Assembly: GCA_041660005.1 (NCBI GenBank)
Contig: JBAZXG010000003.1
Coordinates: 835-64,834 of the forward strand
Direction of reading: 5' to 3'
Length of the DNA: 64,000 nucleotides
From: Patescibacteria group bacterium
GTDB lineage: Bacteria > Patescibacteriota > Patescibacteriia > GWA2-46-9
A model generated the notes under the pieces. The model was given only the letters and a program-made list of their open reading frames with translations. It ran no database searches and was not told the DNA's origin. This document shows, in pieces, positions 1 to 64,000 of this stretch. A program made the position numbers and the translations under genes. How positions within the stretch are numbered: position 1 is the first letter of the stretch; every line of letters starts with the position of its first letter.

Positions 1-56
1 TTCATATATTATACTACACGCGCGACCACGCTCCTATGTGTGGATAGAAAAACTCC

Positions 57-734
57 ATGTCAACCATTGAACAACTATTTGGTTCACCAGAAAAAATTCG
101 TATTCTCCGGTTCTTTCTTTTTCATCCGGAAAGCCGTTTTTCGCTGGCAGAGCTCCGCCAGCGCGCAGGATCGAAAGCATTTAAGAAGCCAAGGAATCTT
201 TCTGATCTGGTACGGCTGCAGGCGATTATAGCGGAGGTGAGCAAAGAGACCAGCGAAACGGTTTATAGCGTCAACCCTCATTGGCTACTTTACCAAGAAT
301 TTAGAAACTTGTTCGTCAAGGCGCAACTTTTAGTGGAGCGAGATCTAATTGCCAGAATTGAACGTGCAGGGAAAATACGTCTTTTAATTTTGGCAGGGCT
401 ATTTGTTGGTGAACCATCTTCCGCAACCGACATGCTTATCGTCGGCCAGATAAATCATCATGCTGTTACCCGTCACTTGAAAGAGTTTGAAAAAGAACTC
501 GACCAAGAGGTAAACTATACCGTTTTTACAAACACTGAATATCGTTATAGGAAAAATGTGGGAGACCGTTTTCTCTATTCCATTTTAGAAAAGCCGCATT
601 TGGTAGTCGTTGACGTTACCGATAAGCCGGCTGCTAAAACGCCCTCGCAAGGAAAGACAAGAAGGAAAAGTTCAGCAGTACTGTATGCAAAAAGCAATTC
701 AAAAAACAAGGCGAAAAAGAACAGCAGGGGATAA
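57..734 (+). CDS. Hypothetical protein with N-terminal winged-helix-like region (IRILRFFLFHP...SLAELRQRAG) and a Lys-rich tail
   Basis: Uninterrupted 225-aa ORF sitting upstream of the dcw cluster. The N-terminal region resembles a winged-helix fold. No other recognisable family motifs. Confidence 0.5.
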   Translation: MSTIEQLFGSPEKIRILRFFLFHPESRFSLAELRQRAGSKAFKKPRNLSDLVRLQAIIAEVSKETSETVYSVNPHWLLYQEFRNLFVKAQLLVERDLIARIERAGKIRLLILAGLFVGEPSSATDMLIVGQINHHAVTRHLKEFEKELDQEVNYTVFTNTEYRYRKNVGDRFLYSILEKPHLVVVDVTDKPAAKTPSQGKTRRKSSAVLYAKSNSKNKAKKNSRG

Positions 735-750
735 TAGTGGTGGCTTGTTG

Positions 751-1134
751 TTCCTCGCTGCTACGGACTTAGGGGGTTTACACATTAAAATAGTAAGATC
801 CGACGGTATAGTGCAAAAAGAGGTGAACATTAATGAAAAGCAGCTGCGTAAGTATGGTGCTTCTTTCGTTGTGACGAGCGCTTGCAAAAAAGCAATTGGT
901 TCACCGGAAAAATTGGCAGCAGTTATTGTTGAGCAGTGCAGCGGCTCTTTTACTAATTTACGTTTAACTGTTTCTGTAGCGAATACTTTTGGTTGGCTTT
1001 ATTGCGTACCAGTTTGCACCACAGAAAATTGGAATTCTTTTTTTCTTTCGAAAAAAAATTATTCGAAACTGAACTTTATCGTTCCTCGTTACTCAAAGGA
1101 GCCGAATATAACGGTTTCTCGAAAGAGTATCTAG
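751..1134 (+). CDS. tsaB: TsaB/YeaZ-like protein, N-terminal domain only (inactive Kae1 paralog of the tRNA t6A pathway)
   Basis: Frame of track ORF 610..1134. After the stop of the first gene (734), a TTG at 751/754 gives MLFLAATDLGG..., matching the TsaB N-terminus (M-L-I-L-A-[IL]-D-T-S). The GSFTNLRL segment matches the GPGSFTGLRIG motif. The ORF is only about 127 aa, so the C-terminal half of a canonical TsaB is missing. Confidence 0.45.
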   Translation, partial: FLAATDLGGLHIKIVRSDGIVQKEVNINEKQLRKYGASFVVTSACKKAIGSPEKLAAVIVEQCSGSFTNLRLTVSVANTFGWLYCVPVCTTENWNSFFLSKKNYSKLNFIVPRYSKEPNITVSRKSI

Positions 1135-1314
1135 AACCCATCTCAAAAATCCTTGTTCACCCAAACCGCACCTATGCCGCAGCGTTACGACCAAAAAATG
1201 CTCGAAAGACCTCCAGTATTCCTCTGCTTTTTTGACTGTGGCTCGGTTGGCATCTCCGCGCTTTGGCTCGAAAACTATTTTTGAGATGGGTTCTAAGCAC
1301 TAGCGCAAAATTGC

Positions 1315-1342
1315 AAAAAACCGCCCAAAGGGCGGTTTTTTG
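1315..1342 (+). terminator. Rho-independent terminator (aaaaaa-CCGCCC-aaa-GGGCGG-tttttt), symmetric A/T tracts suggest bidirectional use
   Basis: Perfect 6-bp GC stem with a 3-nt loop, flanked by an A-run upstream and a T-run downstream. Confidence 0.6.
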
Positions 1343-1376
1343 CATTGGCCCTATTTTATGTTCTAACACAGTAGTG

Positions 1377-1405
1377 TTGACGATTGGTGAGCTGTGGTGT
1401 AAAAT
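1377..1405 (+). promoter_or_regulatory. Sigma70-type promoter of mraZ operon: TTGACG -17 nt- TAAAAT
   Basis: -35 TTGACG at 1377-1382, 17-nt spacer, -10 TAAAAT at 1400-1405, about 80 nt upstream of the mraZ start. Confidence 0.6.
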
Positions 1406-1438
1406 GGATGATAAGTGGTTGGAAGTGGATAATAGTGG
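1393..1438 (+). promoter_or_regulatory. MraZ operator: direct (A)GTGG repeats with 10-bp periodicity overlapping and downstream of the -10
   Basis: AGTGG at 1414-1418, 1424-1428 and 1434-1438, exactly 10 bp apart, plus degenerate TGTGG/AATGG copies at 1393-1407. MraZ is known to bind GTGGG direct repeats with 10-nt spacers in its own promoter. Confidence 0.55.
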
Positions 1439-1485
1439 GGATAAGGTCATCATTTTGTGGATAACTTGTTTTAACAAATTCAGTC

Positions 1486-1917
1486 ATGTTTTTAGGCGAA
1501 TACCAGCACACCGTTGATGATAAGGGCCGCATAGCGGTTCCGGTTAAGTTTCGTTCATCTCTGCAAAAAGGAGCGGTTGTTACCCGTGGTATTGATCAAT
1601 GCCTTTTTGTTTATCCTATAAAGGAGTGGGAATCTCTTGCCGCAAAGCTCGCCAGCTTACCGGTTTCGCAGGCAAATACGCGCGCTTTTGCCCGCCTTAT
1701 GCTTGCTGGAGCCATGGAAGTAAAACCAGATCGGCAAGGGAGGGTCATTTTGCCTGACTATTTGCGTAAGTATGCTGGTTTACGTCACAAGGTCGTGTTG
1801 GCGGGCCTTTATAATCGTTTAGAGCTTTGGGACAGTGAGCGTTGGGAAAGTTATCGAAAAGGGACAGAGGAGAATAGTGCGGTCATCGCCGAGGCGATGC
1901 ATGACCTCGGCGTCTAG
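1486..1917 (+). CDS. mraZ: Transcriptional regulator MraZ
   Basis: 143 aa with two MraZ/SpoVT-AbrB halves. MFLGEYQHTVDDKGRIAVP and the second DRQGRVILP motif are diagnostic. First gene of the dcw cluster. Confidence 0.93.
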   Translation: MFLGEYQHTVDDKGRIAVPVKFRSSLQKGAVVTRGIDQCLFVYPIKEWESLAAKLASLPVSQANTRAFARLMLAGAMEVKPDRQGRVILPDYLRKYAGLRHKVVLAGLYNRLELWDSERWESYRKGTEENSAVIAEAMHDLGV

Positions 1918-1929
1918 TCAAAATATGCT

Positions 1930-2853
1930 ATGCAGCAACGACATGCCCCGGTTCTTTTGGAGGAGGTCATCCGTTATCTGCACCCGCTTCCGAATCAAAA
2001 TTTTGTCGATGCAACTTATGGCGGCGGGGGACATGCGACTGCCCTCCTTCAGGCAACGAAGCCAGCGGGGCAAATATTTACCTTTGATGTCGACCCCGGT
2101 GTTGCGGTACATGCCAAAAGTCTCGGTAACCGCGTTCATCACTTTACAGAAAACTTTTCTCATATAAATAAGGTATTGAGCGATGCGGCACCCACTATTA
2201 CAATTCACGGAATTCTCTTTGACCTCGGTTACTCATCGCTGCAGCTTGCAGACGAAACATTGGGGCTTTCATTTCAAACAAAACAGCCACTTGATATGCG
2301 ACTTAGTCGCACAGGAACTATGACCGCTGCTGTAATCGTCAATACCTGGCAAGAAGCAGAAATTGCCGACGCTCTGTATCAATTTGGTGAAGAGCGCGCC
2401 TCTCGTCGTATTGCCGCGGCTATTGTTCGTGCACGAAAAATTAAAACGATTACGACGACAGACGAACTCGCTGCAATTGTTGCCAAAGCGGCGGGGAAGC
2501 GATCACGGAGAATTCACCCTGCAACCCTGACGTTTCAAGCACTTCGCATTGCGGTGAATAACGAATTGGAAAATTTACGGGAGGGTATTGTTGGAGCAAA
2601 AGAAATGCTTACTCTTGGCGGGCGTATAGCTGTCATTTCTTTTCATTCGCTCGAGGATCGTATTGTCAAACAAATGTTTCGCGATTCTGAAAAATATTGC
2701 CACTGTGCTCCTGAGTCGTTGCAGTGTCGCTGTGATAAAACCAAAGTATGGAAAATCATAACGAAAAAACCCGTTACCCCGACGAGTAGTGAACTTTTAC
2801 AAAACCCCAGGTCGCGCAGCGCAAAGCTTCGTGTCTTAGAAAAATGTATATGA
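1930..2853 (+). CDS. rsmH: 16S rRNA (cytosine1402-N4)-methyltransferase RsmH
   Basis: 307 aa. HAPVLLEEV start, SAM motif DATYGGGGH, and the FHSLEDR motif. Sits immediately after mraZ. Confidence 0.93.
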   Translation: MQQRHAPVLLEEVIRYLHPLPNQNFVDATYGGGGHATALLQATKPAGQIFTFDVDPGVAVHAKSLGNRVHHFTENFSHINKVLSDAAPTITIHGILFDLGYSSLQLADETLGLSFQTKQPLDMRLSRTGTMTAAVIVNTWQEAEIADALYQFGEERASRRIAAAIVRARKIKTITTTDELAAIVAKAAGKRSRRIHPATLTFQALRIAVNNELENLREGIVGAKEMLTLGGRIAVISFHSLEDRIVKQMFRDSEKYCHCAPESLQCRCDKTKVWKIITKKPVTPTSSELLQNPRSRSAKLRVLEKCI

Positions 2854-3188
2854 TAACAAAAAGCCGCGGTCATCAACAAGCTCGTCCGTTTCAAGCAGGC
2901 AACACATCTCGATTTTTTCAAAAAAAAGCGTTCGTTATTATTACTTTAGCTGCTTTACTCTTTAGCTATGCAGGGTTTGCTAATAATGTAGCGACGCTCG
3001 GTTATAAGTTAGATGCGGCAGAGCAGGAGGTAGCAGTGTTGCAGAAAACGCAAACAAATTTAGAACTTGACATTGCAGCCGCTCGTTCACTACCTCGAGT
3101 TGAAGCGGTTGTTGGTTCGCTAGCGCTTGTTCCTGCATCTACGATTGAATACGCTGCGTCAACCGCGACCGCTGTCGCTATTCGATAA
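2844..3188 (+). CDS. ftsL: FtsL/DivIC-like cell division protein (single TM followed by a coiled coil)
   Basis: 114 aa with a TM helix (FVIITLAALLFSYAGF) then a heptad-like coiled coil. Lies between rsmH and ftsI, overlapping rsmH. Confidence 0.6.
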   Translation: MYMITKSRGHQQARPFQAGNTSRFFQKKAFVIITLAALLFSYAGFANNVATLGYKLDAAEQEVAVLQKTQTNLELDIAAARSLPRVEAVVGSLALVPASTIEYAASTATAVAIR

Positions 3189-3202
3189 TTTGGTATTCGG
3201 CA

Positions 3203-4963
3203 ATGGCTGCACGATTTGGCACGCCTCCGCCGGAAAAAAGGGGATCCAACTCTGTACGACTGCGTGTTGTTAAAACAGGAGTTTTATTGGTCGTTGCGGC
3301 CATTGTCTTACGGCTTTGGCAGCTCCAGGTTATTGATCATGCGGCGTACGCACAATTATCTCTTGGACAGCAAGCAACCTATGAATTGTTGACTCCGGAG
3401 CGGGGGAAGATTTTTGCAACTCAACGCGGTGCCAGTGGTGGTGAAGAGCTTGTGCCGCTCGCCGTTAATCGAGATGCCTATTTCATTTTTGCAAACCCTC
3501 GTCTGATCGAGGATCCAAAAGCAGCGGCTGAGGCGCTCGCCGGACCGCTCAAAAAAAGTGTCGATGAATTGTTACCGCTTCTTGATAAGCCGGATGATCC
3601 CTATGCGCCGCTTCTCCATCGAGCCGGCGCAGATGTAGCCGCAGCAATACGTGCGTTGAACTTACCCGGCATACAGATGATAACGGAGCGCGAACGTTTC
3701 TACCCGAACAATAATGTCGGCAGTCATGTGTTGGGCTTTGTGAGCTACAAAGACGATAAGCTAGTCGGACAGTATGGCATTGAAGGAACATTGAATAGCA
3801 AGCTCGCTGGAACTGCGGGAAGCATTCAGTCAATCCAAAGTCCGGGTGGCGTCTGGATTACACTCGGGGATCGCGACGTCAAAGAAGCCGTTGACGGAAG
3901 CAGTGTCGTACTCACAATTGATTGGACCGTGCAATTTTATGCCTGCCGTGCGCTCGATGCTTGGGTGGCGAAGCATGGCGCTACGGGTGGCAGCGTCATT
4001 GTCATGAACCCAGCAACCGGTGCAATTATTGCTATGTGCGGCTCGCCTGATTTTAATCCGAATGTTTTTAATGAAACAGAAAAAATTACCGCGTTTAATA
4101 ATCCGGCTCTCTTTTTGAATTACGAACCAGGATCAGTGATGAAGGGTCTCACCATGGCTGCGGCCATCGACCAGCAGCGTGTGACACCAACCTCCACGTA
4201 CGTTGATACGGGTTCGGTAACGTTTGGCAGAAGTGTCATAAAAAATTCTGATAATAAAGCACACGGCGTGCAAACAATGACGCAGGTGTTGGAAGAGTCT
4301 CTGAACACCGGGGCTATTTATGCCATGCGGCAAGTAGGTCTTTCAGTGTTCAAAAAATATCTTGAGGACTTTGGTCTTGGTTCTGTAACCGGCATTGATC
4401 TCGAAGGAGAGGCGGCTGGTAACCTAAAGAGTCTTTACCAAAATAATGAAATCTACGCAGCAACGGCTTCTTTTGGGCAGGGGGTCACCGCTACGCCATT
4501 GCAAATGGTTGCTGCCTATGCGGCTATAGCCAATAATGGGAAGTTAATGCAGCCGTACCTTGTGCAAGAAGTTAAGCATCCTGATGGCTCAGTAGAAACG
4601 CACAGCAGTAAAACAGTGCGTCAGGTCATCAACCAAAGGACCTCAGCACAAATTAGCGGTATGCTTGCTCGGGTGGTTACGAACGGTCATGGTAAAAAAG
4701 CTGCGGTTCCGGGCTATGTTATCGCAGGAAAAACGGGGACGGCGCAGATTCCAAGAAAGGACGGTAAGGGGTACGAGTCTGGTTCGACTATTGGTTCATT
4801 CATTGGCTATGGACCGGTAAGTAACCCCAAGTTTGCTATGCTGGTGCGTATTGATCGCCCGCAAGACGTTCAATTTGCTGAGTCTTCGGCGGCGCCGCTA
4901 TTTGGCGATTTGGCAAAATTTATACTACAGTATTATGAAGTTCCGTTTGATAATATAAAATAA
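3203..4963 (+). CDS. ftsI: Peptidoglycan D,D-transpeptidase (class B penicillin-binding protein, FtsI/PBP2)
   Basis: 586 aa with an N-terminal TM anchor, a PBP dimerisation domain, and the transpeptidase motifs SVMK (SxxK), SDN and KTGT. Confidence 0.9.
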   Translation: MAARFGTPPPEKRGSNSVRLRVVKTGVLLVVAAIVLRLWQLQVIDHAAYAQLSLGQQATYELLTPERGKIFATQRGASGGEELVPLAVNRDAYFIFANPRLIEDPKAAAEALAGPLKKSVDELLPLLDKPDDPYAPLLHRAGADVAAAIRALNLPGIQMITERERFYPNNNVGSHVLGFVSYKDDKLVGQYGIEGTLNSKLAGTAGSIQSIQSPGGVWITLGDRDVKEAVDGSSVVLTIDWTVQFYACRALDAWVAKHGATGGSVIVMNPATGAIIAMCGSPDFNPNVFNETEKITAFNNPALFLNYEPGSVMKGLTMAAAIDQQRVTPTSTYVDTGSVTFGRSVIKNSDNKAHGVQTMTQVLEESLNTGAIYAMRQVGLSVFKKYLEDFGLGSVTGIDLEGEAAGNLKSLYQNNEIYAATASFGQGVTATPLQMVAAYAAIANNGKLMQPYLVQEVKHPDGSVETHSSKTVRQVINQRTSAQISGMLARVVTNGHGKKAAVPGYVIAGKTGTAQIPRKDGKGYESGSTIGSFIGYGPVSNPKFAMLVRIDRPQDVQFAESSAAPLFGDLAKFILQYYEVPFDNIK

Positions 4964-4966
4964 TTT

Positions 4967-6268
4967 ATGCGCAAACTTTTTTACGCCTATTTGGCACTTC
5001 TGGCAAAATTATCGTTGCGCCGTTATAAGCCGCTCGTTATAGCAGTAACGGGTTCGGTGGGCAAAACAACGACCAAAGACATGATTGCTGCGGTGTTGCA
5101 GCAGCGGTACCGCGTGCGCGCGAGCGAGCGCAGTTATAATAACGAACTAGGTCTTCCGCTTACGATCCTTGGCGCGCCAAGTGCGAGTAGTTCTGCTCTG
5201 GGCTGGCTTGGCATTGTCGCAAAAGCAACAGTACAAGTTTTTGGCTACCAGAGGGGATATCCTCAAGTATTAGTGCTTGAGATGGGGGCTGATCATCCCG
5301 GAGACCTTGCTTACCTAACGTCAATAGCGAAACCCGACATTGCCGTGCTGACTGCCATAGCGCCGGTTCATTTAGAATTTTTTAAAAATATCGAAGAGGT
5401 CGCTCGTGAAAAAAGGAGCATTTTTAAGAGCTTGAAACCAAACGGCACAGCGATTTTGAACGAGGACGACAATGTTGTGTCCGCTACGAAAGTTGATGCA
5501 AATATGCGAACTCTTCGTTATGGAATGTCTGACAATGCTGGCATCAAAGGGAGCGACGTTAATATGCGGTTCTCACTTGGTCAAGGTTCGGAAGAAGCGA
5601 AGGGGGAAGTGAATTTTAAAATTTCACATGAGGGTTCCTCGGTTCCTGTTCACCTTGACGGAGTCTTGGGAGAGCCCGCGGTTTTGTCAGCGCTTGCCGC
5701 GTCATCTGTAGCTTTGAGTCTTGGTATGAACCTCGTGGATATTTCGGATGTGCTTTCCGCAACCTACAAGGGAACGCCTGGGCGTTTGCGATTGTTACCG
5801 GGAATAAAAGGAACGACTGTCATTGACGATTCTTATAACGCCTCTCCCGCTGCCATGATTGCCGCAATTAACGTGCTTGTCGCAGTGCCGAAAGACAAAA
5901 AGAATATGCGATGGGCAGTACTGGGCAGCATGGCTGAGTTGGGAACTGAAACGGCTCATGGGCATGAGCTAGTGGGAGCAGAGCTTGCGAAGCAGAGAAT
6001 AGACGGGTTAGTCACCGTCGGAGAAAGAGCGAGAATGATAGCGCAGACAGTTCGCGAAAAGGGAATGGATGCGAGAAACATTTTTTCGTTTGCAAAGGCG
6101 GAAGAGGCAGGCCATTTTTTGCAGGAACGGTTAGAGCCAGGGGATGTCGTGCTCATCAAGGGTTCGCAAGTCGTACGCATGGAGAAAGTTGTTAAAGAAA
6201 TTATGGCGGAGCCGAGTAGGGCTTCTGAGTTACTTGTTCGTCAAGGTCCCGAGTGGCAGGGTCGCTAA
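4967..6268 (+). CDS. murF: UDP-N-acetylmuramoyl-tripeptide--D-alanyl-D-alanine ligase MurF
   Basis: 433 aa. Mur-ligase P-loop AVTGSVGKTTTKDM, the DDSYNASP motif, and dcw-cluster context. Confidence 0.9.
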   Translation: MRKLFYAYLALLAKLSLRRYKPLVIAVTGSVGKTTTKDMIAAVLQQRYRVRASERSYNNELGLPLTILGAPSASSSALGWLGIVAKATVQVFGYQRGYPQVLVLEMGADHPGDLAYLTSIAKPDIAVLTAIAPVHLEFFKNIEEVAREKRSIFKSLKPNGTAILNEDDNVVSATKVDANMRTLRYGMSDNAGIKGSDVNMRFSLGQGSEEAKGEVNFKISHEGSSVPVHLDGVLGEPAVLSALAASSVALSLGMNLVDISDVLSATYKGTPGRLRLLPGIKGTTVIDDSYNASPAAMIAAINVLVAVPKDKKNMRWAVLGSMAELGTETAHGHELVGAELAKQRIDGLVTVGERARMIAQTVREKGMDARNIFSFAKAEEAGHFLQERLEPGDVVLIKGSQVVRMEKVVKEIMAEPSRASELLVRQGPEWQGR

Positions 6269-6402
6269 ACGTTGACGAGATAGTAAAAAAACACTACCGT
6301 TCCTACTTCGCTCTCGCTGTGCCCGAGCTACGAAGGACAAGTATTTCTGTTTATAACAGAGTTTGCCCTGCGTAGCTCTGGCGAAGCCAGAGCAGAGCAT
6401 GA

Positions 6403-6477
6403 GCCGCGTTCGTCTAATGGTTAGGACACATGGTTCTCATCCATGAAATACGGGTTCGATTCCCGTACGCGGTACCA
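6403..6477 (+). tRNA. tRNA-Glu (anticodon CTC), CCA encoded
   Basis: Cloverleaf by hand. Acceptor GCCGCGT/ACGCGGT (G1-U72 wobble). D-arm GTCT-AATGGTTA-GGAC. Anticodon stem CATGG/CCATG with loop TTCTCAT. T-arm ACGGG-TTCGATT-CCCGT. Discriminator A followed by CCA. Confidence 0.85.
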
Positions 6478-6482
6478 AAAAA

Positions 6483-6516
6483 ATTCAGTCGCCATAACGG
6501 CGAGTGAATTTTTTTA
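6483..6516 (+). terminator. Rho-independent terminator after tRNA-Glu / dcw operon
   Basis: 11-bp stem (attcagtcgcc / ggcgagtgaat, one mismatch), 5-nt loop, then TTTTTTT. Confidence 0.6.
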
Positions 6517-6585
6517 TACTTGCGCGTATGAGGAATCGAACCCAAGGATGAATTTTTATAAATAAAATTTGATAAAAAATCGGAC

Positions 6586-7383
6586 TCAATCATTTGACTC
6601 GTCCCAGATGCACCAAAACCATGTCCGATAACTGTCCGCTAACTTTTTACTTTTTAGCACAAAGAAAACAACGTCTTCATCAATATGTCCAACGCCAACA
6701 AAACCAGTGTGCGTAATGACGTAGTCTCCAAAAATATGAATGCCCGACGCTGTTGAATATTTTTTTGGCAAATAACGGTACTTGAGTGTTGCTGGAAACT
6801 CCTTAGCAAAGTTTGGAAGTTTAATTTTTACTTCCTGGTCAAATAAATGGATGAATGTAATTTTTTTCTTTTTTGCTTCTTGAAAAAAACGTTTCCCACT
6901 TACGGTCAAACGAGGGTCAAACCAGCCGCCTTTGGCGCCAATGAAATAACTATCTTCGCCGACCCGCAACACTTCGCGCCAAATATTTTTTAGCCCTTCA
7001 AACCCACGGTAGATGTACGCTTCTTCATCGATACGGCGTTCGTGGAACTTCTTTTTCAAAGCAGGCAGAATGTCCTCGAGGCGCTGCCGTTTCTCTGTTA
7101 GAAGCTCCAAAAGTTTGTCCGGATCCACGGCATTGTAATGGGTCTCGCCTGGTGTCAGTACTTGAAAGCATAACCCTTTGTCGAGCAGTCGCCGCATAGC
7201 ATCATAGGCGTTACGACGATGGATTTTTCCAACCGTCGCAATTCTGCTGACCGTAGATTCTCCTTTATCGAGCAGCGTTTCGTATATTCGCCACTCGTTA
7301 GGAGAGAGTCCGAGTATTTTATAAATTTCTTCGCTTAGCCTTTCCATAGTTGGTCCGTTATTGTGGTGGTGTTGGCCACTCAC
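6586..7383 (-). CDS. TrmB-family transcriptional regulator (N-terminal wHTH plus TrmB C-terminal domain)
   Basis: 265 aa. The N-terminus LSPNEWRIYETLLDKGESTVSRIATVGKIHRRNAYDAMRRLLDKGL is a TrmB-type HTH, and length and layout fit the TrmB sugar-regulator family. It is the only gene clearly on the minus strand in this stretch. Confidence 0.7.
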   Translation of the reverse strand: MSGQHHHNNGPTMERLSEEIYKILGLSPNEWRIYETLLDKGESTVSRIATVGKIHRRNAYDAMRRLLDKGLCFQVLTPGETHYNAVDPDKLLELLTEKRQRLEDILPALKKKFHERRIDEEAYIYRGFEGLKNIWREVLRVGEDSYFIGAKGGWFDPRLTVSGKRFFQEAKKKKITFIHLFDQEVKIKLPNFAKEFPATLKYRYLPKKYSTASGIHIFGDYVITHTGFVGVGHIDEDVVFFVLKSKKLADSYRTWFWCIWDESND

Positions 7384-7460
7384 TGGAAACCCTATAGGGT
7401 CTGTAATGTGAAGTCAAGGATGTGCCAAGGGCTTCATATTTTGAATATGTAACAATCACT

Positions 7461-8453
7461 ATGAAAAGATGGTTGATCTCGGCTGTTGTAATTATTGTAG
7501 TAGTCGGCTTTTTCATTTTTCGACCAAAAGCGAACAACGCTCTTAAGCACGTCACTGTTGGATTTCAGTCATCACCTCCGATGGCATTGTTGATGATTGC
7601 TAAAGACAAAGGTTTTTTTGAAAAGCAGGGTTTGGATGTGGAGCTAAAAGAATTTACGGCAGGCAAGTTTGCTTTGGGGGCTTTTCTCGGTGGCTCACTT
7701 GATTTTTCGGTTTCGGCGGATGTACCCCCGCTTCTTGCGGCTTTGCAAGGAAATCAATTTGTTGTCCCAGCACAACTTGTGAAGCAAACGAAAAGTGAAG
7801 TACGAGTAGTTGCAAAAAAGGACGGAGATTTAAATGATGCAGCGGCTTACTTTAAAGCAAAAAAGCGAAAGCTTGCAACTTTAAGTGGTGGCGGCCCAGA
7901 GTTCTTTACCTACGAGTTCCTGAATAAACTAGGAATTAAGAAAGAACAAATTGAAATCATCAACCAGAAGCCGGAGGATATGGTAGCGGCGCTCATGAGC
8001 GGAAGCGTGGACGCTATCTCTATGTTTGACCCCGTGGCGTATGTGGCCGAGCAGCAAATGGGGGACAATGCCATTATTTTTACTGACGAAGCGATATACT
8101 CAGAGCTTTACGTCATTGAAGCCCCTATATCGGTAAAGACAGATTCAGCCGTTTTGGAAAAATTTCTTTTGGCGCTGAAAGATGCTGAACAGTTTCTTCA
8201 AGAAAACCCCGATGCCGTCAAAGAGGTTGTTGCGAAGTATACAAAACTCGACAGAAAAACTGTTGATGGAGTTTGGGGAAACACTAACTTTGGCTTGTCT
8301 CTCACCCCTCAACTACTTGAATATTGGAAGAGGGAAGTAGCGTGGGCAAAGGATGTTGGTAAGATAGCAAACGACGTTGAAGTGCCAAACGTTGAAAATT
8401 ATATCTACAGTGCTCCGTTAAGAAAAATTGACCCAACAGCTGTCAGTTTTTAG
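7461..8453 (+). CDS. ABC transporter substrate-binding protein, NitT/TauT (SsuA/NMT1-like) family
   Basis: Signal/TM anchor MKRWLISAVVIIVVVGFF followed by an SsuA/NMT1-like periplasmic domain. The track ORF starts at 7422, but the ATG at 7461 directly precedes the signal peptide. First gene of a three-gene ABC operon. Confidence 0.75.
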   Translation: MKRWLISAVVIIVVVGFFIFRPKANNALKHVTVGFQSSPPMALLMIAKDKGFFEKQGLDVELKEFTAGKFALGAFLGGSLDFSVSADVPPLLAALQGNQFVVPAQLVKQTKSEVRVVAKKDGDLNDAAAYFKAKKRKLATLSGGGPEFFTYEFLNKLGIKKEQIEIINQKPEDMVAALMSGSVDAISMFDPVAYVAEQQMGDNAIIFTDEAIYSELYVIEAPISVKTDSAVLEKFLLALKDAEQFLQENPDAVKEVVAKYTKLDRKTVDGVWGNTNFGLSLTPQLLEYWKREVAWAKDVGKIANDVEVPNVENYIYSAPLRKIDPTAVSF

Positions 8454-8457
8454 ACGT

Positions 8458-9213
8458 ATGAAAAAGACGCTATGGTTTATTTTACCAATTATTGCTGTCG
8501 GGCTTGCGTGGGAAGTTGTTTCCCGTAGCGGAATTGTAAATCCATCACTATTCCCTCCCGTCTCAAAAGTTTTTCTTGCCCTGTGGGAGATGGTAAATTC
8601 TGGAATCATCATTACTGACGTAGGGAACAGTTTGTGGCGTTTACTTCTTGGTTTGTTTTTCGGGTCTGTAATTGGCATCGTTTTGGGGCTTATTACAGGC
8701 AGGGTCAAAAAAGTTTCTTCCTTACTTGTGCCAATCATTCAAGCATTAAGACCGCTGCCACCTGTGGCTATTATCCCTCTTGTTATTGTCTGGCTAGGAA
8801 TAGACAACACCGCAAAGATTTTTTCCATAGCTTTTGCTGTATTTTTCCCCGTTTGGATAAACACCTACATCGGGGCACAGCAAATTCCGCAAACATTTCT
8901 CTGGAGTGCTAAGTTGCTTACTACCTCTACGCTGAAGGTATTTTATCGAGTAATCTTTCCTGCAACACTACCCTTTGCCATCGCGGGTATACGTAGCGCA
9001 ATTGCCGTTAGTTATATTATGGTTTTCGTTTCCGAGTTGGCTGGAGCTTCTAGTGGACTAGGTTATCGCATTGCCATTGCTCAATCATCGTATCGTATAG
9101 ACGAAATGATAGCCGCTCTGATTGTTCTTGGCATTCTCGGTGCTTTAACCGATTACCTATTTGTTCTTTCAACAAAAAAGATGTTTCCTTACCTTGCCCT
9201 GCGATCGCAATGA
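8458..9213 (+). CDS. ABC transporter permease (binding-protein-dependent inner membrane component, SsuC/TauC-like)
   Basis: Six predicted TM helices and an EAA-like loop (AQSSYRIDEMIAALIVLG). An ATG at 8458 avoids overlap with the upstream gene. The 3' end overlaps the ATPase gene by 4 nt (ATGA). Confidence 0.8.
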   Translation: MKKTLWFILPIIAVGLAWEVVSRSGIVNPSLFPPVSKVFLALWEMVNSGIIITDVGNSLWRLLLGLFFGSVIGIVLGLITGRVKKVSSLLVPIIQALRPLPPVAIIPLVIVWLGIDNTAKIFSIAFAVFFPVWINTYIGAQQIPQTFLWSAKLLTTSTLKVFYRVIFPATLPFAIAGIRSAIAVSYIMVFVSELAGASSGLGYRIAIAQSSYRIDEMIAALIVLGILGALTDYLFVLSTKKMFPYLALRSQ

Positions 9214-9908
9214 AGCAAATTGAAGTAAAAAAGTTGTCAGTATCTTACGGTAACTTTGGCGTGCTCTGCGATATTGATTTTACGGTCGAGAAAGGGGAGT
9301 TTATCGTAATCGTTGGAAAATCGGGAAGTGGTAAGACGACCTTTCTTCACGCACTGGCAGATCTCATCCCGTTCTCTGGGGAGATTGATATTCCTGAAAA
9401 TAAAGGGGTTGTGTTTCAACACTACGCAGTTTTTCCGTGGCTGACCGTTTCAGAAAATATTGCCTTTGGACTTGACCGGTATTCAGAGGAAAAGCAACGG
9501 GAAGTTACTAGTGAACATTTAAGAATCGCTCAACTGGAAGGGAAAGACGATAGTTATCCTGCGGAGCTTTCAGGTGGTCAAGTGCAACGTGTTGCTTTGG
9601 CTCGTTCTTTGGCACACAGTCCAGAGCTTTTATTGATGGACGAACCGTATGGGTCACTGGATGCGTATACAAGAGACCAAATGCAAGAATGGCTTTTAGG
9701 TGTGTGGTCGGAGCATAAAAAAACAATCGTTTTTGTGACCCACAGTATTGAAGAAGCGATTTTTCTTGCAGACAGAATTTTGGTACTTAGCAACAAACAT
9801 TTTATTGAGGAACTCAAAGTTCCTTTTGGTAGACCAAGAAAAGAGGAAATAAAGTTTACGCCAGAATTTAATCAGCTACGAAAAAATATTTTTGAGTCCA
9901 TTAGTTAA
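9210..9908 (+). CDS. ABC transporter ATP-binding protein (NitT/TauT family)
   Basis: Walker A GKSGSGKTT, signature LSGGQVQRVALAR, Walker B LLLMDEP, H-loop VTHS. Confidence 0.9.
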   Translation: MKQIEVKKLSVSYGNFGVLCDIDFTVEKGEFIVIVGKSGSGKTTFLHALADLIPFSGEIDIPENKGVVFQHYAVFPWLTVSENIAFGLDRYSEEKQREVTSEHLRIAQLEGKDDSYPAELSGGQVQRVALARSLAHSPELLLMDEPYGSLDAYTRDQMQEWLLGVWSEHKKTIVFVTHSIEEAIFLADRILVLSNKHFIEELKVPFGRPRKEEIKFTPEFNQLRKNIFESIS

Positions 9909-10126
9909 ACGGTAGTAGTCGCTAGTTCATGGATGCTAGTCACCCGAAGAATTCTTTTCATACTACGTTGTTGACTTTATCTTTATTTTGAAACAAGATG
10001 CGGTTCATAGGAGGTATTCGAACGGTTTCAATAGACCGCATAGTAATCGTTTCGTGGCAAAAACATGGAATAAAGTAGCTAACTGTTTGCTGCTTATTCC
10101 CAACCGGTCAAAGAGGTACATTCGTC

Positions 10127-10648
10127 ATGGTAAACAGTCGTCTTTCCTTTCGTGACTTGGGACAGCCCGAGTTGGAGTTGGTGATCGGGGAGCACCACGG
10201 TGTGTTCGAGCTCCAGGCAGAACACAAAGGTCTGCGCTTCGTGGTAGACCTCACGAAGCGTGGAAGTCGGTGGCCCCACGCAGGGGACGTGTGGAAACTG
10301 CAGCCACTCTATTCTCCGCATGGTTCACGCGTCGTCTTCTGTGAACCACGCGAACTCATAAGGGAGCGAGTTCGTCCGCCTTACTTCGACGTTGCGCGTT
10401 TGGGCGCGCCTACCGTGGAGCTTCAGGAGACAATACACAAGAGGAAGCCTCAGCTCCATGCTCCGTACCAGAGACTCTTCAAGCTTGTGGTCGATCTGGA
10501 ATGGTGGGACGGAGAAACACCACAGGCGGGGCAAATCTGGATTCTCAAACCGCTGAGAACTCCGGATGGGTATCTCATTTTTTCCGAACCTGTTCGGCAC
10601 GTTGATCCTGACACTGTCGACAGCTTCGCCGAACGCGACAGGTGGTAG
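10127..10648 (+). CDS. Hypothetical protein with internal tandem duplication, encoded in a GC-rich segment
   Basis: 173 aa. Two homologous halves: LRFVVDLTKRGSRWPHAGDVWKLQPLYSPHGSRVVFCEP and FKLVVDLEWWDGETPQAGQIWILKPLRTPDGYLIFSEP. GC content is visibly higher than in flanking genes. No family recognised. Confidence 0.5.
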   Translation: MVNSRLSFRDLGQPELELVIGEHHGVFELQAEHKGLRFVVDLTKRGSRWPHAGDVWKLQPLYSPHGSRVVFCEPRELIRERVRPPYFDVARLGAPTVELQETIHKRKPQLHAPYQRLFKLVVDLEWWDGETPQAGQIWILKPLRTPDGYLIFSEPVRHVDPDTVDSFAERDRW

Positions 10649-10750
10649 CAGTTACGCCGCTCGAATAGGCTCGTGCCCTGTAAGTGAGTAGTCCTTCCAG
10701 GATGTATTCTGCGAGCTCAATCTAGAGCTCCTTACATCCACGTTTCTTTC

Positions 10751-10795
10751 GGCGCCGCCCAGGTTCTCCACCCGGGCGGCGTCTTCACTTTTGTT
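10751..10795 (+). terminator. Putative rho-independent terminator (GC stem cgccgccc/gggcggcg, 13-nt loop, T-rich tail)
   Basis: 8-9 bp GC stem at 10753-10781 followed by tcttcacttttgttatt, about 100 nt after the stop of 10127..10648. Confidence 0.4.
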
Positions 10796-11313
10796 ATTCG
10801 TCCTTGGACGCGTGATTAAGATTTAGTATCATAGTTCAAACTATGGTACTGACAGTTATTCTGTAAGAACTCAAGTAACTTCTCGGCCTATATGGGCGAG
10901 CGGAAATCAAAAGTCAAAAGGCAAAACTGCAAATCAAAAATTAAAAACTGTGCACAAACACCGCAGACTTCGCTTTCACTACCTACGCCGATCCTAAGGG
11001 ATTTGCATTGTAATCTTTCAAACCCCCTCATTGATCGGGAGAATGAATGCGCTCTCGGCTAAACCCCTGGTGTCCGGTCGTGGCAATGAGGGCGAAAGCA
11101 GGACGAATAAATTCAAGAGCATGTTTGAGCCGAATTATTAAAGTGAGGCGAGTTTGCTCTTGCTCGTCCTGCTGAGGAAGGAATGCCCGACCGGAGCACC
11201 CGGGGTGTCGTTCTTTTGGTGACTTTTCTTAGACAAGTAAGAAAAGTCACAACCTACAGCCCCGTCAGACGGGGCGAGGTTTATTGGGCCTAGGGTTTTA
11301 ATCCTTACTTACC

Positions 11314-11342
11314 TTGCTACGTAACATATTACGTAGCATAAT
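11314..11342 (+). promoter_or_regulatory. Promoter TTGCTA -17 nt- CATAAT with embedded 24-bp palindromic operator (tgctacgtaaca|tattacgtagca, 11315-11338)
   Basis: -35 and -10 hexamers with a 17-nt spacer, about 28 nt upstream of the nuclease start codon. A near-perfect inverted repeat (1 mismatch in 24) spans the -35, the spacer and the first base of the -10. Confidence 0.45.
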
Positions 11343-11369
11343 GGTTCTACAAATCATTTAAACAAAACC

Positions 11370-12122
11370 ATGTCCGATTATTACAAAGCAAACAGAACGA
11401 GAAATATTTACGATCCTAAGAGTAAGGAGCCGTTTAAATTATCTCGTTCAAAAATCGAAAATTTTTCATCGTGTAAGAAGTGTTTTTACCTTGACCGCCG
11501 ACTGGGTGTGGGACAGCCGTCGGGCTACCCATTAAATTTAAATATCGCGGTCGATACACTTCTCAAAAAAGAGTTCGACATTCACCGCGCAAAACAAAAA
11601 ACGCATCCGCTCATGAAAGCGTATGGGCTGAAAGCCGTACCCTTTGCTCACAAGATGATTAATGAGTGGAGAGAGAATTTTAAGGGTGTGCAGTTTCATC
11701 ATGAGCCGACGAATTTCATTATTTCGGGAGCGGTCGACGATCTCTGGCAAGATGAAAACGGTGAAATTATTGTGGTCGACTATAAGGCCACCAGTAAAAG
11801 TTCTCAGGTTAACCTCGACGCTGCTTGGCAAGACGGGTACAAAAGGCAAATGGAAATATATCAATGGCTACTTCGGAATAATGGTTTGAAAGTGTCGGAC
11901 ACGGGCTATTTTGTGTACTGCAACGGAAAGACAGATGCAGAAGCTTTTGACGCAAAGCTAGAGTTTGACATTGATTTATTGCCCTACACCGGCGACGACT
12001 CTTGGGTTGAAACGCGACTGCATGAAATTAAAAAATGCCTTGACGGAAACATGCCAGACGCAAACCCCAACTGCGATTATTGTAATTATAGAAAAGCAGT
12101 AAGTGAGGTTGATAATAAATAG
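11370..12122 (+). CDS. PD-(D/E)xK superfamily nuclease, Cas4/RecB-like, with N- and C-terminal CxxC pairs (putative Fe-S cluster)
   Basis: 250 aa. Catalytic core ...DDLWQDENGEIIVVDYKAT... (D...E-x-K arrangement). Four cysteines arranged as C-KK-C near the N-terminus and C-DY-C near the C-terminus, as in Cas4/AddB-type nucleases. No CRISPR array or other cas genes in the window. Confidence 0.65.
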   Translation: MSDYYKANRTRNIYDPKSKEPFKLSRSKIENFSSCKKCFYLDRRLGVGQPSGYPLNLNIAVDTLLKKEFDIHRAKQKTHPLMKAYGLKAVPFAHKMINEWRENFKGVQFHHEPTNFIISGAVDDLWQDENGEIIVVDYKATSKSSQVNLDAAWQDGYKRQMEIYQWLLRNNGLKVSDTGYFVYCNGKTDAEAFDAKLEFDIDLLPYTGDDSWVETRLHEIKKCLDGNMPDANPNCDYCNYRKAVSEVDNK

Positions 12123-12169
12123 ATTGACCGACTGAAGAACTAAGTTATAATAATAACATCCTTACAAAC

Positions 12170-12197
12170 TTGAGAATGTTGGTATGAGGTGTATACT
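12170..12197 (+). promoter_or_regulatory. Promoter copy 1 (TTGAGA -16- TATACT) within a 45-bp element repeated at 12486-12532. The predicted TSS coincides with the ATG at 12204, implying a leaderless mRNA.
   Basis: Sequence ataacatCcttacaaacttgagaatgttggtatgagGtGtat occurs twice, at 12150-12195 and 12486-12530, with three substitutions. The -35/-10 hexamers lie inside the repeat. Confidence 0.4.
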
Positions 12198-12203
12198 CTA
12201 GAG

Positions 12204-12491
12204 ATGAAAAAATTCAAAACTGCCAAACAGATGGAGCGCCACCTTAAGGGTATTGCTAACCATTACCGGATCGAAATTTTACTCCTGGTTGGGGATAAAG
12301 ATGGCATTACCCTTGAAGGTATAATTGAAACCATTAAAGCAAACGGGAAAACCATTGGTGAGCATACAAGGCGCCTTCAGCAAGCAGGCCTTATTAATAA
12401 GAGGTATCGGGGTAAATTTGTTGAACACGTTTTGACGCCGTACGGCAGAACATTTGTCCGGTTTCTAAAATCTTTTCAAGGTCTTCAATAA
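12204..12491 (+). CDS. ArsR/SmtB-family winged-helix transcriptional regulator
   Basis: 95 aa. HYRIEILLLV...ITLEGIIETIKANGKTIGEHTRRLQQAGLI matches the ArsR-type HTH and wing. The track ORF begins at GTG 12189, inside the putative promoter, so the ATG at 12204 is preferred. No metal-binding Cys motif is present. Confidence 0.65.
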   Translation: MKKFKTAKQMERHLKGIANHYRIEILLLVGDKDGITLEGIIETIKANGKTIGEHTRRLQQAGLINKRYRGKFVEHVLTPYGRTFVRFLKSFQGLQ

Positions 12492-12504
12492 CATACTTAC
12501 AAAC

Positions 12505-12532
12505 TTGAGAATGTTGGTATGAGATATATTGA
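12505..12532 (+). promoter_or_regulatory. Promoter copy 2 (TTGAGA -16- TATTGA / TATATT) upstream of the HExxH membrane protein
   Basis: Second copy of the 45-bp repeat. It overlaps the stop codon of the ArsR-like gene. Confidence 0.35.
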
Positions 12533-12535
12533 AGC

Positions 12536-13324
12536 TTGAAATTGAGTACCTGTATGTTTTTACCAAGCTTTATTTTCTTGATCGTTATCGTTGTGTTGCT
12601 TGTACTCTCGCGTCTTATCAGCCGGACGCTTTTTAAACTTTTGGGTGAAGGATGGTATATAGTACTTCTCTGGCCCGGCGTCATTGTTCATGAGGGGTCG
12701 CATTTTCTCGGCGCACTGCTTACCTTCACTCCTGTCCGAGGTTTTTCGCTATTGCCCGAAACTGGAGGGTCAGGGTCTCGCGTGCTCGGAGTTGTGCGTC
12801 ACGATCGTCCGAAAAACCCTTTTGCGTCCGTGATAATTTCAGGATTTCCATTAATTGGCGGAACTGTTGCCATTTGGTTATTAACTGTCTTTTTACTTCC
12901 CGGGCTATCATCGTCAATATTGACATCGGAATGGCAGGGTGGAGGGTATAGTAATCTTTTGAATTCTTTTCGTTTTTTAATAAAACGTGGATCGGAAGTT
13001 ATTTCTTTCGGGAGTTGGCAAACTTGGCTATTCCTTTATTTAAGTTTCACCATTAGTGCCCACTTGGCTCCTTCAAGCCATGATCTGAAGTACGTAGCAA
13101 AAGGTCTTATTGGTCTTGTTGTAATACTCGGTGCTCTCTACTGGCTCGCCAGTTTTATAAAAACATCAATGACCCACAATGTTCTCGTATGGCTCGTCGC
13201 GCACATAAATGAGGGTATCTCTAAAATTTTATTTGCTTTTCTTTACCTGGCTTTCATTTCAATCGTCGTCACTGTTGTGTCGCTACTTCTGCTGTCTATT
13301 AAAAAACGTCTTCGTCGTTATTAA
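12536..13324 (+). CDS. Integral membrane protein with HExxH zinc-metalloprotease motif (M50/M56/DUF3267-like zincin)
   Basis: 262 aa, about 6 TM segments. HEGSH motif at the end of TM2 (VIVHEGSHFLGALL). TTG start at 12536, alternative ATG at 12554. Confidence 0.55.
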   Translation: MKLSTCMFLPSFIFLIVIVVLLVLSRLISRTLFKLLGEGWYIVLLWPGVIVHEGSHFLGALLTFTPVRGFSLLPETGGSGSRVLGVVRHDRPKNPFASVIISGFPLIGGTVAIWLLTVFLLPGLSSSILTSEWQGGGYSNLLNSFRFLIKRGSEVISFGSWQTWLFLYLSFTISAHLAPSSHDLKYVAKGLIGLVVILGALYWLASFIKTSMTHNVLVWLVAHINEGISKILFAFLYLAFISIVVTVVSLLLLSIKKRLRRY

Positions 13325-13365
13325 GACTGTCTTCATTGCTGCTGCCTAGGTATATAATTAAACAC

Positions 13366-14136
13366 ATGGATACAACAGCGGTACAAGGGGTAGGTCTCGG
13401 CATATTTTTTAATGCCTTTGTTAGTGTTGTTGTTTCTCTGACAGCTCTCGCTCTCGTAGTATTTATTTTTCACAGATGGTCAAAACTTGATGGCATAATG
13501 AAGTCCTACTCCATTTTTTGGTCTACTGTCGCGGTCATTTGGATGTGCGCATTTATACGCTATGTTTTAGTAGCCACGGGGGTACCACTATTATCTATTC
13601 TCCCACTTGATTATTTTATTCAAGGAACAATTTTTTCTAGCGGCATTATATTGTTTTACTACCTTGGTCTTAGGATTACTAGTCGCACCCCTGTGGCAAT
13701 TTTTTGGGCTCTAGTGTCGGGGTTACTTGCGGCTGTCTCGCTCGTTTTTGTTTTTCGATCAGAAGGTATTGTTTATCCTGGAATAACGTATTTTGCTGCT
13801 GACGCCGAGTTAAACGTAGTTTCTTTTGGAATATTTGCTTTTGAAGTTTTTGTTGCTGCTTGTTTACTGGCGTATGACTTAATGACGCGGCTAAAACGCT
13901 GGAGGCATAAATTAGTTTCAGAGACATTATCGAACGCGCTTTACTCTTTTGGCCTTTTTCTCTATATCAGCTTGGCAGGACTTGATAACATGAAAGTGAT
14001 CAATGATTGGTCGCTCGTTGTTTTTCGAATTTTTTATTGTGGCGTTATCCTTTTCGTCTATATCGTTGTTGTGAGCGAGGAAGAAAACAAGGAGCAATTT
14101 ATTATATCGGCAGCACTTGAACAAAAAAGTTTGTAG
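13366..14136 (+). CDS. Hypothetical polytopic membrane protein (about 7 TM)
   Basis: ORF 13336..14136 with a TTG start. The ATG at 13366 sits about 7 nt after a TATATAAT box at 13351-13358, which suggests a leaderless start. Very hydrophobic, with an acidic C-terminal tail. Confidence 0.5.
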   Translation: MDTTAVQGVGLGIFFNAFVSVVVSLTALALVVFIFHRWSKLDGIMKSYSIFWSTVAVIWMCAFIRYVLVATGVPLLSILPLDYFIQGTIFSSGIILFYYLGLRITSRTPVAIFWALVSGLLAAVSLVFVFRSEGIVYPGITYFAADAELNVVSFGIFAFEVFVAACLLAYDLMTRLKRWRHKLVSETLSNALYSFGLFLYISLAGLDNMKVINDWSLVVFRIFYCGVILFVYIVVVSEEENKEQFIISAALEQKSL

Positions 14137-14218
14137 AAAGTTGTTTATTTTTATAGCTTCGACGCCGCACGGAGTTCCCTAAAATTGTGGGATCTCCGTG
14201 CGGTCGACTGTTGGCTGC

Positions 14219-14512
14219 TCAGGTGATTGTTACCGAGTAACGGCTCGGATCAGCGAGCACCTCCATGGTGTTCCGAATTACAGCCCATGCCTCCATCTGA
14301 GCGGCAAGCGTAACCTCAGAATCGTCGCGTTCCTTGGGGTCGTCGGGTATCGACGACCATGCTGTTGTGATAAGTCCGTCGAGTTTAGTTGCCATTCTGC
14401 TGAAAAAAACGCTGAGCCCCTCGCCAGCCGTGCTGACTGTATTTTGCGTAGTGCCCATTTCGGCAATCCCCTCGACAAACTGCCGTGCCGCTTCTATTGC
14501 GTTGGTTGACAT
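14219..14512 (-). CDS. Hypothetical small protein (97 aa), GC-rich, helical
   Basis: Only convincing ORF in a 530-bp GC-rich gap. GGAGG lies 14 nt upstream of its ATG on the minus strand. A stem-loop at 14170-14206 (cgcacggag / ctccgtgcg) follows its 3' end. Confidence 0.4.
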   Translation of the reverse strand: MSTNAIEAARQFVEGIAEMGTTQNTVSTAGEGLSVFFSRMATKLDGLITTAWSSIPDDPKERDDSEVTLAAQMEAWAVIRNTMEVLADPSRYSVTIT

Positions 14513-14672
14513 AGATCTTTCCTGGCCTCCTGTAGAGCATTACAAACACGAGAACGCCATGACATTAGCACAAGGAAGCTGGACTGACAACGACGAATTC
14601 TTCGATGCGGTAATGTGTATTTTTTCCAATGTCGTGCTATCGTCTTTGCATGTTGCTTTGTAAAACTATTCT

Positions 14673-15554
14673 ATGACCTGGGTTATCTTTGCGCTTCTTG
14701 CGCCGTTCACCTGGGCGTTCGTCAACCTTATTGATCGGTTTGTTATGTTGCGGGTGGTTCGTACGCCATTTGCCCCAGCTTTTGCATACAGTATTGTTGG
14801 CCTTGTTGGGTCGTTCTTAATTTATTCGTACTTTGGTTTTGAATACAGTTCAGCAAGTCACATTACTTTAGCGATTATTGTCGGCGTATTAAATTTAATT
14901 TCATCAATACTTTATTTATACGCGGCGCAGAGGGAAGAAATTTCTCGAATAGTACCGTTGTTGTACTTTGTGCCACTTTTCGTGAGTGTCTTTGCTGCCG
15001 TTTTTTTGAATGAAGTGTTTAGTGTTTGGAAGTATCTTGGCATCGCCCTTTTAATCATGGGGGCTATACTGGTAACCCACCGATCCGGAAAGTTAAGAGT
15101 GAGCAGAGCATTTTGGTTTATGCTCATGTCTGCTTTGTTTTGGGCAGCCTCCTCCGTTTTAGAAAAGTATCTTGTGCAAACAAATAATGTATGGACAGTG
15201 TATGGCTGGGTTCGCATTGGCGCGGGACTTGGTGCACCCATACTCGGCGTTATTGTTTGGAAAGAGCTCAAGCTTGTCGTAAAAACTCATGGTTCATCTC
15301 GATTAGTGCTGATGGGGGTCAACGAGTCAGTAAGTATCACTGCACAGCTTTTTCTATTCTTTGCACTTTCTCTTGGACCAGTAAGCTTGGTGAGCTCTCT
15401 AGGTTTAGTGCAGTCGTTTTTTGTGCTGCTCTTAACCCTAGTTGTTGGTATTTGGTACCCAAAGTTGCTTGAAGAGGAAATGACGACGAGAGTCGTGCTT
15501 CAAAAAGTAGTCGCAACGGTCTTAATGTTTTTTGGCGCGTTTCTAGTAGTTTAG
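14673..15554 (+). CDS. EamA/DMT-family transporter (drug/metabolite exporter, 10 TM)
   Basis: 293 aa with two EamA-like halves of about 5 TM each. Confidence 0.75.
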   Translation: MTWVIFALLAPFTWAFVNLIDRFVMLRVVRTPFAPAFAYSIVGLVGSFLIYSYFGFEYSSASHITLAIIVGVLNLISSILYLYAAQREEISRIVPLLYFVPLFVSVFAAVFLNEVFSVWKYLGIALLIMGAILVTHRSGKLRVSRAFWFMLMSALFWAASSVLEKYLVQTNNVWTVYGWVRIGAGLGAPILGVIVWKELKLVVKTHGSSRLVLMGVNESVSITAQLFLFFALSLGPVSLVSSLGLVQSFFVLLLTLVVGIWYPKLLEEEMTTRVVLQKVVATVLMFFGAFLVV

Positions 15555-15587
15555 CTCTTGGAGCATAGTAAAATGAGGTGGACTCCC

Positions 15588-15617
15588 TTGACATAAGGAA
15601 AGGGAAATATTTATACT
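15588..15617 (+). promoter_or_regulatory. Sigma70-type promoter of the hrcA heat-shock operon (TTGACA -18- TATACT)
   Basis: Consensus -35, near-consensus -10, placed immediately upstream of the CIRCE element. Confidence 0.6.
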
Positions 15618-15620
15618 GAT

Positions 15621-15647
15621 TTAGCACTCTTAATATCAGAGTGCTAA
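15621..15647 (+). promoter_or_regulatory. CIRCE operator (TTAGCACTC-N9-GAGTGCTAA), HrcA binding site
   Basis: Perfect match to the CIRCE consensus inverted repeat with a 9-nt spacer, 10 nt upstream of the hrcA start. Confidence 0.9.
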
Positions 15648-15656
15648 CGCTTCATT

Positions 15657-16376
15657 ATGAGCCAAAAGCTCTCAGAAAGGCAGGCAGCCATATTGGGTTG
15701 TCTTATTCGTGCCCATATAGAAACAGCCGCTCCAGTCGGTTCGCTGACTATCGTTGAACGAACGCGGATTGGTGCCAGTTCCGCCACCATCAGAAATGAA
15801 ATGGCGAACCTTGAGCAAATGGGTTATTTGAGAAGCCCCCACACTTCGGCTGGGCGCATTCCAACAGAGCAAGGGTACCGTTACTACCTTGAGTATTTGG
15901 TTACGCCGGCACTCATGCCAGATATTGAAGAGCGACGTATGCGTTCCATTCAACGGTCGTATGAAGACTTTGAAGAGCGTTTTCGTCAGCTGGCAAAAGC
16001 TGTTGCGGAGTTTTCAGCCGAGGGTGTCTTTCTTGCCTTTGGCAAGAATAATCTCTACTACACTGGTCTTTCGAATTTGTTTGCGCAGCCGGAATTCAGA
16101 GAGCAGCGTCAGCTCGTTGCCATGGGGCAGGTCATTGACCACCTAGACGAAGCGGTCTCAGAAATATTCGCCAGCGAGAGTGGAAATGATGTTACCGTTT
16201 TAGTGGGAAGTGATAATCCGTTTGGTAGAGACTGTAGTGTGATTCTGTTACGCTATGGTTCGAGTGGCAGCAACACCGAAAAAGGATTGTTCGGCATTCT
16301 CGGGCCAACGAGAATGGATTACGACAGGAACATTACGCGCGTTACGCGCGTTCGAGATTGTGTAAAATTAGAATAA
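15657..16376 (+). CDS. hrcA: Heat-inducible transcription repressor HrcA (short form)
   Basis: 239 aa. N-terminal wHTH LSERQAAILGCLIRAHIETAAPVGS. First gene after CIRCE, followed by grpE. Confidence 0.85.
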   Translation: MSQKLSERQAAILGCLIRAHIETAAPVGSLTIVERTRIGASSATIRNEMANLEQMGYLRSPHTSAGRIPTEQGYRYYLEYLVTPALMPDIEERRMRSIQRSYEDFEERFRQLAKAVAEFSAEGVFLAFGKNNLYYTGLSNLFAQPEFREQRQLVAMGQVIDHLDEAVSEIFASESGNDVTVLVGSDNPFGRDCSVILLRYGSSGSNTEKGLFGILGPTRMDYDRNITRVTRVRDCVKLE

Positions 16377-16382
16377 TCTTTT

Positions 16383-16895
16383 ATGACAGACGGTTCAGAG
16401 CAGCAAACAAAAAAACAGTCGCTAGAAAAGCGCATTGAGGAACTCGAGGCAACCCTTAAGGAACATACGGCTGGTTGGCAGCGGGCACGCGCCGATTATC
16501 AAAACCTTAAGCGCGAGTCCGAAGAAAAACAGCATTCCTACGCTGATTTGACGAGACGCCGTATGTTGCAGGATTTGTTGCCAATTTATGATTTATTGAA
16601 GCGGGCAACAGAGACCACACCGGACGCTGAGCACGTCACATCTTGGATTAGCGGAGTTCAGCAAATTGTCACAACCTGGAAAAATTTATTAACGCGATGG
16701 CAGGTAACAACCATTGACACTGAAAACAAATCGTTTGATCCGTCACTGCACGAAGCAGTTGGCACTGACGGTAATATGCAGGTTGGTGCAATTGTAAAAG
16801 AGTTAGAGGGTGGTTATATGGTGAATGGTGTTCTCGTCCGTCCGGCAAAGGTTATCGTTGGTACAAAGGAAGAAGGCAAAAACAAAGCGAGCTAA
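16383..16895 (+). CDS. grpE: Nucleotide exchange factor GrpE
   Basis: 170 aa. Coiled-coil N-terminus and a GrpE C-terminal beta-domain (NGVLVRPAKV). Position between hrcA and dnaK. Confidence 0.85.
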   Translation: MTDGSEQQTKKQSLEKRIEELEATLKEHTAGWQRARADYQNLKRESEEKQHSYADLTRRRMLQDLLPIYDLLKRATETTPDAEHVTSWISGVQQIVTTWKNLLTRWQVTTIDTENKSFDPSLHEAVGTDGNMQVGAIVKELEGGYMVNGVLVRPAKVIVGTKEEGKNKAS

Positions 16896-16919
16896 TTTCA
16901 TTTATTAACCTCTATTATT

Positions 16920-17342
16920 ATGTCTCGACTAATTCGTTGGAGTCCCGTGGTTCCCGATTTCTTCGAGGACACAGAAAAGTTTCTCGAAGAATATGGACTA
17001 TCTGGTGCAGCCGTGCTACCGGTTGATATTTATCAAACCGAGGATAGCGTCATTGTCGAAACGCCACTACCCGGCATAGATCCCAAAAACATTGAAGTTT
17101 CTGTTGATCATAATGTTTTGACCATACGCGGGAAAGTTGAGCATAAAACTGAGATTGACGAGAAGAACTATTATCGAAAAGAAGTGCGTAGTAACTCGTA
17201 TCACCGTGCAGTTGCCTTGCCTGTTCATGTTGACCAGGCGAAAGCTGAAGCAGACTACAAGAATGGTATGCTCATTGTCCGGTTGCCGAAAGCGAGCGAA
17301 CCGAACACTAAGACAATTCAAGTTAAGCGTTCGACTGCCTAA
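16920..17342 (+). CDS. Hsp20/alpha-crystallin family small heat-shock protein
   Basis: 140 aa. Alpha-crystallin domain (VDIYQTEDSVIVETPLPGIDPKNIEVSVDHNVLTIRG...AEADYKNGMLIVRLPK). Confidence 0.85.
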   Translation: MSRLIRWSPVVPDFFEDTEKFLEEYGLSGAAVLPVDIYQTEDSVIVETPLPGIDPKNIEVSVDHNVLTIRGKVEHKTEIDEKNYYRKEVRSNSYHRAVALPVHVDQAKAEADYKNGMLIVRLPKASEPNTKTIQVKRSTA

Positions 17343-17350
17343 TCTTAATT

Positions 17351-17412
17351 CCTCTCCCTATTCAGGGAGGGGGATCCGGGTGAGCCTAGAGTACGACTCA
17401 GGGTTCACCCGG
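17351..17412 (+). terminator. Two tandem intergenic hairpins between hsp20 and dnaK, possibly an attenuator or processing site. No T-tract follows on the + strand.
   Basis: Hairpin cctctccc-tattca-gggagggg at 17351-17372 and ccgggtga...tcacccgg at 17376-17412. Confidence 0.3.
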
Positions 17413-17458
17413 GTCACAAAAAAGTTAACTATCTTTAAAGCAAATTAATCTAAAATCT

Positions 17459-19378
17459 ATGGCAAAAATAATTGGAATCGACCTTGGTACGACAAATTCG
17501 TGTGTAGCAGTTATGGAGGGAGGAGAGCCGAAGGTAATAGAGAACCGCGAAGGAAACCGGACGACGCCATCGGTTGTGGCGATGTCGAAAAATGGTGACC
17601 GCCTCGTGGGTCTTGTTGCCAAACGGCAAGCAGTAACGAATCCCGAGAATACGATTTTTTCAGTGAAGCGTCTCATAGGTCGACGGTTTGAGGAGGACGA
17701 AGTGCAGCGCGACATTAAGCTGATGCCGTACCGAATTTCTAAATCAGGCGACGGCATTAAAGTTGCTATGAGCGGCAAGGATTATACCCCTCAAGAAATT
17801 TCTGCCATGGTATTGCAGCAGCTCAAAGCTGATGCAGAAGAGCGTCTTGGGGAAAAAGTAACAGAAGCCGTCATTACGGTTCCTGCATATTTTAACGATG
17901 CCCAACGTCAGGCGACCAAAGATGCAGGTGAGATTGCAGGACTAAAAGTTCGCCGCATCATCAATGAGCCAACGGCTGCAGCACTTGCCTATGGGCTCGA
18001 CAAGAAAAAAGACCAAAAAATTGTTGTCTACGATCTGGGGGGCGGCACATTTGACGTTTCAGTGCTTGAGGTGGGAGACGACACCGTAGAAGTCAAGGCG
18101 ACCAATGGTGACACCCATCTTGGTGGCGACGATTTTGATCAGGCCATCATTGAATGGACGATTACCGAGTTCAAGAAGGACCAGGGCATTGATCTTTCAA
18201 AAGATCGTCTCGCCTTGCAGCGCATTAAAGAAGCAGCTGAAAAAGCAAAAATTGAATTGACCTCAGCTCCAGAAACTGAAATTAGCCAGCCGTTTATAAC
18301 TTCGGACGCTGCTGGACCAAAACATCTTAACATCAAGTTGTCTCGCGCTAAGCTCGAAGACTTGGTAGGGAAGCTCGTAGAAAAAACCCTTGAACCCTGT
18401 AAAAAAGCGCTGGCTGATGCAAAACTAAAGACAACGGATATTGATGAAATCGTCATGGTCGGCGGTATGACGCGTATGCCACTCGTGCAGCAAACGGTTG
18501 AGAAGTTTTTTGGGAAGAAACTGCACCTCGGTGTTAACCCTGACGAAGTTGTGGCTATTGGCGCCGCGGTACAGGCAGGCGTATTGCAGGGTGAAATTAA
18601 AGATGTGCTGCTTCTTGACGTAACGCCGCTCTCGTTTGGCATTGAAACACTTGGTGGCGTCATGACAAAATTGATTGAGCGCAATACCACCATTCCAACT
18701 TCAAAATCACAAGTTTTCTCAACGGCAGCTGACAGCCAAACTTCGGTAGAAGTGCACGTTTTGCAAGGAGAGCGTGAAATGGCTGCAGATAACAAGTCTC
18801 TTGGGCGCTTCATTCTTTCTGGTATCCCGGCTGCCCCACGCGGTGTTCCTCAAGTTGAAGTAAGCTTTGATATTGATGCTAACGGCATTCTGAACGTGAA
18901 AGCCGTAGATAAAGCAACCAACAAAGAGCAAACCATTACCATTACTGCTTCATCCGGGCTCTCTAAGGATGAAATCGAGAAAATGAAAAAAGATGCTGAA
19001 CTGCACGCCGATGAAGACAAAAAGCGTCGGGAACTCATTGAACTTAAAAATAGTGCAGACGGTCTTGTGTATTCAACAGAGAAAACCGTCAAAGAGGCTG
19101 GAGACAAGGTGGACGCTGAGGTAAAGAAGTCTGTCGAGGAAAAGGTAGAAGCATTGAAAAAGGTTAAAGAGAGCGAAGACATCGAGGCAATCAAAAAAGC
19201 GTTTGATGAACTTGGTACGGTTATTCAGAAAGTTGGTGCAGATCTCTACAAAGCGACGCAAAGCAATGAGGGTGCGCCAGCAGAAAAAAAGGAAGAGGGT
19301 CCTGTTGATGCGCATTATGAAGAGAAAAAAGATGATGAGCAGCCAAAGTCAACAGAAGAAAAATCAAATGATCTGTAG
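17459..19378 (+). CDS. dnaK: Molecular chaperone DnaK (Hsp70)
   Basis: 639 aa. [24 protein letters not shown], and an EEVD-like acidic C-terminus. Confidence 0.97.
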
Positions 19379-19430
19379 TTGTTGGTGTAGTGGCGCCATT
19401 CGTACCTAAATTTATTCGACGAATTCTTAA

Positions 19431-19742
19431 TTGGTAATCCGTAATCATAACCATATGGCCGATCAAAAAAACATGCAGATTAAGGCGAGCGACGAAGCGC
19501 TCAAAGGAACGTATGCTAACCTCATGCAGGTTAGTCATCTGAAAGAGGAGTTCATTTTGGATTTTATGAATGTATATCCCTTTCAGGGAATCGGAACCCT
19601 AAACGCGCGGGTTATAGTGAGCCCTTCTCACTATAAACGCATGGTTGCCGCCATGCAGGAAAACCTTAAGCGTTACGAGGAAACACACGGCACAATCGCC
19701 GCAGGTGATGCACCGAGTGCGGAAGTTGGTTTTCAGGCGTAG
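19431..19742 (+). CDS. Hypothetical small protein (103 aa) inserted between dnaK and dnaJ
   Basis: Clean ORF. Start possibly at the internal Met (MADQKN...). No motif recognised. A GC hairpin at 19761-19782 (agcgccgcc-gtta-ggcggcgct) follows it. Confidence 0.5.
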   Translation: MVIRNHNHMADQKNMQIKASDEALKGTYANLMQVSHLKEEFILDFMNVYPFQGIGTLNARVIVSPSHYKRMVAAMQENLKRYEETHGTIAAGDAPSAEVGFQA

Positions 19743-19798
19743 AGACTTTTCTTTCTCGGAAGCGCCGCCGTTAGGCGGCGCTCCTGCTAACATTCACC

Positions 19799-20905
19799 AT
19801 GGCTAAAGATTATTATAGTATTTTAGGAGTCAACAAAAGCGCTTCTGCTGACGAGATCAAGAAAGCGTATCGTAAGTTGGCGCACAAACATCATCCTGAT
19901 AAAGCCGTGGAAGGAAGCAGCGAACACAAGGAAAGCGAAAAAAAGTTTAAAGAGTTGAACGAGGCCTATCAGGTGCTTTCGGACGCAAATAAGCGTCAGC
20001 AGTATGATCAGTTTGGTACTACGTTTGACCAAGCGTCTCCGGGTGGCGGTGGTTACGGTGGTGGATTTGGCGGTTTCAGTCAGGGTGGAAATATTAATAT
20101 AGATTTTGACGATCTTGAGGATCTCTTTGGTGGAGTTTTTCGTGGTTTCGGTGGAGGTTCGCGTAGAGCAAGTCGGCAGACCAAAGGAGCAGATATTCAG
20201 ATGGCGGAAACGATCAGCTTTAAAGAGGCAGCCTTTGGGGTCAAACGTGAGTTACGATTGTACAAAACAGTGCCCTGCCCAGGATGTAAAGGAAGCGGTG
20301 CTGAACAGGGAAGCAAGGTCGTGACCTGTAAGACCTGCCAAGGTCAGGGTCAGGTAGCTGACGTACAAAATACTATTTTTGGAAGTTTCCAAACCGTGCG
20401 CGCCTGCTCTGCATGTGGCGGTATGGGGAGCATTCCGGAAAAGATTTGCTCAACTTGTCGCGGCAGGCGCATCACCAAAGAAACAGTTACCCTGACCGTT
20501 GATATACCAGCTGGTATTAGTGACGGAGAGACCTTGCGTTTGACCAGTCAAGGCGAAGCTGGGGACCGCGGATTGGCTGGGGACCTGTACATAACCGTAC
20601 GCGTTGAAGCGGACCGACTGTTTGAACGGCATGGCAACGATGTTGTGACGGTTTTACCGATATCGTTTAGCGAGGCAGCACTCGGTATTGTGCGTGATGT
20701 GGAGACTATTGATGGAGCGGTAGCCGTGACCATACCGCCAGGTACGCAAAGTGGAGCTGTGCTGCGCTTAACGCGTAAAGGAATACCGCACTTACATGGC
20801 AAAGGCAGGGGCGACCATCTGGTAACCATTAAGGTGAAAACACCTGTAAAATTAAGTAAGTCTCAGCGTAAACTTTTTGAAGAATTGGCTGAACTTGATT
20901 CTTAA
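19799..20905 (+). CDS. dnaJ: Molecular chaperone DnaJ (Hsp40)
   Basis: 368 aa. J-domain with the HPD motif (KHHPDK), a G/F-rich region, and four CxxCxGxG zinc-finger repeats. Confidence 0.95.
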
Positions 20906-21005
20906 TTTGCTGAGGATGACTTTGTCTTCGCTGTAAAAACAGTGTGGATCGCGCTATACTACTACCCATCCCGGTTACATTCTGATTAGAAATTACCTTT
21001 AGACT

Positions 21006-22400
21006 ATGGAGCTAACGTTCTACAATACACTGAGTCGGCGGAAAGAAATTTTCAGTCCAATTCGGCCAAAGACTGTCTATCTTTATACCTGTGGACCAAC
21101 AGTGTACTGGTACGCACACATCGGTAATTTTCGCACGTTCATTTTTTACGATGTACTGCGCCGAGCGTTAGAATTTTTTGGCTACCGTGTCCGTCATGTA
21201 ATGAATATCACGGACGTCGGACATCTTGTTGCTGATGCTGATACCGGTGAAGAAAAAATGGCTGAAGCAGCCAAGCGTGAAAGAAAAACGGCCTGGCAAG
21301 TAGCTGATTTTTATGCTGGCACGTTTATGCGAGATGCGCGCCTGTTTAACCTTAAACCGCCCACGAAGCAACCACGGGCGACTGAGCATATCAAAGAACA
21401 AATCGCCATGATTCAGCTTCTTGAAGAGCAGGGTCATACCTATGTCACCGAAGACGGGGTTTATTTTAATACCGCAACTTTTCCTGCCTATGGCAAATTG
21501 AGTGGTCAGTCGCTCGATGATAAGCAGGGCGGGAAGCGTGTGTCCGTGGCCAATAAAAAACATCCAGCAGATTTTGCTCTGTGGAAATTTTCTCCAGCGT
21601 CAGAAAAGCGAGATATGGAATGGCAAAGTCCATGGGGAGTTGGTTTTCCCGGTTGGCATATTGAATGTTCTGCCATGTCGAGAAAGTACCTCGGGCAACC
21701 GTTTGATATTCATGCGGGTGGCATCGACCACATGCCGGTGCATCACGAAAATGAAATTGCGCAATCCGAAGCAGCCTACGGTGTACCACTAGCAAACTAT
21801 TGGATGCACGGTGAATTTATGGTTCTTGGTAAACCTGAAGAGGAGCGACGCATGGGAAAGTCAGAAGGGAATATCAAGACCGTGAGCGAGATTGTCACTG
21901 AGCTTGGTGTCGAGCCGTTAGCATTTCGTTATCTGTGTCTGACAACACATTATCGTAGTAAGTTGTACTTTAGCGAAGAGGCCTTGAAGGGCGCTGACCA
22001 GGCATTGAAGCGATTGCGGGCGCACGCTCAGGAATTTGGGAAAGCAGGACGGGTGGGTGTCGTTGCCTATGAGGAACGTTTTCGTGACGCTCTAGCGAAC
22101 GATCTTGATACGCCGACAGCTCTTGCGACCGTATGGGAAATGGTGCGTAATCCTGATAAAGATATCGAAGCGGTAAAGCGAAGTTTGTTAACATTCGATA
22201 GCATACTCGGACTCGATTTGGATCGGTTACCTAAAAAAATTTCCGTGCCGAGAAAAGTTCGGAATTTAGTGGCTGATCGCGAAACTGCACGCCAGGAGAA
22301 AGACTGGCAAAAAGCCGATGCCCTGCGATCCGCCGTACAAAGCGCGGGTTACGACGTTGAAGACACTGCCGACGGCCCGAGGGTTCATTTACTGTCTTAG
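21006..22400 (+). CDS. cysS: Cysteine--tRNA ligase
   Basis: 464 aa. HIGN motif (YAHIGNFRTF), KMSKS variant (RMGKSEGN), and the class-I CysRS layout. Confidence 0.92.
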   Translation: MELTFYNTLSRRKEIFSPIRPKTVYLYTCGPTVYWYAHIGNFRTFIFYDVLRRALEFFGYRVRHVMNITDVGHLVADADTGEEKMAEAAKRERKTAWQVADFYAGTFMRDARLFNLKPPTKQPRATEHIKEQIAMIQLLEEQGHTYVTEDGVYFNTATFPAYGKLSGQSLDDKQGGKRVSVANKKHPADFALWKFSPASEKRDMEWQSPWGVGFPGWHIECSAMSRKYLGQPFDIHAGGIDHMPVHHENEIAQSEAAYGVPLANYWMHGEFMVLGKPEEERRMGKSEGNIKTVSEIVTELGVEPLAFRYLCLTTHYRSKLYFSEEALKGADQALKRLRAHAQEFGKAGRVGVVAYEERFRDALANDLDTPTALATVWEMVRNPDKDIEAVKRSLLTFDSILGLDLDRLPKKISVPRKVRNLVADRETARQEKDWQKADALRSAVQSAGYDVEDTADGPRVHLLS

Positions 22401-22439
22401 TTCGTAGTTATTTAGTTCGAGGCCTATACGTGCTACGCT

Positions 22440-22922
22440 GTGTATATGCATAGCGCAACTGTAGAATCAAAAAAGCAACAAGAGGGGCGCGAAGAAGCGT
22501 CGCAAGCGAAGCACGAGCAGGAGGCAGTGCACGAGAAGCCACAGGCCGATTCGCCTGCGGCTCCTTCATCGATGCAAACGATTACGCCCGTAATTTTTTC
22601 TTCTAGTAGCACGCCAGAAGTTGCCTCGTCTACAAAAAGTCAATCATTGCAGCAGATCGAAGATATTTTATCGGAAGACTTAGGGGAAGTATATGCGTCT
22701 CTTTCGCCGAAGGAGCAGTTCATTATTAAAACAAAAGGAGAACAAACAGCGGAGAAAATTCGCGAGGTATTGCGTCAGGCAACACTACAATTTCGTACGC
22801 TTTTTAAACTCATTTTATCGTGGTTGCGCGTCATACCAGGAGTTGCTCGTCCGTTTGTTGAACAAGAGGCAAAAATTAAAGCGGATAAACTGCTCCGCCT
22901 GAGGAGCAAAAAAGATTTGTGA
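22440..22922 (+). CDS. Hypothetical protein (160 aa), Ser/Thr/Pro-rich N-terminus with a basic helical C-terminus
   Basis: ORF immediately upstream of the VirB4/VirD4-like ATPase and overlapping it. No TM segment and no recognised motif. Confidence 0.45.
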   Translation: MYMHSATVESKKQQEGREEASQAKHEQEAVHEKPQADSPAAPSSMQTITPVIFSSSSTPEVASSTKSQSLQQIEDILSEDLGEVYASLSPKEQFIIKTKGEQTAEKIREVLRQATLQFRTLFKLILSWLRVIPGVARPFVEQEAKIKADKLLRLRSKKDL

Positions 22923-25459
22923 ACATTATACCCGTTACACCAGAGACAAGTTTTATATCTCCACTTCTCTATCCATGGCTCGTTGCGTTAGGTGTTGCTG
23001 GTGTCGTTTTTCTTTTGATACTCCGCGCTATTTACCGCCGTACCTACCAGCATGGTGTTGCATTGAATAAAGTAGTGCTTTTGGTCACTGTTCCAAAGTA
23101 CGAATCCAAGAATAAGGAGGAGTCGAAAGGTATTGAACAACTGCGCGAACAAATTGCTCTGGCTGAGTCGCTTTTTTCCAGCATTGGCGGTTTACGCGCC
23201 GAGCGCAGTTTTGGCGCGTACCTTTGGGGCAGGAGAGACCATTTAGCGCTTGAAATCGTTGCCACAAAAGGAGAGATTCTTTTTTATGTGGTGGTCCCGC
23301 GTCAGATGCAGCGTTTTATTGAGCAGCACATTCATGCTCAGTATCCCGCAGCACACGTCGAGGAATCAGCTGACTATAATATATTTTTACCGCACGGAGT
23401 GTCACGGGGTGCAGTTCTCCACTTTAGTCGGTCATATATTTTTCCTATTCGTACCTATAAAGAGATTGACACTGATCCCTTGCTTGCCGTTACCAATGCG
23501 CTTAGTCGACTCGGTACCAATGGGGCCGCGGTGCAGATTGTGATTCGTTCAGCAAAACGTGGGTGGCATCGTTATGGGCAGCGCACTGCGTCATTAATGC
23601 ATCAAGGTAAGAGTTTTAAAGAGGCCTATTTGGCGGGTCATGGCAGCTGGTATGTTCGTATGGCCGTGCACATCATGCGTGCCTTGTACCCCGCGCCCAA
23701 AAAGGACAACCGAGACGACGATATATACTCACAGAAACAGCACTCGCGTCATCAATTGAGCGCCCTTGAGCAAGAAATGGCAAAGCGCGTTGAGGAGAAA
23801 ACAAGTAAGGCCGGGCTTGATGCAAATATTCGCGTGGTCGTTTCAACGCCGCGAGCAGTGGACAGCGACCGAGCGCTCGACAACATTTTAAATGCCTTTA
23901 ATCAGTTTGGCATGTATCAGTACGGGAATCGTTTCGTACCCAGTCGGCCAAGAAGTCAACAAACGCTTCTGCGTCGATTTATTTACCGTGATTTTGTGAA
24001 ACGAAATGCCGTGCTGTTGAATGCCGAAGAATTGGCGAGCATATTCCATTTTCCGCTTATTGGAACAGAGACGCCGAACATCCGGTGGCTGCGGTCAAAG
24101 AAGGCCGCCGCGCCAACGGTGCTACCTGATGAAGGTGTTGTCCTCGGCGTGAATAAGTATCGCGGCGAGGAGCGCCTCATTCGTTTTGCCACGGCGGATC
24201 GCCGTCGTCATTGCTACATCATTGGAACAACGGGTTCTGGGAAATCAGTGCTCATGAGCGAAATGGTTAAGCAGGACATTGCGGCAGGGCGTGGAGTTTG
24301 CGTTATTGACCCTCACGGATCAACTGTCGAAGATATTCTTGAATGTATTCCTTCATCGCGTGCGAATGATGTTATTTATTTTGACCCCGCTGACGTCGAG
24401 CGCCCCATGGGGCTTAACATGCTTGACGCAACGACGCCGGCAGAAATGGATTTTGCTACGCAAGAAATGATTGCCATTTTTTACAAGCTGGTAACTGATC
24501 CGTCGATGATTGGTCCGATGTTTGAACACAATATGCGGAACGCCATGCTGACTTTAATGAGCGATCGAGAGCAGCCGGGTACACTCGTGGAAATACCAAG
24601 AATATTTACCGACACGGAATTTCAGCGGTTTAAAGTAAAAAAAGTTAACGATCCGATAGTACGGGCCTTTTGGGAGCAGGAAATGGCTAAAACTTCAGAT
24701 TTTCACAAGTCTGAAATGCTTGGGTATTTGATTTCCAAAGTAGGACGTTTCATTGAAAACAGCATGATGCGCAATATTATTGGACAATCGAAGTCCGCCT
24801 TTAATTTGCGTCAGGTCATGGACGAAGGGAAAATTCTCTTGGTCAATTTATCAAAGGGCAAAATTGGCGATATCAACGCAAACTTGCTTGGGCTCATACT
24901 CGTGTCAAAGATTCAGATGGCAGCGCTTTCTCGTGCCGATTCTCGCGAGGACAGCTATAAGGATTTTTATTTGTATATTGATGAGTTCCAGAATTTTATT
25001 ACTGATTCAATTGCTACGATTCTTTCTGAGGCGCGTAAGTATAAGTTGAACTTGATCATGGCACATCAGTACATTGGTCAGCTGGTGCAAGGTCAAGATA
25101 CCAAGATTCGCGATGCGGTTTTAGGAAACATCGGCTCAATCATCGCTTTTCGTGTTGGCGTGGAAGACACGGAGATGCTGGCTAAAGAATTTGAACCAGT
25201 CTTTACGGAGTACGATCTCATCAACATTGATCGGTTTCACGCTTATGTGCGGCTGCTCATTAACAACAGTGTCACGAGGCCCTTCGATATAGACACGTTC
25301 CCGCCGACCGTTGGCGACCCGGCGCGTGCAGCTATTTTAAAGCAGGCATCACGAATGCGTTACGGGCGCGATCGTAGAGAAGTTGAAGCTGAAATTATAG
25401 AACGCGGTAGACTTTCTTCACTGGGGGCGCCGACCGTTGATCGAGCCGTGTTACTCTAG
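22919..25459 (+). CDS. Type IV secretion-family ATPase (VirB4/TrbE- or VirD4/TraD-like; FtsK/HerA superfamily) with N-terminal TM anchor
   Basis: 846 aa. A TM helix near the N-terminus. Walker A GTTGSGKS at about residue 435, followed by VIDPHGS. Walker B LYIDEFQNF. EARKYKLNLIMAHQ matches the E-[AG]-R-K-x-G...Q motif of T4SS ATPases. Confidence 0.65.
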   Translation: MNIIPVTPETSFISPLLYPWLVALGVAGVVFLLILRAIYRRTYQHGVALNKVVLLVTVPKYESKNKEESKGIEQLREQIALAESLFSSIGGLRAERSFGAYLWGRRDHLALEIVATKGEILFYVVVPRQMQRFIEQHIHAQYPAAHVEESADYNIFLPHGVSRGAVLHFSRSYIFPIRTYKEIDTDPLLAVTNALSRLGTNGAAVQIVIRSAKRGWHRYGQRTASLMHQGKSFKEAYLAGHGSWYVRMAVHIMRALYPAPKKDNRDDDIYSQKQHSRHQLSALEQEMAKRVEEKTSKAGLDANIRVVVSTPRAVDSDRALDNILNAFNQFGMYQYGNRFVPSRPRSQQTLLRRFIYRDFVKRNAVLLNAEELASIFHFPLIGTETPNIRWLRSKKAAAPTVLPDEGVVLGVNKYRGEERLIRFATADRRRHCYIIGTTGSGKSVLMSEMVKQDIAAGRGVCVIDPHGSTVEDILECIPSSRANDVIYFDPADVERPMGLNMLDATTPAEMDFATQEMIAIFYKLVTDPSMIGPMFEHNMRNAMLTLMSDREQPGTLVEIPRIFTDTEFQRFKVKKVNDPIVRAFWEQEMAKTSDFHKSEMLGYLISKVGRFIENSMMRNIIGQSKSAFNLRQVMDEGKILLVNLSKGKIGDINANLLGLILVSKIQMAALSRADSREDSYKDFYLYIDEFQNFITDSIATILSEARKYKLNLIMAHQYIGQLVQGQDTKIRDAVLGNIGSIIAFRVGVEDTEMLAKEFEPVFTEYDLINIDRFHAYVRLLINNSVTRPFDIDTFPPTVGDPARAAILKQASRMRYGRDRREVEAEIIERGRLSSLGAPTVDRAVLL

Positions 25460-25533
25460 TGGGCATACTTTTCTGGACGTAAAATGAACCCTTCGTTATA
25501 CTGGTTATAGTTACGTTACATCGGTGGTCGCGT

Positions 25534-26175
25534 GTGCAGAGAAACAAAAAACGAAAATATATGGATATAACAAACATACAAGATTTTTCTTCAGAAGAGG
25601 GAACACCAGAAGCAAGTACCGAGATCGGTGTTTCTCACAATGAACAGATCACTGCCGCGAAAGCGGTGTTAGCAAACCAGCTTTTAGAAGAGGCCGTAAC
25701 CTTACTTGAGCGGGTGCGACATTTACTCGGGGTCAGTAGTTCGAGTACTATCGATTTTGTTCAAGCGACTGCCGTAGACGATGACGCAGATGATCCCGAA
25801 GGAAGAGTCATTGAAGGAGTTTTTGACGGTCAAAAAATGGTTGGTCCTGACGGTCGTCATTATTCGGTTCCGGCGAACTATGCGTCGAAGTCAAAATTAG
25901 TAGAGGGCGATCTTTTAAAGTTAATCATTACACCGCGCGGCGCTTTTGTCTTTAAGCAGATTGGCCCGACCAGCAGGCGGCGGCTACTTGGTACATTGCA
26001 TCGTAATATTGACGATAGTGATTGGTGTGTAAAGGCAGAAGGGTGGACCTACCGCGTATTGACGGCGAGCGTTACCTACTTTAAAGGTCGCGACGGCGAC
26101 GAGGTCTCTGTTCTTGTTCCGGAAAGTGGTGAAAGTAAGTGGGCAGCGGTTGAGAACATTATCAAAAAAACGTAA
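25534..26175 (+). CDS. Hypothetical protein (213 aa)
   Basis: Clean ORF downstream of the T4SS-family ATPase. No TM segment. Acidic central segment. Confidence 0.5.
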   Translation: MQRNKKRKYMDITNIQDFSSEEGTPEASTEIGVSHNEQITAAKAVLANQLLEEAVTLLERVRHLLGVSSSSTIDFVQATAVDDDADDPEGRVIEGVFDGQKMVGPDGRHYSVPANYASKSKLVEGDLLKLIITPRGAFVFKQIGPTSRRRLLGTLHRNIDDSDWCVKAEGWTYRVLTASVTYFKGRDGDEVSVLVPESGESKWAAVENIIKKT

Positions 26176-26259
26176 TTGTTTGATGATAGGGTACATCGGG
26201 TATTTTGACCCGGTTTTGTCTTGGCTCAAATGATGCGCTAAACTGCCAACGACCATACT

Positions 26260-27762
26260 ATGCCAAGCTCTCTCTACCAACGCTATCGGCCCAAGAAGTG
26301 GGCTGATTTAGCGGATCAAAATCACGTTAAAGTTACCTTGCAGCACGAAATCGAGCGTGAGCAAATTGCGCACGCCTACCTTTTTGTCGGTCCTCGAGGT
26401 GTCGGTAAGACCACGACAGCCCGGCTTTTTGCGAAAGCAATCAATTGCGACGCACGTGCCAAGAAAACCGCCGAACCCTGCAATAGCTGTGCTTCCTGTA
26501 AACGCATCGATGCGCAGCAGTCTTTTGATCTCATTGAAATAGACGCAGCGTCTCATACTGGTGTTGACCACGTGCGTGAGTACATTCTTTCCTCGGCTGA
26601 AGTGCAAGCAGGGCACGGACGTTACCGAGTGTTCATTATCGATGAGGCGCACATGCTCTCAACTGCTGCCTTCAATGCCATGTTAAAAATTTTAGAGGAG
26701 CCGCCAGCACACGTTATTTTCATACTAGCGACTACCGAGGCGCATAAAGTTCCCGCAACGATCATTTCACGCTGTCAGCGTTTTGATTTCAAACGTATTG
26801 CTCCTGATATCATACGCGACCGTCTGCGTAGCTTAGCCGAACAGGAAGGGGTCCAAGTTACTGATGATGTGTTGGCAGCCATTGCTGCGCATGCGGAAGG
26901 ATCACTCCGAGACGCTGAAGGCAGTCTTGGTCAAGTTTTTTCTATTGGTGCAAAAAAAATTACCATGGACGAAGCCTCTCTTGTTATTCCGCGCTCTACC
27001 ATTACTGACGCTGCAGCGCTTGTTGACCTTTGTTTGCGTCAGTTAACTGCTGAAGCTATTGCTTACGTAAATGATCGGGTGGATAACGGTATTAATATTA
27101 ACGTGTTCATGGCCGATGTTATTGTGTGGCTGCGCACACTTTTGTTAGCCAAGGTAGGGAAGCAACTTGATCTTTTTTCTCAGCAGACACTTGGTGAGTT
27201 GCACAGCGCTGCGCTTGAACAAGCGGCGCGAACGACAGTAAAGCGTTTGCAAATGATGATTGACATTTTTATTAAACAGCGATCCTTGCTTGGTCAAACG
27301 CCAATTGAGCAGCTGCCTTGCGAACTTGCTGTTGTTGAAGCATGCGCTATTACAGAGGGTGAAGGTGCAGAAAAAATTTTTAACATCAAAGATAGTAACA
27401 ATAAACAAAAACCAGATAGTTCAGCAACGCAAAAATCTGATAAGCCAGATGAGACTGATAGCGAGACTGAAGTCAAAAGTTCGTTAAGTTCGCTGGAGAA
27501 GTTTACCCTTGAGGAAGTGAAGGGCCGTTGGCATGAAGTTTTGGAAAACATAAAAAGCTTAAACCGTTCTTTGTGTTATGTTTTGGCTGGTTCGTCACCT
27601 CGGGCAGTTAGCGGCAACCGAATTGAACTCGGCGTTAAATATCCGTTTCACCAAGACCGCGTTCACGATGCCAAAAATCGTTCAGTACTGGCAGAGGCGA
27701 CAGAGAAGGTGTTCGGCCAAGCGTTAAGCGTGGTAGCAGTTTTAAATAAGGACGGTGAATAG
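26260..27762 (+). CDS. dnaX: DNA polymerase III subunit gamma/tau
   Basis: 500 aa. AAA+ clamp-loader motifs (GPRGVGKTT, DEAHML, SRC). Zn-finger cysteines CNSCASC. Confidence 0.9.
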   Translation: MPSSLYQRYRPKKWADLADQNHVKVTLQHEIEREQIAHAYLFVGPRGVGKTTTARLFAKAINCDARAKKTAEPCNSCASCKRIDAQQSFDLIEIDAASHTGVDHVREYILSSAEVQAGHGRYRVFIIDEAHMLSTAAFNAMLKILEEPPAHVIFILATTEAHKVPATIISRCQRFDFKRIAPDIIRDRLRSLAEQEGVQVTDDVLAAIAAHAEGSLRDAEGSLGQVFSIGAKKITMDEASLVIPRSTITDAAALVDLCLRQLTAEAIAYVNDRVDNGININVFMADVIVWLRTLLLAKVGKQLDLFSQQTLGELHSAALEQAARTTVKRLQMMIDIFIKQRSLLGQTPIEQLPCELAVVEACAITEGEGAEKIFNIKDSNNKQKPDSSATQKSDKPDETDSETEVKSSLSSLEKFTLEEVKGRWHEVLENIKSLNRSLCYVLAGSSPRAVSGNRIELGVKYPFHQDRVHDAKNRSVLAEATEKVFGQALSVVAVLNKDGE

Positions 27763-27837
27763 TATATCTGTTGTAAGTTTGTTGGCCTAAAAGTCTCGAT
27801 ATACTCTCGAGAAAGTGAGTTTTATGCAGTCTGTCGG

Positions 27838-27867
27838 TTGCAAGTCTGGCTTGACGCTAACTATAAT
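27838..27867 (+). promoter_or_regulatory. Putative promoter of tRNA-Gln (TTGCAA -18- TATAAT)
   Basis: Consensus -10 at 27862-27867, about 40 nt upstream of the tRNA 5' end. Confidence 0.4.
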
Positions 27868-27907
27868 TGTCCGTACGCTGAGGAAACTCGCCGTTTGCGG
27901 GTAGTGT

Positions 27908-27978
27908 TGCCGGGTCGTCTAATGGTAGGACACATGCCTCTGGAGCATGTTATCGGGGTTCGAGTCCCTGCCCGGCAG
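27908..27978 (+). tRNA. tRNA-Gln (anticodon CTG), CCA not encoded
   Basis: Acceptor TGCCGGG/CCCGGCA. The U1-A72 pair and G73 discriminator are hallmarks of bacterial tRNA-Gln. D-arm GTCT-AATGGTA-GGAC. Anticodon stem CATGC/GCATG with loop CTCTGGA. T-arm CGGGG-TTCGAGT-CCCTG. Confidence 0.85.
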
Positions 27979-28117
27979 CAGTGTCCGTAAGTAGCAACTT
28001 ATTTTTTTAATTCAATTATATGGGTGGAAACAGTGCCAAGCGAGCTCGCAGAAAACAGGATGCCAAAAAAGAAAAAGCACGCAAACGGGCCGCTACAAAG
28101 CGACGGTAGTTTAAGGT

Positions 28118-29182
28118 GTGAGTAATTTTATGATTCTCCCAGAGCGAACGTACAGTGTTGAGAGTGTTCGAGCTGGTCATCCAGACAAAGTATGCGATCA
28201 AATTTCGGATGCCATACTTGATGACTGTCTGCGCCAGGATCCGCAGAGCCGTGTTGCCGTGGAAAGCTACGGCAGCCACGGTCTCATTGTTGTTGGGGGT
28301 GAAGTTACTACAGCTGGCTGGGTAGACGTTCACGGGCTCGTCAAGCGCATACTGCGTGACATTGGCTACGATGAACACTACGGTGTTATTTCTAATATTG
28401 TCGAGCAATCTCCGGAGATTGCTACGGGGGTAACTGCCGGTGGAGCAGGTGACCAAGGGGTCATGTATGGCTACGCAACTTCTGAGACGGAGGATTACCT
28501 TCCTATGGGCGTCACGTTAGTTCATGAAATTGTTCGGCGTTTAGATACGCTAACTCGTGAAAATAAGAAGACGGGTTTATTGCCGGACGGTAAAGCGCAG
28601 GTAACCGTTACGAATGGTAGGGTCAGTAATATTGTGGTGAGCGCTCAACATGACAGCGCGCTATCCATTGCAGATGTACGTCATCTTGTTGAGGAAGAAG
28701 TACTTTTGCCCTTGGGTCTTGATCTTGCCGCAGTGGATGTATTGGTTAATCCCGCTGGAACTTTTAACCGTGGGGGATTTGATGCGGACACTGGTTTAAC
28801 GGGTCGCAAAATTATGGTAGATACATACGGCGGCATTGTACCGCATGGTGGTGGTTCTTTCTCTGGAAAAGATGCGACAAAGGTTGATCGCTCTGCAGCA
28901 TATATGGCGCGGTATGCCGCAAAAAATATTGTCGCCAATGCTTTGGCAAAAGAGTGCTTGGTCTCCGTTGCCTATGCTATCGGTTCTTCTGAACCGGTTA
29001 TGCTTGAAGCGGTTAATGAGCGTGGGGAGAGTATTTCGAATTTGCTACGCGAAAAATTTGATTTTCGTCCGGAGTCCATTATCGAACGCCTGGGCTTGCG
29101 CCGGCCTATTTATCAGCCGACAGCTGTTTACGGGCATTTTGGTCGTACCGATGTCCCGTGGGAAGAGGTTGTCAAGTTCTAG
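28118..29182 (+). CDS. metK: S-adenosylmethionine synthase
   Basis: 354 aa. GHPDKVCDQISDA, the GAGDQG motif, and the C-terminal DxTKVDRSAAY. Confidence 0.93.
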   Translation: MSNFMILPERTYSVESVRAGHPDKVCDQISDAILDDCLRQDPQSRVAVESYGSHGLIVVGGEVTTAGWVDVHGLVKRILRDIGYDEHYGVISNIVEQSPEIATGVTAGGAGDQGVMYGYATSETEDYLPMGVTLVHEIVRRLDTLTRENKKTGLLPDGKAQVTVTNGRVSNIVVSAQHDSALSIADVRHLVEEEVLLPLGLDLAAVDVLVNPAGTFNRGGFDADTGLTGRKIMVDTYGGIVPHGGGSFSGKDATKVDRSAAYMARYAAKNIVANALAKECLVSVAYAIGSSEPVMLEAVNERGESISNLLREKFDFRPESIIERLGLRRPIYQPTAVYGHFGRTDVPWEEVVKF

Positions 29183-29996
29183 TCCCTCAATACCGCAGAC
29201 GAGCATCGTCGTTTTTCAAAAACGCCTATTGCGTTGGTATCAGAAGAACGGCCGTCATAGTCTTCCCTGGCGTCGTAATCCGACACCATATCGAGTTTTT
29301 ATTGCTGAGGTGATGCTGCAGCAAACACAAGCCGATCGCGTTAGAGAAAAGTATGAGCCTTTTTTAAAAAAATATCCCAACGTTAAACGTTTAGCTGCTG
29401 CTGTGCAGTCAGAGTTACTGCGCGCATGGTCTGGTCTCGGCTACAATCGACGGGCACTACATCTGCGCGAAGCAGCAAGATGTATCAAAAACATTCATGG
29501 CGGCAAGATACCGCAGTCTTTTGATGAGCTTTGCCGGTTACCTGGTATCGGCCCGTATACGGCTCATGCCATCAGCATTTTTTCAAGAAATGCAGACGAG
29601 GCGTGTGTTGATACGAATGTGCGGCGGGTTTTGATCTACGAATTTCAATTACCAAAGATGACAACAGATCGGGAGATTGCGTTGCTGGCTTATCAAGTTT
29701 TACCAAAGGGAAGAGCACGAGATTGGCATAACGCTTTAATGGACTACGGTGCACTTGTTGCTACGGGTAAGCGTACGAAAATTTCTTCAAAATCTCAGCA
29801 GCCATCATTTAAGGGATCAAGGAGAGAAAAAAGAGGTGCAATCATTCGCTATTGTTTAGAAAAAAAGAGTGTGACCCCAACTGCAATTGCAGACCTGCTC
29901 AAAGTGGACCGTGACGAAGCAACAGAGTTACTGCGTGTTTTAACAAAAGAAAAGTTCTTACATTTCAAGAGAGGTTGGTTTTATATCAAAGAGTAG
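29151..29996 (+). CDS. HhH-GPD superfamily DNA glycosylase (MutY/endonuclease III-like) lacking the 4Fe-4S cysteine cluster
   Basis: This is the frame of track ORF 28836..29996, whose first roughly 105 codons overlap metK in another frame and are not coding. The homologous part begins near the ATG at 29151 (LPWRRNPTPYRVFIAEVMLQQTQADRV). The HhH motif LPGIGPYTAHAI and the catalytic D are present. No C-x6-C-x2-C-x5-C cluster. The start is uncertain and overlaps the metK 3' end by 32 nt. Confidence 0.65.
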   Translation: MSRGKRLSSSSPSIPQTSIVVFQKRLLRWYQKNGRHSLPWRRNPTPYRVFIAEVMLQQTQADRVREKYEPFLKKYPNVKRLAAAVQSELLRAWSGLGYNRRALHLREAARCIKNIHGGKIPQSFDELCRLPGIGPYTAHAISIFSRNADEACVDTNVRRVLIYEFQLPKMTTDREIALLAYQVLPKGRARDWHNALMDYGALVATGKRTKISSKSQQPSFKGSRREKRGAIIRYCLEKKSVTPTAIADLLKVDRDEATELLRVLTKEKFLHFKRGWFYIKE

Positions 29997-30064
29997 GTTT
30001 GTGGCGTAGCGTCAGTTTTTTAAATCTGGTATACTGTTCGTTATAGCGTTAATAAATTATATAT

Positions 30065-30523
30065 ATGTTTACGTCAAAGAAAGTAATCGTTACTGTCGTT
30101 GTGGTTATCGTAGCCGCAGTCGGTGTGTATGTTTTTAGCCGGCGTCCCGCTTTAGGACCCGTAAAAAATAACGAAACAAATATGTCTAGCGAAGAACAAA
30201 AGAAGCCGCTCGTTGTTGAGGTACTGCAACAAGGAACCGGCAGTGAGGCGGTTAAGGGTAGCACTGTGAGTGTTCACTACACGGGCTGGCTTACGGACGG
30301 TACGAAATTTGATTCAAGCGTTGACCGAGGTACTCCATTTAGTTTTGTACTGGGTGCCGGTCAAGTGATTGCCGGTTGGGACCAGGGTGTTCTCGGTATG
30401 AAGGTTGGAGAAAAGCGACGTCTAACTATTGCGCCGGAGTTAGGATACGGAGCTCAAGGAGTTGGTCCGATTCCTGCGAATGCAACCCTCGTTTTTGAGG
30501 TTGAGCTACTCGGGGTAAAGTAA
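30065..30523 (+). CDS. FKBP-type peptidyl-prolyl cis-trans isomerase with N-terminal membrane anchor
   Basis: 152 aa with a TM anchor. FKBP domain ([16 protein letters not shown]...[33 protein letters not shown]). Confidence 0.88.
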
Positions 30524-30855
30524 TGAATTTTAGCGACTACCAAAAAGAATCACGGTCGACGGTCGTTTATCCGACGAGTGGCGTACTGTCGTACATTTAT
30601 CCCATTCTTGGTCTCGCCAGCGAGGCGGGAGAGGTAGCGCAAGTTGTTAAAAAAGTTATTCGGGATAACGAAGGGGTCGTCAGCGAAGAGGCGCGCGTTA
30701 AGATATCAGAGGAACTTGGAGATGTACTTTGGTATGTTGCGCAAATTGCAACTGAATTCAATTTTGATCTTGATGCTATTGCTGCAGCAAATTTGCGAAA
30801 ACTTGCTTCACGCATGGAGCGCGGTACCATTGGAGGTAGTGGTGATAATCGGTAA
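30523..30855 (+). CDS. MazG-like nucleotide pyrophosphohydrolase (single MazG domain)
   Basis: 110 aa. Contains the EAGEV and EELGDVLWY motifs. Confidence 0.75.
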   Translation: MNFSDYQKESRSTVVYPTSGVLSYIYPILGLASEAGEVAQVVKKVIRDNEGVVSEEARVKISEELGDVLWYVAQIATEFNFDLDAIAAANLRKLASRMERGTIGGSGDNR

Positions 30856-30934
30856 GAAGAATATTTAGCTTTGTCAGAAGGAGCTGCTTTAGTTGTGCTG
30901 AGACACGAATTGTCATTTATATATTGAGTATTAT

Positions 30935-31681
30935 ATGGATCCTATAACTCATCAGACAACCAAACGAGAGCGCAGGGAGCAACGTAAAGTAGCATGGAGA
31001 GAAGAGCGTCAGTCCGCCGTCTATCAGCAGAAGGTGCGAAGAATCGGCTTATGGGCCGTTGTTTTTGTCGTCGTTATCGGTGGTGTTTGGCTTCTTAGCA
31101 AAACAACCAGTAACAACGGCAAGCCGGGCGCTGTGGTGCCGTCGGTTAATGAGATTACTGCTGACGACTGGACGACTGGTAACCAAAGTGCAGCAGTAAC
31201 ACTGGTTGAGTATAGCGATTTTCAGTGTCCAGCTTGCGGAGCATATTACCCAACAGTAAAGAAAGTGACTCAGGACTTTAGTAATACCGTTCGTTTTGTG
31301 TATCGAAATTATCCGTTGAAATCGATCCATCCAAATGCTGAGTCAGCTGCATGGGCAGCGGGGGCGGCTGGTCGACAAGGAAAGTTTTGGGAAATGCATG
31401 ATCTTCTTTTCGACCGGCAGAAACAGTGGGAGGGCAGTTTAAGTACCAAAGGAACATTCCATGATTATGCAGTTGAGTTGGGTCTGAATGGTGATCAGTT
31501 TGATAAAGACTACGACTCGTCAGTGGTCCGCGATAAGGTTGCCACGGATGTTGCCAGTGGTAATGCTGCGCGCATTGCCGGGACGCCCAGTTTCTTTTTG
31601 AACGGGGTTCAGATTTCACCAGCGCCGAATTACACTGAATTCAGCACGCTCATCAATGATCAGCTTAACAAGAAAAACTAG
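30935..31681 (+). CDS. DsbA-like thioredoxin-fold thiol:disulfide oxidoreductase, membrane-anchored
   Basis: 248 aa with an N-terminal TM. Active-site CPAC (FQCPACGAYYP) in a DsbA-type thioredoxin domain. Confidence 0.8.
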   Translation: MDPITHQTTKRERREQRKVAWREERQSAVYQQKVRRIGLWAVVFVVVIGGVWLLSKTTSNNGKPGAVVPSVNEITADDWTTGNQSAAVTLVEYSDFQCPACGAYYPTVKKVTQDFSNTVRFVYRNYPLKSIHPNAESAAWAAGAAGRQGKFWEMHDLLFDRQKQWEGSLSTKGTFHDYAVELGLNGDQFDKDYDSSVVRDKVATDVASGNAARIAGTPSFFLNGVQISPAPNYTEFSTLINDQLNKKN

Positions 31682-32090
31682 CATTCTTTCTTACGTCGTA
31701 GCTGTCGCTGCACTGCTCGGTTTTTTTGATGCTAGCTACTTAGCCCTAAAACACTTTCAGGGGATTGCCCCCACCTGCACACTACTCGAGGGTTGCGAGG
31801 TGGTAACGACAAGCTCTTATGCGGTTGTGTTTGGCATACCGGTGGCTCTGGCAGGTGGTTTTTATTACCTTGCGGTTCTCCTTTTGGCGGTCGCTTTTAT
31901 TGACCTACCGCAACGTTGGAAAATTGATGCCGCTGCTTTGATGGTCAGCGTTGGGATGCTGGCAACAGTATGGTTCGTTTATTTACAGATTTTTGTAATT
32001 CACGCTTTTTGTCTGTATTGTCTTTTTTCGGCACTAACCACAACCGTACTTTTTGCTTTAGTAGTCTCTATTCGTCGCATTGTCCGTTAA
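31656..32090 (+). CDS. Vitamin K epoxide reductase (VKOR) family protein, a DsbB-functional analogue
   Basis: 144 aa, four TM segments. Loop cysteines CTLLEGC and an intramembrane CLYC (CxxC) pair typical of VKOR. Overlaps the DsbA-like gene by 26 nt. Confidence 0.75.
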   Translation: MISLTRKTSILSYVVAVAALLGFFDASYLALKHFQGIAPTCTLLEGCEVVTTSSYAVVFGIPVALAGGFYYLAVLLLAVAFIDLPQRWKIDAAALMVSVGMLATVWFVYLQIFVIHAFCLYCLFSALTTTVLFALVVSIRRIVR

Positions 32091-33315
32091 TTTCATGCGT
32101 GGCTTTGTGGACAAGCGCAATACATTCGTTTTGTTACTCAGCGTTATTCTTGTGGCTGGCGTGTACGGGTACGAGCATTACTTTAAAGCGGTGCTGCCCG
32201 CAGTAGCGCCGCCGCCCGCAGATATTGCCACTTTGCTGGACACCAATAGTACCGGCTATCCGCTTCATATCGAGCCAGGTTTTTCAATAAGCATATACGC
32301 AAAAAATCTTGGCAATGCTCGGGACCTAACGTTTGGCCCTGACGGGTTACTTTTGAGCATTCCAAACGAAGGGAAAATTGTTTCACTACAGGATAAAGAC
32401 GGTGATGATGGGGCAGAAGTCGTTTCAACGGTAGCTACAGGCCTTGATAACCCGCACGGCTTGGCGGTGCGTTGCATCGGTCCTTGTAAATTATATGTTG
32501 CCGAGAGAACGGCGGTGTCAGTTTTTGATTTTGATGAATCGGGACAAGCTGTGAATCGTCGGGTGCTTTTTAGCTTACCGCCTGGTGGCAGACACACAAC
32601 GCGGTCACTACTTTTTTTGCCCGGAGAAAAGGATCAGTTGCTCATTTCTGTCGGTTCTTCTTGTGATGTTTGCCACGAAAAGGATGAACGTCACGGAAGT
32701 ATACTGCTTTCTAACTTGGACGGTGCAGCGCCGACGATCTATGCCTCTGGCCTCAGGAATACAGTCTTTATGGAATTGCATCCAGTTAACGGCGAAGTAT
32801 GGGGAGCAGAAATGGGCCGAGACAATTTAGGTGATAATGTGCCGCCGGACGAAATCAATATAATAGAGCAAGGAAAGAATTACGGCTGGCCGATTTGTTA
32901 TGGGAAAAATGTTCATGATACGGCGTTCGATAAGAACACCTATATACAGGATCCTTGTTCACCTCGCGTAACGCAGCCGTCGTACATTGATATTCCTGCG
33001 CACTCGGCACCTCTGGGCCTCTCATTCATACCCGAAGAAGGATGGCCAGAAGACCATTGGTATAATCTTTTGGTAGCGTATCATGGTTCATGGAATCGCA
33101 GTGAACCGACGGGATATAAAATTGTTCGCTATAAACTTGACGCCAAGGGTAATTATCTCGGCCAGGAAGATTTTATTTCCGGCTGGTTGACCGAATCCGG
33201 TGCATTAGGAAGACCGGTTGATATTATAGCTCTTCCCGGAGGGACGATATATATTTCTGACGACAAGGCGGGGGTGATTTATAAAGTGCAGCGAACCGTT
33301 AGCGAGAATAGGTAA
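32080..33315 (+). CDS. PQQ-dependent sugar dehydrogenase family (glucose/sorbosone dehydrogenase-like) beta-propeller protein with N-terminal TM
   Basis: 411 aa. Repeated propeller signatures (GLDNPHGLA, GWPICYG, YHGSWNRSEPTGYKIV) fit the GSDH fold. Overlaps the VKOR gene by 11 nt. Confidence 0.7.
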   Translation: MSVNFMRGFVDKRNTFVLLLSVILVAGVYGYEHYFKAVLPAVAPPPADIATLLDTNSTGYPLHIEPGFSISIYAKNLGNARDLTFGPDGLLLSIPNEGKIVSLQDKDGDDGAEVVSTVATGLDNPHGLAVRCIGPCKLYVAERTAVSVFDFDESGQAVNRRVLFSLPPGGRHTTRSLLFLPGEKDQLLISVGSSCDVCHEKDERHGSILLSNLDGAAPTIYASGLRNTVFMELHPVNGEVWGAEMGRDNLGDNVPPDEINIIEQGKNYGWPICYGKNVHDTAFDKNTYIQDPCSPRVTQPSYIDIPAHSAPLGLSFIPEEGWPEDHWYNLLVAYHGSWNRSEPTGYKIVRYKLDAKGNYLGQEDFISGWLTESGALGRPVDIIALPGGTIYISDDKAGVIYKVQRTVSENR

Positions 33316-33385
33316 GTATTTGCCAGGAGTGAACGCTGACGCTACACTGCTGGAATCTTATCAGTAGTTAGTGGTGATTCTTTTG

Positions 33386-33475
33386 GTTCCAGTTTCGGGG
33401 TGTAGTATACCGGTAGTACGCATGCATGGGGTGCATGTAGACCGGGTTCAATTCCCGGCACCCCGAAACTGGAAC
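33386..33475 (+). repeat. 10-bp inverted repeat (gttccagttt / aaactggaac) directly abutting tRNA-Pro, extending its acceptor stem into a roughly 17-bp continuous helix
   Basis: 33386-33395 is the exact reverse complement of 33466-33475. The pairing is contiguous with the 7-bp acceptor stem. Confidence 0.8.
33396..33466 (+). tRNA. tRNA-Pro (anticodon GGG), CCA not encoded
   Basis: Acceptor CGGGGTG/CACCCCG with C1-G72 and A73, the bacterial tRNA-Pro identity elements. Anticodon stem CATGC/GCATG with loop ATGGGGT. T-arm CCGGG-TTCAATT-CCCGG. Confidence 0.85.
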
Positions 33476-33536
33476 GAAGGGACGGCTTTTGTCTATTGTA
33501 ACGAAGTAAAATACTTGAGCTATTTGATTCACAAGC

Positions 33537-34172
33537 ATGAACCCTAAAAAAAATTTACTTATCTTTGACTTTGACGGTGTCATTGTTGACACTTTTTCTA
33601 CATCTTACTCAGTAGCACAGCAATTAGACGGCGTGGATAGCCTGGAGGACTTTCGCGCTGCTTTAGACGGGAATATTTTTGATTATTATAAAAAGCGGCC
33701 GCATATTGATGTGAATCTTCAACGGGAAAAATGGTTTAAGATCTATGGTCCCAAGGTGCTTGAGTTGATGCCCGTTGCCGGTATGGTTGATTTGCTTACT
33801 GATTTAGCTAGGCAGCATGTACTTACGATTGTATCATCGAGCAGTTCGGATACCATCTCTCTTTTTTTAGAAAAGTACAAGTTTCGAGAGCTATTCGAGG
33901 ATGTCTTAGGTTCAAATGATCATCATAGTAAGGTTCATAAAATGAATCACATCATGAATAAATTTTCAATAACTTCCGAAGGTGCGCTCATGATTACCGA
34001 TACGCTTGGTGACATTCGCGAAGCGAAAGTTGCTGGAGTTGAATCAATCGCGGTCAGTTGGGGGTATCATGAACGAGAGCGGCTGCTTAAAGGAAACCCC
34101 GCAGCACTGGTTCACACACCGCAGGAGTTAGAGAAAGCTATTTCTCATTTTTTTGACAACAATGGCAAATAA
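33537..34172 (+). CDS. HAD-superfamily hydrolase (subfamily IA-like phosphatase)
   Basis: 211 aa. Motif I FDFDGVIVDT, motif II SSSS, and a C-terminal D-x4-D region. Confidence 0.75.
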   Translation: MNPKKNLLIFDFDGVIVDTFSTSYSVAQQLDGVDSLEDFRAALDGNIFDYYKKRPHIDVNLQREKWFKIYGPKVLELMPVAGMVDLLTDLARQHVLTIVSSSSSDTISLFLEKYKFRELFEDVLGSNDHHSKVHKMNHIMNKFSITSEGALMITDTLGDIREAKVAGVESIAVSWGYHERERLLKGNPAALVHTPQELEKAISHFFDNNGK

Positions 34173-34851
34173 TATTCCAAAACATGTTGCTTTTATAATG
34201 GATGGTAATCGGCGTTGGGCGCGTGAACGCGGTTTGCCAACCTTAGAAGGGCACCGCCTTGGTTATGAAAAAATGAAAGAAGTAGGGGAGTGGTGTATCA
34301 AACGCGGCGTTGCTGTGGTTACGGTCTATGCATTCTCTACAGAAAATTGGCAGCGATCAGCAGAAGAAGTGAAATATTTAATGCAGTTACTTTGGCGCGC
34401 ATTAACGAACGAGCTCAATGCGTTTCATGAGCGTAATATGCGGCTTCGTATCATTGGGCAAATTTCTGCGTTAAGTCAGGAATTGAGAACTGCCATCAGC
34501 GCAGCAGAGCGTAAAACAGAGCGTAACACTGAAGGCGTTTTGAATATTGCCATCAATTACGGGGGACGACAGGAAATCATTGATGCCACAAAAGCAATCA
34601 TCGAGAGTGGGGTACATAGTGATGCTATCAATGAGGATCTATTTAAAAAATATCTTTACGCACCCGAAGGGCCTGAGCCTGATATTATCATTCGGACGGG
34701 GGGCGAACAGCGACTATCCGGCTTTCTATTATGGGGTTCTGCCTACAGTGAACTTTATTTCGAAAAGCATTATTGGCCTGATTTTTCAGAAAGTGATCTT
34801 GAAGCGGCATTTTTTTGGTATGCTGGTCGCGAGCGGCGTCATGGCAAGTAG
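34153..34851 (+). CDS. uppS: Isoprenyl transferase (undecaprenyl-diphosphate synthase)
   Basis: 232 aa. HVAFIMDGNRRWA, AFSTENW, and the ERRHG C-terminus. Confidence 0.92.
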   Translation: MTTMANNIPKHVAFIMDGNRRWARERGLPTLEGHRLGYEKMKEVGEWCIKRGVAVVTVYAFSTENWQRSAEEVKYLMQLLWRALTNELNAFHERNMRLRIIGQISALSQELRTAISAAERKTERNTEGVLNIAINYGGRQEIIDATKAIIESGVHSDAINEDLFKKYLYAPEGPEPDIIIRTGGEQRLSGFLLWGSAYSELYFEKHYWPDFSESDLEAAFFWYAGRERRHGK

Positions 34852-34861
34852 TGAAGAGCAA

Positions 34862-34898
34862 ACAAAAAAGCTCCGGCCTCATGGCCGGAGCTTTTTTA
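34862..34898. terminator. Bidirectional rho-independent terminator (aaaaaag-CTCCGGCC-tcat-GGCCGGAG-cttttttat)
   Basis: Perfect 10-bp stem with a 4-nt loop, A-tract on one side and T-tract on the other. Lies between the convergent uppS and the minus-strand micro-ORF. Confidence 0.7.
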
Positions 34899-34903
34899 TC
34901 GCA

Positions 34904-35014
34904 CTAATTATCAACGTCAGAATCGTCAGCAATGTCGTCTGACGAATCGTCGTCACCATCCACACCGCACGTGCATTCATCCATGCTCGCGCCGCAGTTG
35001 GGGCATGTCTCCAT
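34904..35014 (-). CDS. Putative 36-aa zinc-ribbon micro-protein with poly-acidic tail (METCPNCGASMDECTCGVDGDDDSSDDIADDSDVDN)
   Basis: Hand translation of the minus strand. CxxC ... CxC followed by a D/S-rich tail. Convergent with uppS and shares the terminator. Below the ORF-track size cut-off. No clear SD sequence. Confidence 0.35.
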   Translation of the reverse strand: METCPNCGASMDECTCGVDGDDDSSDDIADDSDVDN

Positions 35015-35079
35015 AGGTGGAGTTTAGGTGAGTAATACACAAAAGTATATACAAAATAAATGAGCGCGCAAGGGGGTCT

Positions 35080-35829
35080 GTGCTATGCTTAGAATATATG
35101 GGTAAAAATACTTTTTTGGGGTTTTCTTCGTTTGATTCGGTTCGCATTTTGTCGTCAACGAGGTCTGAAGGAAATATGCGTCTGAATGACGGCGAAGATC
35201 AGTCGCTAGGGTCGCAGTCTTTGCGGAATGCTTTTTTTAGCAAAACCGGTATACCGATTTCGTCCGTTGTTTCTGCGCAACTCTCGCATAGCATTACTAT
35301 TGCTCGGGTGACGAAAGCAAACGGCGGAACGATTGTGCGTAACGTGGATGGGCTCATCACGAACGAACGAGAACTTTATTTGACGGTTACGGCTGCCGAT
35401 TGTTTGCCAGTGATGTTTTTATCTCAAGACCCTCGCGCTATTGCTCTAGTACATGCGGGCTGGCGTGGATTACGTGATGGTATTCTGAGTAATCTAGTTA
35501 CTACGTTTCAAAAAGAATTTCGGGTTGCAGCCGAAAGTTTGCTCGCTGAAATTGGCCCAGGCATCTGTGTCGATCACTACCGATTTCCAGAAGCTGCAAC
35601 TGTGTTTAAGTCTATTCCGCAGAGTTATAAAGAATACTCCGATGGTTTGCACTTGAGTCTGCAAGTCCTTGCACGTCAGCAGTTGTTGTCTGCGGGCATA
35701 CCGCCCGATTGCATTACCGCGTCTGCAGATTGCACCTACGAAAACGCGGCTCGTTATTTTTCATATCGACGAGACCATTCTGCTGTTCTTTCTGCTAATC
35801 TCTATGGGATTTCGCTTCGTCGTGCGTAG
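35080..35829 (+). CDS. pgeF: Peptidoglycan editing factor PgeF / YfiH (DUF152 laccase-domain purine nucleoside phosphorylase family)
   Basis: 249 aa. Conserved TADCLP and HAGWRG motifs and the C-terminal Cys/His residues. Confidence 0.8.
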   Translation: MLCLEYMGKNTFLGFSSFDSVRILSSTRSEGNMRLNDGEDQSLGSQSLRNAFFSKTGIPISSVVSAQLSHSITIARVTKANGGTIVRNVDGLITNERELYLTVTAADCLPVMFLSQDPRAIALVHAGWRGLRDGILSNLVTTFQKEFRVAAESLLAEIGPGICVDHYRFPEAATVFKSIPQSYKEYSDGLHLSLQVLARQQLLSAGIPPDCITASADCTYENAARYFSYRRDHSAVLSANLYGISLRRA

Positions 35830-35871
35830 CATATATGGGACGTAACGCTCGTCGTGCTATAATATATATCT

Positions 35872-36078
35872 ATGGGATTATTTGACCAACTTAAAACAGC
35901 ACAGGATCTTATGAAGAACATGAGTCCTGAGGACATGAAGCGCCTCATGTCTCAGGCGAACACTATGAAAGATACTCTGCGAGAGCAAGTGAGCGAACTC
36001 GTGGAGGAGGAAATTGCCAAACGTCAGTTAGTTACGAGAGACGAAGTTGAACAGTTACTCAGCGAAAGATCATCCTAG
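35872..36078 (+). CDS. Hypothetical small helical protein (68 aa)
   Basis: Clean ORF in an intergenic gap. Charged and helical. No motif. Confidence 0.35.
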   Translation: MGLFDQLKTAQDLMKNMSPEDMKRLMSQANTMKDTLREQVSELVEEEIAKRQLVTRDEVEQLLSERSS

Positions 36079-36207
36079 GTACTTATGTATCCGAAGGTGG
36101 TAGTCTCTCTGCTCCTCCTTTTTGCGTAAATTTGTTTACTGGTATTGATTCGCCAAAGGTCGCTCGTAGTCGTTAACAAAGTTCCCAGCACTAACCGTGA
36201 TACTTCG

Positions 36208-36663
36208 ATGATGACGATAACGAGTTCTGCGTTTATCGAGAACGCTACCATCCCGTCCGTTTACACTTGCGATGGGGATAACTACAATCCACCTTTATCT
36301 TTTGGCGGTGTTCCAAGAGATGCAAAAAGTCTCGCGCTCGTTTTTGAAGATCCAGACGTACCAAAGAGCATAAGAGAGGATGGCATGTGGAATCATTGGG
36401 TTGTCTACAATTTGCCGCCCGATACGCAGACAATTTTTGAAAACGCGGCGCCTCCGGGAACAGTTGGAGTGGGCACCGGAGGATTGCAAACGTATCAAGG
36501 ACCATGTCCTCCTGACCGCGAACATCGGTATTTTTTCAAATTATACGCTCTCGATAGTCTGATACCTTCGACTCAGCCACTCACAAAAGAGGAGTTGATC
36601 CAGAGAATGCAGGGTCACCTACTAGCATCGGCGGAACTCATGGGTCGCTACGGGCGTAGATAA
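36208..36663 (+). CDS. YbhB/YbcL (PEBP/RKIP) family protein
   Basis: Conserved PEBP signature DPDVP...HRYFFKLYALD. The track ORF starts at 36145, but an internal Met at 36208/36211 is the likelier start. Confidence 0.75.
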   Translation: MMTITSSAFIENATIPSVYTCDGDNYNPPLSFGGVPRDAKSLALVFEDPDVPKSIREDGMWNHWVVYNLPPDTQTIFENAAPPGTVGVGTGGLQTYQGPCPPDREHRYFFKLYALDSLIPSTQPLTKEELIQRMQGHLLASAELMGRYGRR

Positions 36664-36721
36664 TTGTGGCAGGGCGTATATATTGCTATACTTTAAGTGT
36701 TATTTCGTAACATAGATAATT

Positions 36722-37684
36722 ATGAATCGCATAGTTACCGGACTCATCGCTGTTTTGTTGTTTTTTGTACCATTGTTTGCTGTGCAAGCTGACGAATCGG
36801 ACGTGGAGCTTCGCAATGAGCGGGGTTCGGCTCAGGAGTTACGCAATAAAACGAAACAGGAGATAGAAATCGAACGTGAGAATGCCAAGGATGAACAAGA
36901 AAAGCTGCGTAATGAAATAACGAGTGATCGGCAGCAAAAGAAAGAGGATGTGAAGAACGCCAAAAACGAAGCACGAGGTGAAATTCAAAATATTCGTGCA
37001 AGGGAGGATGACAGTACTTCAGGAAGTGATCAGGAAGAGCGGACAGCCATTGAAAAAGTAAAACAAGAGTTGCAGAAAAAAGTAGAGGCGCGACGTGAGG
37101 GTTTCAACAAAGTGAAGCAAGAGCTGAAAGCGCAGCTGGAGGAAAACCAGCAAAACTTGCAAGAGCGACTTCGGCGCAAACGGGAAGAACTGAAAAGTCG
37201 TCTGCAGGAGATTAAAGATACAGGAAAACAACAGGCAGTAGCACGCATTAACGATAATATCGATGCGGTTAATCGGAATGCACTTTCGGTTTTTAGTCGC
37301 ATCCTTGACAATCTAACGGTGATTTTAGAAAAGCTACAGAGCAGAACTGACAAGGCCGCCGCCAACGGTGCTGATGTTAGTGCCGTCATTGTAGCGATGG
37401 CAGATGTTCAATCAGCTCTGAATACGAGCAGGAGCGCCATCACGACACAAGCGGCAAAGATATATACCATTACTATTACGAGCGAGACAAATCTTGGAGA
37501 CGATGTTCGGTCCACAAGGAACATTTTACACACTGACCTTACTCGTGTTCGCAGTACGGTGATGGCGGTACGCGACTCATTGCGGCAAGCGCTTGATGTA
37601 TTAAAGAAAATACCCAATGTTGATGATGAGCTCGAATCTGCGTCTGCTGGATCAGTAACGAATAGTAATACGGCAAGTCAGTAA
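36722..37684 (+). CDS. Secreted/anchored coiled-coil protein, E/K/R/Q-rich, hypothetical
   Basis: 320 aa. Signal/TM (IVTGLIAVLLFFVPLFAV) followed by about 250 residues of charged heptad-like sequence. Confidence 0.55.
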   Translation: MNRIVTGLIAVLLFFVPLFAVQADESDVELRNERGSAQELRNKTKQEIEIERENAKDEQEKLRNEITSDRQQKKEDVKNAKNEARGEIQNIRAREDDSTSGSDQEERTAIEKVKQELQKKVEARREGFNKVKQELKAQLEENQQNLQERLRRKREELKSRLQEIKDTGKQQAVARINDNIDAVNRNALSVFSRILDNLTVILEKLQSRTDKAAANGADVSAVIVAMADVQSALNTSRSAITTQAAKIYTITITSETNLGDDVRSTRNILHTDLTRVRSTVMAVRDSLRQALDVLKKIPNVDDELESASAGSVTNSNTASQ

Positions 37685-37705
37685 GTTTCATAAACAAATA
37701 AACGT

Positions 37706-37966
37706 ATGCATAAAAAAATTGTCATTCTTTTGCTGATTGTAGGTTTCCTGGCCCTTGGTGTCTCTCTATTGCTAAAGACAAAGACTCAGCCTGCGTCGCA
37801 AGACTCAGACGTGCAGATGCTGAACACTGAGGAGCAGTCAGAACTCCAGAACATGACACAGAGTGATTCTACGAGTGATATTAGTCAGGACTTAGGTGCT
37901 GCGGCTAGTGTTGACGACGTTAACACCATGCTCACTAATGTAGACGCTGACCTGCAGAAGCTATAA
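37706..37966 (+). CDS. Hypothetical small membrane-anchored protein (86 aa)
   Basis: N-terminal TM (IVILLLIVGFLALGVSLLL) and an acidic Ser/Asp/Gln-rich tail. Confidence 0.4.
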   Translation: MHKKIVILLLIVGFLALGVSLLLKTKTQPASQDSDVQMLNTEEQSELQNMTQSDSTSDISQDLGAAASVDDVNTMLTNVDADLQKL

Positions 37967-37968
37967 CT

Positions 37969-38649
37969 ATGCCGCACAATTATTCTTATGCTTCAGTACC
38001 ACACCACAGTTTGAGCAATGCTGAACGCCTAAAAGAGATTAACAATGAGTTCGAGAAGGGATTTGCTTTATTGGAAACTGTTTCGAAAGGTGTAACATTT
38101 TGGGGTTCATCCAGAACCAAGGATGGAGAGCATCCTTATAACCAAGCCCGGGAATTGGCGTCTGCATTAACGAAACTGGGTCATACTATTGTTACGGGAG
38201 GTGGACCAGGGATTATGGAGGCAGCGAACAGAGGGGCACTCGAAGCGGGCGGACGATCTGTCGCTTTTGAAATTCAAATTCAATCTGAGCAGACAAATCC
38301 CTATATTACAGATTCGGTAAGTTTTTATTATTTCTTTGTTCGTAAAGTAATGCTGGCTAGCTCGGGACAGGCGTATGTTTATTTTCCTGGTGGCTTCGGC
38401 ACGTTGGATGAATTTTTTGAGATTTCAACACTCATTGCCACACACAAATTGCATCAAGATGTTCCTGTTGTGTTGGTGGGCAAGGATTACTGGGAACCGC
38501 TTATGCGGTGGCTGCGCAATACCGTTGTAGAGAAGTTCCACGCCTTTGAGCCCGAAGAGTTTGCTATGTGGAGAATTGTTGATACACCAAAAGAAGCGCT
38601 TGATATTGTGGAGCGCTGCAGTGGTAGGATGGGTGTGTGTAATTATTAG
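37969..38649 (+). CDS. LOG-family protein (TIGR00730 Rossmann-fold nucleotide-binding, cytokinin riboside 5'-monophosphate phosphoribohydrolase-like)
   Basis: 226 aa. GGGPGIMEAANRGA and PGGFGTLDE motifs. Confidence 0.8.
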   Translation: MPHNYSYASVPHHSLSNAERLKEINNEFEKGFALLETVSKGVTFWGSSRTKDGEHPYNQARELASALTKLGHTIVTGGGPGIMEAANRGALEAGGRSVAFEIQIQSEQTNPYITDSVSFYYFFVRKVMLASSGQAYVYFPGGFGTLDEFFEISTLIATHKLHQDVPVVLVGKDYWEPLMRWLRNTVVEKFHAFEPEEFAMWRIVDTPKEALDIVERCSGRMGVCNY

Positions 38650-38670
38650 TGTCTTTCTGGAGGCGGAACG

Positions 38671-39564
38671 TTGATTATGCTCTTCAAAAAAGAAAACAAA
38701 ACTTTTGCACTTATCAATCCTGCGGTGGGTTTTACCCTCATTGAAGCATTGATTTCACTTGCGATTTTTACGTTCCTCAGCACAGTTGCTTTTGCCAGCT
38801 ATAAATCGTACGAACGCAGGCTGGTTATTCAGTCGGTAACTCAGGAACTGATCAGTGTTCTAGAAACAGCAAAAAACCGCACTATAGAATCTCTTAACGC
38901 TAGCTCTTATGGTGTACATTTATTACCAAATAGCTTTACTCTTTTTGGCGAAGGGAGTTATGTAGCTGGCAATCCTGCAAATGAGGTCCATCAAGTTCCG
39001 GCAGACGTCGAACTGTATGCAATTTCCGTGGGAGGCGGCAGCGACGTTATGTATGATCGGGTTCGCGGATCAACGGCGAACAGCGGCACTATCGGGATTC
39101 GTTTGGTTAGCGATCCCAACGTTGTAATGACCGTAAGTGTCCCCGCGCTTGCTCCGGTCGGTCTTCAGCACACTATTCAAACAGCAGGATCACGCCTTAC
39201 TGATGCACGCCATGTACACGTGACGCTTGGGTGGAGCATACAGAACGCAACAACTCTGGAGCTTGTTTTTAAGGACTCACCAAATCCAGATACGGTTGAG
39301 AATGTCGCAATTGCCAACTACTTGAATGCTGATCAAACAGTCTTTGATTGGGAGGGTACGCAGACTGTCAATGGTCAACCACAGGTAGTGCATATATCTT
39401 CGCACGAACTCAATGGGAGTAATACGATTTTATCGATTCGTCGCGATGGACGTTACAATAGTATAAATGTAGACATTAAAATTGACGGGCAAACGATTGT
39501 ATCTTACGGGAGCGATAATGAAGTTGTGCTTGGTGGTGCTGCTACCTCATTAGCAATACAGTAA
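38671..39564 (+). CDS. Type IV pilin-like protein (prepilin-type N-terminal cleavage/methylation domain)
   Basis: 297 aa. Class III signal ...AVG|FTLIEALISLAIF with G at -1 and E at +5. Confidence 0.75.
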   Translation: MIMLFKKENKTFALINPAVGFTLIEALISLAIFTFLSTVAFASYKSYERRLVIQSVTQELISVLETAKNRTIESLNASSYGVHLLPNSFTLFGEGSYVAGNPANEVHQVPADVELYAISVGGGSDVMYDRVRGSTANSGTIGIRLVSDPNVVMTVSVPALAPVGLQHTIQTAGSRLTDARHVHVTLGWSIQNATTLELVFKDSPNPDTVENVAIANYLNADQTVFDWEGTQTVNGQPQVVHISSHELNGSNTILSIRRDGRYNSINVDIKIDGQTIVSYGSDNEVVLGGAATSLAIQ

Positions 39565-39571
39565 CAGTAGT

Positions 39572-40093
39572 ATGGATAGACTAATAAAAAAACAATTTCA
39601 AACAGCATTTCCGAAAGGATTTGGCATGATTGAGTTACTCGCGGCTATGGCGCTCGCCATTTTTATTATACCGGGCATGCTGCAGTTTTCGTTTTCTATG
39701 ACTAGGATTATTAATGGGCAGGAGCGCAGGGTAGAGGCGGCCTACTTAGCTGAGGAGGGGATTGAAGCGGTTCGAACGATGCGCGATCGCAGTTGGTCAA
39801 CAACTATTGCAGGGCTGACTCTTAATACCGATTATTATCCTACCATTCAAAGTAACGTGTGGTCATTAAGTTTGACTGACCCGGGAGTACTCCTTGGTCG
39901 CTACACGCGCACGGTGAAATTGCAGAGTGTCAATCGAGATACGAGTAGTGACATTGTTGTGCCGCCAGCGGTTGGCGGAGTTGAAGACGCCGAAACCAGG
40001 TTCGTTAGCAGTACCGTTAGTTGGACAGAACCTGGTGGTGCGGTTCGTTCCTTAACGTTGCAAGCGTACTTAACGAATTTTTTAGCTAACTAA
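39572..40093 (+). CDS. Prepilin-type minor pilin / pseudopilin
   Basis: 173 aa. ...PKG|FGMIELLAAMALAIFII with E at +5. Confidence 0.65.
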   Translation: MDRLIKKQFQTAFPKGFGMIELLAAMALAIFIIPGMLQFSFSMTRIINGQERRVEAAYLAEEGIEAVRTMRDRSWSTTIAGLTLNTDYYPTIQSNVWSLSLTDPGVLLGRYTRTVKLQSVNRDTSSDIVVPPAVGGVEDAETRFVSSTVSWTEPGGAVRSLTLQAYLTNFLAN

Positions 40094-40100
40094 CCCGGCT

Positions 40101-40658
40101 ATGCTGTTAATTAAAAAAAGAAAACAGCAGCATCCGTTAGGCGTCTCATTGTTTGAGGTTGTTATTTATGTTGCTTTTTTCCTCGTTCTGACCATTTTAA
40201 TAACAAACGTTTCGACCCAGCTTATTGCCGTTAATCAAAATACACGAGCAACCAATGATATTATAGCGAGCGCGCGTTTTGCTGTTGATACTATTGCTCA
40301 AGAGGTGCGGCATGCTAAAAGTGTTTACTCTCCGACAAGTGTTTTTGATGTCAGTCCAGGTCAGTTAAGCTTAGAAACAACCCGAGATCTCCCCGACGGG
40401 GAAACATCTACGTTCGTCGATTTTTATATTGATACTGGACGGCTTTACTTGAGGCGGGAGGGTCAAGACCCAATTCGTTTGACGAGTGACAGCGTTATCG
40501 TTGAAGGGTTGACCTTTTCTTACTTGAATCAGTCGGTGCTTACGCCAGCAGTTCGAATGAGCATAACCGTTGCGAACTACGGCGCCAGTAGTGGTAATGT
40601 TAGTCATCGAACCATTACTCTTGTTACGACAGCCGCATTGCGTTCTTATGCGCAGTAA
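40101..40658 (+). CDS. Prepilin-type minor pilin / pseudopilin
   Basis: 185 aa. ...HPLG|VSLFEVVIYVAFFLV with E at +5. Confidence 0.65.
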   Translation: MLLIKKRKQQHPLGVSLFEVVIYVAFFLVLTILITNVSTQLIAVNQNTRATNDIIASARFAVDTIAQEVRHAKSVYSPTSVFDVSPGQLSLETTRDLPDGETSTFVDFYIDTGRLYLRREGQDPIRLTSDSVIVEGLTFSYLNQSVLTPAVRMSITVANYGASSGNVSHRTITLVTTAALRSYAQ

Positions 40659-42429
40659 TAGAGAACAACAAGTGCGTCGTTTTATAACTCCTTATCCTCA
40701 AGGTCAGGCAGCATTGGTGGCGACCATTTTTCTTTTTTTGATTGGAACAGCTATTGTAAGTACCTGGAGCACGATTTCTATTGCTACCATTAAAACCATT
40801 GCGGCGCTTCCGAATTCGCTGCAGAGTTATTACGTCGCAGAATCGGGTATTGAAGATAGTCTATTGCGGTTAACGAACAGTAATTATGCATTTGCCGCAA
40901 ACAATACTATTACCATAGGTGAAAGTTCTACCACGGTGAGTATTAATCAAGGGAGTCAGGGTGCGACCGTTACTTCAACAGGAATGGATAGTACGCTCGT
41001 ACGTAAAGTTGTTGTCGCACTGGAGACGAATACCGTTGGTGCCAGTTTCAGTTATGGCATACAGGTTGGTTCTGGAGGACTGACCATGCGCGATAATTCT
41101 GTGATAAACGGTAATGTGTATTCGAATGGTAGCGTTGTTGGGCAAAATCACGCTACGGTAACCGGGGACGTCATTGTGGCGTCTGGCGTGCCGAGCGAAC
41201 CGGATTCGGAGTATACCTATGCAAATGCCGACCACTCTTTTGCTTTAGCGAGCACTAATAAGGCAGCGGCACAGTCATTCAGACCTCTAGCCACAGGGCC
41301 TGTTACCCAGGTGGCAGTGAACATAGCGAAGGTAGGTACCCCAAACGATAATTTGAGAGTCCGTATAGTTTCTGACAATGGCAATAAGCCATCAGGCACG
41401 ACACTAACACAGGCGTCTATCCCGGCTTCAGTAGTTGGTACTGTATCTTCGTGGATCAACATTGGTTTTAGTGATACGCCAACGCTAACTGCAGGTACTC
41501 GGTATTGGGTGGACGTTGATAGTGGCACCAGTCACCCGAACAGTTATTGGAAATGGAGGAAAGACACCGGTGATACCTATGCAAGCGAAACAGCCATGTC
41601 TGCTAGTGGTTGTTGTTCGGGTAGCACGAATTGGTCAAATTTGAATGCTGATTTAGACTTTAAAGTTTGGGTTGGTGGTACACCAACCCGTATTGAAGGA
41701 ATGACCATCGGCGACACTACGGCAGGGAGCGGTCGAGCGAACGTATTTGTAGATAGCACTATTCATGGCTCGCCCTGCCCGAACAGCTATTGCATTATAG
41801 ATTCACCAGCGCCAAGTACCATGCCTCTGTCTGGAGGGAGTATAGATGCGTTCCTTGATCAAGCCGCACAAGGAGACATCTGCGCACCGCCGATATGCAA
41901 CAGTAATGGCGATCTCATTCGTACTGGCAAAGGTAGCTCGGCCACGATTGGGCCAATGGTCATAAATGGCGATCTCAAGCTGTTTGACTATAGTTCACTT
42001 ATACTTACGGGTACGGTTCGAGTGATGGGAAACATAGATTTCAACAATCATTGCACGGTTACCCTTGACGAAAGCTATGGCTCTGGCGATGGCGTTATCG
42101 TAGCCGATGGCTGGATTAACGTAGCGAATAACTGCTCGTTTGCCGGTTCAGGTCAGATAGGCAGCTATCCACTGGTGCTGTCCATGTACCCGGACGGCGA
42201 AGACCGGCCAGCCATTGATCTCAATAATCATGCCGACGGAGTCGTTTTCTATGCAAGTGAGGGCACAATTGAGATAAGCAACAATTCAACGGTAAATAGT
42301 TTGGTTGGGTATGCCATCAGTATAAAAAACAACGCAACTATTACCTACGACAGCGGCTTGCTCGATATGAGTTTTGAGAGTGGCCCGACTGGTGGCTTTA
42401 CTATCAGTAGTTGGAAAGAGGAGCAATAA
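40648..42429 (+). CDS. Large pilus-associated protein (PilX/PilY1-like tip or minor component?) with N-terminal hydrophobic segment
   Basis: Track ORF 40570..42429, but residues before the ATG at 40648 overlap the previous gene out of frame. After M(40648) comes the hydrophobic helix ALVATIFLFLIGTAIVSTW, then a roughly 550-aa Gly/Ser/Thr/Asn-rich beta-type domain. Fourth gene of the pilin cluster. Confidence 0.55.
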   Translation: MRSNREQQVRRFITPYPQGQAALVATIFLFLIGTAIVSTWSTISIATIKTIAALPNSLQSYYVAESGIEDSLLRLTNSNYAFAANNTITIGESSTTVSINQGSQGATVTSTGMDSTLVRKVVVALETNTVGASFSYGIQVGSGGLTMRDNSVINGNVYSNGSVVGQNHATVTGDVIVASGVPSEPDSEYTYANADHSFALASTNKAAAQSFRPLATGPVTQVAVNIAKVGTPNDNLRVRIVSDNGNKPSGTTLTQASIPASVVGTVSSWINIGFSDTPTLTAGTRYWVDVDSGTSHPNSYWKWRKDTGDTYASETAMSASGCCSGSTNWSNLNADLDFKVWVGGTPTRIEGMTIGDTTAGSGRANVFVDSTIHGSPCPNSYCIIDSPAPSTMPLSGGSIDAFLDQAAQGDICAPPICNSNGDLIRTGKGSSATIGPMVINGDLKLFDYSSLILTGTVRVMGNIDFNNHCTVTLDESYGSGDGVIVADGWINVANNCSFAGSGQIGSYPLVLSMYPDGEDRPAIDLNNHADGVVFYASEGTIEISNNSTVNSLVGYAISIKNNATITYDSGLLDMSFESGPTGGFTISSWKEEQ

Positions 42430-42432
42430 AAT

Positions 42433-43824
42433 ATGGAATTGACATCATACGGAGCCGCGGGTGAAGTAACTGGATCAAAGCATCTACTCACTGTTAATGG
42501 TAAGGGGTTACTCCTTGACTGCGGCATGTTTCAAGGAGCGTATGCGGAGGTAGCGCAAAAAAATGCAAATTTTCCATTTTCAATAGATAAAGTAGATGCA
42601 GTTATCCTTTCGCACGGCCACCTGGATCATTGCGGGTCTCTGCCGCTACTCGTGCGTGCGGGATATCGTGGAGCTATTTATTCCACGCCGGCGACAAAAG
42701 ACGTCGCGGAATGCATCATGCGCGACTCGGCGCACATTCAATTGCAAGACGCGGATTATCATAATAAGTATCGAAAACCAGGTTCAGCCGAAGGTCAGCC
42801 ACTCTATCTGGACAGGGACGTTGACGCGGCATTGCGGCTAATGCAACCCATTCCGTATTGGAAGCCGTTTGAACCTCTGTCGGGAGTCAAAGCGACTTTT
42901 TTTGATGCAGGACATATCCTTGGCTCGGCGCTTACCCATCTTACGATGAGCGAGGAAAATCGTACCGTTCGCTTTGGATATTCTGGTGACTTAGGCCATA
43001 AAGACATGCCCATCTTAAGAAATCCCGAAATACTCCCGACGACGGATATACTGCTTCTTGAGAGTACCTATGGTAACAAGAGCCATGAAACCCTTGGAGA
43101 GAGAACAGACAAACTGATTCAAGTGGTATTGGAAGCGATTCGGGTCGGTGGCAAAATAATTGTTCCGGCATTTGCTCTCGGTCGCATGCAGACGCTCATC
43201 TATACGTTGCATGCTTTGACGGATAGCGGAAAAATACCACGGATTCCTATCTACATTGATAGCCCATTAGGTGAACGATTGACTGCTGTTTTTGAAAAAC
43301 ATCAGGAGTGCTATGACGAAGAGACGAAAAAACTTTTCACGAGTCGTCATGATGACCCGTTTGGTTTTAGAAACTTGCAGTACGTGCAGTCGGTTGAAGA
43401 AAGCAAAGCGCTCAATATGAAGTCGGGACCCATGATTATTGTTGCGAGCTCAGGAATGGTTGAAGCAGGCCGTGTTTTACATCATCTCAAAAATGCTCTT
43501 CCTGATCCAAAAAATACCGTGCTCATCGTGGGCTATATGGCAGCAGGGACACGTGGCCGCAAGCTACTGGAGGGGGCTTCATCGCTTAGCTTTTTTGGAT
43601 TAAGCGTTCCTGTGCGAGCCAAAGTTCTAAAAATTAACGCATATTCAGCGCACGCAGATGAACATGATTTATTAGAATTTTTGGCGGGTACGAGTAATCT
43701 TCGGAAGTTGTTCTTAGTGCATGGAGATGCCACTGTTTCCGCGGATTTTGCAGAAACTGTTCGCTCTGAACTCCCAAGCATCGATGTGACCCTGCCTGAA
43801 GCAGGTCGAGCGTATGCACTCTAG
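42433..43824 (+). CDS. MBL-fold beta-CASP family RNA-metabolising nuclease (CPSF/RNase J-like)
   Basis: 463 aa. HGHLDHCG metallo-beta-lactamase motif, beta-CASP motifs and a C-terminal HxxxH. Confidence 0.8.
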   Translation: MELTSYGAAGEVTGSKHLLTVNGKGLLLDCGMFQGAYAEVAQKNANFPFSIDKVDAVILSHGHLDHCGSLPLLVRAGYRGAIYSTPATKDVAECIMRDSAHIQLQDADYHNKYRKPGSAEGQPLYLDRDVDAALRLMQPIPYWKPFEPLSGVKATFFDAGHILGSALTHLTMSEENRTVRFGYSGDLGHKDMPILRNPEILPTTDILLLESTYGNKSHETLGERTDKLIQVVLEAIRVGGKIIVPAFALGRMQTLIYTLHALTDSGKIPRIPIYIDSPLGERLTAVFEKHQECYDEETKKLFTSRHDDPFGFRNLQYVQSVEESKALNMKSGPMIIVASSGMVEAGRVLHHLKNALPDPKNTVLIVGYMAAGTRGRKLLEGASSLSFFGLSVPVRAKVLKINAYSAHADEHDLLEFLAGTSNLRKLFLVHGDATVSADFAETVRSELPSIDVTLPEAGRAYAL

Positions 43825-43859
43825 GTTATTATTTAAACATTGTGGTATAATCTCATCAT

Positions 43860-44066
43860 ATGTTGCAATTATTTTATAAGAGAACTAAGGGTCTAGATTA
43901 TTGGGACGTGAAGTTTGTCGGTTGTGCTGGTATGGTACTTGCTTTTATGCTCGTTCGTTTCATTCCTGAACTTGTTGACGTCAATTTTTGGTGGTGGATT
44001 AGTGTTTTTGTGCTTTTTTTACTAAGACCCTCTTATCATTTTTGGATTCAGCCTTCTAATAAATAA
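43860..44066 (+). CDS. Hypothetical small membrane protein (68 aa, 2 TM)
   Basis: Hydrophobic ORF directly upstream of the giant surface protein gene. Confidence 0.35.
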   Translation: MLQLFYKRTKGLDYWDVKFVGCAGMVLAFMLVRFIPELVDVNFWWWISVFVLFLLRPSYHFWIQPSNK

Positions 44067-44073
44067 AACTGTC

Positions 44074-47000
44074 ATGGCCGTGCGCCAGCGTCGAGCTGTT
44101 CCTAATTCTAGAAGTAAAAAGATACATCGAGATAAATTTTCGGTGTCGTTTCGTATTCAGGCAGCTGTCCTTGGAGTAGTGATATTACTGGGCGTACTGG
44201 TAAACAACATTAAATTCGGAGAGAGCGCACAGTCAACTTTTCAGCAGACAAGCTGGACGGGTCAATCGAAGGGAACCACTGAAGTCACTACTTCCCCATG
44301 GGTTGATTTTTCAACTACTGATGCTAGTGACGCTAATATCGACAGAACGTCTGGTCTTCGGTTGAAATATACCTCCTCGTCGCAGTCGGTAACAACAAAA
44401 GCCGCCTTTGATGCTGCAAGTCCTTTGTACACCAAAACGAAATCAGTAAGCGGTTCAGGAGACGATGGCTCAGTGCAGCTTGACGGTGATGCCGCATGGG
44501 TGCCGCTAAGTACGCAGTCAAGTTTGGGCGCTCTTACTAATGGCAGTGTTCTGGCGGCCGATGGTTCGCGCTACCTTTACGCAGTCGTAGGAGGCGCAAA
44601 AACTTTATACCGTTTTGACACGACAGCAGCGTCACCCAGTTGGACGTCACTTGGTAACTATCCTTTTACCGATGTTTCAAACCAAGGAGCAGCCATGGTG
44701 TATGCAAATAATGCTTTGTATTTAAACAATGGCACTGGTAAAGGCATCTACCGCTATACCATTAACGCTAACGGTTCTGGATCGTGGAGTACGCTCGGGG
44801 CTGTGAAAGATGCTTATTATAATTTTGGCGCCGGTGGGGGACTAGTATGGAATGGCGGTAATTATATCTACCACGTAAGTGGTTATTATGCTGGCCCTTC
44901 TTTTGAAGTTTATTCAATTAGTGCGAACACCTGGACAAAACTTAGTAATTCTCCTGTGGGTGTGGCTGATGGAAGTGCTTTTGCTTATGATACGGTTTCG
45001 CAGGCGCTCTACCTCGGTATAGGCGGCACCGCTTCTATTTATCGGTTTAAACCTGTAAATCCGAATAGTCCCGCCTTGAGTGATAGTTGGCAGCAGACGG
45101 TTTACGCAAGCCTACCAGTCACGCTAGGTCTCGGGTCTTTATTTATATCCGGACCGTCTGGGTCAATTTATGCACTGACCGGCGGATCAGCAGGAAACTT
45201 TCTTAAAAGTGCTTCCAATGGGTCGTCGTGGGCAACAATTGTTCCTGCGCTTGGCGCTATGGCAAAGGGTGCTGGCGGAATCTATATAGCGAACAGTGGT
45301 CGATTTTATGCCTTTAGGGGCGGAGCTGCGGAATTAGATACCTGGAAGGCAATGCCTATAGCGCCGGCATTCGGTACCTACGAATCTGGTGCGATAGACT
45401 TTAGTGCAGCGCGACGGTTCACGAGCGTTCAGTTGGATAGCGATATTCCGTCCGGTACTTCAATGACGCTCGAGGTGCAAGCGCGACAGACTGCTACGAG
45501 TGCCTGGAGTGCTTGGTCACCCATTACAATCACGAGTAACAGTGGTTCACTCAGCGCCAGCGATTATCAGGGAGTTCAGTACCTGAAGTTTCGCATAACG
45601 TTAAGAACAAATAGCTCTACTGTGACACCGAAACTGCGCGGTATTACATTTAGCTACGCTAACTATGCTACGAGTACCTACCTTGATTCGTCACCCTATA
45701 AAATGGGTACTACTGCTCAAGGTCCCGCCATTGTACAGCTCAAGTGGAGAGAAATTATCCCCGCAGCGTCAAACACTACGGTGAGATTACAGTTAAGGAC
45801 CAGGAGTACAAAAGATTTTACCGATGGGGTGAGTGGTGATAAATGGTATGGTTCTGGAAACACCGAAGGAGAGGTATTTACGGCGAGTAATAGTGGATGC
45901 ACGAGAACACCGGTGAGTGGAAATGAATATGAAGTAAGCTGTAATGTGAATGCTACGAGTCCGCTTAATAATTCCAGTACGTCGTACGTTCAGTATAGAG
46001 TTAAATTAGATTCACCTGATGCAAACGCAACTCCAACCGTAACCAGCGTATCCGTTGTTTATGATATCAATGCTTCGCCTGTTGTCAGTAATGTTACTGT
46101 CGTCGGACAGGATGCATCTGGTCTTGCGACATTTACCTATAAAGTCATTGACAACGATGCAGCGGATTCGAATTTTGCTGTTGGGCTCTATTATGATCTT
46201 GGTATTCGTTTGCCCTCAAGTATTGGCAGCGGCGTTGGTTCAATCACTGTCTCTGTTCCTGGCACTGCACAGCTTTCCGCATTGCTACCCCCCGATGGAG
46301 TACTGCTCATTGAGAACGAGCAGATTCTGTATCGTACGATTTCCGGAAATCAGTTCGTCATAGATACAGCGTCTGATCGTGGTGCTTTCCAAACAATTGC
46401 AACAGCGCACAACCCCGGGGGAACACCATTGACGGTCTGGATTCGAGCTACTGATTCTGAAGTTGGTAATAAGTTCAATGTCCAATCGTATGTAAATGGT
46501 GACGTAGGTAGTAGTGTCAGCTGCACGAGCAAATTCACTCCTTGTTCAAAAACGATTACTTGGCGCCCGGCTTTGGATCTTACCGCCAAGGTTTATTTGT
46601 CTGGTCAAAATATTAAAGTTGCTGCTAATGACAAGCATGCAGTTAATAGCGTTGGCGGCGCAGCTTTGGTGTCGCCAGCAACGTTTACGCTGGACACTAT
46701 AGCTCCACAGCTCTCAGCTACGCCAATGAGAATTGTCGGTAGTGCGGTTGCTGGGACAACAACGGGGTTAAAATCATCTACAAAAAGTGTTGCCTTAGCG
46801 ATCGAGTCTCCAAACGTGACTGGTGACAATCCATTGTCTAGCACAAAGTATTCAGTGTGTGACGAAGTGACTGGAAGCGGGACGTGCGGCACATTTTCAG
46901 TGGATGCATCTGGAGGAGTACCATCCGGATGGTTAGCGTTGAGTTCGTTTAGCAACTTAACTTCATGTCCTGCATTATCTCCAACGCTTCCACCTTTAGG

Positions 47001-50000
47001 TAGTGGTGTTAGCTGTTCTTCATTTGTGCTTGCTGGTGCAGGAGAGCGCACTGTTCAATTCGCTGCAGTGGACAACGTTGGTAATAGTAAGCGTGGAAGT
47101 GCGGACATCATTGTTGATCAAACGCCGCCGGTAACACCAGCCAACTTTTCTGCACAGGATGCTTCGAACCAGACAGTTGGAGCTCTCGTTTACCTGCGAT
47201 GGGATGCGCTTACTCCAGCGAGCGTTACCGACGCATCAGGAAACGGAGATTTTGCTCAGTACCTTATTTATAGAAACAATAGGGCAGACGCTAGTTCAGG
47301 GTGCAGTTCCTCAGCAACAACTTTTTGTTTGCTGACAAAGGTAACGAATATCGTGACCGGAACTTTTGCCGATTCAGACGTGGCTGCTGCAACGAGCTAT
47401 CAGTATAAAATTATTGCTGAAGACAATATTGGGAACGATTCGTCAACGCTTAGTAGTGCAACACCGACTTCAGCCGTAACACCGACGCCTGCCGGACAGG
47501 CCGTCGCGCCGACCCCACAAATAACCAATGTCGTTCTTGGTACGCCTGATACAAGTTCAGTCAAGGTTAGTTGGGATACAACAAATTCTGTTAGCGACGC
47601 ATCCGTTATTTACGCTGGTACAGCAAGCGCACCTGTTAGTTTTTCCGGTTATCCCTCTCAGGGTGACCCTACGGTTACCGATACGCATACGGTTACTCTT
47701 GTTGGACTGTCGGCCGATACAACCTATTATTTACAGCTTCGTTCTGTTGCACCCGGAAACGATACACCGGGGACCTATCCAGGCGCCGGACAGCCGGACT
47801 TAATGTTTAAAACAAAACCATTACCGCTCGTAGAGCGCCCAACCATTACTCCGGGATCTCCCTTGGTGTCACCAAATGAGACAAGTGCGGTGTTCAAGTG
47901 GACGACCGGAAGTAGCGAGTCAGCTTCTGATTCTTTTGTTGAATACGGCTTGAATTCGGCCCTTGGTTCTTACTATGGGACTCGGGCAACAGGTGTGGTT
48001 CACGACGTAATTGTTCCCGCGTTAACATCGGCAACAAAATATTTCTTCCGTGTGCGCTCAGCTATTCCGGGTGGCGGCGAAAAAGCGTACCCGACAACTG
48101 CACCGGATCCAGAAATGACGCCGCTTGATTTTACGACACTGCAACCGACGAACGATACAACCGCTCCAGAGCCGACCAATATACAGGTTCCTTCTCAGTC
48201 AGTTAGCGATACAACCGCAATTGTCACTTGGCACACCTTGGAACCGGCGGTGCCTTTTGTTGAATTTTGGCGAGTAGACGATCCAACAACGCACCGGGTA
48301 CTACCGTCGACTCCCGGGGACGAAACATCCAGTGCTAGTATTCTTTTGTCCAGTCTTGATCCAGATACAGAGTATCAGTTCATTGCCATTTCAAGAGATG
48401 CTGCGGGTAATTCTGGCAGGTCCGCGGTTCAGCCGTCATTCAGAACCAGCAAAGATCCACGCTATACTTCTGATCCAGTCATTACGACGATTCACAACGA
48501 TCCTGCAGGTGTCTCTACCGTTACTATCTACTTCAACACTGACCAGGCGACCACTGCCGTTGTTCGTTACTCTTCAGATACTGATCCAACACCATACTCT
48601 CGGTCGCAAAGTTTTCCGTCGTTTGTTGAGGGGGAGCATGCAGTCACACTTCTTGGATTAACTTCAGGGACACCGTACGTTTATAAGGTTGAGACAACGA
48701 ACCCAAGCGGTGGCAATGCTTCTAGTAGCAACTGTAGCGGTGTAAGTGACAGCTGTAGTTTTGCGACTAACATAGCACAAGGTGAGCTGCCGGACATCAT
48801 TGTTCCGTCTATCAGAGTAACGAAAGATGCGGACAAGGCAAATCTTGTCACTATCTCGTGGGAAACAAGTCAGGCGGGAAATTCGCTTGTTGAGTTTGGT
48901 CAAGACGCCGTTGACGGAGTGCCGCAATACGGCAGAACGTTTGGGTTTGTGCGCGACAGCGCCACTATTCACTCTGTTACCTTGCCGAATGACCTACTAG
49001 AGGGTCAAACTTATTACTTCCGTCTACGGACCGAGGATAGAGCTGGCCAGTTAGCAGTATTTCCAGTGACTGCCGATCTCACTGATACGTCATGTAATAA
49101 CCCAAATCCTGCCGCTAGTACTTGTAAAAACCCGACGTTTAGCACAGTCGACACTGGACTTGTCCAGATCGGTGAAAAAATTAGTCCGCCAGTCATTACC
49201 GGAGTTGCCCCGCTACTTGTCACAAATACGAAAGTCGTTATTGGATGGACAACGGATAAACCAGCGACTTCTGAAGTCTTTCTTGGCACTTCAACACTTT
49301 TTGCATCAGACCCAACAGCGTCAGACGACACACTGACAACAGTGCACGCAGTAACCATTGACGGCTTGCAGTCAAGTACGCCATATTATTTCGCTATCGC
49401 TTCAGTTGATAGAAATAAACAACGGCAATCGGATGACAATAAGGGAGAGGCGTACACTTTTACAACAAATGCGGGGACTAAAATTGGCGATAATCAGGGT
49501 CAACAAGGGGTACAGGGTGTTGTGAAAACAGATCTTTTGCCACCGGTGATCTCGGGTATTAGCGTTACTGGTATTACAGATTTTGGAGCCACTATAACCT
49601 GGGTAACCAATGAACATGCGACATCGCTCGTGCAATATGGCGAAGATACTACCTACGGTTCAATTTTTGGGGATTCAGCGAATCTGACTTCTGAGCATTC
49701 TGTAACGTTGGTCGGCCTTACTGGCGGCACACAATATCATTTCTCGATTATCGCCTATGACGGAGACGGGAACCGCGCATTTAGTTCTGACGATACTTTT
49801 ACAACAACCGGGGAGCCGGGCAAAAAAGAGGAGACCGATACAGAGAAAACCGACAAAAATAAAACTGACAAAGAGCAGAATACAGAAAAAACCAATGATA
49901 CTGAAAATGCAGACACATTGACGGCTATTGAAAAAACGATTCGTGAGCTGAGCCAGGATAAGCAATTGTCATTGCAAAAAATTATCGAACTACTAAAAGA

Positions 50001-51030
50001 CTTTGACGAAACAGATGCCTCGAAGATTCTTGACACCGTCGGTCTACAAATGGTTGCACCACCGCAATTTGTTGGTGGTGCTCCTCGGGTAACGGTAACC
50101 ACTGATTCCGCGACCATTCACTGGACGACAGATAAACCGTCGGACAGTCGTATCGCTTTTGCTAGCGATCTCGATTATGCGCCAACGGCAAGTGATCCCT
50201 ATGGAATAGAAATAGGGGACACTGAAACATATATAAGGGACCATGAAATCGTCATTTCAAATTTAACGCCCAATACGGTCTATCATTATCAGGTGCGTTC
50301 TCGGGAGCGTGTCGGTAGATCAGCGCGTTCCATCGATAGGACTTTTAAAACATTAGCGCTGCAACCGGAAATCAAAAAATTAGCAGTAGGTAAAGTGACA
50401 GAGAATAGTATTACCTTAACCTGGCGAACAAATGTTCCTGTCAAATCAGTAATTAGTTATACAAATAAAACCACCAAAGAAGAACTTTCTCAGGGGAATC
50501 CTCAGTTTTTAACCTTACACAGTTTCGAATTGAAGAATTTGAACGGGGACACTCTCTATACTATGCGGGTTGTTGTTGAAGATGAATCTGGTTTAACGTC
50601 TACGTCGGAGGTAATAAGTGCAAGAACCACCAAGGATGAAAAGCCTCCCGTCATTGATCAAGTACGAACCGAGGTGAGCTTGGCAGGCGAAGAGGGAAGT
50701 TTTGCGCAAGCTATTGTTTCATGGAAAACCGACGAACCATCTGCATCGCAGATTGCCTTCGAAGAAGGGATTACAAAATCGGATACACTCGCCAATAGTA
50801 CGGAGTTACTGTCGGAGCTTTCTTTAAGCCATGTCATGGTACTGGGTAAGTTGCGCCCGGCGACAGTCTATCGTTTCCGGGTTCTTGGTAGCGACTCGTC
50901 TGGTAATAAAGCTGCGTCGCGTGACTACACTTTACTAACACCTCAAAGGAAGCAGTCGGTTTTGGGAATCATCATTAATAATTTTGAGCAGACCTTTGGG
51001 TTCTTGCGTTTCCTTGGGTGGTCGCCGTAA
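44074..51030 (+). CDS. Giant cell-surface protein (2318 aa): signal anchor, Kelch-like beta-propeller, about 10 PAP_N/FN3-like repeats, K/E/T-rich acidic linker, C-terminal hydrophobic segment
   Basis: Single uninterrupted 6.96-kb ORF. The N-terminal TM is VLGVVILLGVLV. Six Kelch-like blades each contain Y-x-[YA]-x-[GR]-G (YLYAVVGG, YIYHVSGY, LYLGIGG, IYALTGG, FYAFRGG). The repeat signature V-x-[IV]-x-W-x-T-x3-[AS]-x-S-x-V-x-[YF]-G recurs about 10 times. Low-complexity linker ...KKEETDTEKTDKNKTDKEQNTEKTND.... The 3' end overlaps the following ABC ATPase gene by 13 nt. Confidence 0.85.
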   Translation: MAVRQRRAVPNSRSKKIHRDKFSVSFRIQAAVLGVVILLGVLVNNIKFGESAQSTFQQTSWTGQSKGTTEVTTSPWVDFSTTDASDANIDRTSGLRLKYTSSSQSVTTKAAFDAASPLYTKTKSVSGSGDDGSVQLDGDAAWVPLSTQSSLGALTNGSVLAADGSRYLYAVVGGAKTLYRFDTTAASPSWTSLGNYPFTDVSNQGAAMVYANNALYLNNGTGKGIYRYTINANGSGSWSTLGAVKDAYYNFGAGGGLVWNGGNYIYHVSGYYAGPSFEVYSISANTWTKLSNSPVGVADGSAFAYDTVSQALYLGIGGTASIYRFKPVNPNSPALSDSWQQTVYASLPVTLGLGSLFISGPSGSIYALTGGSAGNFLKSASNGSSWATIVPALGAMAKGAGGIYIANSGRFYAFRGGAAELDTWKAMPIAPAFGTYESGAIDFSAARRFTSVQLDSDIPSGTSMTLEVQARQTATSAWSAWSPITITSNSGSLSASDYQGVQYLKFRITLRTNSSTVTPKLRGITFSYANYATSTYLDSSPYKMGTTAQGPAIVQLKWREIIPAASNTTVRLQLRTRSTKDFTDGVSGDKWYGSGNTEGEVFTASNSGCTRTPVSGNEYEVSCNVNATSPLNNSSTSYVQYRVKLDSPDANATPTVTSVSVVYDINASPVVSNVTVVGQDASGLATFTYKVIDNDAADSNFAVGLYYDLGIRLPSSIGSGVGSITVSVPGTAQLSALLPPDGVLLIENEQILYRTISGNQFVIDTASDRGAFQTIATAHNPGGTPLTVWIRATDSEVGNKFNVQSYVNGDVGSSVSCTSKFTPCSKTITWRPALDLTAKVYLSGQNIKVAANDKHAVNSVGGAALVSPATFTLDTIAPQLSATPMRIVGSAVAGTTTGLKSSTKSVALAIESPNVTGDNPLSSTKYSVCDEVTGSGTCGTFSVDASGGVPSGWLALSSFSNLTSCPALSPTLPPLGSGVSCSSFVLAGAGERTVQFAAVDNVGNSKRGSADIIVDQTPPVTPANFSAQDASNQTVGALVYLRWDALTPASVTDASGNGDFAQYLIYRNNRADASSGCSSSATTFCLLTKVTNIVTGTFADSDVAAATSYQYKIIAEDNIGNDSSTLSSATPTSAVTPTPAGQAVAPTPQITNVVLGTPDTSSVKVSWDTTNSVSDASVIYAGTASAPVSFSGYPSQGDPTVTDTHTVTLVGLSADTTYYLQLRSVAPGNDTPGTYPGAGQPDLMFKTKPLPLVERPTITPGSPLVSPNETSAVFKWTTGSSESASDSFVEYGLNSALGSYYGTRATGVVHDVIVPALTSATKYFFRVRSAIPGGGEKAYPTTAPDPEMTPLDFTTLQPTNDTTAPEPTNIQVPSQSVSDTTAIVTWHTLEPAVPFVEFWRVDDPTTHRVLPSTPGDETSSASILLSSLDPDTEYQFIAISRDAAGNSGRSAVQPSFRTSKDPRYTSDPVITTIHNDPAGVSTVTIYFNTDQATTAVVRYSSDTDPTPYSRSQSFPSFVEGEHAVTLLGLTSGTPYVYKVETTNPSGGNASSSNCSGVSDSCSFATNIAQGELPDIIVPSIRVTKDADKANLVTISWETSQAGNSLVEFGQDAVDGVPQYGRTFGFVRDSATIHSVTLPNDLLEGQTYYFRLRTEDRAGQLAVFPVTADLTDTSCNNPNPAASTCKNPTFSTVDTGLVQIGEKISPPVITGVAPLLVTNTKVVIGWTTDKPATSEVFLGTSTLFASDPTASDDTLTTVHAVTIDGLQSSTPYYFAIASVDRNKQRQSDDNKGEAYTFTTNAGTKIGDNQGQQGVQGVVKTDLLPPVISGISVTGITDFGATITWVTNEHATSLVQYGEDTTYGSIFGDSANLTSEHSVTLVGLTGGTQYHFSIIAYDGDGNRAFSSDDTFTTTGEPGKKEETDTEKTDKNKTDKEQNTEKTNDTENADTLTAIEKTIRELSQDKQLSLQKIIELLKDFDETDASKILDTVGLQMVAPPQFVGGAPRVTVTTDSATIHWTTDKPSDSRIAFASDLDYAPTASDPYGIEIGDTETYIRDHEIVISNLTPNTVYHYQVRSRERVGRSARSIDRTFKTLALQPEIKKLAVGKVTENSITLTWRTNVPVKSVISYTNKTTKEELSQGNPQFLTLHSFELKNLNGDTLYTMRVVVEDESGLTSTSEVISARTTKDEKPPVIDQVRTEVSLAGEEGSFAQAIVSWKTDEPSASQIAFEEGITKSDTLANSTELLSELSLSHVMVLGKLRPATVYRFRVLGSDSSGNKAASRDYTLLTPQRKQSVLGIIINNFEQTFGFLRFLGWSP

Positions 51031-52391
51031 TTATGCGAGAGTCGATTATTAAAATCACTGATGTTTGCGTTACTTATAATCAGGGTAAGCTCGGGGAAAC
51101 GAACGCACTGAAAAGTGTTAGTTTAGAAATATTTCCCGAGGAGTATGTGATTTTTTTTGGGCCGTCTGGTTGCGGAAAGTCGACACTGCTTTACACGATG
51201 GCAGGTCTTGAAACGCCGAACAGCGGAGTAGTTAATGTTGCGGGCAAAGATTTAGCGAAGTTGCCAGCGCGTGAGCTTGTTCAATACCACCGGACAAAAT
51301 TGGGCATGATTTTTCAGGCGTTCTATTTAATTCCGTCACTTAGCGTGCTTGACAATGTAGTACTGCCGCAGATGTTTATTCGAAAAGCACCGCATGAACG
51401 TAAAGAACATGCTATGCAGGTGCTGAAAAGGTTTGGCATTGATCAGTTTGCCGACCATTTACCAACCGAACTTTCTGGCGGACAGCAACAACGCGTGGCC
51501 ATCTGCAGGGCGGTAATGAATAACCCCGATATTGTTTTTGCTGATGAGCCAGTAGGAAATCTTGATTCTGTGGCTTCTGAGAAAGTTATGGAACTTCTTT
51601 ATGAACTAAACTCAAAAGATAAAAAAACTGTCGTTCTGGTTACCCACGACTCTCGTTATTTGCGTTTTGCTCATAGAATAATCTACCTGAGGGATGGCGA
51701 GATAGTGCGCGAGGTAACCAATACAGAACGTTTACAGCTGCGTGAGGAGAAAATTAAGCCTTTTGTGCCACACGCGCTTGAAGAGTTTGCTCGGTACTAT
51801 CCAAACCTTGGTGAGTCTGAGCTTAAGGCAAAATTTTTAAGTCATTATTTGCTCGACCTAGCGGAAGAACGTCTGCAGGAGCGATTAGAAACACTTGTTC
51901 ACAAGCGCACCGTTGGTGAAGTTACCCGAGAACAATTTATTTCCCGAGCCAATACGCCATTTATTGAAGGCGGCGTCGGCCTCTATGAGCAAACTGCCGA
52001 GCATATTGCTGACAATCTTGATGCGGTTTTGGAGGAGTCGCGCTTTATTAGGGAGCATTTTAAGAACTTTCCTGAAAGTTATGAACTTTTGCAGCAGGGA
52101 ATTGCTCGCCTCAAGGCTCGTCTTTTGGAGCATTACCACGGCCATTTGACTCAAGAACAAAGCGATCGACTTGATCAAAGTATTAAAGCTCGGCTTGAAG
52201 GGTCTTTAGACCATCGACAGCTGAAAGATGTTCTTGATCGTCCTTTTAAGGATGGCGGTGTCGGGCTTCATTATCAAACTGCTCAAGATTTTGGTAGACG
52301 CCTTGAGGTTTACTTGATTGATTACAGTACTGAGGCGCCTAAAGTGACGGATGTCGTTCAGGAGACGGCATTGCAAGGTAAAATTCTATGA
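51018..52391 (+). CDS. ABC transporter ATP-binding protein (MacB/LolD/FtsE-like) fused to a roughly 220-aa C-terminal extension with internal repeats
   Basis: Residues 1-230 carry Walker A GPSGCGKST, the Q-loop, signature LSGGQQQRVAICRA, Walker B IVFADEP and H-loop VTHD. The C-terminal half is non-ABC and contains the repeated motif PF[IK](E/D)GGVGL(Y/H)(E/Y)QTA(E/Q) at two positions. Confidence 0.8.
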   Translation: MVAVIMRESIIKITDVCVTYNQGKLGETNALKSVSLEIFPEEYVIFFGPSGCGKSTLLYTMAGLETPNSGVVNVAGKDLAKLPARELVQYHRTKLGMIFQAFYLIPSLSVLDNVVLPQMFIRKAPHERKEHAMQVLKRFGIDQFADHLPTELSGGQQQRVAICRAVMNNPDIVFADEPVGNLDSVASEKVMELLYELNSKDKKTVVLVTHDSRYLRFAHRIIYLRDGEIVREVTNTERLQLREEKIKPFVPHALEEFARYYPNLGESELKAKFLSHYLLDLAEERLQERLETLVHKRTVGEVTREQFISRANTPFIEGGVGLYEQTAEHIADNLDAVLEESRFIREHFKNFPESYELLQQGIARLKARLLEHYHGHLTQEQSDRLDQSIKARLEGSLDHRQLKDVLDRPFKDGGVGLHYQTAQDFGRRLEVYLIDYSTEAPKVTDVVQETALQGKIL

Positions 52392-53608
52392 TGCGACCCC
52401 TTGATCTTCTCCAACTTTCAACGCGTATGTTTAAAACGCGACCCATGCGCACCTGGCTGACGATCCTTGGTGTTGGCGTAGGCATTGCGGCAACGTTTTT
52501 TCTCGTCAGTCTTGGGTATGGCTTGCAGACATTACTATTTAATCAAATAACTACTTCAGAGTCTCTCTTGAGTCTTGATGTCTACCCACCCGACTCCAAT
52601 ATCGTTCCATTGAATGATGCACTACTGCGAACAATAGAAGAGATGCCATCAGTTAACGAAGTCAGTCCCGTGGCGAACCTCCCGGCTCAGATAACACTGA
52701 ATGGTTTTACTGGAGATACTCTTGCCCAAATTGTTACTCCATCGTTCTTTAAGCTTGATGGTCTCAAGACACAATATGGTTCATTTTTCACTGCATCGGA
52801 CACTAAACAGGTCGTGGTAAGTTCAACGGTTTTGAAACTTTTGAATATTGAACCCGCTGAGATTATAGGAAAATCCCTTGATATTACTTTCTTTTTGCCA
52901 CCCGTGCCGGCAGCCGATCATAGTGTTTCAACGCCCGGGCAAGCTGAAGTGAACGTTCAGCAGCAGCGGACGCTGACGGTTGTCGGCGTAATTCAAGATG
53001 ACCTTTCAAGCCAAATTTATCTTTCCTATGATTCGCTACCTGAATTTCGTCCGTCAGTATACACGCAGGCAAAGGTTAGAGTTGCCTCAACCGATGTTCT
53101 CGATGATGTTCGCCAGAAAATTAAGGAGAACGGTTTAACCGTTGTTGCATTGTCGGACACCATTGCTGAGGCGACAAAAATATTTAAAGCTATTCAAATA
53201 ATTTTAGCTCTTTTTGGTATCGTGGCTCTGGTAGTGGCTGCCATCGGTATGTTCAATACGGTTACGATTGCACTACTGGAAAGAACTCAAGAGATTGGTA
53301 TTATGCGTTCGATTGGCGCAGCGCGGGCAGATATGATGGTAATGTTTTTAACGGAGTCTGCCTTAATGGGTTTCTTTGGAGGTGTGACTGGCCTCATCAT
53401 GGGATACGTTGGTGGAGAAGTTTTCAATTGGCTGCTGAATATTTTAGCCACACGCCTCGGTAGTCCTCCTTTGCAGCTTTTCGTTCGTCCATTGTGGTTT
53501 ATTTTGACCATTGCGGTGTCCTCCGCATTTATCGGATTGTGCACAGGTATTTTGCCGGCACGACGAGCTGCCAAGCTTAATACTCTGGAAGCGCTGCGCT
53601 ACAAGTAG
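52388..53608 (+). CDS. ABC transporter permease, FtsX/MacB-like (4 TM with a large periplasmic domain)
   Basis: 406 aa. An N-terminal TM, a periplasmic domain of about 200 aa, and a C-terminal FtsX 3-TM bundle. Overlaps the ATPase gene by 4 nt. Confidence 0.8.
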   Translation: MMRPLDLLQLSTRMFKTRPMRTWLTILGVGVGIAATFFLVSLGYGLQTLLFNQITTSESLLSLDVYPPDSNIVPLNDALLRTIEEMPSVNEVSPVANLPAQITLNGFTGDTLAQIVTPSFFKLDGLKTQYGSFFTASDTKQVVVSSTVLKLLNIEPAEIIGKSLDITFFLPPVPAADHSVSTPGQAEVNVQQQRTLTVVGVIQDDLSSQIYLSYDSLPEFRPSVYTQAKVRVASTDVLDDVRQKIKENGLTVVALSDTIAEATKIFKAIQIILALFGIVALVVAAIGMFNTVTIALLERTQEIGIMRSIGAARADMMVMFLTESALMGFFGGVTGLIMGYVGGEVFNWLLNILATRLGSPPLQLFVRPLWFILTIAVSSAFIGLCTGILPARRAAKLNTLEALRYK

Positions 53609-53626
53609 AAATTCAATAATTGAACT

Positions 53627-55261
53627 ATGCGCAATTTGATTCGGCGTTTTTTTTTAGTCCAAACGAGTAGTATTACGAGAGCCGCATGGACAATCGCGCT
53701 CGCTAGTTTAGTAAGCAGATTACTTGGAGTTTTCCGTGATCGAATTCTTGCTAGCTCGTTCGGTGCAGGTGACGTTCTTGATATGTATTATGCGGCATTC
53801 AGGGTGCCCGATTTTATTTATAACCTTATCATTGTCGGCGCACTTTCCGCAGGATTTATTCCAGTGTTTATTGCTTTCCGGCGTAGTGGTGAACAATCGG
53901 GAGAGGAATCAGCATGGGAGTTGACCAATGTTTTTTTAACCATTTCTGGCATAGCACTTGTCGTCGTCGCCATACTCCTTGGTGTGTTCGCTCCGATTTT
54001 GGCGCCGCTCATAGCTCCTGGCTTCACGCCAGAAAAACAGGCGGCAGTTGCGGCGCTTACGCGAATTATTCTGTTTTCTCCAATACTCCTCGGTCTCTCC
54101 GCTATCCTCGGCGGAGTGCTTCAAGCGTACCGTAATTTTTTCATCTACTCACTTGCACCTATTTTTTACAACGTTGGTATTATTTTCGGTGCACTTTTCT
54201 TGGTACCATTCTACGGCGTGAGTGGTCTCGCCTGGGGTGTTGTTATTGGCGCTTTCTTCCATTTTCTAACGCAATTTTTTGCTGTCTGGCGTTTAGGTTG
54301 GCGACCGCATTTTATTTGGCAACCGCGGCACTCAGGACTACACGAAATAATGCGTCTCATGGTTCCTCGCACACTTTCTCTTGCAACGCAACAACTGAAC
54401 ATTGTTTTTCTGACCATTATCGCATCCTTTCTCGCTAGTGGCAGCTTAGCCATTTTTAATTTTTCCTCAAACTTGTATTTTGTGCCTGTTGCTTTTTTTG
54501 GTATTTCTTACGCGCTGGCCGTATTTCCTGCGCTGTCTGAGATGGCGCTGCAAGAAAATGATGCCGGTTTTAGAGCGCTCATTTCAAGTGCGGTGCGAAG
54601 TGTCCTTTTCTTTATTGTTCCGGCAACGATTCTTTTTGTCCTTCTCAGAGCACAAATCGTACGCGTTCTTTTTGGCAGCGGAGCTTTTGACTGGAATGAC
54701 ACGGTTCTCACTTTTGAATCGCTTCGTTGGTTGTCTATGAGCATGTTTGCAAGCTCGCTCATACCTGTTTTAGTGCGCGGGTTTTACGCCCGTCACAATA
54801 CCATGATTCCTTTTGCGGTTGGAATTTTGTCTGATGCCTTGACCATAGCAGGTGCATATTATCTTTCTCGGTTTTTTGGCGTTCTGGGGCTTGCCATGGC
54901 TTTTAGCTTAGGAGCCGTATTCCAAGTAGTAGGATTGTGGGTTTTTCTGCATTTTATCGCCGGAGACATGGACGAAAAACGTATATTCTTTTCAGTGATT
55001 CGTTTTACGATTGCTGGGATGATTATGGCGGTGGCAGTACAGGGCGTAAAGAACATTGCGGGCACCGTTCTCGGAACGAATACATTTATTGCTTTATCTC
55101 TTCAGGCAGCGCTTGCTAGTTTGGCAGGTGTCGTTATTTATGCAATAGTTTTGTGGTTTATGCAAAGCGAAGAGCTACATGAATTTATCACTGCACTCAG
55201 CCGTAAGCGTGAGCGAGTGAAGACGACGCTTGGAGCACTTAACGAAGGTGAAAGTCTTTAA
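53627..55261 (+). CDS. murJ: Lipid II flippase MurJ (MviN)
   Basis: 544 aa, about 14 TM. MOP-superfamily N-terminal motifs (LLGVFRDRILASSFGAGDVLDMYYAAFRVPDFIYNL). Confidence 0.88.
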   Translation: MRNLIRRFFLVQTSSITRAAWTIALASLVSRLLGVFRDRILASSFGAGDVLDMYYAAFRVPDFIYNLIIVGALSAGFIPVFIAFRRSGEQSGEESAWELTNVFLTISGIALVVVAILLGVFAPILAPLIAPGFTPEKQAAVAALTRIILFSPILLGLSAILGGVLQAYRNFFIYSLAPIFYNVGIIFGALFLVPFYGVSGLAWGVVIGAFFHFLTQFFAVWRLGWRPHFIWQPRHSGLHEIMRLMVPRTLSLATQQLNIVFLTIIASFLASGSLAIFNFSSNLYFVPVAFFGISYALAVFPALSEMALQENDAGFRALISSAVRSVLFFIVPATILFVLLRAQIVRVLFGSGAFDWNDTVLTFESLRWLSMSMFASSLIPVLVRGFYARHNTMIPFAVGILSDALTIAGAYYLSRFFGVLGLAMAFSLGAVFQVVGLWVFLHFIAGDMDEKRIFFSVIRFTIAGMIMAVAVQGVKNIAGTVLGTNTFIALSLQAALASLAGVVIYAIVLWFMQSEELHEFITALSRKRERVKTTLGALNEGESL

Positions 55262-55263
55262 CT

Positions 55264-57048
55264 ATGTACGACCAAAAACTTATCAGAAATTTTTGTATTA
55301 TTGCGCATATCGATCATGGTAAAAGTACCTTGGCTGATCGCTTAATTCAGCGAACAGGAACGATAGAGGACCGGCTACTCAAAAGCCAGCACCTCGACAC
55401 GATGGATATCGAACGCGAGCGTGGTATAACGATTAAGCTCCAGCCAGTTAGAATGCTTTACCAAAATATCGAATTTAACCTGATTGACACACCGGGACAT
55501 GTTGATTTTACCTACGAAGTTTCGCGCTCATTGGCGGCTGTTGAGGGTGCGATTTTACTCGTTGATGCAACACAGGGTATTCAGGCGCAAACGCTGGCTA
55601 ATCTCTATCTCGCCTTAGAACAAAATGTTGAAATTATTCCTGTTATCAATAAGATTGATCTTCCGAATGCCGACGTAGTACGCGTTAGTGGTGAACTGCA
55701 GCGACTCTTGGGTTGCAAAGATGAGGATATTTTACGCGCCTCCGGTAAAACAGGGGAAGGAGTGGACGTCATCTTAACGACCATCATAGGACAGGTTCCT
55801 GCTCCTCGCGGTGAAAGTAATGGTGATCTTCGTGCGCTTATTTTTGATTCAGTCTTTGATGAATATCGCGGTGTTATTATCTTTGTTAGGATTGTTGACG
55901 GAAAGGTTCGGCCGGGACAAAAAATTCATTTTGCCGCAACGAAGGCAACAGCAATTGTTGAAGAACTTGGTGCGCTCCGACCGCAACTTAGCCCGACTGC
56001 TGAGCTGACCGCCGGGGAGATTGGTTACATTGTGACGGGGTTAAAAGAGGTAAAATTGTGCCGTGTTGGTGATACGGTGATAGAGATAGGCAAGCCAGAT
56101 TCGATAGCTCTGCCGGGGTATCGTGAGGTTCACCCCATGGTGTATGTAGGTATTTTTCCAGAAGAGGGGAGCGAACATCAAACACTGCGCGACGCCCTGG
56201 AGCGTTTGGCGTTAAATGATGCAGCATTGCAATTTGAGCCAGAGCATTCCCCTGCCTTAGGTTTTGGTTTTCGCGTTGGTTTTCTTGGACTGTTACATTT
56301 GGAAGTAACGCAGGAGCGATTGCGTCGAGAGTACAATTTGGAGCTCGTTACTACTGCGCCATCCGTTGCTTATCGCGTTTACCTTAGCAACGGGGTTTCG
56401 CTCGACGTAAAAAGTCCACAGGATTTACCAAGGGCAGAAACAATAGAGCACCTTGAAGAGCCATGGGTTTCACTGGATGTTATTACACCCGTGAGCTACA
56501 TCGGTGGCATTATGCCGTTGGTGTCGGCTCGCCGCGGAGTTTATAAGACTACCGAATATATCGGTGATCGCGCGCTCTTGCATTATCGTTTGCCGCTGCA
56601 GTCGATACTCGTTGATTTTTATGATAAGCTCAAAAGTGTCAGTTCGGGCTACGCATCAATGAATTATCAACTCGATGGCTACGAGCAGGCGGATGTTGTG
56701 CGAATGGATGTTTTAATTGCGGAAGAGCCCGCAGAAGCTCTTGCCACAATAGTCTATCGCGACGACGTGCAGGAGCGAGGAAGAAAAATTACAGCTCACC
56801 TCAAAGAGGTTCTACCTCGTCAGCAGTTTGTTTTAAAAATACAGGCCGCTGTTGGTGGTAAGGTTATCGCTTCGGAACATTTGAGTGCTTTGCGTAAGGA
56901 TGTTACTGCAAAACTTTACGGGGGGGACGTTACTAGAAAGCGGAAACTGTTGGACAAACAGAAAAAAGGGAAAAAACGTATGGCTGAACACGGGAGAGGT
57001 AAAGTTGCAATTCCTCCAGAGACTTTCATTAGTATTTTGAAACAATAG
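55264..57048 (+). CDS. lepA: Elongation factor 4 (LepA)
   Basis: 594 aa. G-domain AHIDHGKSTL, DTPGHVDF, NKID, and the LepA-specific C-terminal domain. Confidence 0.95.
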   Translation: MYDQKLIRNFCIIAHIDHGKSTLADRLIQRTGTIEDRLLKSQHLDTMDIERERGITIKLQPVRMLYQNIEFNLIDTPGHVDFTYEVSRSLAAVEGAILLVDATQGIQAQTLANLYLALEQNVEIIPVINKIDLPNADVVRVSGELQRLLGCKDEDILRASGKTGEGVDVILTTIIGQVPAPRGESNGDLRALIFDSVFDEYRGVIIFVRIVDGKVRPGQKIHFAATKATAIVEELGALRPQLSPTAELTAGEIGYIVTGLKEVKLCRVGDTVIEIGKPDSIALPGYREVHPMVYVGIFPEEGSEHQTLRDALERLALNDAALQFEPEHSPALGFGFRVGFLGLLHLEVTQERLRREYNLELVTTAPSVAYRVYLSNGVSLDVKSPQDLPRAETIEHLEEPWVSLDVITPVSYIGGIMPLVSARRGVYKTTEYIGDRALLHYRLPLQSILVDFYDKLKSVSSGYASMNYQLDGYEQADVVRMDVLIAEEPAEALATIVYRDDVQERGRKITAHLKEVLPRQQFVLKIQAAVGGKVIASEHLSALRKDVTAKLYGGDVTRKRKLLDKQKKGKKRMAEHGRGKVAIPPETFISILKQ

Positions 57049-57115
57049 TGTATGCTTAAGAAAAAGAAACGACTGCAACGACGCATATGGATTGTGGTGA
57101 ACGCCATGGTTATTA

Positions 57116-58888
57116 TTGGAATGCTTCTCTTTACCTTGGCTCCGCTCTTGCGCTATTAAGATGTTGTCATACGTTTGGCAGCTGGGTAATCAGCCGGGAG
57201 GAGCGCCAAGTAAACCATCCGATATTCAAACTATAGTACGCGCTATTGTTCAGGCGCGCGGATTTAGTAGTGAACATGATATTGACCTTTTTTTAAATCC
57301 CGATTACGGGCGTGATGTTCACGATCCTTTTTTGTTCGCCAGTATGCGTATGGTGGTTGATCGTATTTACAAAGCGATTCAGCGCTCTGAACGCATTGTC
57401 GTTTTCGCTGACTACGATGCAGACGGTGTGTGTAGTGCGGCGGTAATGGTGAGCGCTCTTGAGGCCTTAGGCGCTCGAGATATTGAAGTATATATACCGC
57501 ACCGTGAAGACGAAGGATATGGGCTTAATATGGGTGCTATCCAGAAGTTTATTGCGTCAGATACTAAATTATTGATTACACTCGATTGCGGCACAACAAA
57601 TGTTGAAGAAATTGCCTCAGCGAAAAGCGCCGGTGTTGATGTCATTGTCATTGATCACCATCATGTGCCAGAAGAACTACCCGGGGCGTATGCATTACTA
57701 AATCCAAAAATGCCCGGCGAAAGTTACCCGTATCACGATTTGGCCTCAGTTGGTATGGCTTTTAAAGTTGCGCAGGCGCTATTCAAAGATCGTGTGTCGG
57801 GCTTTCCAGAAGAGCGGGAACGTTGGTTGCTTGCCGAAAAATGGCTATTAGATCTTGTGGCCATAGCGACGGTAACTGACTTGGTGCCGCTCACCGGCGA
57901 AAACAGGGTGCTCCTAAAGTATGGGTTGATTGTTCTCAATAAAACGATGCGGCCAGGTTTACGAGCGTTGATAGAGGAGTGTGGTGAGATCAATAGTGCC
58001 ATTACGGCAGAGACCATCGGTTTTCGCATCGGACCACGTTTAAATGCCGCTGGACGCATGGGTCATGCCATCGATGCCTACAATTTATTGATGGCAAAAA
58101 ATGACGTCGAAGCGACCACTTTGGCTAAAACTTTGAGTGATGCTAATCGCGCTCGACAAGTATTGACCGAAAAAGTAACTGCGGCCGCGAATGCTGAGCT
58201 TGAAGAAAATAAGAATGATCGTGTTCTGGTCGCCATTGGTAACGGTTGGCCAATTGGGTTAGTTGGGTTAGTTGCCAGCAGATTACTTGAACGTCATAAT
58301 CGTCCCGTTCTTGTCATCAGTAGGACCAGTCGCGGGCTTATCGGTTCAGGCAGGAGTGTTCCTGATTTTAATATTATTGAGGCAATGCATACCGTGCCGG
58401 ACCTTTTTGTGAAGTTTGGCGGTCACGCGCAAGCATGTGGATTTACATTGCCTGACGATGCGGCAGCTGATGAGTTGCGCTTGCGACTTAATACTTTAGC
58501 AGCTGTGCAGTTCTCGGAAGGGGTACGTGCCCCTGATCTAGAGCTAGCGGGAGTCTTAGAGTTGCGTCATGTACAATTAAATTTATTCAGCGAACTGCAA
58601 AAACTTGAGCCATGTGGTATGGGGAATATGCGCCCGATTTTTCTTTTTAGTAAACTTACGGTTGTCCACTTTGCTGCGGTTGGTGTCGACAAAAAGCATT
58701 TGAAATTGATGCTGAGTGATCACGACGGGCAGATTGTTACGGCGATTGGGTTCAAACTCGGTGCCTGGGGCGAACGCTTGACGCTTGGGGACCATATCGA
58801 CATTGCGGCAGAGATTATCAAAAATGAGTGGCGTGGATCGAACGACTTACAGCTTCGCGTTGTTGATCTCCGCCGGACACTATCATAG
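57116..58888 (+). CDS. recJ: Single-stranded-DNA-specific exonuclease RecJ
   Basis: 590 aa. DHH motifs (VFADYDADGVCS, DHH at IVIDHHH), the DHHA1 domain (GGHAQACG) and an OB-fold C-terminus. The start may be the internal ATG at 57161. Confidence 0.88.
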   Translation: MECFSLPWLRSCAIKMLSYVWQLGNQPGGAPSKPSDIQTIVRAIVQARGFSSEHDIDLFLNPDYGRDVHDPFLFASMRMVVDRIYKAIQRSERIVVFADYDADGVCSAAVMVSALEALGARDIEVYIPHREDEGYGLNMGAIQKFIASDTKLLITLDCGTTNVEEIASAKSAGVDVIVIDHHHVPEELPGAYALLNPKMPGESYPYHDLASVGMAFKVAQALFKDRVSGFPEERERWLLAEKWLLDLVAIATVTDLVPLTGENRVLLKYGLIVLNKTMRPGLRALIEECGEINSAITAETIGFRIGPRLNAAGRMGHAIDAYNLLMAKNDVEATTLAKTLSDANRARQVLTEKVTAAANAELEENKNDRVLVAIGNGWPIGLVGLVASRLLERHNRPVLVISRTSRGLIGSGRSVPDFNIIEAMHTVPDLFVKFGGHAQACGFTLPDDAAADELRLRLNTLAAVQFSEGVRAPDLELAGVLELRHVQLNLFSELQKLEPCGMGNMRPIFLFSKLTVVHFAAVGVDKKHLKLMLSDHDGQIVTAIGFKLGAWGERLTLGDHIDIAAEIIKNEWRGSNDLQLRVVDLRRTLS

Positions 58889-58889
58889 A

Positions 58890-59321
58890 ATGAATAACAT
58901 GAAGAAAGTCGTCCATATTCATACCGATGGGGGAGCCCGAGGAAACCCAGGGCCGGCTGCGCTTGGTGTTTATATTACGGACGAGCTAGGAGTGCTGTTG
59001 CAAGAATTTGGTCGTTATCTCGGTATCGCTACTAATAATCAGGCGGAGTATCAGGCGTTGATTGCAGCTCTTGAGGCGGCAAAAAAATTTGAGCCAGAGT
59101 TAGTGCATTGTTATCTTGATAGCGAGTTAGTAGTCAAACAAATGAAACGCGAGTACCGGGTAAAGCATGTAGATCTGCAGCCGCTTTTTTTAAAGGCCTG
59201 GAATGCTGCGGCTAGTTTCAAAAAAATTAGCTTTACGCATGTGCCAAGAGCAAGAAATAAAGAGGCCGATCGACTGGTCAACGCAGCCCTTGATGCTGCT
59301 CAAGACGCGGTTGACAAATAG
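58890..59321 (+). CDS. rnhA: Ribonuclease HI
   Basis: Track ORF 58785..59321, but its N-terminal part overlaps recJ. The ATG at 58890 gives MNNMKKVVHIHTDGGARGNPGPAALGV... with the RNase H catalytic residues D-E-D-D (DGG, AEYQAL, DS, NKEADRL). Confidence 0.85.
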   Translation: MNNMKKVVHIHTDGGARGNPGPAALGVYITDELGVLLQEFGRYLGIATNNQAEYQALIAALEAAKKFEPELVHCYLDSELVVKQMKREYRVKHVDLQPLFLKAWNAAASFKKISFTHVPRARNKEADRLVNAALDAAQDAVDK

Positions 59322-59360
59322 CCACTTTTTTTGTTACTCTAGCACTATTATCAAGATAGT

Positions 59361-59763
59361 GACATCGAAAAAGAGGTCAGAGAATACTGGGCGGCCGCTT
59401 CGACAGTGATGTCGGAGAGGAAAGTCCGAACACCACCTCGCAAGAGGTATAAGGATAGTTCCTAACGGGAACCGCAGTGGCGGCAACGCCATTGTAGGGC
59501 CAGTGCCACAGAGACAATACTATCCGCCAACAGCTACGCAGTTGCTGGCGGAGAAGCGTGAAAAGTTGGGCGGTGTACATTTTTGTGCTACGCCTGTTCC
59601 TACCGCGCGAGCGGCAAGGATGGTAAACCCTATCCGGTGCAAGAGCAAATTTGGTAGCTCGCTTGATCCGTCAGGCAACTGACGGGCTAGAGAGATGGTC
59701 GCCGCTCGGAACGTCTGAGTACAGAATTCGGCTTATAAGTATTCTCTCCTCTTTTTCGATGTC
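59361..59763 (+). repeat. 26-28 bp inverted repeat bracketing rnpB (gacatcgaaaaagaggTCagagaatact / agtattctctCCcctctttttcgatgtc), P1 plus a 16-bp perfect outer extension
   Basis: 59361-59388 pairs with 59738-59763, with only a 2-nt internal mismatch. Confidence 0.8.
59378..59750 (+). ncRNA. rnpB: RNase P RNA (bacterial type A), rnpB
   Basis: P4 5' strand GAGGAAAGTCCGAAC at 59415-59430 and the conserved 3' element ACAGAATTCGGCTTAT at 59721-59736 (consensus ACAGAAcCCGGCUUA). P1 is agagaatact / agtattctct. Ends are approximate. Confidence 0.85.
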
Positions 59764-59773
59764 AGTAGCATAA

Positions 59774-61192
59774 ATGAAGCGCACGGAGCTATTTTTTTCA
59801 ATACTTTTAGTCCCTCTAGATTTTTGTGCTCTTCTTCTTGCTGCTCTAGCGGCGCAGAGGATACGGTTTCTTGATGTGGTCGAAGGTATTCGGCCTGCGC
59901 TGTACAGTATTGCGACGGAACGCCTGGTACTGTCAGCCAGTATTATTGCTGTGGTGTGGATACTTTTTTTCTCGCTCGCTGGGCTTTACAGTAGGCGCAT
60001 TACCGACCCTTTTTCTAACGAATTTTTGAAAATTATCTCTGCTTGCTCTGCTGGTCTCGTGCTTGTGGTTTTCATTGTTTTTTTCAAACGGGAACTTTTT
60101 TCTTCTCGCTTTGTGATTTTAGTAGCATGGTTTTTAGCAATATTTTTTGTAACAGCACTTCGTTTTTTTGTTCGAAAGATGCAGCAACTGCTTTTTCGCT
60201 TCGGTTATGCTGCTCGACGTATTGTTATTGTAGGAAAAAGTAGCACGGTAGTGGAATTGAAAAATCAGATGACCATGCATCCTGAGTCAGGATACAGAGT
60301 TATTGCTGTTGTTTCTCCCGATGAGCATGGTCTTGCTGAGCTGCAGGCACTTAGCAAGCCTGGTGTACTGGACGAAGTTATTTACGCAGATGCAGATTCG
60401 TCGAACGAAGAACGCATTCTTTTTTTAGAATTTGCCGAAGAGCGCCATCTTAACTTTCGCTATACACCTGACTTACTGCAGTCAACTATTCGCCGACCCG
60501 TGGTCAATTTTGATATTGGTGTACCTTTGATTGAGGTTCCTGCGACAAAAATTGAAGGGTGGGGGAGGATATTTAAAAGAGTTTTTGATTTTGCGGCCGG
60601 CGTTTTTGGTCTTGTGCTCTTTATGCCTGTTTTTGCTCTTGTGGCAGTCGGCATTTTCATGGAAACGGGGTTGCCTGTTTTTTATGCATCTCTGCGCGTT
60701 GGACGTCGGGGAACTTTTGTCGTTTATAAATTTCGTTCCATGTACTTGCGTGACTGCACTGGTAGTAATTATGGGGGTGCAGCAGCACAGGCCCTTTATG
60801 ACCAGCTTGTTGCCACTAGCGGATCGCGCGGTGGTCCTGTACCTAAAGTTATTAACGATCCGCGTGTTACGCGTTTTGGTAAATTTATACGACGCTATAG
60901 TCTCGATGAATTGCCACAGTTTTGGAATATTATAAAAGGTGACATGAGTCTCATTGGGCCACGTCCGCATTTGCCTTGGGAGGTGTCCCGTTACGAAAAA
61001 CATCACCGCAAGGTACTCGCCGTGAAGCCGGGTTTGACAGGACTAGCGCAAGTGAGCGGTCGCTCTGATCTCGATTTTGAAGAGGAGGTCCGATTGGATC
61101 GTTACTATGTGGAACAGTGGTCACCGCTGCTTGATCTTGTTATTATCCTGAGAACTGTTGGTGCGGTTATACGCCCGCGGCGCGCTTTATGA
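59774..61192 (+). CDS. Polyprenyl-phosphate sugar phosphotransferase (bacterial sugar transferase family, WbaP/WcaJ-like)
   Basis: 472 aa. Four or five N-terminal TM segments and a C-terminal catalytic domain (KFRSM, DELPQFWNIIKGDMSLIGPRP). Confidence 0.85.
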   Translation: MKRTELFFSILLVPLDFCALLLAALAAQRIRFLDVVEGIRPALYSIATERLVLSASIIAVVWILFFSLAGLYSRRITDPFSNEFLKIISACSAGLVLVVFIVFFKRELFSSRFVILVAWFLAIFFVTALRFFVRKMQQLLFRFGYAARRIVIVGKSSTVVELKNQMTMHPESGYRVIAVVSPDEHGLAELQALSKPGVLDEVIYADADSSNEERILFLEFAEERHLNFRYTPDLLQSTIRRPVVNFDIGVPLIEVPATKIEGWGRIFKRVFDFAAGVFGLVLFMPVFALVAVGIFMETGLPVFYASLRVGRRGTFVVYKFRSMYLRDCTGSNYGGAAAQALYDQLVATSGSRGGPVPKVINDPRVTRFGKFIRRYSLDELPQFWNIIKGDMSLIGPRPHLPWEVSRYEKHHRKVLAVKPGLTGLAQVSGRSDLDFEEEVRLDRYYVEQWSPLLDLVIILRTVGAVIRPRRAL

Positions 61193-62289
61193 AAGTTGCT
61201 CTTGTTCACGATTTTCTCACGCAAGATGGGGGCGCGGAGCGTGTTTTGAGCGTTTTAGCGAGCATGTACCCTACTGCCCCGATTTATACGCTGGTCTACA
61301 ACAAAGAGGTTCTTGGTTCGCGATTTGAAGGTAAAGATATTCGAACGTCTTTCATTCAGCGCATGCCGGGCGGTGTTCGTCATTACCAATTCTATTTGCT
61401 GCTGATGCCAACAGCCATTGAAACGTTTGATCTTTCCGGGTACGACGTTGTTATTTCTTCAGCGTCTGCCTTTGCAAAAGGTATTTTAACCGACGAGCGT
61501 ACGGTACATATTTGTTACTGTCACACACCGACTCGTTACCTATGGTCAGACGCAGTGAGCTACATAAAAACACTGCCGTATCCGAAAGTTATTCGAGCGC
61601 TCATTCCTTTTGTTCTCACAAAACTTCGTCCTTGGGACATGCTAGCCGCCGGAAGGGTTGACGTTATGGTAGCTAATTCAGTTGCAGTGGCAGAGCGCAT
61701 TCGGAAATATTATAAGCGGGAGTCGGAAGTTATTTATCCGCCAGTAGACGCCCCGGGATTTACTAGTGAGCGCAACGAAAAAGATTTTTTCTTGACCGGC
61801 GGACGACTCGTTGGATATAAGCGTTTTGATATTGTTATTGAAGCATGTTCGCGCTTGCGTTTACCTTTACACATTTTTGGCACAGGACCCGATCGTGTGC
61901 GCCTTGAAAAGTTGGCAGGTAATACCGTGAAGTTTCTTGGACATGTTTCAAAAAAAGAATTAGTGAACGAGTATGCATCTTGTCGCGCCTTTGTTCACCC
62001 GCAAGTCGAAGACTTTGGCATCACGGCAATTGAAGCCATGGCTGTCGGCGTACCAGTGATTGCGTTCGCTGGGGGCGGAGCGCTTGAAACAGTGCGACCA
62101 GGCATATCAGGAGTTTTTTTTGACGAACAAAGCTGGGAGTCGTTGGCGGACGCGTTAGCGCGCTTTTCCTCAAGTCAATTTTCGACAAGCGTTATTTCCG
62201 CAGAGGCCAATCAGTATGCAACCGATGTTTTTATTCAAAAGTTTGGCAGTCTTGTTCGTCGCGAAATTGCTAAACGCGTTAAGAGATGA
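61189..62289 (+). CDS. Glycosyltransferase family 4 (GT-B)
   Basis: 366 aa. KVALVHDFLTQDGGAERV N-terminus and the E-x7-E region (EDFGITAIEAMAVGVPVIA). Confidence 0.8.
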   Translation: MKVALVHDFLTQDGGAERVLSVLASMYPTAPIYTLVYNKEVLGSRFEGKDIRTSFIQRMPGGVRHYQFYLLLMPTAIETFDLSGYDVVISSASAFAKGILTDERTVHICYCHTPTRYLWSDAVSYIKTLPYPKVIRALIPFVLTKLRPWDMLAAGRVDVMVANSVAVAERIRKYYKRESEVIYPPVDAPGFTSERNEKDFFLTGGRLVGYKRFDIVIEACSRLRLPLHIFGTGPDRVRLEKLAGNTVKFLGHVSKKELVNEYASCRAFVHPQVEDFGITAIEAMAVGVPVIAFAGGGALETVRPGISGVFFDEQSWESLADALARFSSSQFSTSVISAEANQYATDVFIQKFGSLVRREIAKRVKR

Positions 62290-63395
62290 GAATTGGTATT
62301 GATTTACGAGTTCTTGATGACCCGTTCGGGTCTGGTGTTGCACGCTATACAACTTTAATGCTGGCGGAGCTGAAGAAGATCCTAACTGCCAGGGGTCATA
62401 CTTTAATTGGTTACCGAAGTGGCCACAGGCGTAAAGCTGAAAAAATATTGGAGAACGAGCACGTGGTTCAACTACCCAATACTATTTTGAATTTATGCAG
62501 TGTCATGTTTGGCTTACCGACGTCTGCACAATGTTTTCCGAAAGCTGATCTGATTTGGCAGCCCAATCCGCTTTTTTTGGGTCAAGTACGGATACCCCTT
62601 TTTGTGACGATACACGATTTATCGTTTGTGCGTCAGCCGGAAACGTTCCCCTTGCATACACGTTTATGGTATTTACGTAATGTTAAAAATTTTTTACGCC
62701 GCGCTGATCCTGGTACGTATCTTATGGCGGTATCAGAGCATACGAAGGATGACATTCTTGATCTTTTTCCCCAATGGAAGGGTAGAGTTTTTGTTGTACC
62801 ACCCCCATTACTGAGCTCTTTTTTAAACGAAGGAGCGCCAGTTAAAACGAATAAGCAGAAATATTTTCTTTACGTCGGAGCTGTAGAAGTTAGAAAAAAC
62901 GTGGTGTCGCTCATGAATGGTTTTATAAAGTTCCGCCAAAGCCATCCCGATTATCAACTTTACGTCGTGGGACGGCAGGGCTTTTTGTCGGTCAATAATA
63001 TGATTGATAAAGATTACCTTCTTAAAAACGGTGTGGTGCTTGCCGGTTACGTCGACGAGACAGAGCGTCGCCGGCTTTTGGTAAACGCGAGCGGCCTCAT
63101 TTATCCATCCTTTTATGAAGGCTTTGGCTATCCTCCGCTTGAGGCGCTAGAAGTGCACGTTCCGGTCATTGCTGGCGCCGATACTGCTCTTACAAAAACG
63201 CTTGGAGACGCAGCGCTCTGGATAAATCCGTATCGCATTGGTGACGAACTGCCGGGTGCGTTAGCGGCGCTAGTTGATAGTCCGGAATACCGGCAGCATA
63301 TGATTGAGAAGGGGTTAAAACAGTTAGCAGGTATACAAAAGGATTTTTCGCTTTTACCGTTAGTTGAACTATGGGAAAGATTCGCCTCGGTATAG
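62286..63395 (+). CDS. Glycosyltransferase family 1/4 (GT-B)
   Basis: 369 aa. GT4-like C-terminal motif (YEGFGYPPLEALEVHVPVIA). Confidence 0.75.
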   Translation: MRIGIDLRVLDDPFGSGVARYTTLMLAELKKILTARGHTLIGYRSGHRRKAEKILENEHVVQLPNTILNLCSVMFGLPTSAQCFPKADLIWQPNPLFLGQVRIPLFVTIHDLSFVRQPETFPLHTRLWYLRNVKNFLRRADPGTYLMAVSEHTKDDILDLFPQWKGRVFVVPPPLLSSFLNEGAPVKTNKQKYFLYVGAVEVRKNVVSLMNGFIKFRQSHPDYQLYVVGRQGFLSVNNMIDKDYLLKNGVVLAGYVDETERRRLLVNASGLIYPSFYEGFGYPPLEALEVHVPVIAGADTALTKTLGDAALWINPYRIGDELPGALAALVDSPEYRQHMIEKGLKQLAGIQKDFSLLPLVELWERFASV

Positions 63396-64000
63396 ACGCA
63401 CGCCTTTATGGTGTACAGAAACGCGGTATTGGACGCTACACTGAGTCGCTACTGCAAGCGTTGGATGGTGCGCGTGACCGCTATACTCTGGTCGCTTTTA
63501 TTGAACAAGACAACACATTGCGCCAGTCGCTCGCGGAGCGTGGTTGGGAAGTTCATGAAGTTCGCGCGCGGGTTTATGGACTGCGCGAGCAATTGAGTTT
63601 TGTGCAAGAACTCATGAAAGCTTCTCTCGATCTACTGCACGTGCCGCACTTCAATGTGCCATACCTTTATAGGCGTCCGTATGTTGTGACCGTGCATGAT
63701 TTAATTCTGCATCACTACCCTAATCGCATGAGCTCAACAAGGAGTCTGCCCGTTTACACCTTTAAATACTTGGCTTACAGAATTGGTTTTCGTCATACTA
63801 TAAATGCCGCACGGCAAATTATTACCGTTTCTGGGTATACCAAGGAGGATTTGCTTACCTATTACCCTTGGCTAGCCCCCAAAACGAGCTCAATAATCCA
63901 ACCTGTACAGTTGACAGTGGAAACGGTGACTGACAAGGTCACGAATCTGCATTATAATAGTAATGAGCCATATGTACTTGTGGTCGGAGCTTTCTATCCG
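63381..64000 (+). CDS. Glycosyltransferase (GT4-like), 5'-partial view: the ORF runs off the window end
   Basis: Hand translation from the ATG at 63381 gives MGKIRLGIDARLYGVQKRGIGRYTESLL... with no stop through position 64000. Overlaps the previous gene by 15 nt. It is absent from the ORF track because no stop falls inside the window. Confidence 0.6.

Follow-up and report, generated by a model that had tools for sequence, protein, structure and literature searches.

A probable mosaic of conserved lineage genes, a putative local regulon and lineage-specific DNA between an ABC importer and hrcA in a Patescibacteria genome

Gene content and local regulation

Positions 9909–14672 of the window (the whole 64-kb stretch of DNA that was analysed) hold an orphan gene, a hairpin-rich spacer, a Cas4-like nuclease gene, a small winged-helix (wHTH) regulator gene, two membrane-protein genes and a second orphan on the opposite strand, with an ABC importer on one side and EamA and hrcA genes on the other (Table 1).

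Table 1. Features of the interval and of the adjoining segment (window coordinates).
Feature	Position	Strand	Remarks
Indel segment	6487–11312		Missing from the tRNA-Glu/Cas4-like promoter interval of the closest relative found (L006–L011)
TrmB-like regulator	6586–7383	−	Inside the indel segment
SsuA/NMT1-type ABC importer	7422–9908		Inside the indel segment, with orf173 and the spacer
orf173 leader	9909–10126	+	AT-rich intergenic DNA, GC 34–38%; RBS AAAGAGG 8–10 nt before the ATG, read from sequence
orf173	10127–10648	+	173-codon orphan; two copies of a ~85-residue domain; compositional outlier
ORF-free spacer	10649–11312	+	About 12 stem-loops, listed from predicted helices
Intrinsic terminator of orf173	10751–10797	+	Within spacer
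Promoter-like site	10805–10832	+	Within spacer
144-nt irregular hairpin	11063–11206	+	46 pairs; symmetric purine-rich internal loop
Perfect 13-bp hairpin	11219–11250	+	Within spacer
Second terminator-like hairpin	11251–11283	+	Within spacer
Cas4-like promoter region	11313–11369	+	TTGCTA-17-CATAAT; palindrome TGCTACGTAA-CATA-TTACGTAGCA between the hexamers
Solo Cas4-like PD-(D/E)XK (RecB-type) nuclease	11370–12122	+	PF12705, E 4e-15
Promoter-like site, strong	12124–12151	+	TTGACC-16-TATAAT
43-nt element, two copies	12152–12194 and 12487–12529	+	Promoter/operator-like
wHTH regulator gene	12189 or 12204 to 12491	+	95/100 codons; between both 43-nt copies
Membrane HExxH protein	12536–13324	+	Remote site-2-protease (M50)-like putative metalloprotease; Patescibacteria-specific
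Multi-pass membrane protein	13336–14136	+	No named family; operon partner of the HExxH protein, gap 11 nt
GC-rich hairpin, 15 bp	14165–14203		Between convergent multi-pass gene and orf97; terminator-like for both, no T run
orf97	14219–14512	−	97-codon orphan, 54% GC; called by NCBI, JGI and Logan
Possible third partial element copy	14540–14554	+	13/15 of the 43-nt core; divergent orf97/EamA intergenic region

The Cas4-like protein retains the PD-(D/E)XK core and a conserved cysteine cluster, with D123/D124, D137-x-K139, Q160...Y164 and Cys35/38/184/223/235/238 invariant in 15 diverse homologues. More than 8000 homologues were found in varied contexts, many of them named Patescibacteria or Parcubacteria, the best 120 sharing 69–91% identity. 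As the initial annotation had proposed, the nuclease stands alone behind a palindrome, whose 10-bp arms lie in a promoter-like site; this promoter is 81% conserved with the closest syntenic relative found (L006–L011), where the palindrome is imperfect, and its conservation was not seen in 70+ other lineages. The protein falls just short of the PF01930 cut-off (22.6 vs. 22.7) and well short of that of TIGR00372 (33.6 vs. 65 bits), the gene has no cas1 or cas2 neighbours, the generic wHTH alone among the other ORFs of the interval matches a PADLOC cas model, and neither a CRISPR array nor a tandem repeat was found in the 64 kb. A CRISPR-associated Cas4 was rejected on these grounds. Solo Cas4 (pfam12705) PD-(D/E)XK nucleases have been described in CPR bacteria (Hudaiberdiev et al., 2017, PMC5704561), and the gene is one of these, stand-alone and vertically conserved in small-genome bacteria.

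Two copies of a 43-nt element, the only ones in 64 kb, lie directly 5′ of the wHTH and HExxH genes, overlap promoter-like hexamers and are unstructured as RNA (z about −0.3). The shared promoter element noted earlier before both genes is thus present, but it measures 43 rather than 45 nt; its copies are 93% identical. Since about 0.3 matches per window are expected by chance, the partial copy near EamA is only suggestive. The wHTH protein gave weak matches to ArsR/SmtB, SdpR and MarR models, all below cut-off; the ArsR-type repressor originally proposed survives as a weakly ArsR-like wHTH, which scores 28 bits on NF033788, a model whose cut-off is 55 (PF01022, E 0.015). This protein would bind the 43-nt element and so control its own expression and that of the protease/membrane-partner operon; such a regulon would amount to a switch of the membrane- or metal-stress type, not to a defence system. 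Because no wHTH gene was found next to HExxH homologues in other genomes, and because the one contig that preserves the downstream gene pair (L101) starts 44 nt before its HExxH gene, so that the upstream region lies beyond it, the regulon is supported by a single genome.

The proposed HExxH membrane protein was confirmed: H52-E53-x-x-H56 is invariant and falls inside a predicted transmembrane helix (residues 46–62 of the model, pLDDT 89). A second invariant motif, H176-L-x-P179-S180-x-x-D183, differs from the canonical NxxPxxxLDG. The window protein does not match Pfam PF02163, which matches 7 of its 22 relatives at E 0.11 or weaker; the family has 22 known members, and all those with a source name are Patescibacteria. 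We infer that it is a remote site-2-protease-like membrane metalloprotease, presumably with protease activity. Its partner, already described as a membrane protein, is multi-pass by hydropathy and gave no Pfam, PDB, PADLOC or PHROG matches. The two genes recur in the same order in L101 (42 and 37% identity), a homologue of the multi-pass protein (30%) lies near the Cas4-like gene in L006–L011 on the opposite strand, and HExxH homologues in four other genomes follow the conserved order HU, Na/Ca exchanger, EamA, glycoside-hydrolase-like gene, HExxH.

Beyond a GC-rich hairpin (fold z about −6 on both strands) lies orf97, the GC-rich opposite-strand orphan of the initial annotation, which three pipelines call. 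It is the sole member of its own 90% cluster, had no Pfam, NCBIfam, PADLOC, PHROG, viral or phage matches, and shows no strongly coding-like pattern (GC1/2/3 of 0.54/0.50/0.58). The supposed link between the interval and the hrcA operon found no support: a promoter of its own precedes hrcA, together with a perfect CIRCE operator (15621–15647, the sole copy in the window), and EamA–hrcA adjacency is kept, in a collinear region, in an Uhrbacteria contig.

Synteny and composition

In L006–L011 the gene order is mraZ...murE, tRNA-Glu, 258 nt, Cas4-like gene. BLASTN aligned window positions 6298–6486 with L006 9496–9686 (89%) and 11313–12172 with L006 9944–10807 (79%), and no similarity to this relative was found past the breakpoints at 6487 and 11312; homologues of the substrate-binding protein (SBP), permease and TrmB genes were not found in L006–L011 either. 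Because murE–tRNA-Glu there adjoins the Cas4-like gene, the indel comprises 6487–11312 and includes the ABC importer, which had been taken for a housekeeping flank but is missing from the relative together with the TrmB-like regulator. Comparing the adjacency of the flanks, as had been suggested, therefore did reveal an indel, but at 6487–11312 rather than 9909–14672, and the Cas4-like and multi-pass membrane genes are backbone common to the window and L006–L011. No closer relative was found in the collections searched, and at 53% protein identity for murE this one is distant, so the indel can be neither dated nor polarised, and the relative may instead have lost the segment.

GC content averages 46.2% over the window and reaches 55–58% at 10.1–10.8 kb (z 2.0–2.8 in 200-nt windows) and 55% in a second block at 14.2–14.5 kb; peaks about as high lie at 3.8 and 24.1 kb. 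In tetranucleotide usage the sole clear outlier is the ~0.7 kb at 10100–10800 (z 4.5, top 0.2%), a segment that is compositionally foreign. The GC-rich block placed at 10.1–11.3 kb is thus both GC-rich and foreign but stops near 10.8 kb, and the one placed at 14.15–14.66 kb is GC-rich, but its tetranucleotide z is only 0.22. Sliding-window analysis accordingly finds deviation in one segment but none across the interval as a whole (z 0.57), and the indel segment is no outlier either (z 0.97).

Pfam and NCBIfam scans identified no recombinase or integrase in the 10 ORFs scanned within 6.5–15.6 kb, a set that excludes the permease ORF at 8428–9213. The tRNA-Glu 3′ end occurs once (≤3 mismatches allowed), and the two ends share no repeat of ≥11 nt at either boundary pair (9909/14672; 6487/11312). 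Given also the lack of an island-wide composition shift, an integrative genomic island is not supported. Besides the Cas4-like protein, PADLOC matched nothing other than the generic wHTH, and nothing further came from PHROGs or the viral searches. Profile searches thus returned the Cas4-like match and left several ORFs unmatched, as anticipated, but gave no clustered defence systems, and a defence island was rejected.

The orphan gene orf173 and the hairpin-rich spacer

The GC-rich block at 10.1–10.8 kb holds an ORF overlooked earlier. Codon-position GC in orf173 is of coding type (GC1/2/3 of 0.67/0.40/0.62), with a GC3 of 0.62 against about 0.40 in neighbouring genes. Two homologues, both distant, were found among 1.8 billion proteins. 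Both lie on metagenome contigs, and genes for a T4SS pilin and for large LTD/PKD surface proteins are found on one of these. Support for a high-GC host as the source of the GC-rich DNA was not found. Searches against Pfam, NCBIfam and PDB profiles gave no sequence-level match, and the structure model resembles S1/TRAM-type OB-folds, confidently for the first domain only and poorly for the second. On this model orf173 is probably a tandem OB-fold, nucleic-acid-binding protein, and horizontal acquisition of its gene seems likely.

The ~700-nt ORF-free, hairpin-rich stretch recognised from the outset measures 721 nt (10649–11369), has fold z-scores of −12.3 (+ strand) and −9.6 (− strand), and contains 5 of the 22 150-nt windows that rank highest for structure across the 64 kb. 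It is the structure-densest region of the window. Rfam gave no match at the gathering threshold and, at E ≤ 10, terminator look-alikes only (11–17 bits). BLAST and covariance-model searches of the window and of 0.79 Mb of related loci found no homologue of the spacer, nor was one found in phages or plasmids.

A mosaic reading, its rivals and known systems

We favour, with some confidence, a mosaic of three layers over a single island. The first would be a Patescibacteria backbone, comprising the solo Cas4-like nuclease with its own promoter and the HExxH metalloprotease/multi-pass module, and extending just beyond the interval to EamA and the CIRCE-controlled hrcA operon. The second would be a local regulon, in which the ArsR/MarR-like wHTH protein probably acts on the duplicated 43-nt element. 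The third would be ~1.4 kb of lineage-specific DNA (9.9–11.3 kb), the distal end of the larger 4.8-kb indel, with a horizontally acquired orphan, its terminator and then a series of stem-loops. Because the interval consists of conserved lineage genes plus a small amount of DNA that looks foreign (the orphan orf173 and the hairpin spacer), it is mostly ordinary. That 9909–14672 is instead one variable defence or stress island, foreign DNA from a high-GC host inserted between housekeeping genes, now seems highly improbable. Two GC-rich blocks do exist, the PADLOC Cas4 models match the nuclease, whose gene adjoins restriction-modification and AAA ATPase genes in two other lineages, several proteins belong to no named family (Pfam, NCBIfam), as the initial annotation said, and the neighbourhood is unlike that of the closest relative found, where BLASTN collinearity breaks. 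However, the breaks fall at 6487 and 11312, the Cas4-like and membrane genes are conserved lineage genes, and the interval as a whole is compositionally unremarkable; integrase, flanking repeats, CRISPR array and further defence-model matches were all sought and not found, and the orf173 homologues, both on metagenome contigs, give no evidence for a high-GC host.

The mosaic account leaves one excess unexplained, since the structure of the spacer (z −12) exceeds the need of two terminators. A new structured ncRNA of ~0.3–0.45 kb, ending at 11251–11283, possibly bound by orf173 and acquired with it as an RNA–protein module, would account for that density, and we consider it unlikely. The internal loop of the 46-pair, 144-nt hairpin is purine-rich on both sides (AAUGAGGGCGAAA / UGAGGAAGGAAU), which suits a + strand RNA rather than a DNA palindrome, and a perfect 9-nt complement between CCCTCATTG (11025–11033) and CAATGAGGG (11085–11093) would allow alternative pairing or a pseudoknot. 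The spacer has a promoter-like site (10805–10832) and a terminator (11259–11283), the structure modelled for orf173 is similar to S1/TRAM domains that bind RNA, and orf173 and spacer share one lineage-specific segment. Yet the collections searched yielded no homologue from which covariation could be read, no large structured ORF-free region adjoins either orf173 homologue, the two strands overall hardly differ in fold energy or G-U counts, with a strand preference that flips among sub-segments, and the spacer, unlike orf173, has native-like tetranucleotide usage (z 0.58). The near-pure Watson–Crick helices, folding equally well on either strand, would suit functionless or structural DNA, made up of terminators together with the decayed remains of palindromes or MITE-like elements at a recombination-prone tRNA-side junction, with orf173 decaying or spurious. 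Two of the helices are indeed plain intrinsic terminators, conservation was not found in any data searched, the NCBI pipeline annotates just a 53-codon remnant of orf173, and its homologue in L013 is disrupted. This reading too we regard as quite improbable: no spacer hairpin has a second copy in the 64 kb, against the expectation for a MITE or REP family, and orf173 is intact over 173 codons, with an RBS, coding-type GC and 15 invariant positions of its family retained in both domains.

Among known systems, the 4.8-kb segment resembles tRNA-adjacent genomic islands in starting beside tRNA-Glu (10 nt after it), in its absence from a relative and in its partly deviant composition. It differs in having no integrase, duplicated tRNA 3′ end or direct repeats, what it carries is an ordinary ABC importer and a single orphan gene, and the genome compared is distant. 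Relative to S1, TRAM and cold-shock OB-fold domains, orf173 differs in giving no profile match in sequence and in its poorly modelled second domain. The HExxH protein departs from site-2 proteases of the M50 family (SpoIVFB, RseP, MJ0392) in scoring under the Pfam M50 threshold, in having neither a PDZ or CBS domain nor the canonical second motif, and in belonging to a small family. As in BlaI–BlaR1/MecI–MecR1 and SdpR–SdpI, a small winged-helix repressor-like gene precedes a membrane zinc-protease-like gene; the likeness here extends to the same operator-like element before both genes, and one of the weak NCBIfam matches is SdpR. The comparison is no more than an analogy: the module in the window has no sensor domain and no M56 or SdpI homology, and its wHTH–protease pairing was not seen in other genomes. 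The Cas4-like protein differs from CRISPR-associated Cas4 in its sub-cut-off scores and the missing cas1/cas2 and array, and resembles the solo Cas4 of CPR (PMC5704561) in its RecB-type D...DxK...QxxxY motifs and conserved cysteines, in standing apart from any CRISPR-cas locus, in its vertical conservation and in its occasional restriction-modification neighbours.

Gene order, composition and boundaries of the interval

The window derives from a Patescibacteria (CPR) metagenome-assembled genome (NCBI locus tags WC817_, 154-kb contig) with a mean GC content of 46.2% in the window and nearly all window genes on the + strand. The interval at 9909-14672 combines, as a mosaic, conserved CPR genes with a probable small regulon and with ∼1.4 kb of lineage-specific DNA that forms the end of a larger indel beside tRNA-Glu. 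The initial annotation had read it as one accessory or defense island; the individual features proved largely real, but the single-island reading found only partial support. Island hallmarks were lacking: no recombinase family matched among the ORFs scanned, no duplicated tRNA 3′ end was found, and neither boundary pair (6487/11312 or 9909/14672) carried a flanking repeat of at least 11 nt. Because hrcA has its own promoter and a perfect CIRCE operator (a TTGACA −35-like hexamer is seen ∼30 nt upstream), the genes of the interval lie outside the HrcA regulon.

Coordinates of the main features in the window and tetranucleotide z of selected segments
Feature	Position	Remarks	Tetranucleotide z
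mraZ-rsmH-ftsL-PBP-murE	1486-6268
tRNA-Glu	6403-6477
TrmB-like regulator		between tRNA-Glu and ABC importer, − strand
SsuA/NMT1-type ABC importer	7422-9908
Whole interval	9909-14672	no outlier	0.57
First GC-rich block	10100-10800	most deviant 700-nt segment in 64 kb (top 0.2%)	4.5
orf173	10127-10648	+ strand
Hairpin spacer	10649-11369	no outlier	0.58
Intrinsic terminator of orf173	10751-10797
Several short hairpins		within spacer
98-nt domain	10961-11058
144-nt irregular hairpin	11063-11206	46 pairs, one G-U; symmetric purine-rich internal loop
Perfect 13-bp hairpin	11219-11250
Terminator-like hairpin	11251-11283
Cas4-like gene	11370-12122
43-nt element, copies 1 and 2	12152-12194, 12487-12529	flank the wHTH gene
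HExxH gene	12536-13324
Multi-pass membrane protein gene	13336-14136	+ strand
Second GC-rich block	14150-14660	no outlier	0.22
orf97	14219-14512	− strand
EamA	14673-15554	directly past the interval
CIRCE operator, TTAGCACTC-N9-GAGTGCTAA	15621-15647	perfect; just 5′ of hrcA; sole copy in window
hrcA-grpE-hsp20-dnaK-dnaJ		downstream of EamA
Outlier segment	44.4-50.4 kb	top outlier at 4.8-kb scale	3.2

The two GC-rich segments were confirmed (55–58% at 10.1–10.8 kb and 55% at 14.2–14.5 kb; 200-nt windows, z 2–2.8), with comparable peaks elsewhere, at 3.8 and 24.1 kb. When composition was instead measured as the tetranucleotide distance of each segment to the whole window, the expected deviation held for the first GC-rich block but not for the interval as a whole, and with low values for the hairpin spacer and the second GC-rich block, orf173, a 173-codon orphan, is alone within it in looking foreign. 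A 2318-codon ORF occupies 44074-51030, and its surroundings deviate more than the interval does.

No close relative was present in the collections searched. An hrcA scan of GTDB species genomes yielded only four loci, all distant, and even the best of these breaks off inside EamA; an EamA scan of metagenomes found no locus. Each interval protein looked up was alone in its own 90% cluster, except orf173, which was grouped with its own 53-aa fragment. Downstream, an Uhrbacteria contig is collinear with window positions 14688-26428, which indicates that EamA-hrcA adjacency is conserved; this contig ends inside EamA, and the upstream order is not visible.

For the upstream side, we compared the window with loci L006-L011, whose Cas4-like protein is the nearest to that of the window (91% identity). 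Here mraZ...murE and tRNA-Glu are followed, after 258 nt, by the Cas4-like gene; next come a single gene and, on the other strand, a 30%-identical homologue of the multi-pass membrane protein. Window positions 6298-6486 match these loci at 89%, no similarity is detectable across 6487-11312, and similarity picks up again at 11313, so that the window carries an extra 4.8 kb, comprising the TrmB-like gene, the ABC importer, orf173 and the hairpin spacer; because L006-L011 is a distant relative (murE 53% at the protein level), "extra" implies no direction or age. Between its Cas4-like and membrane genes, the window also has two additional genes, wHTH and HExxH. The neighborhood thus does differ from that of this relative, as the island reading anticipated, but the breakpoints are 6487/11312: the ABC importer, previously taken as a housekeeping flank, is inside the variable segment and absent from L006-L011, and the Cas4-like gene is backbone. 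Just past tRNA-Glu and its terminator, a tRNA T-arm-like remnant (6515-6545, − strand; reverse complement GGGTTCGATTCCTC) was called by neither ARAGORN nor Rfam; it has a 10-nt motif, GGAATCGAAC, in common with the L006 spacer after tRNA-Glu, a match no better than in shuffled sequence.

A strain-level variable slot 3′ of the Cas4-like gene was considered for L006-L011 and rejected, as the loci do not differ over 5.2 kb (100% identity) and annotation-pipeline artefacts account for their differing gene lists. SRR18595301, the source sample, has the Cas4-like gene alone on a 948-nt contig in its Logan assembly; this contig is cut at 11237 and at 12184, with the next one beginning at 12157. The run shared by the two copies of the 43-nt element (28 nt) is shorter than k = 31, if that is the Logan unitig k-mer, so strain-level variation is possible at both flanks of the gene (11237 and 12157-12184).

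The Cas4-like gene

The Cas4-like protein matches PF12705, with RecB-type motifs and six cysteines invariant, and falls below the Cas4 equivalog cut-off; the window contains no CRISPR array. More than 8000 homologues were returned, the best 120 of which are 69–91% identical and spread over many CPR lineages. The gene is the solo Cas4 previously described as over-represented in CPR and as passed on mostly by vertical descent (PMC5704561). Across 80 metagenome loci with the gene, the window's other genes were absent, the L006 group excepted. Its palindromic promoter is common to the L006 group only, where it is imperfect. A conserved RNA 5′ of the gene was rejected: L006 has no more than the final 57 nt, which form the promoter, in common with the window, and the upstream DNA of 70 other lineages is unrelated. 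In two other lineages (L019 and L020), the solo Cas4-like gene lies directly 3′ of restriction-modification, AAA_14/DUF4143 ATPase and SDH-protease genes, with a conserved lipase-like and DUF4012 pair downstream.

The chief value of the analysis is a correction, in that a seeming defense island consists of conserved Patescibacteria genes with one small foreign patch between them, and such novelty as exists comes from orphans belonging to known kinds.

orf173 and the hairpin spacer

The GC rise of the first block is real, but the initial annotation missed the ORF that it contains. orf173 has a ribosome-binding site and a coding-type GC distribution by codon position (0.67/0.40/0.62); annotations conflict here, with NCBI PGAP calling only the last 53 codons (WC817_02570) and JGI the full 173. 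A word-indexed search gave no match. When HMMER was run in full over 1.8 billion representatives, three matches emerged, one being NCBI's 53-codon call itself and the other two sharing 44–49% identity across one domain. Each half of orf173 can be aligned to the other half and to both homologues (35–43% identity, 15 invariant columns), and on these alignments we regard the domain family as real but very rare. The homologue in locus L013 (3206-3589) is disrupted, and an IS200-type Y1 transposase gene lies ∼1.2 kb away; it ends at a stop, and a partial second copy of the domain (GETWQLQPLRLSPSGLIVFCAP) follows in a different frame, the whole being a frameshifted or decayed tandem-domain gene. IMG/VR scans, PHROGs and a BFVD fold search gave nothing significant for a viral or phage origin of orf173.

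The ORF-free, hairpin-rich stretch was confirmed as 721 nt, the second-longest gap in the window. It folds into about a dozen stem-loops and does so far better than dinucleotide shuffles (z −12.3 for the + strand, −9.6 for the − strand). A sliding map of the whole window at 150 nt gave 22 windows with z ≤ −3.5, of which five lie in this stretch. Evidence on the strand is mixed: the + strand folds better over the first 260 and last 90 nt, the − strand over 10900-11060, and the long hairpin equally on both. Elsewhere in the window, the longest ORF-free gap houses a bacterial class A RNase P RNA (59379-59751, 181 bits), five other gaps of at least 300 nt (735-1171, 28457-28835, 35830-36144, 40094-40569 and 63396-64000) lack Rfam matches at the gathering cut-off, and a 150-nt window between the hsp20 gene and dnaK (17326-17475) is strongly structured (fold z −6.6).

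Several identities for the spacer were weighed. A known RNA was rejected, as the spacer had no Rfam match at gathering in a scan of the whole window, at E ≤ 5 in one of 5 kb or at E ≤ 10 in one of 0.8 kb, and ARAGORN found no tRNA or tmRNA in the spacer. A repeat family or MITE was likewise rejected, as no part of 9.9–11.4 kb has a second copy in the window. BLASTN searches of phages, plasmids and 100 fetched loci returned no homologue, nor did a covariance model built from the 144-nt hairpin sequence alone match anything in 0.79 Mb. The spacer may be a non-coding RNA of no assigned class or else structural debris, and we do not count it as a discovery. It is highly improbable that orf173, as a tandem S1/TRAM-like OB-fold protein, and an adjacent 0.3–0.45-kb multi-hairpin transcript form an undescribed, horizontally acquired RNA-protein module, in which the two purine-rich internal-loop strands of the 144-nt hairpin would bind the two OB domains; neither orf173 homologue has a large structured neighbor. 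The predicted tiny tandem OB-fold family, with three members among 1.8 billion representatives, may be a lead, as may the unique 0.7-kb hairpin cluster outside any Rfam family.

The wHTH gene, the 43-nt element and the membrane pair

The wHTH protein matches ArsR/SmtB, SdpR and MarR models weakly, each below cut-off. The element reported before the ArsR-type and protease genes occurs in exactly two copies (93% identical), but is 43 rather than 45 nt long. Copy 1 directly follows a near-consensus promoter (TTGACC-16-TATAAT, 12124-12151) and stops ∼10 nt 5′ of the regulator ATG; copy 2 ends ∼25 nt 5′ of the protease ATG. Inside the element lie promoter-like hexamers and AACAT-N16-ATGTT, a short inverted repeat. 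A function as RNA structure was rejected (fold z about −0.3), and the simplest reading is a shared operator/promoter, by which the wHTH gene would be autoregulated and the protease operon co-regulated. The divergent region between orf97 and EamA contains a 13/15 match to the element core at 14540, but chance alone would give ∼0.3 such matches per window. orf97 is itself an orphan matching nothing in any library tried, with nothing significant in IMG/VR scans, phage tblastn or PHROGs.

Only 22 homologues of the HExxH protein were found, and all with a source name are Patescibacteria. H52, E53, H56, H89 and an AHLAPSxxD motif are invariant, and the model is of good quality (pLDDT 89). The family profile matches RseP (E 0.0056) and seven members match PF02163 weakly. 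We read the protein as a putative remote S2P-like metalloprotease rather than as an established M50 member. The multi-pass membrane gene, of no named family, starts 11 nt after it, and the pair is kept in order in one further locus, L101 (42 and 37% identity), indicating a conserved module. Loci L014-L018 (four other genomes, two named Patescibacteria by NCBI) share the conserved order HU, Na/Ca exchanger, EamA, glycoside-hydrolase-like, HExxH; the HExxH-EamA linkage thus recurs, arranged differently from the window. Found almost only in Patescibacteria and here apparently under a duplicated operator, the putative metalloprotease and its membrane partner could offer a handle on regulated membrane proteolysis in poorly understood episymbionts. 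The arrangement of wHTH gene, element and protease resembles BlaI-BlaR1 and SdpR-SdpI in outline only.

Follow-up and report, generated by a model that had tools for sequence, protein, structure and literature searches.

A rare, compositionally atypical Patescibacteria gene encoding tandem copies of a domain with a predicted OB-type fold

A 173-aa ORF in a 64,000-nt stretch of a Patescibacteria genome (hereafter the window) was found to be a genuine protein-coding gene, the product of which contains two diverged copies of a domain that is unclassified in any database and represents a new sequence family. Modelling of the first copy predicts an OB-type beta-barrel, the shape of which comes nearest to those of TRAM and S1 domains. 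The reading that best accounts for these results is that the gene was acquired by horizontal transfer, is lineage-restricted and specifies a tandem OB-like protein that would bind single-stranded nucleic acid; taken as a whole, this reading is assigned a probability of about 0.45. Within this reading, a real gene encoding tandem OB-like domains is very likely, and specific binding of nucleic acid, which is suggested by analogy, is tentative. Coordinates of the gene, its parts and its surroundings are collected in Table 1.

Coding status and internal duplication

The ORF had been described in an earlier note as encoding two alignable halves of roughly 60 residues, and that description stands; the frame is intact with an ATG start, and the translation contains the peptides quoted for the two halves. 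Aligned locally (BLOSUM62, gaps 11/1), the halves reached a best score of 90 against 25.1 +/- 4.7 for shuffled halves (z=13.8; 0 of 2000 shuffles reached this score), while shuffling of the whole protein with an optimised split point gave a maximum of 44. Residues 9–75 and 90–157 align with 39 % identity and 26 invariant columns (MAFFT). The domain is approximately 65–70 residues long and has the signature LGxPE-L--GEHxG--QLQA----VVD-(10)-PxAGExWxLxPL-xPxG--vFxEP. A repeat scan of the window did not detect the duplication as a DNA repeat. Nucleotide identity between the halves at the three codon positions was 0.47, 0.68 and 0.29, with different codons behind 17 of the 26 identical residues common to both; this pattern indicates an old duplication maintained by protein-level selection. 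The window ORF was also compared with P0002, a relative encoded at the locus L002, and gave codon-position identities of 0.55, 0.62 and 0.26, with different codons at 24 of 33 identical residues. When reading frames were compared between these two sequences, the sense frame scored 147 and the best antisense frame, which shares the wobble position, scored 115; in the window, stop codons break up this antisense frame and leave no ORF longer than 54 aa in it. The two proteins also have an N-terminal 'MxNS' in common.

A reading in which no protein is made, and the ORF arises by chance within a GC-rich structured RNA or non-coding island, draws on the NCBI annotation of a 53-aa fragment only, on the highly structured adjacent intergenic region and on the frequency with which RNA genes form the GC-rich islands of AT-richer genomes. 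This reading is effectively refuted. The ORF region shows no more folding than shuffled sequences do (z=-1.9) and has no match in Rfam; in the internal repeat and among the homologues, it is the amino-acid sequence that is conserved, and third positions vary freely. In addition, a stop-free frame of 189 codons has a chance probability of ~7e-4 at this composition by our own estimate, and the fold predicted by AF2 is a confident one. Coding status is therefore regarded as settled by the intact ORF, the codon-position pattern both between the halves and against P0002, the unremarkable RNA fold without an Rfam match, and the presence of a Shine–Dalgarno (SD)-like element and a downstream hairpin. 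The 173-aa reading is correct and the NCBI call is truncated, because the N-terminal domain is conserved; the NCBI fragment and the 173-aa product, as called by JGI and Logan, fall into one 90 % cluster.

The leader of the gene has a counterpart at L002 (~3197-3217), where the same 8-mer, TTCCCAAC, is followed by the SD sequence GGAGGA in place of the AAGAGG of the window. An SD-like tetramer at positions -20 to -4 was present in only 4 of 49 window ORFs, so the source genome seems to be largely SD-independent, and the gene seems to have a leader of its own that looks foreign. Between 9909 and 10126, a search for sigma70-like promoters gave nothing. Downstream, the GC-rich hairpin with a T-rich tail is the probable transcription terminator of the gene. 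Its stem is also present in the RNA fold of the region; the T-run is interrupted, and a strict terminator scan did not call the element.

With a maximum KD19 hydropathy of 0.38 and neither a transmembrane segment nor a signal-like N-terminus, the window protein is, by its sequence, soluble and cytoplasmic. Its pI of 6.7 is near neutral. Charged residues conserved in the domain are E16/H17 (within GEHxG), D35 and E/D48 (alignment A3). An invariant Trp and a Phe are kept throughout the domain family, and K/R residues occupy alternating positions of strand b4, which follows the invariant Trp, where they are interleaved with core residues (four-row alignment).

Table 1. Features of the gene and of the surrounding region (window coordinates)
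Feature	Coordinates	Strand	Remarks
mraZ	1486-1917		MraZ, ~150 aa
8-mer TTCCCAAC	10097-10104	+	5' of the window SD; also 5' of the SD of P0002 in L002
SD-like AAGAGG	10111-10116	+	10 nt 5' of the ATG; read from the sequence
173-aa ORF	10127-10648	+	Complete CDS including stop; ATG start; sole stop-free frame across the region
Domain copy 1	10145-10357 (residues 7-77; repeat core 10151-10351)	+	Alignments A1 and A3; AF2; Foldseek OB-fold matches
Domain copy 2	10376-10606 (residues 84-160; repeat core 10394-10597)	+	39 % identical to copy 1; full-length domain-HMM match
53-aa NCBI product MFA5954393.1 / WC817_02570 (P0001)	10487-10648	+	GTG start inside domain 2; shortened call of the same gene
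Intergenic region	10649-11369		720 bp
ORF 3' flank	10649-11035		Structured, z=-5.4; several discrete hairpins
Hairpin with T-rich tail (probable terminator)	10753-10800 (arms 10753-10764, 10770-10781)	+	Inverted repeat I13; 92 % complementary; 5-nt loop
AT-rich stem	10823-10852		13 bp; overlaps promoter-like hexamers at 10805-10832 (+) and 10855-10828 (-)
Structured block	11036-11275	+	~50 % GC between flanks of 33-40 % GC
Rod-like hairpin	11036-11220		~185 nt; central bubble of roughly 11/11 nt
Perfect hairpin	11219-11250		13 bp; 3' of the rod-like hairpin
Terminator-like stem	11259-11275		3' of the rod-like hairpin
PD-(D/E)XK nuclease gene	11370-12122	+	PF12705, E=4e-15; C-terminal Cys cluster CDYCNYRK
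Multi-pass membrane protein gene	12536-13324	+	262 aa; HEGSH (HExxH-type) motif; no Pfam match
Giant ORF	44074-51030	+	Single ORF of 2318 aa

Rarity, relatives and atypical composition

The earlier note could assign no family to the protein, and the searches agree. Pfam, NCBIfam, PHROG and PADLOC returned no family for the window protein at E<=10, none of the four domain sequences matched Pfam at the same threshold, and neither the protein nor the domain profile had a match among PDB sequences at E<=10. An exhaustive HMMER search over 1.84 billion cluster representatives gave three matches only: the 53-aa fragment of the same gene from a Patescibacteria MAG (P0001), a 76-aa single-domain protein (P0002, E=5.7e-9) and a 181-aa protein with the domain at its N-terminus (P0003, E=2.7e-4). 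These are the three known members among ~15 billion proteins. In a word-indexed search of 5.8 billion proteins, the window protein as query had no match, the domain profile retrieved P0002 and P0001 only, and P0003 retrieved only itself. Pattern and tblastn scans of viral contigs, JGI metagenome contigs and GTDB genomes found no relatives, nor did tblastn against phage and plasmid records. The window also encodes MraZ, an internally duplicated AbrB-like protein that resembles the 173-aa product in having two tandem, small, beta-rich repeats. A MraZ/AbrB-like identity of the ORF was rejected: the BLASTP alignment had E=0.43 over 7 residues, and the MraZ of the window matches PF02381 at 1e-40 where the ORF matches nothing. 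A MraZ-type swapped-hairpin barrel was likewise dropped, the Foldseek matches being OB and not AbrB-like domains.

The two distinct relatives are strongly basic (pI 9.8 for P0002 and 11.1 for P0003), and no neighbouring gene is common to the three loci. The C-terminal half of P0003 has no detectable relation to the domain, and the proposal of a second domain there was abandoned. Directly 3' of the P0002 stop, at L002 3465-3587 (+), lies an out-of-frame relic (SNQTGETWQLQPLRLSPSGLIVFCAP...) of the C-terminal half of another copy, with the sequence TGETWQLQPLRLSPSGLIVFCAP and a domain-HMM E value of 6e-7. This suggests that L002 formerly had a second domain copy that is now decaying. The segment L002 3452-3730 is strongly structured (z=-7.7) and contains two strong terminator-like hairpins. 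A 76-aa ORF upstream of P0002 had been considered as a homologue of the C-terminal tail of the window protein, but this homology did not hold up. In the window, an ABC ATPase is encoded upstream of the gene; its relatives share <=69 % identity with it, and both the window ORF and the downstream nuclease are absent from all 80 loci of these relatives that were examined.

The GC content and codon usage of the ORF had been noted earlier as higher than those of its neighbours, and quantification agrees. Its GC content is 0.56, compared with 0.458 +/- 0.024 for the 48 other window ORFs (z=4.3), and its GC3 is 0.61, compared with 0.426 +/- 0.030 for the 48 other long window ORFs (z=6.3). The codon-usage score is the lowest, and thus the least host-like, among 49 window ORFs. 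At a resolution of 100 nt, a GC-rich block extends from ~10100 to 10800 between flanks of 32–41 % GC. In its own genome, P0002 is likewise encoded within a GC3-rich islet (0.66 versus ~0.5), so that GC is atypical at both loci for which DNA was at hand, the window and L002. On the basis of this shared atypical composition, the window gene was probably acquired horizontally; the presence of an SD, which window ORFs rarely have, was also counted toward a foreign origin. No donor lineage was found. An actinobacterial source, raised as an example in the earlier note, is not supported: none of the three relatives points that way, and the only named one comes from a Patescibacteria MAG. The window contains no transposase, integrase or flanking repeats that delimit an element, and matches as short as the candidate repeats D2 and I8 are expected by chance.

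Predicted fold and candidate function

Structure prediction, which the earlier note had proposed, was unusable for the full-length single sequence (AF2 pLDDT 34) but succeeded for domain 1. For the latter, a four-row alignment (A3) was built from both internal repeats, P0002 and the P0003 domain, so that two of its rows come from the window protein itself; AF2 then gave a pLDDT of 92.1 and a pTM of 0.79, with the five models ranging from 88 to 92. Inclusion of a protein's own repeat, with which pLDDT went from 34 to 92, may help with other orphan repeat proteins. The domain 1 model is an all-beta barrel of five/six strands (9–17, 20–27, 30–34, 49–56 and 63–69), in line with the beta-rich character suggested earlier. 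The strands follow the OB order b1-b2-b3-(helix/loop)-b4-b5, with a loop and a helical turn between b3 and b4.

Foldseek gave no match to the PDB at E<=1e-3 for this model. The top 50 PDB matches are nearly all OB domains, as are the BFVD matches to a large extent. All of these matches are weak (E >= 0.0047, TM about 0.45–0.64, sequence identity 4–18 %) and therefore indicate a fold class and no family. They include the TRAM domain of RlmCD (PDB 5zq0_A; E=0.017, prob 0.97), MMP0076/TRAM0076 (PDB 1yvc; TMq/TMt 0.59/0.59, rmsd 3.2) and MJ1198 (PDB 2k52; TM 0.51/0.50). S1-domain matches comprise Rpb7, NusA, eIF2alpha, poxvirus K3L and ribosomal protein S1, and further OB matches are the ExoVII OB domain, RuvA domain I, the anticodon-binding domains of Asp- and Lys-tRNA synthetases, IF1A and HIN.

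Stand-alone TRAM proteins have been shown experimentally to be RNA chaperones with an OB fold (PMC6705878, PMC5572242), and RNA unfolding by TRAM0076 requires the surface residues Phe39, Phe42, Phe63, Phe65, Arg35 and Lys62 (PMC6705878). The archaeal stand-alone proteins and the RlmCD TRAM domain are, like the predicted domain, all-beta OB-type barrels of ~70 aa, and the single-domain P0002 falls into their size class. However, neither the window protein nor its domains match Pfam, including TRAM (PF01938), at E<=10, identity in the structural alignments is 10–14 %, and the GEHxG / VVD / PxAGExWxLxP motif is unrelated to the TRAM set of Phe, Arg and Lys residues (PMC6705878). The window protein also differs from TRAM proteins in being a tandem of two domains and in not being basic. 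S1 domains share the predicted barrel topology, account for many of the top PDB and BFVD matches and often occur in tandem within one chain, as in the window protein. Against an S1 assignment, there is no Pfam match to PF00575 at E<=10, the Foldseek E values are 0.005–0.4 and the S1 signature residues are not recognisable.

In the preferred reading, the gene would be expressed from its own ribosome-binding site and probably end at its own terminator, and its product would form two tandem OB-type barrels in one soluble cytoplasmic chain. The analogy with stand-alone TRAM, S1 and cold-shock proteins suggests that it may bind single-stranded nucleic acid, RNA being likelier than DNA, and the tandem copies would provide two binding surfaces per chain. 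It would then act as an accessory factor and not in a housekeeping role. The suggestion of single-stranded nucleic-acid binding is drawn from the OB-like shape, the TRAM analogy, the conserved Trp/Phe and K/R residues and the two basic relatives. The near-neutral pI of the window protein counts against an RNA chaperone, as typical RNA chaperones differ from it in this respect. The most conserved polar residues form an acidic/His set (GEHxG, VVD, AGE/D), which could point equally to a metal or other ligand, and no conserved neighbour hints at a function across the three loci.

Among the alternatives, an unlikely one is that the gene is a drifting passenger without a current function, a still-intact remnant of a small GC-rich mobile cassette. 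The family numbers only three members among ~15 billion proteins, synteny is not conserved and GC is atypical in the window and at L002; moreover, the second domain of L002 is mostly lost, leaving an out-of-frame relic, and no relationship is detectable for the C-terminal half of P0003. Against drift, the halves and the orthologues carry a codon-position signature in which the third position is free to vary, and the conserved core has a fold predicted at pLDDT 92, which together indicate long purifying selection; in the window the ORF, SD and terminator-like hairpin are all intact, and there is no transposase, integrase or delimiting repeat. Somewhat less probable again is an OB-like barrel whose ligand is not nucleic acid but, for instance, a metal, small molecule or oligosaccharide bound at the acidic/His cluster (GEHxG hairpin, VVD, AGE/D). 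OB folds also bind oligosaccharides and metals, the window protein is not basic, and the conserved positions E16/H17, D35 and E/D48 differ from the aromatic/basic pairs that S1, CSD and TRAM domains typically have. The structural neighbours, however, are overwhelmingly nucleic-acid binders, P0002 and P0003 are strongly basic, and no transporter or enzyme partner is conserved. The earlier proposal of a ligand-binding module is compatible with an OB fold, but in the broadest sense only.

The other function proposed in the earlier note, that of an immunity module, is less favoured still. Here the tandem beta domains would serve as an immunity protein, antitoxin or inhibitor that neutralises a toxin or a protein of an invading element. 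Like many immunity genes, this one is small and rare and has a foreign composition, and a PD-(D/E)XK/Cas4-like nuclease is encoded downstream. This nuclease gene, however, lies 720 bp away, beyond the terminator-like hairpin and a structured non-coding block, and is missing from the other two loci, no neighbour being common to any of the three. There was no PADLOC or PHROG match at E<=10 and no relative in the phage, plasmid and viral collections, and the Foldseek matches are nucleic-acid-binding OB domains and not known immunity folds. The proposal is not supported.

If the predicted fold is right, the domain adds a new sequence family to a very common fold, so far represented at three loci of candidate-phyla-radiation-type genomes. 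Orphan, unannotated small proteins are abundant in Patescibacteria genomes. The finding opens no long-standing question, and its biological weight depends on the function of the protein. A more specific reading, which is improbable as a combination, extends the preferred one: the GEHxG/VVD/PxAGExW domain would be the founding member of a Patescibacteria-restricted, OB-like RNA-binding family; its vehicle would be a tiny GC-rich cassette equipped with an SD leader and a terminator; and in the source genome it would act with the adjacent structured RNA (~11036-11275), perhaps as an RNA chaperone or RNP partner dedicated to it.

Downstream non-coding region and the rest of the window

The intergenic region that follows the gene is unusually long and strongly structured (z=-5.4 and -7.2 for its two structured parts). 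The more distal block folds with z=-7.2 (+ strand) and -7.7 (- strand) and has only chance-level matches in Rfam at E<=10; no sequence like it is present in the rest of the window, among the 80 related loci or at L002. It may be an uncharacterised small RNA, and its architecture recalls that of 6S RNA. Since it is not conserved next to P0002, this block was kept apart from the gene. An independent assembly, Logan contig L001 (SRR18595301), corresponds to window 6419-11087 and is 100 % identical over 4669 bp. Its end, at 11087, falls within the 5' arm of the rod-like hairpin, and an assembly artefact due to the inverted repeat may account for the break.

The window as a whole is a normal chromosomal stretch, with mraZ, rsmH, PBP and Mur ligase genes, tRNAs, RNase P RNA, hrcA, grpE and others. 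The downstream nuclease also has a weak Cas4-like match just under the gathering score; no CRISPR or cas context was seen near its gene. The product of the following membrane-protein gene may, from its sequence motif, be an unclassified membrane metalloprotease. Giant proteins often occur in Patescibacteria, and the window contains one very large ORF (Table 1).

Follow-up and report, generated by a model that had tools for sequence, protein, structure and literature searches.

The nuclease gene described here stands alone behind a predicted promoter that is overlain by a palindrome, and it raises two questions, namely what kind of enzyme the gene encodes and which regulator, if any, acts at its promoter. 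An earlier note had proposed a Cas4-like orphan nuclease of a defence or toxin module, tightly repressed by the adjacent ArsR-type regulator, which would bind a 24-bp palindromic operator as a dimer. We examined both parts of this proposal in the window, i.e. the whole 64-kb stretch of DNA that was analysed, and in related genomes. The features concerned are collected in Table 1.

Table 1 Features at and around the nuclease gene, numbered by position in the 64-kb window
Feature	Position	Strand	Details
Terminator-like GC hairpin, then T-rich tail	11259..11275	+	Read from the sequence; ~40 nt upstream of the -35 hexamer
Predicted sigma-70-type promoter	11314..11342	+	TTGCTA (-35, 11314-19), 17 nt, CATAAT (-10, 11337-42); 9/12 in consensus scan
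Operator unit 1 (putative)	11315..11326	.	TGCTACGTAACA; perfect match to TGYTACGTARCA; overlaps -35
Operator unit 2 (putative)	11327..11338	.	TATTACGTAGCA; one mismatch, A for the nearly invariant G at position 2; overlaps -10
Nuclease gene	11370..12122	+	ATG start, 250 aa; stand-alone RecB/Cas4-family PD-(D/E)XK nuclease
22-bp motif, copy 1	12161..12182	+	CTTACAAACTTGAGAATGTTGG; contains the TTGAGA -35 of the ArsR-like gene's promoter-like site TTGAGA-16-TATACT
ArsR/SmtB-like winged-helix regulator	12204..12491	+	95 aa; NF033788 (1.3e-6), HTH_5/MarR, all below cut-off
22-bp motif, copy 2	12496..12517	+	Just upstream of the membrane-protein gene 12536-13324

The ATG start of the nuclease ORF is backed by the invariance of M1, and the near-invariance of S2, among its homologues. 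In a profile search the protein matched PF12705 (PDDEXK_1) with 56.7 bits (cut-off 22; 4e-15), and this match is full length, running from residue 26 to residue 242 and from position 4 to position 244 of the 247 in the profile. The nuclease carries the motifs GAVDD (D123/D124), VVD137-Y-K139 and Q160xxxY164, the last being the RecB-type QxxxY, and D123/D124, D137, K139, Q160 and Y164 were all invariant among 39 homologues, as were the cysteines at positions 35, 38, 223, 235 and 238, with C184 nearly so. The VVDYK core named in the earlier note is thus present, although D137-Y-K139 is a D-x-K and not the E-x-K that had been described. Likewise, both of the C-x2-C pairs claimed (C35-x2-C38 and C235-x2-C238) exist, but the full layout, C35-x2-C38 ... 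C223-x11-C235-x2-C238, does not match the canonical Cas4/AddB pattern C...C-x2-C-x5-C. Whereas the PDDEXK_1 profile was passed, the Cas4 profiles PF01930 (22.6 against a cut-off of 22.7) and TIGR00372 (33.6 against 65) both stayed below their cut-offs.

Foldseek searches with the AlphaFold model of the nuclease (pLDDT 81) returned Cas4 (7mi4, 4ic1 and 8d3l), AdnA/AdnB, RecE, MGME1 and EXO5 with a probability of 1.0, at modest TM-scores of 0.36–0.50, and sequence searches of the PDB with the single sequence and with a profile found no relative. Profile, invariant residues and Foldseek agree on a stand-alone, Cas4-like PD-(D/E)XK nuclease of the RecB family with conserved cysteines, as had been proposed, and from its sequence we predict a catalytically intact RecB/Cas4-family enzyme dependent on Mg2+ or Mn2+. 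The cysteines are predicted to bind a metal cluster that joins the N- and C-terminal parts of the protein; as their pattern is unlike that of the proven Fe-S Cas4 proteins, the metal could be zinc. As an enzyme this is an ordinary find, stand-alone Cas4-like genes of CPR having been reported in 2017.

According to Hudaiberdiev et al. 2017 (PMC5704561), those solo-Cas4 genes of CPR are inherited vertically and have no known function. Like solo-Cas4 of CPR and DPANN (PMC5704561) and of M. mazei (PMC12501428), the present gene lies outside a CRISPR-cas locus in a small-genome host, and its product combines a RecB-type core with conserved cysteines and is conserved across the host group; unlike solo-Cas4, it scores on PF12705 instead of PF01930 or TIGR00372, and its cysteines are laid out as C-x2-C ... 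C-x11-C-x2-C. Its best structural matches are CRISPR-associated Cas4 proteins (SSO0001, 4ic1; type I-C Cas4, 7mi4 and 8d3l), with which it has in common D...DxK, QxxxY and an N-terminal cysteine beside the C-terminal cysteines. However, the TM-score to these proteins is only 0.38–0.45, the nuclease is about 50 residues longer, the curated Cas4 scores are not reached and the gene is without cas1, cas2 and an array. Its motif III, ‘hhDYK(S/T)’, is typical of RecB, and it resembles AdnA/AdnB in fold and AddB in having a cysteine cluster. Unlike AddB, AdnA/AdnB and RecB, it is no fragment and has no helicase gene attached. The case that the earlier note had set against itself, a housekeeping RecB/AddB fragment with conserved synteny, did not materialize, the homologues being complete proteins and synteny not being conserved.

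More than 8000 word-sharing homologues of the nuclease were found, the best 120 of which are 248–255 aa long and 69–91% identical at 97–100% coverage. The family, which forms 300 clusters at 50% identity (E≤1e-30), is present in at least 573 GTDB species genomes from many Patescibacteria classes, with 62–84% identity in the best 80 loci. The commonest neighbours in these 80 loci are a uracil-DNA glycosylase and a DHH phosphoesterase, and any one neighbour family is found in six of them at most. In the window, the flanking genes are housekeeping genes, comprising an ABC transporter, regulators, membrane proteins and an hrcA-grpE-dnaK-dnaJ cluster. As it is conserved across Patescibacteria without conserved neighbours, the nuclease gene has the look of a CPR ‘solo-Cas4’ housekeeping gene and not of an orphan toxin or defence gene, and, judging by its family membership, the role of the enzyme is most likely in ordinary DNA repair or end-processing and not in immunity. 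Few Patescibacteria proteins of unknown role are as well conserved as this family, which keeps at least 62% identity across classes; with no structure solved and no enzyme characterized, it is a good target for biochemistry.

The opposing possibility, that a defence or toxin module kept tightly off uses the nuclease as its effector, has some points in its favour. PADLOC matched the protein to Cas4 models at 4e-11, enzymes of the Cas4 family do act in immunity, e.g. ACE1 with Argonaute (PMC12094033), and overexpression of solo-Cas4 in M. mazei is reported to have slowed growth (PMC12501428). However, the PADLOC matches were only to generic Cas4 adaptation models, and we found no conserved partner, immunity gene or defence-island context in the 80 loci or in the window flanks. 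The family is also conserved as housekeeping genes are (62–91% identity across Patescibacteria), and the flanks listed above are of the same nature, all of which goes against the tightly repressed orphan defence nuclease of the earlier note and leaves this alternative very unlikely. In addition, no tandem or CRISPR-like direct repeats occur in the 64 kb, which bears out the statement that no CRISPR array is nearby, and no cas gene was present among the window proteins scanned, which covered part of the ORFs. The nuclease locus is probably not a defence module.

The start codon of the nuclease lies 27 nt downstream of the predicted promoter and, as had been claimed, the promoter is overlapped throughout by an inverted repeat (11315–11338 against 11314–11342). 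This palindrome reads TGCTACGTAA-CATA-TTACGTAGCA (10+4+10), with arms that are perfect over 10 nt, and when taken as a 24-mer it is self-complementary at 22 of 24 bases. The 24-mer occurs once in the window, against an expectation of 0 from shuffles. Palindromy alone is weak evidence, since a count of perfect inverted repeats over the whole window (arm ≥10, spacer ≤6) gave approximately six distinct sites (eight raw, some overlapping), compared with 0.45 in shuffles. The palindrome is nevertheless not due to chance, because the same sequence recurs in other genomes. A metagenome scan in which the 4-nt spacer was left free returned 19 contigs, of which 14 share one perfect 24-mer, TGCTACGTAACATGTTACGTAGCA, and several have an extra unit in register. 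The palindrome consists of two adjacent 12-bp palindromic units, TGYTACGTARCA, spanning the -35 to the -10, and in 27 of the 29 distinct arrays in 1.12 Mb of fetched DNA such units came in twos or threes, in exact 12-bp register. In L093 and L097 the perfect palindrome falls within long ORFs, which is unusual for a promoter operator. These sequence comparisons support the view that the palindrome is a real element of the protein-binding type that covers the whole promoter.

The gene most regularly associated with the units encodes a 52-aa AbrB/SpoVT-type protein. Two or more units were located no more than 130 nt upstream of this gene in seven of eight independent lineages (L100, L103/L107-110, L090/L095, L111-113, L114, L118/119 and L120/121), and the eighth, L115-117, has no units upstream. 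In L107 the promoter of the AbrB-type gene, cTTGCTACGTAACATGTTACGTAGCATAAT, is the same as that at window positions 11314–11342 in 28 of 29 bases, and in L107–L110 a promoter cassette like that of the nuclease precedes the AbrB-type gene. Units also precede scattered other genes, including those for a YraN-type nuclease, NUDIX and HIT hydrolases and glycosyltransferases. Most of the AbrB-type proteins pass the PF04014 cut-off, and as the genes downstream differ in every lineage we take the protein to be a solo regulator and not an antitoxin. Like the swapped-hairpin proteins of the AbrB/SpoVT/MazE type (B. subtilis AbrB; MazE-type antitoxins), the candidate regulator is small and belongs to PF04014, and its presumed sites lie over its own promoter and are multiple, as for dimers or tetramers. 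Unlike B. subtilis AbrB and MazE, it is only 52 aa long and lacks both a C-terminal domain and a toxin partner, and, unlike the loosely defined AbrB sites, the putative operator here is a sharply defined 12-bp palindrome.

From these sequence patterns we lean towards the view that this solo AbrB/SpoVT-type protein recognizes TGYTACGTARCA pairs and represses its own gene together with shifting targets, as a regulon that would be widely conserved in Patescibacteria; the literature searched contained no such regulon. The nuclease promoter in the window lineage would then be a copy of the regulated promoter cassette. One dimer of the small AbrB-type protein would sit on each 12-bp unit, two dimers side by side would occlude RNA polymerase, and the nuclease would be repressed as one member of the regulon. 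The AbrB-type protein is named as the binder because it is assumed to autoregulate, and another factor could bind the units, which would then be genuine operators with the AbrB-type gene as merely their most conserved target. What is observed is only the co-location of units and gene, the intergenic region concerned is shared in L103/L107 with a divergently transcribed Xre-type HTH gene, and the lineage L115-117 would also fit a different factor. We nevertheless consider this unlikely, as the AbrB-type gene is the sole common denominator of the seven lineages, in each of which the flanks differ, and tandem 12-bp palindromic units fit dimers of a swapped-hairpin domain. Negative autoregulation, moreover, is the rule for proteins of the AbrB/MazE/SpoVT type.

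If the AbrB-type protein does act at the nuclease promoter, regulation through the palindrome would be specific to this lineage, since the operator was absent from the 80 other orthologous promoters. The earlier note had made its reading of the palindrome as an operator depend on its conservation in orthologues and, with 80 promoters lacking it and the closest relative retaining it in part, that reading does not stand as proposed. This relative (sister L081, with a 91% identical nuclease) has one intact unit, unit 2 being perfect and unit 1 having three mismatches. Both promoter hexamers are identical between the window and L081, and upstream of the -35 the two sequences no longer align. In the alignment, 4 of the 24 operator bases differ, compared with 7 of the next 34. 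The operator is no better conserved than its surroundings and one unit is damaged in each lineage, so the site may be a weakened relic.

Taken further, the window palindrome would be a decaying relic or mere promoter core, and the nuclease would be constitutive. In keeping with this, the other nuclease orthologues do without the site, whose rate of evolution is close to that of the adjacent 5' leader, and neither tblastn nor a family HMM run on six-frame ORFs found the AbrB-type gene in the window, in the 5 kb past its end or in the sister loci; the contig extension of ~5 kb held neither the regulator gene nor a palindrome site. On the other hand, each of the two sister lineages retains one perfect unit and both hexamers whereas divergence upstream of the -35 is too great for alignment, and the window site is one mismatch in 24 bases from the perfect consensus. 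A relic at a constitutive promoter is accordingly a minority possibility in our estimation, of roughly one chance in several.

The ArsR-like gene, to which repression of the nuclease had been attributed, lies 81 bp from the nuclease gene on the same strand. Its product has approximately 2000 homologues, 120 of which, as listed, are 74–100% identical. Like the ArsR/SmtB metalloregulators (12-2-12 operators), to which it is weakly similar, it is a winged helix with a conserved motif in its own promoter; unlike them, it scores below all family cut-offs, and the motif is not the nuclease palindrome. This 22-bp motif is exactly duplicated in the window, with 0 copies expected by chance, and the motif CATCCTTACAAACTTGAGAATGTTGG is found upstream of the ArsR-like genes in L122, L124, L125 and L126 and a second time ahead of the gene that follows, L120 having a variant of it. 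TACGTA units, in contrast, were absent around the ArsR-like genes in L122, L124 and L126, and in the window the promoter region of the ArsR-like gene itself lacks the palindrome. L125 has a single isolated unit with one mismatch, 1.5 kb from the ArsR-like gene, and L120 has units only upstream of the AbrB-type gene that adjoins its ArsR-like gene. In addition, no ArsR homologue adjoined the nuclease in 80 related loci or in the closest relative, and none was found near it in 86 related loci or near the other 19 palindrome sites.

Binding of an ArsR-type dimer to the 24-bp palindrome, shutting off the nuclease promoter, was suggested by the adjacency of the two genes, and L120 offers a further link, as the product of the gene directly after the unit-bearing AbrB-type gene is 54% identical to the ArsR-like protein, so that the two families sometimes co-occur. 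Given the different conserved motif of the ArsR-like loci and the distribution of the units, we regard this mechanism as highly improbable, and the ArsR-like neighbour is probably not the repressor of the nuclease. It would instead run a separate circuit via the TTGAGAATGT 22-bp motif, controlling itself and the downstream membrane-protein gene. The DUF2779 protein encoded downstream of the ArsR-like gene in L120 has no detectable similarity to the nuclease.

The best explanation of the locus, which we hold with moderate confidence from the sequence comparisons, is a probably non-immune RecB/Cas4-family nuclease with a promoter repressed by an AbrB-type protein and a separate ArsR-like circuit beside it. 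Two sharply defined, putative motif-regulator pairs emerge, the AbrB-type protein with TGYTACGTARCA and the ArsR-like protein with CTTACAAACTTGAGAATGTTGG, and both can be tested directly, as the proteins and the DNA probes are short. Transcription control in Patescibacteria is almost unknown because the organisms cannot be grown alone and, if true, the AbrB-type regulon would be among the first defined transcription circuits in these uncultured, small-genome bacteria.

Several other identities of the palindrome were considered and set aside. A LexA/SOS box became the less likely reading once the AbrB link emerged; the window has no lexA gene, and the papers searched that cite the relevant LexA study gave no motif. 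The parS, Zur-box and LacI-type sites that the palindrome resembles differ in spacing and core from a 12-bp unit in tandem register, and a phage origin was rejected as there was no match in viral contigs. Searching the literature for the motif strings returned unrelated primer sequences only. Elsewhere in the window, PADLOC gave a few unrelated matches. Near the locus no Rfam family matched at its gathering score, with only chance-level hits (E>1) in 10600–11420, and the Rfam scan offers no explanation for the 720-bp non-coding stretch upstream of the nuclease. The terminator-like hairpin in this region probably shields the nuclease promoter from transcription coming from upstream.

The earlier note had described a Cas4-like PD-(D/E)xK nuclease, and this description holds at the level of family and fold. 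The Pfam PDDEXK_1 profile covered the entire protein (4e-15; 56.7 bits, cut-off 22), whereas Cas_Cas4 fell 0.1 bit under its cut-off, TIGR00372 scored 33.6 against a cut-off of 65 and PADLOC returned generic Cas4 models and nothing else. Across 39 homologues, D123/D124 (GAVDD), D137-Y-K139 (VVDYK, a RecB-type motif III) and Q160...Y164 are invariant, so that the proposed D...E-x-K core is present, but reads D137-Y-K139. Cys 35, 38, 223, 235 and 238 are also invariant and C184 almost so; both C-x2-C pairs of the suggested Cas4/AddB pattern are thus retained, but with C223 the overall layout (C-x2-C ... C-x11-C-x2-C) differs from the canonical C...C-x2-C-x5-C. An AlphaFold model (pLDDT 81, pTM 0.80) was closest in fold to Cas4 (7mi4, 4ic1 and 8d3l), the AdnA/AdnB nuclease domains, RecE, MGME1, EXO5 and ACE1, with probabilities of 1.0 for the top matches and 0.9-0.96 for ACE1, at TM-scores of only 0.3-0.5; no related solved structure was detectable by sequence. 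Profile scores, conserved residues and fold therefore identify a RecB/Cas4-family nuclease that lies outside Cas4 proper, failing both the profile cut-offs and the cysteine layout, and that appears from its sequence to be catalytically intact. Its class is already known, though uncharacterised, and it is an unexceptional member. For solo-Cas4 proteins, the one biochemical study that we found, on the M. mazei protein, reports a metal-dependent DNase with [4Fe-4S] that is induced on entry into stationary growth (PMC12501428).

A word-index search with the nuclease gave at least 8000 candidates, the best 120 of which were 69-91% identical, almost all 248-255 residues long and from sources named Yanofskybacteria, Paceibacterota and Parcubacteria. 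An exhaustive search yielded 300 clusters at 50% identity (E<=1e-30), and a genome scan placed the gene in at least 573 species genomes, including Nomura-, Uhr-, Falkow-, Azam-, Taylor-, Kuenen-, Berkel-, Doudna- and Andersenbacteria. Neighbour clustering of the best 80 loci (62-84% identical) found no family in more than six of them, the commonest neighbours being a family-4-type uracil-DNA glycosylase and a DHH/DHHA1 phosphoesterase. This is a conserved housekeeping profile, unlike that of a defence or toxin gene, and the defence/toxin module proposed previously is not borne out. The earlier statement that the region lacks a CRISPR array was upheld, no tandem or CRISPR-like direct repeats being found in the 64 kb. 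The uracil-DNA glycosylase gene lies within approximately 2 kb of the nuclease gene at six loci (L031, L062, L064, L070, L071 and L075; L-numbers denote loci or contigs fetched from other genomes), which is a faint hint and the sole DNA-repair link among the 80. Two bins carry two nuclease copies on separate contigs (L039/L062 in MAG WY3.bin152 and L045/L068 in MAG binchicken_co79_39), reflecting either paralogy or mixed bins.

The promoter-like site and the inverted repeat within it were confirmed as described. The repeat occurs once in the window and never in shuffles; however, perfect inverted repeats of this size were present at approximately six distinct sites (eight raw matches, some overlapping), against 0.45 in shuffles, and palindromy alone is therefore weak evidence. 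The non-coding stretch upstream matched nothing in Rfam and resembled neither the sister lineage nor any fetched locus other than the same-organism fragment L087.

Features of the nuclease region and the adjacent ArsR-like gene (window coordinates)
Feature	Position	Strand	Context	Details
Non-coding stretch	10649-11313		5' of nuclease promoter	~665 bp
Hairpin	11219-11250		within the non-coding stretch	perfect 13-bp stem
Terminator-like hairpin	11259-11275		5' of nuclease promoter	
Promoter-like TTGCTA-17-CATAAT	11314-11342		directly 5' of nuclease ORF	9/12 consensus positions
Inverted repeat TGCTACGTAA-CATA-TTACGTAGCA	11315-11338		within promoter-like site	perfect 10-nt arms
Nuclease ORF	11370-12122	+		250 aa
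CTTACAAACTTGAGAATGTTGG copy 1	12161-12182		5' side of ArsR-like gene	22 bp
CTTACAAACTTGAGAATGTTGG copy 2	12496-12517		3' side of ArsR-like gene	22 bp; identical to copy 1

The palindrome is missing from orthologous promoters or, in the sister lineage, incompletely retained. It was not found upstream of 80 nuclease orthologues even with six mismatches allowed; these upstream regions have nothing in common with that of the window, and single 12-bp units are no more frequent there than expected by chance. The nearest relative among the matches listed, the sister L081-L086 (91% identity), shares the 5' context, a mraZ-rsmH-ftsL-PBP-murE cluster plus tRNA (window 1486-6477; L081 607-6000), and has a methyltransferase gene, not an ArsR gene, 3' of the nuclease. 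Alignment of its DNA to the window begins only at the -35; from there on the two hexamers and the right unit are unchanged, and the left unit departs from consensus at three positions. As read from the alignment, 4/24 operator bases and 7/34 in the adjoining leader differ, and the operator is therefore no better conserved than the leader. Compared with L081, the window has approximately 4.7 kb extra between tRNA-Glu and the nuclease, comprising a TrmB-type regulator, an NMT1-type ABC transporter, a 173-aa ORF and the non-coding stretch listed above.

The operator nevertheless belongs to a family. In a metagenome scan, 19 contigs matched the palindrome with its four central bases free, and 14 of these had the same spacer, giving a perfect 24-mer, TGCTACGTAACATGTTACGTAGCA; these 14 are 33-51% GC and do not encode the nuclease. 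Several palindrome contigs carry a third unit in register. The operator is built of 12-bp units, TGYTACGTARCA, each a near or perfect palindrome. The fetched DNA (1.12 Mb) contains 29 distinct arrays, and in 27 of them two or three units follow each other in exact 12-bp register. In L100 and L103, a 52-aa ORF begins 11-17 nt after the end of a triplet, and in L095 its homologue lies approximately 60 nt after a pair; this ORF encodes an AbrB/SpoVT-type domain (PF04014) and has 215 homologues (120 listed at >=69% identity). Among further lineages fetched by protein, not by motif, unit pairs precede the AbrB-type gene at -34/-22 (L107-110 and L111-113), -41/-29 (L118/119), -72/-60 (L114) and -125/-113 (L120/121). 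Units thus stand 5' of the gene in seven of eight lineages, L115-117, in which it lies within an operon, being the only exception. The L107 AbrB-type promoter, cTTGCTACGTAACATGTTACGTAGCATAATagggctATG, shares 28 of its 29 bases with the nuclease promoter of the window. The gene following the AbrB-type gene is different in every lineage, which rules out the AbrB-type protein as the antitoxin of a fixed pair. Operator sites also precede or abut genes for a YraN/UPF0102 nuclease (L101), a HIT hydrolase (L088), NUDIX hydrolases (L111 and L095), glycosyltransferases (L099 and L102), a DKNYY protein (L118) and, by eye only, a P-type ATPase-like ORF (L094). L095, a 484-kb Patescibacteria contig, has three unit pairs in 4 kb around its AbrB-type gene (247-270, 2397-2418 and 3866-3889), one adjoining the NUDIX gene and another approximately 145 nt 5' of an ORF that is ScpB-like by eye.

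These associations point to a genuine operator with a small AbrB-type protein as candidate regulator. In the most likely mechanism, one dimer would occupy each 12-bp unit, and two dimers across -35 to -10 would obstruct RNA polymerase and so repress the nuclease, whose probable role is to process DNA ends or to serve in repair. Weak points for such repression are that searches of the window, the 5 kb beyond it and the sister loci turned up no AbrB-type gene, and that the operator is slightly degraded in window and sister lineage alike. A further weak point is that perfect 24-bp palindromes lie inside long ORFs in L093 (2601-2622; 472 aa, Mur-ligase-like) and L097 (2951-2972; 287 aa, aldolase-like), translating as ...LRNMLRS...; these may be in-frame insertions, tolerated internal binding sites or signs of a small mobile palindrome.

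The earlier note had instead named the product of the neighbouring ArsR-type gene as an obvious candidate for the repressor. Its product is a weak ArsR/SmtB-type winged helix by profile scores, from a family conserved in Patescibacteria (approximately 2000 homologues; 120 listed at 74-100% identity). This gene is flanked by the CTTACAAACTTGAGAATGTTGG motif, inside which a TTGAGA -35 falls. In L122, L124, L125 and L126 the motif recurs 5' of the ArsR-like gene and again 5' of the next gene (TspO, an SNase-like nuclease, DUF2779 or a membrane protein), and L120 has a palindromic variant. TACGTA units are missing from L122, L124 and L126; L125 has one isolated one-mismatch unit 1.5 kb off, and those in L120 are upstream of the adjoining AbrB-type gene. 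An operator separate from that of the nuclease therefore belongs to the ArsR-like protein, whose most likely targets are its own gene and the membrane-protein genes downstream rather than the nuclease. The nuclease and operator of the earlier note stand, and its interpretation is right in part; its ArsR and defence/toxin proposals are not supported. The motif and the ArsR-like gene look like a second conserved small regulon, and the two motif-regulator pairs in Patescibacteria are an unplanned result and the part worth pursuing. In L120 (Parcubacteria GW2011_GWC1_45_14), the AbrB-type gene is followed directly by the ArsR-like gene and then a DUF2779 protein, the ArsR-like gene lying between two ~30-bp palindromes, ACATTCTCACATTCTTGAGAATGTGAGAATGT (10305-10335 and 10685-10715).

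Elsewhere in the window, overlapping ORFs at 28118-29182 and 28836-29996, the second matching a type II nicking restriction endonuclease model (6e-25), may represent a frameshifted or fused restriction-modification gene. Distant from the nuclease are a 225-aa protein matching candidate defence family PDC-M05A (57-734; 3e-21) and an 846-aa protein matching mad8/HerA-type ATPase models (22919-25459; 3e-17). A 2318-aa ORF (44074-51030) had no match in PADLOC, the sole library scanned. A hrcA-grpE-hsp20-dnaK-dnaJ heat-shock cluster (HrcA by Pfam, the others by eye) occupies 15657-20905, and a class A RNase P RNA (181 bits) lies at 59379-59751.
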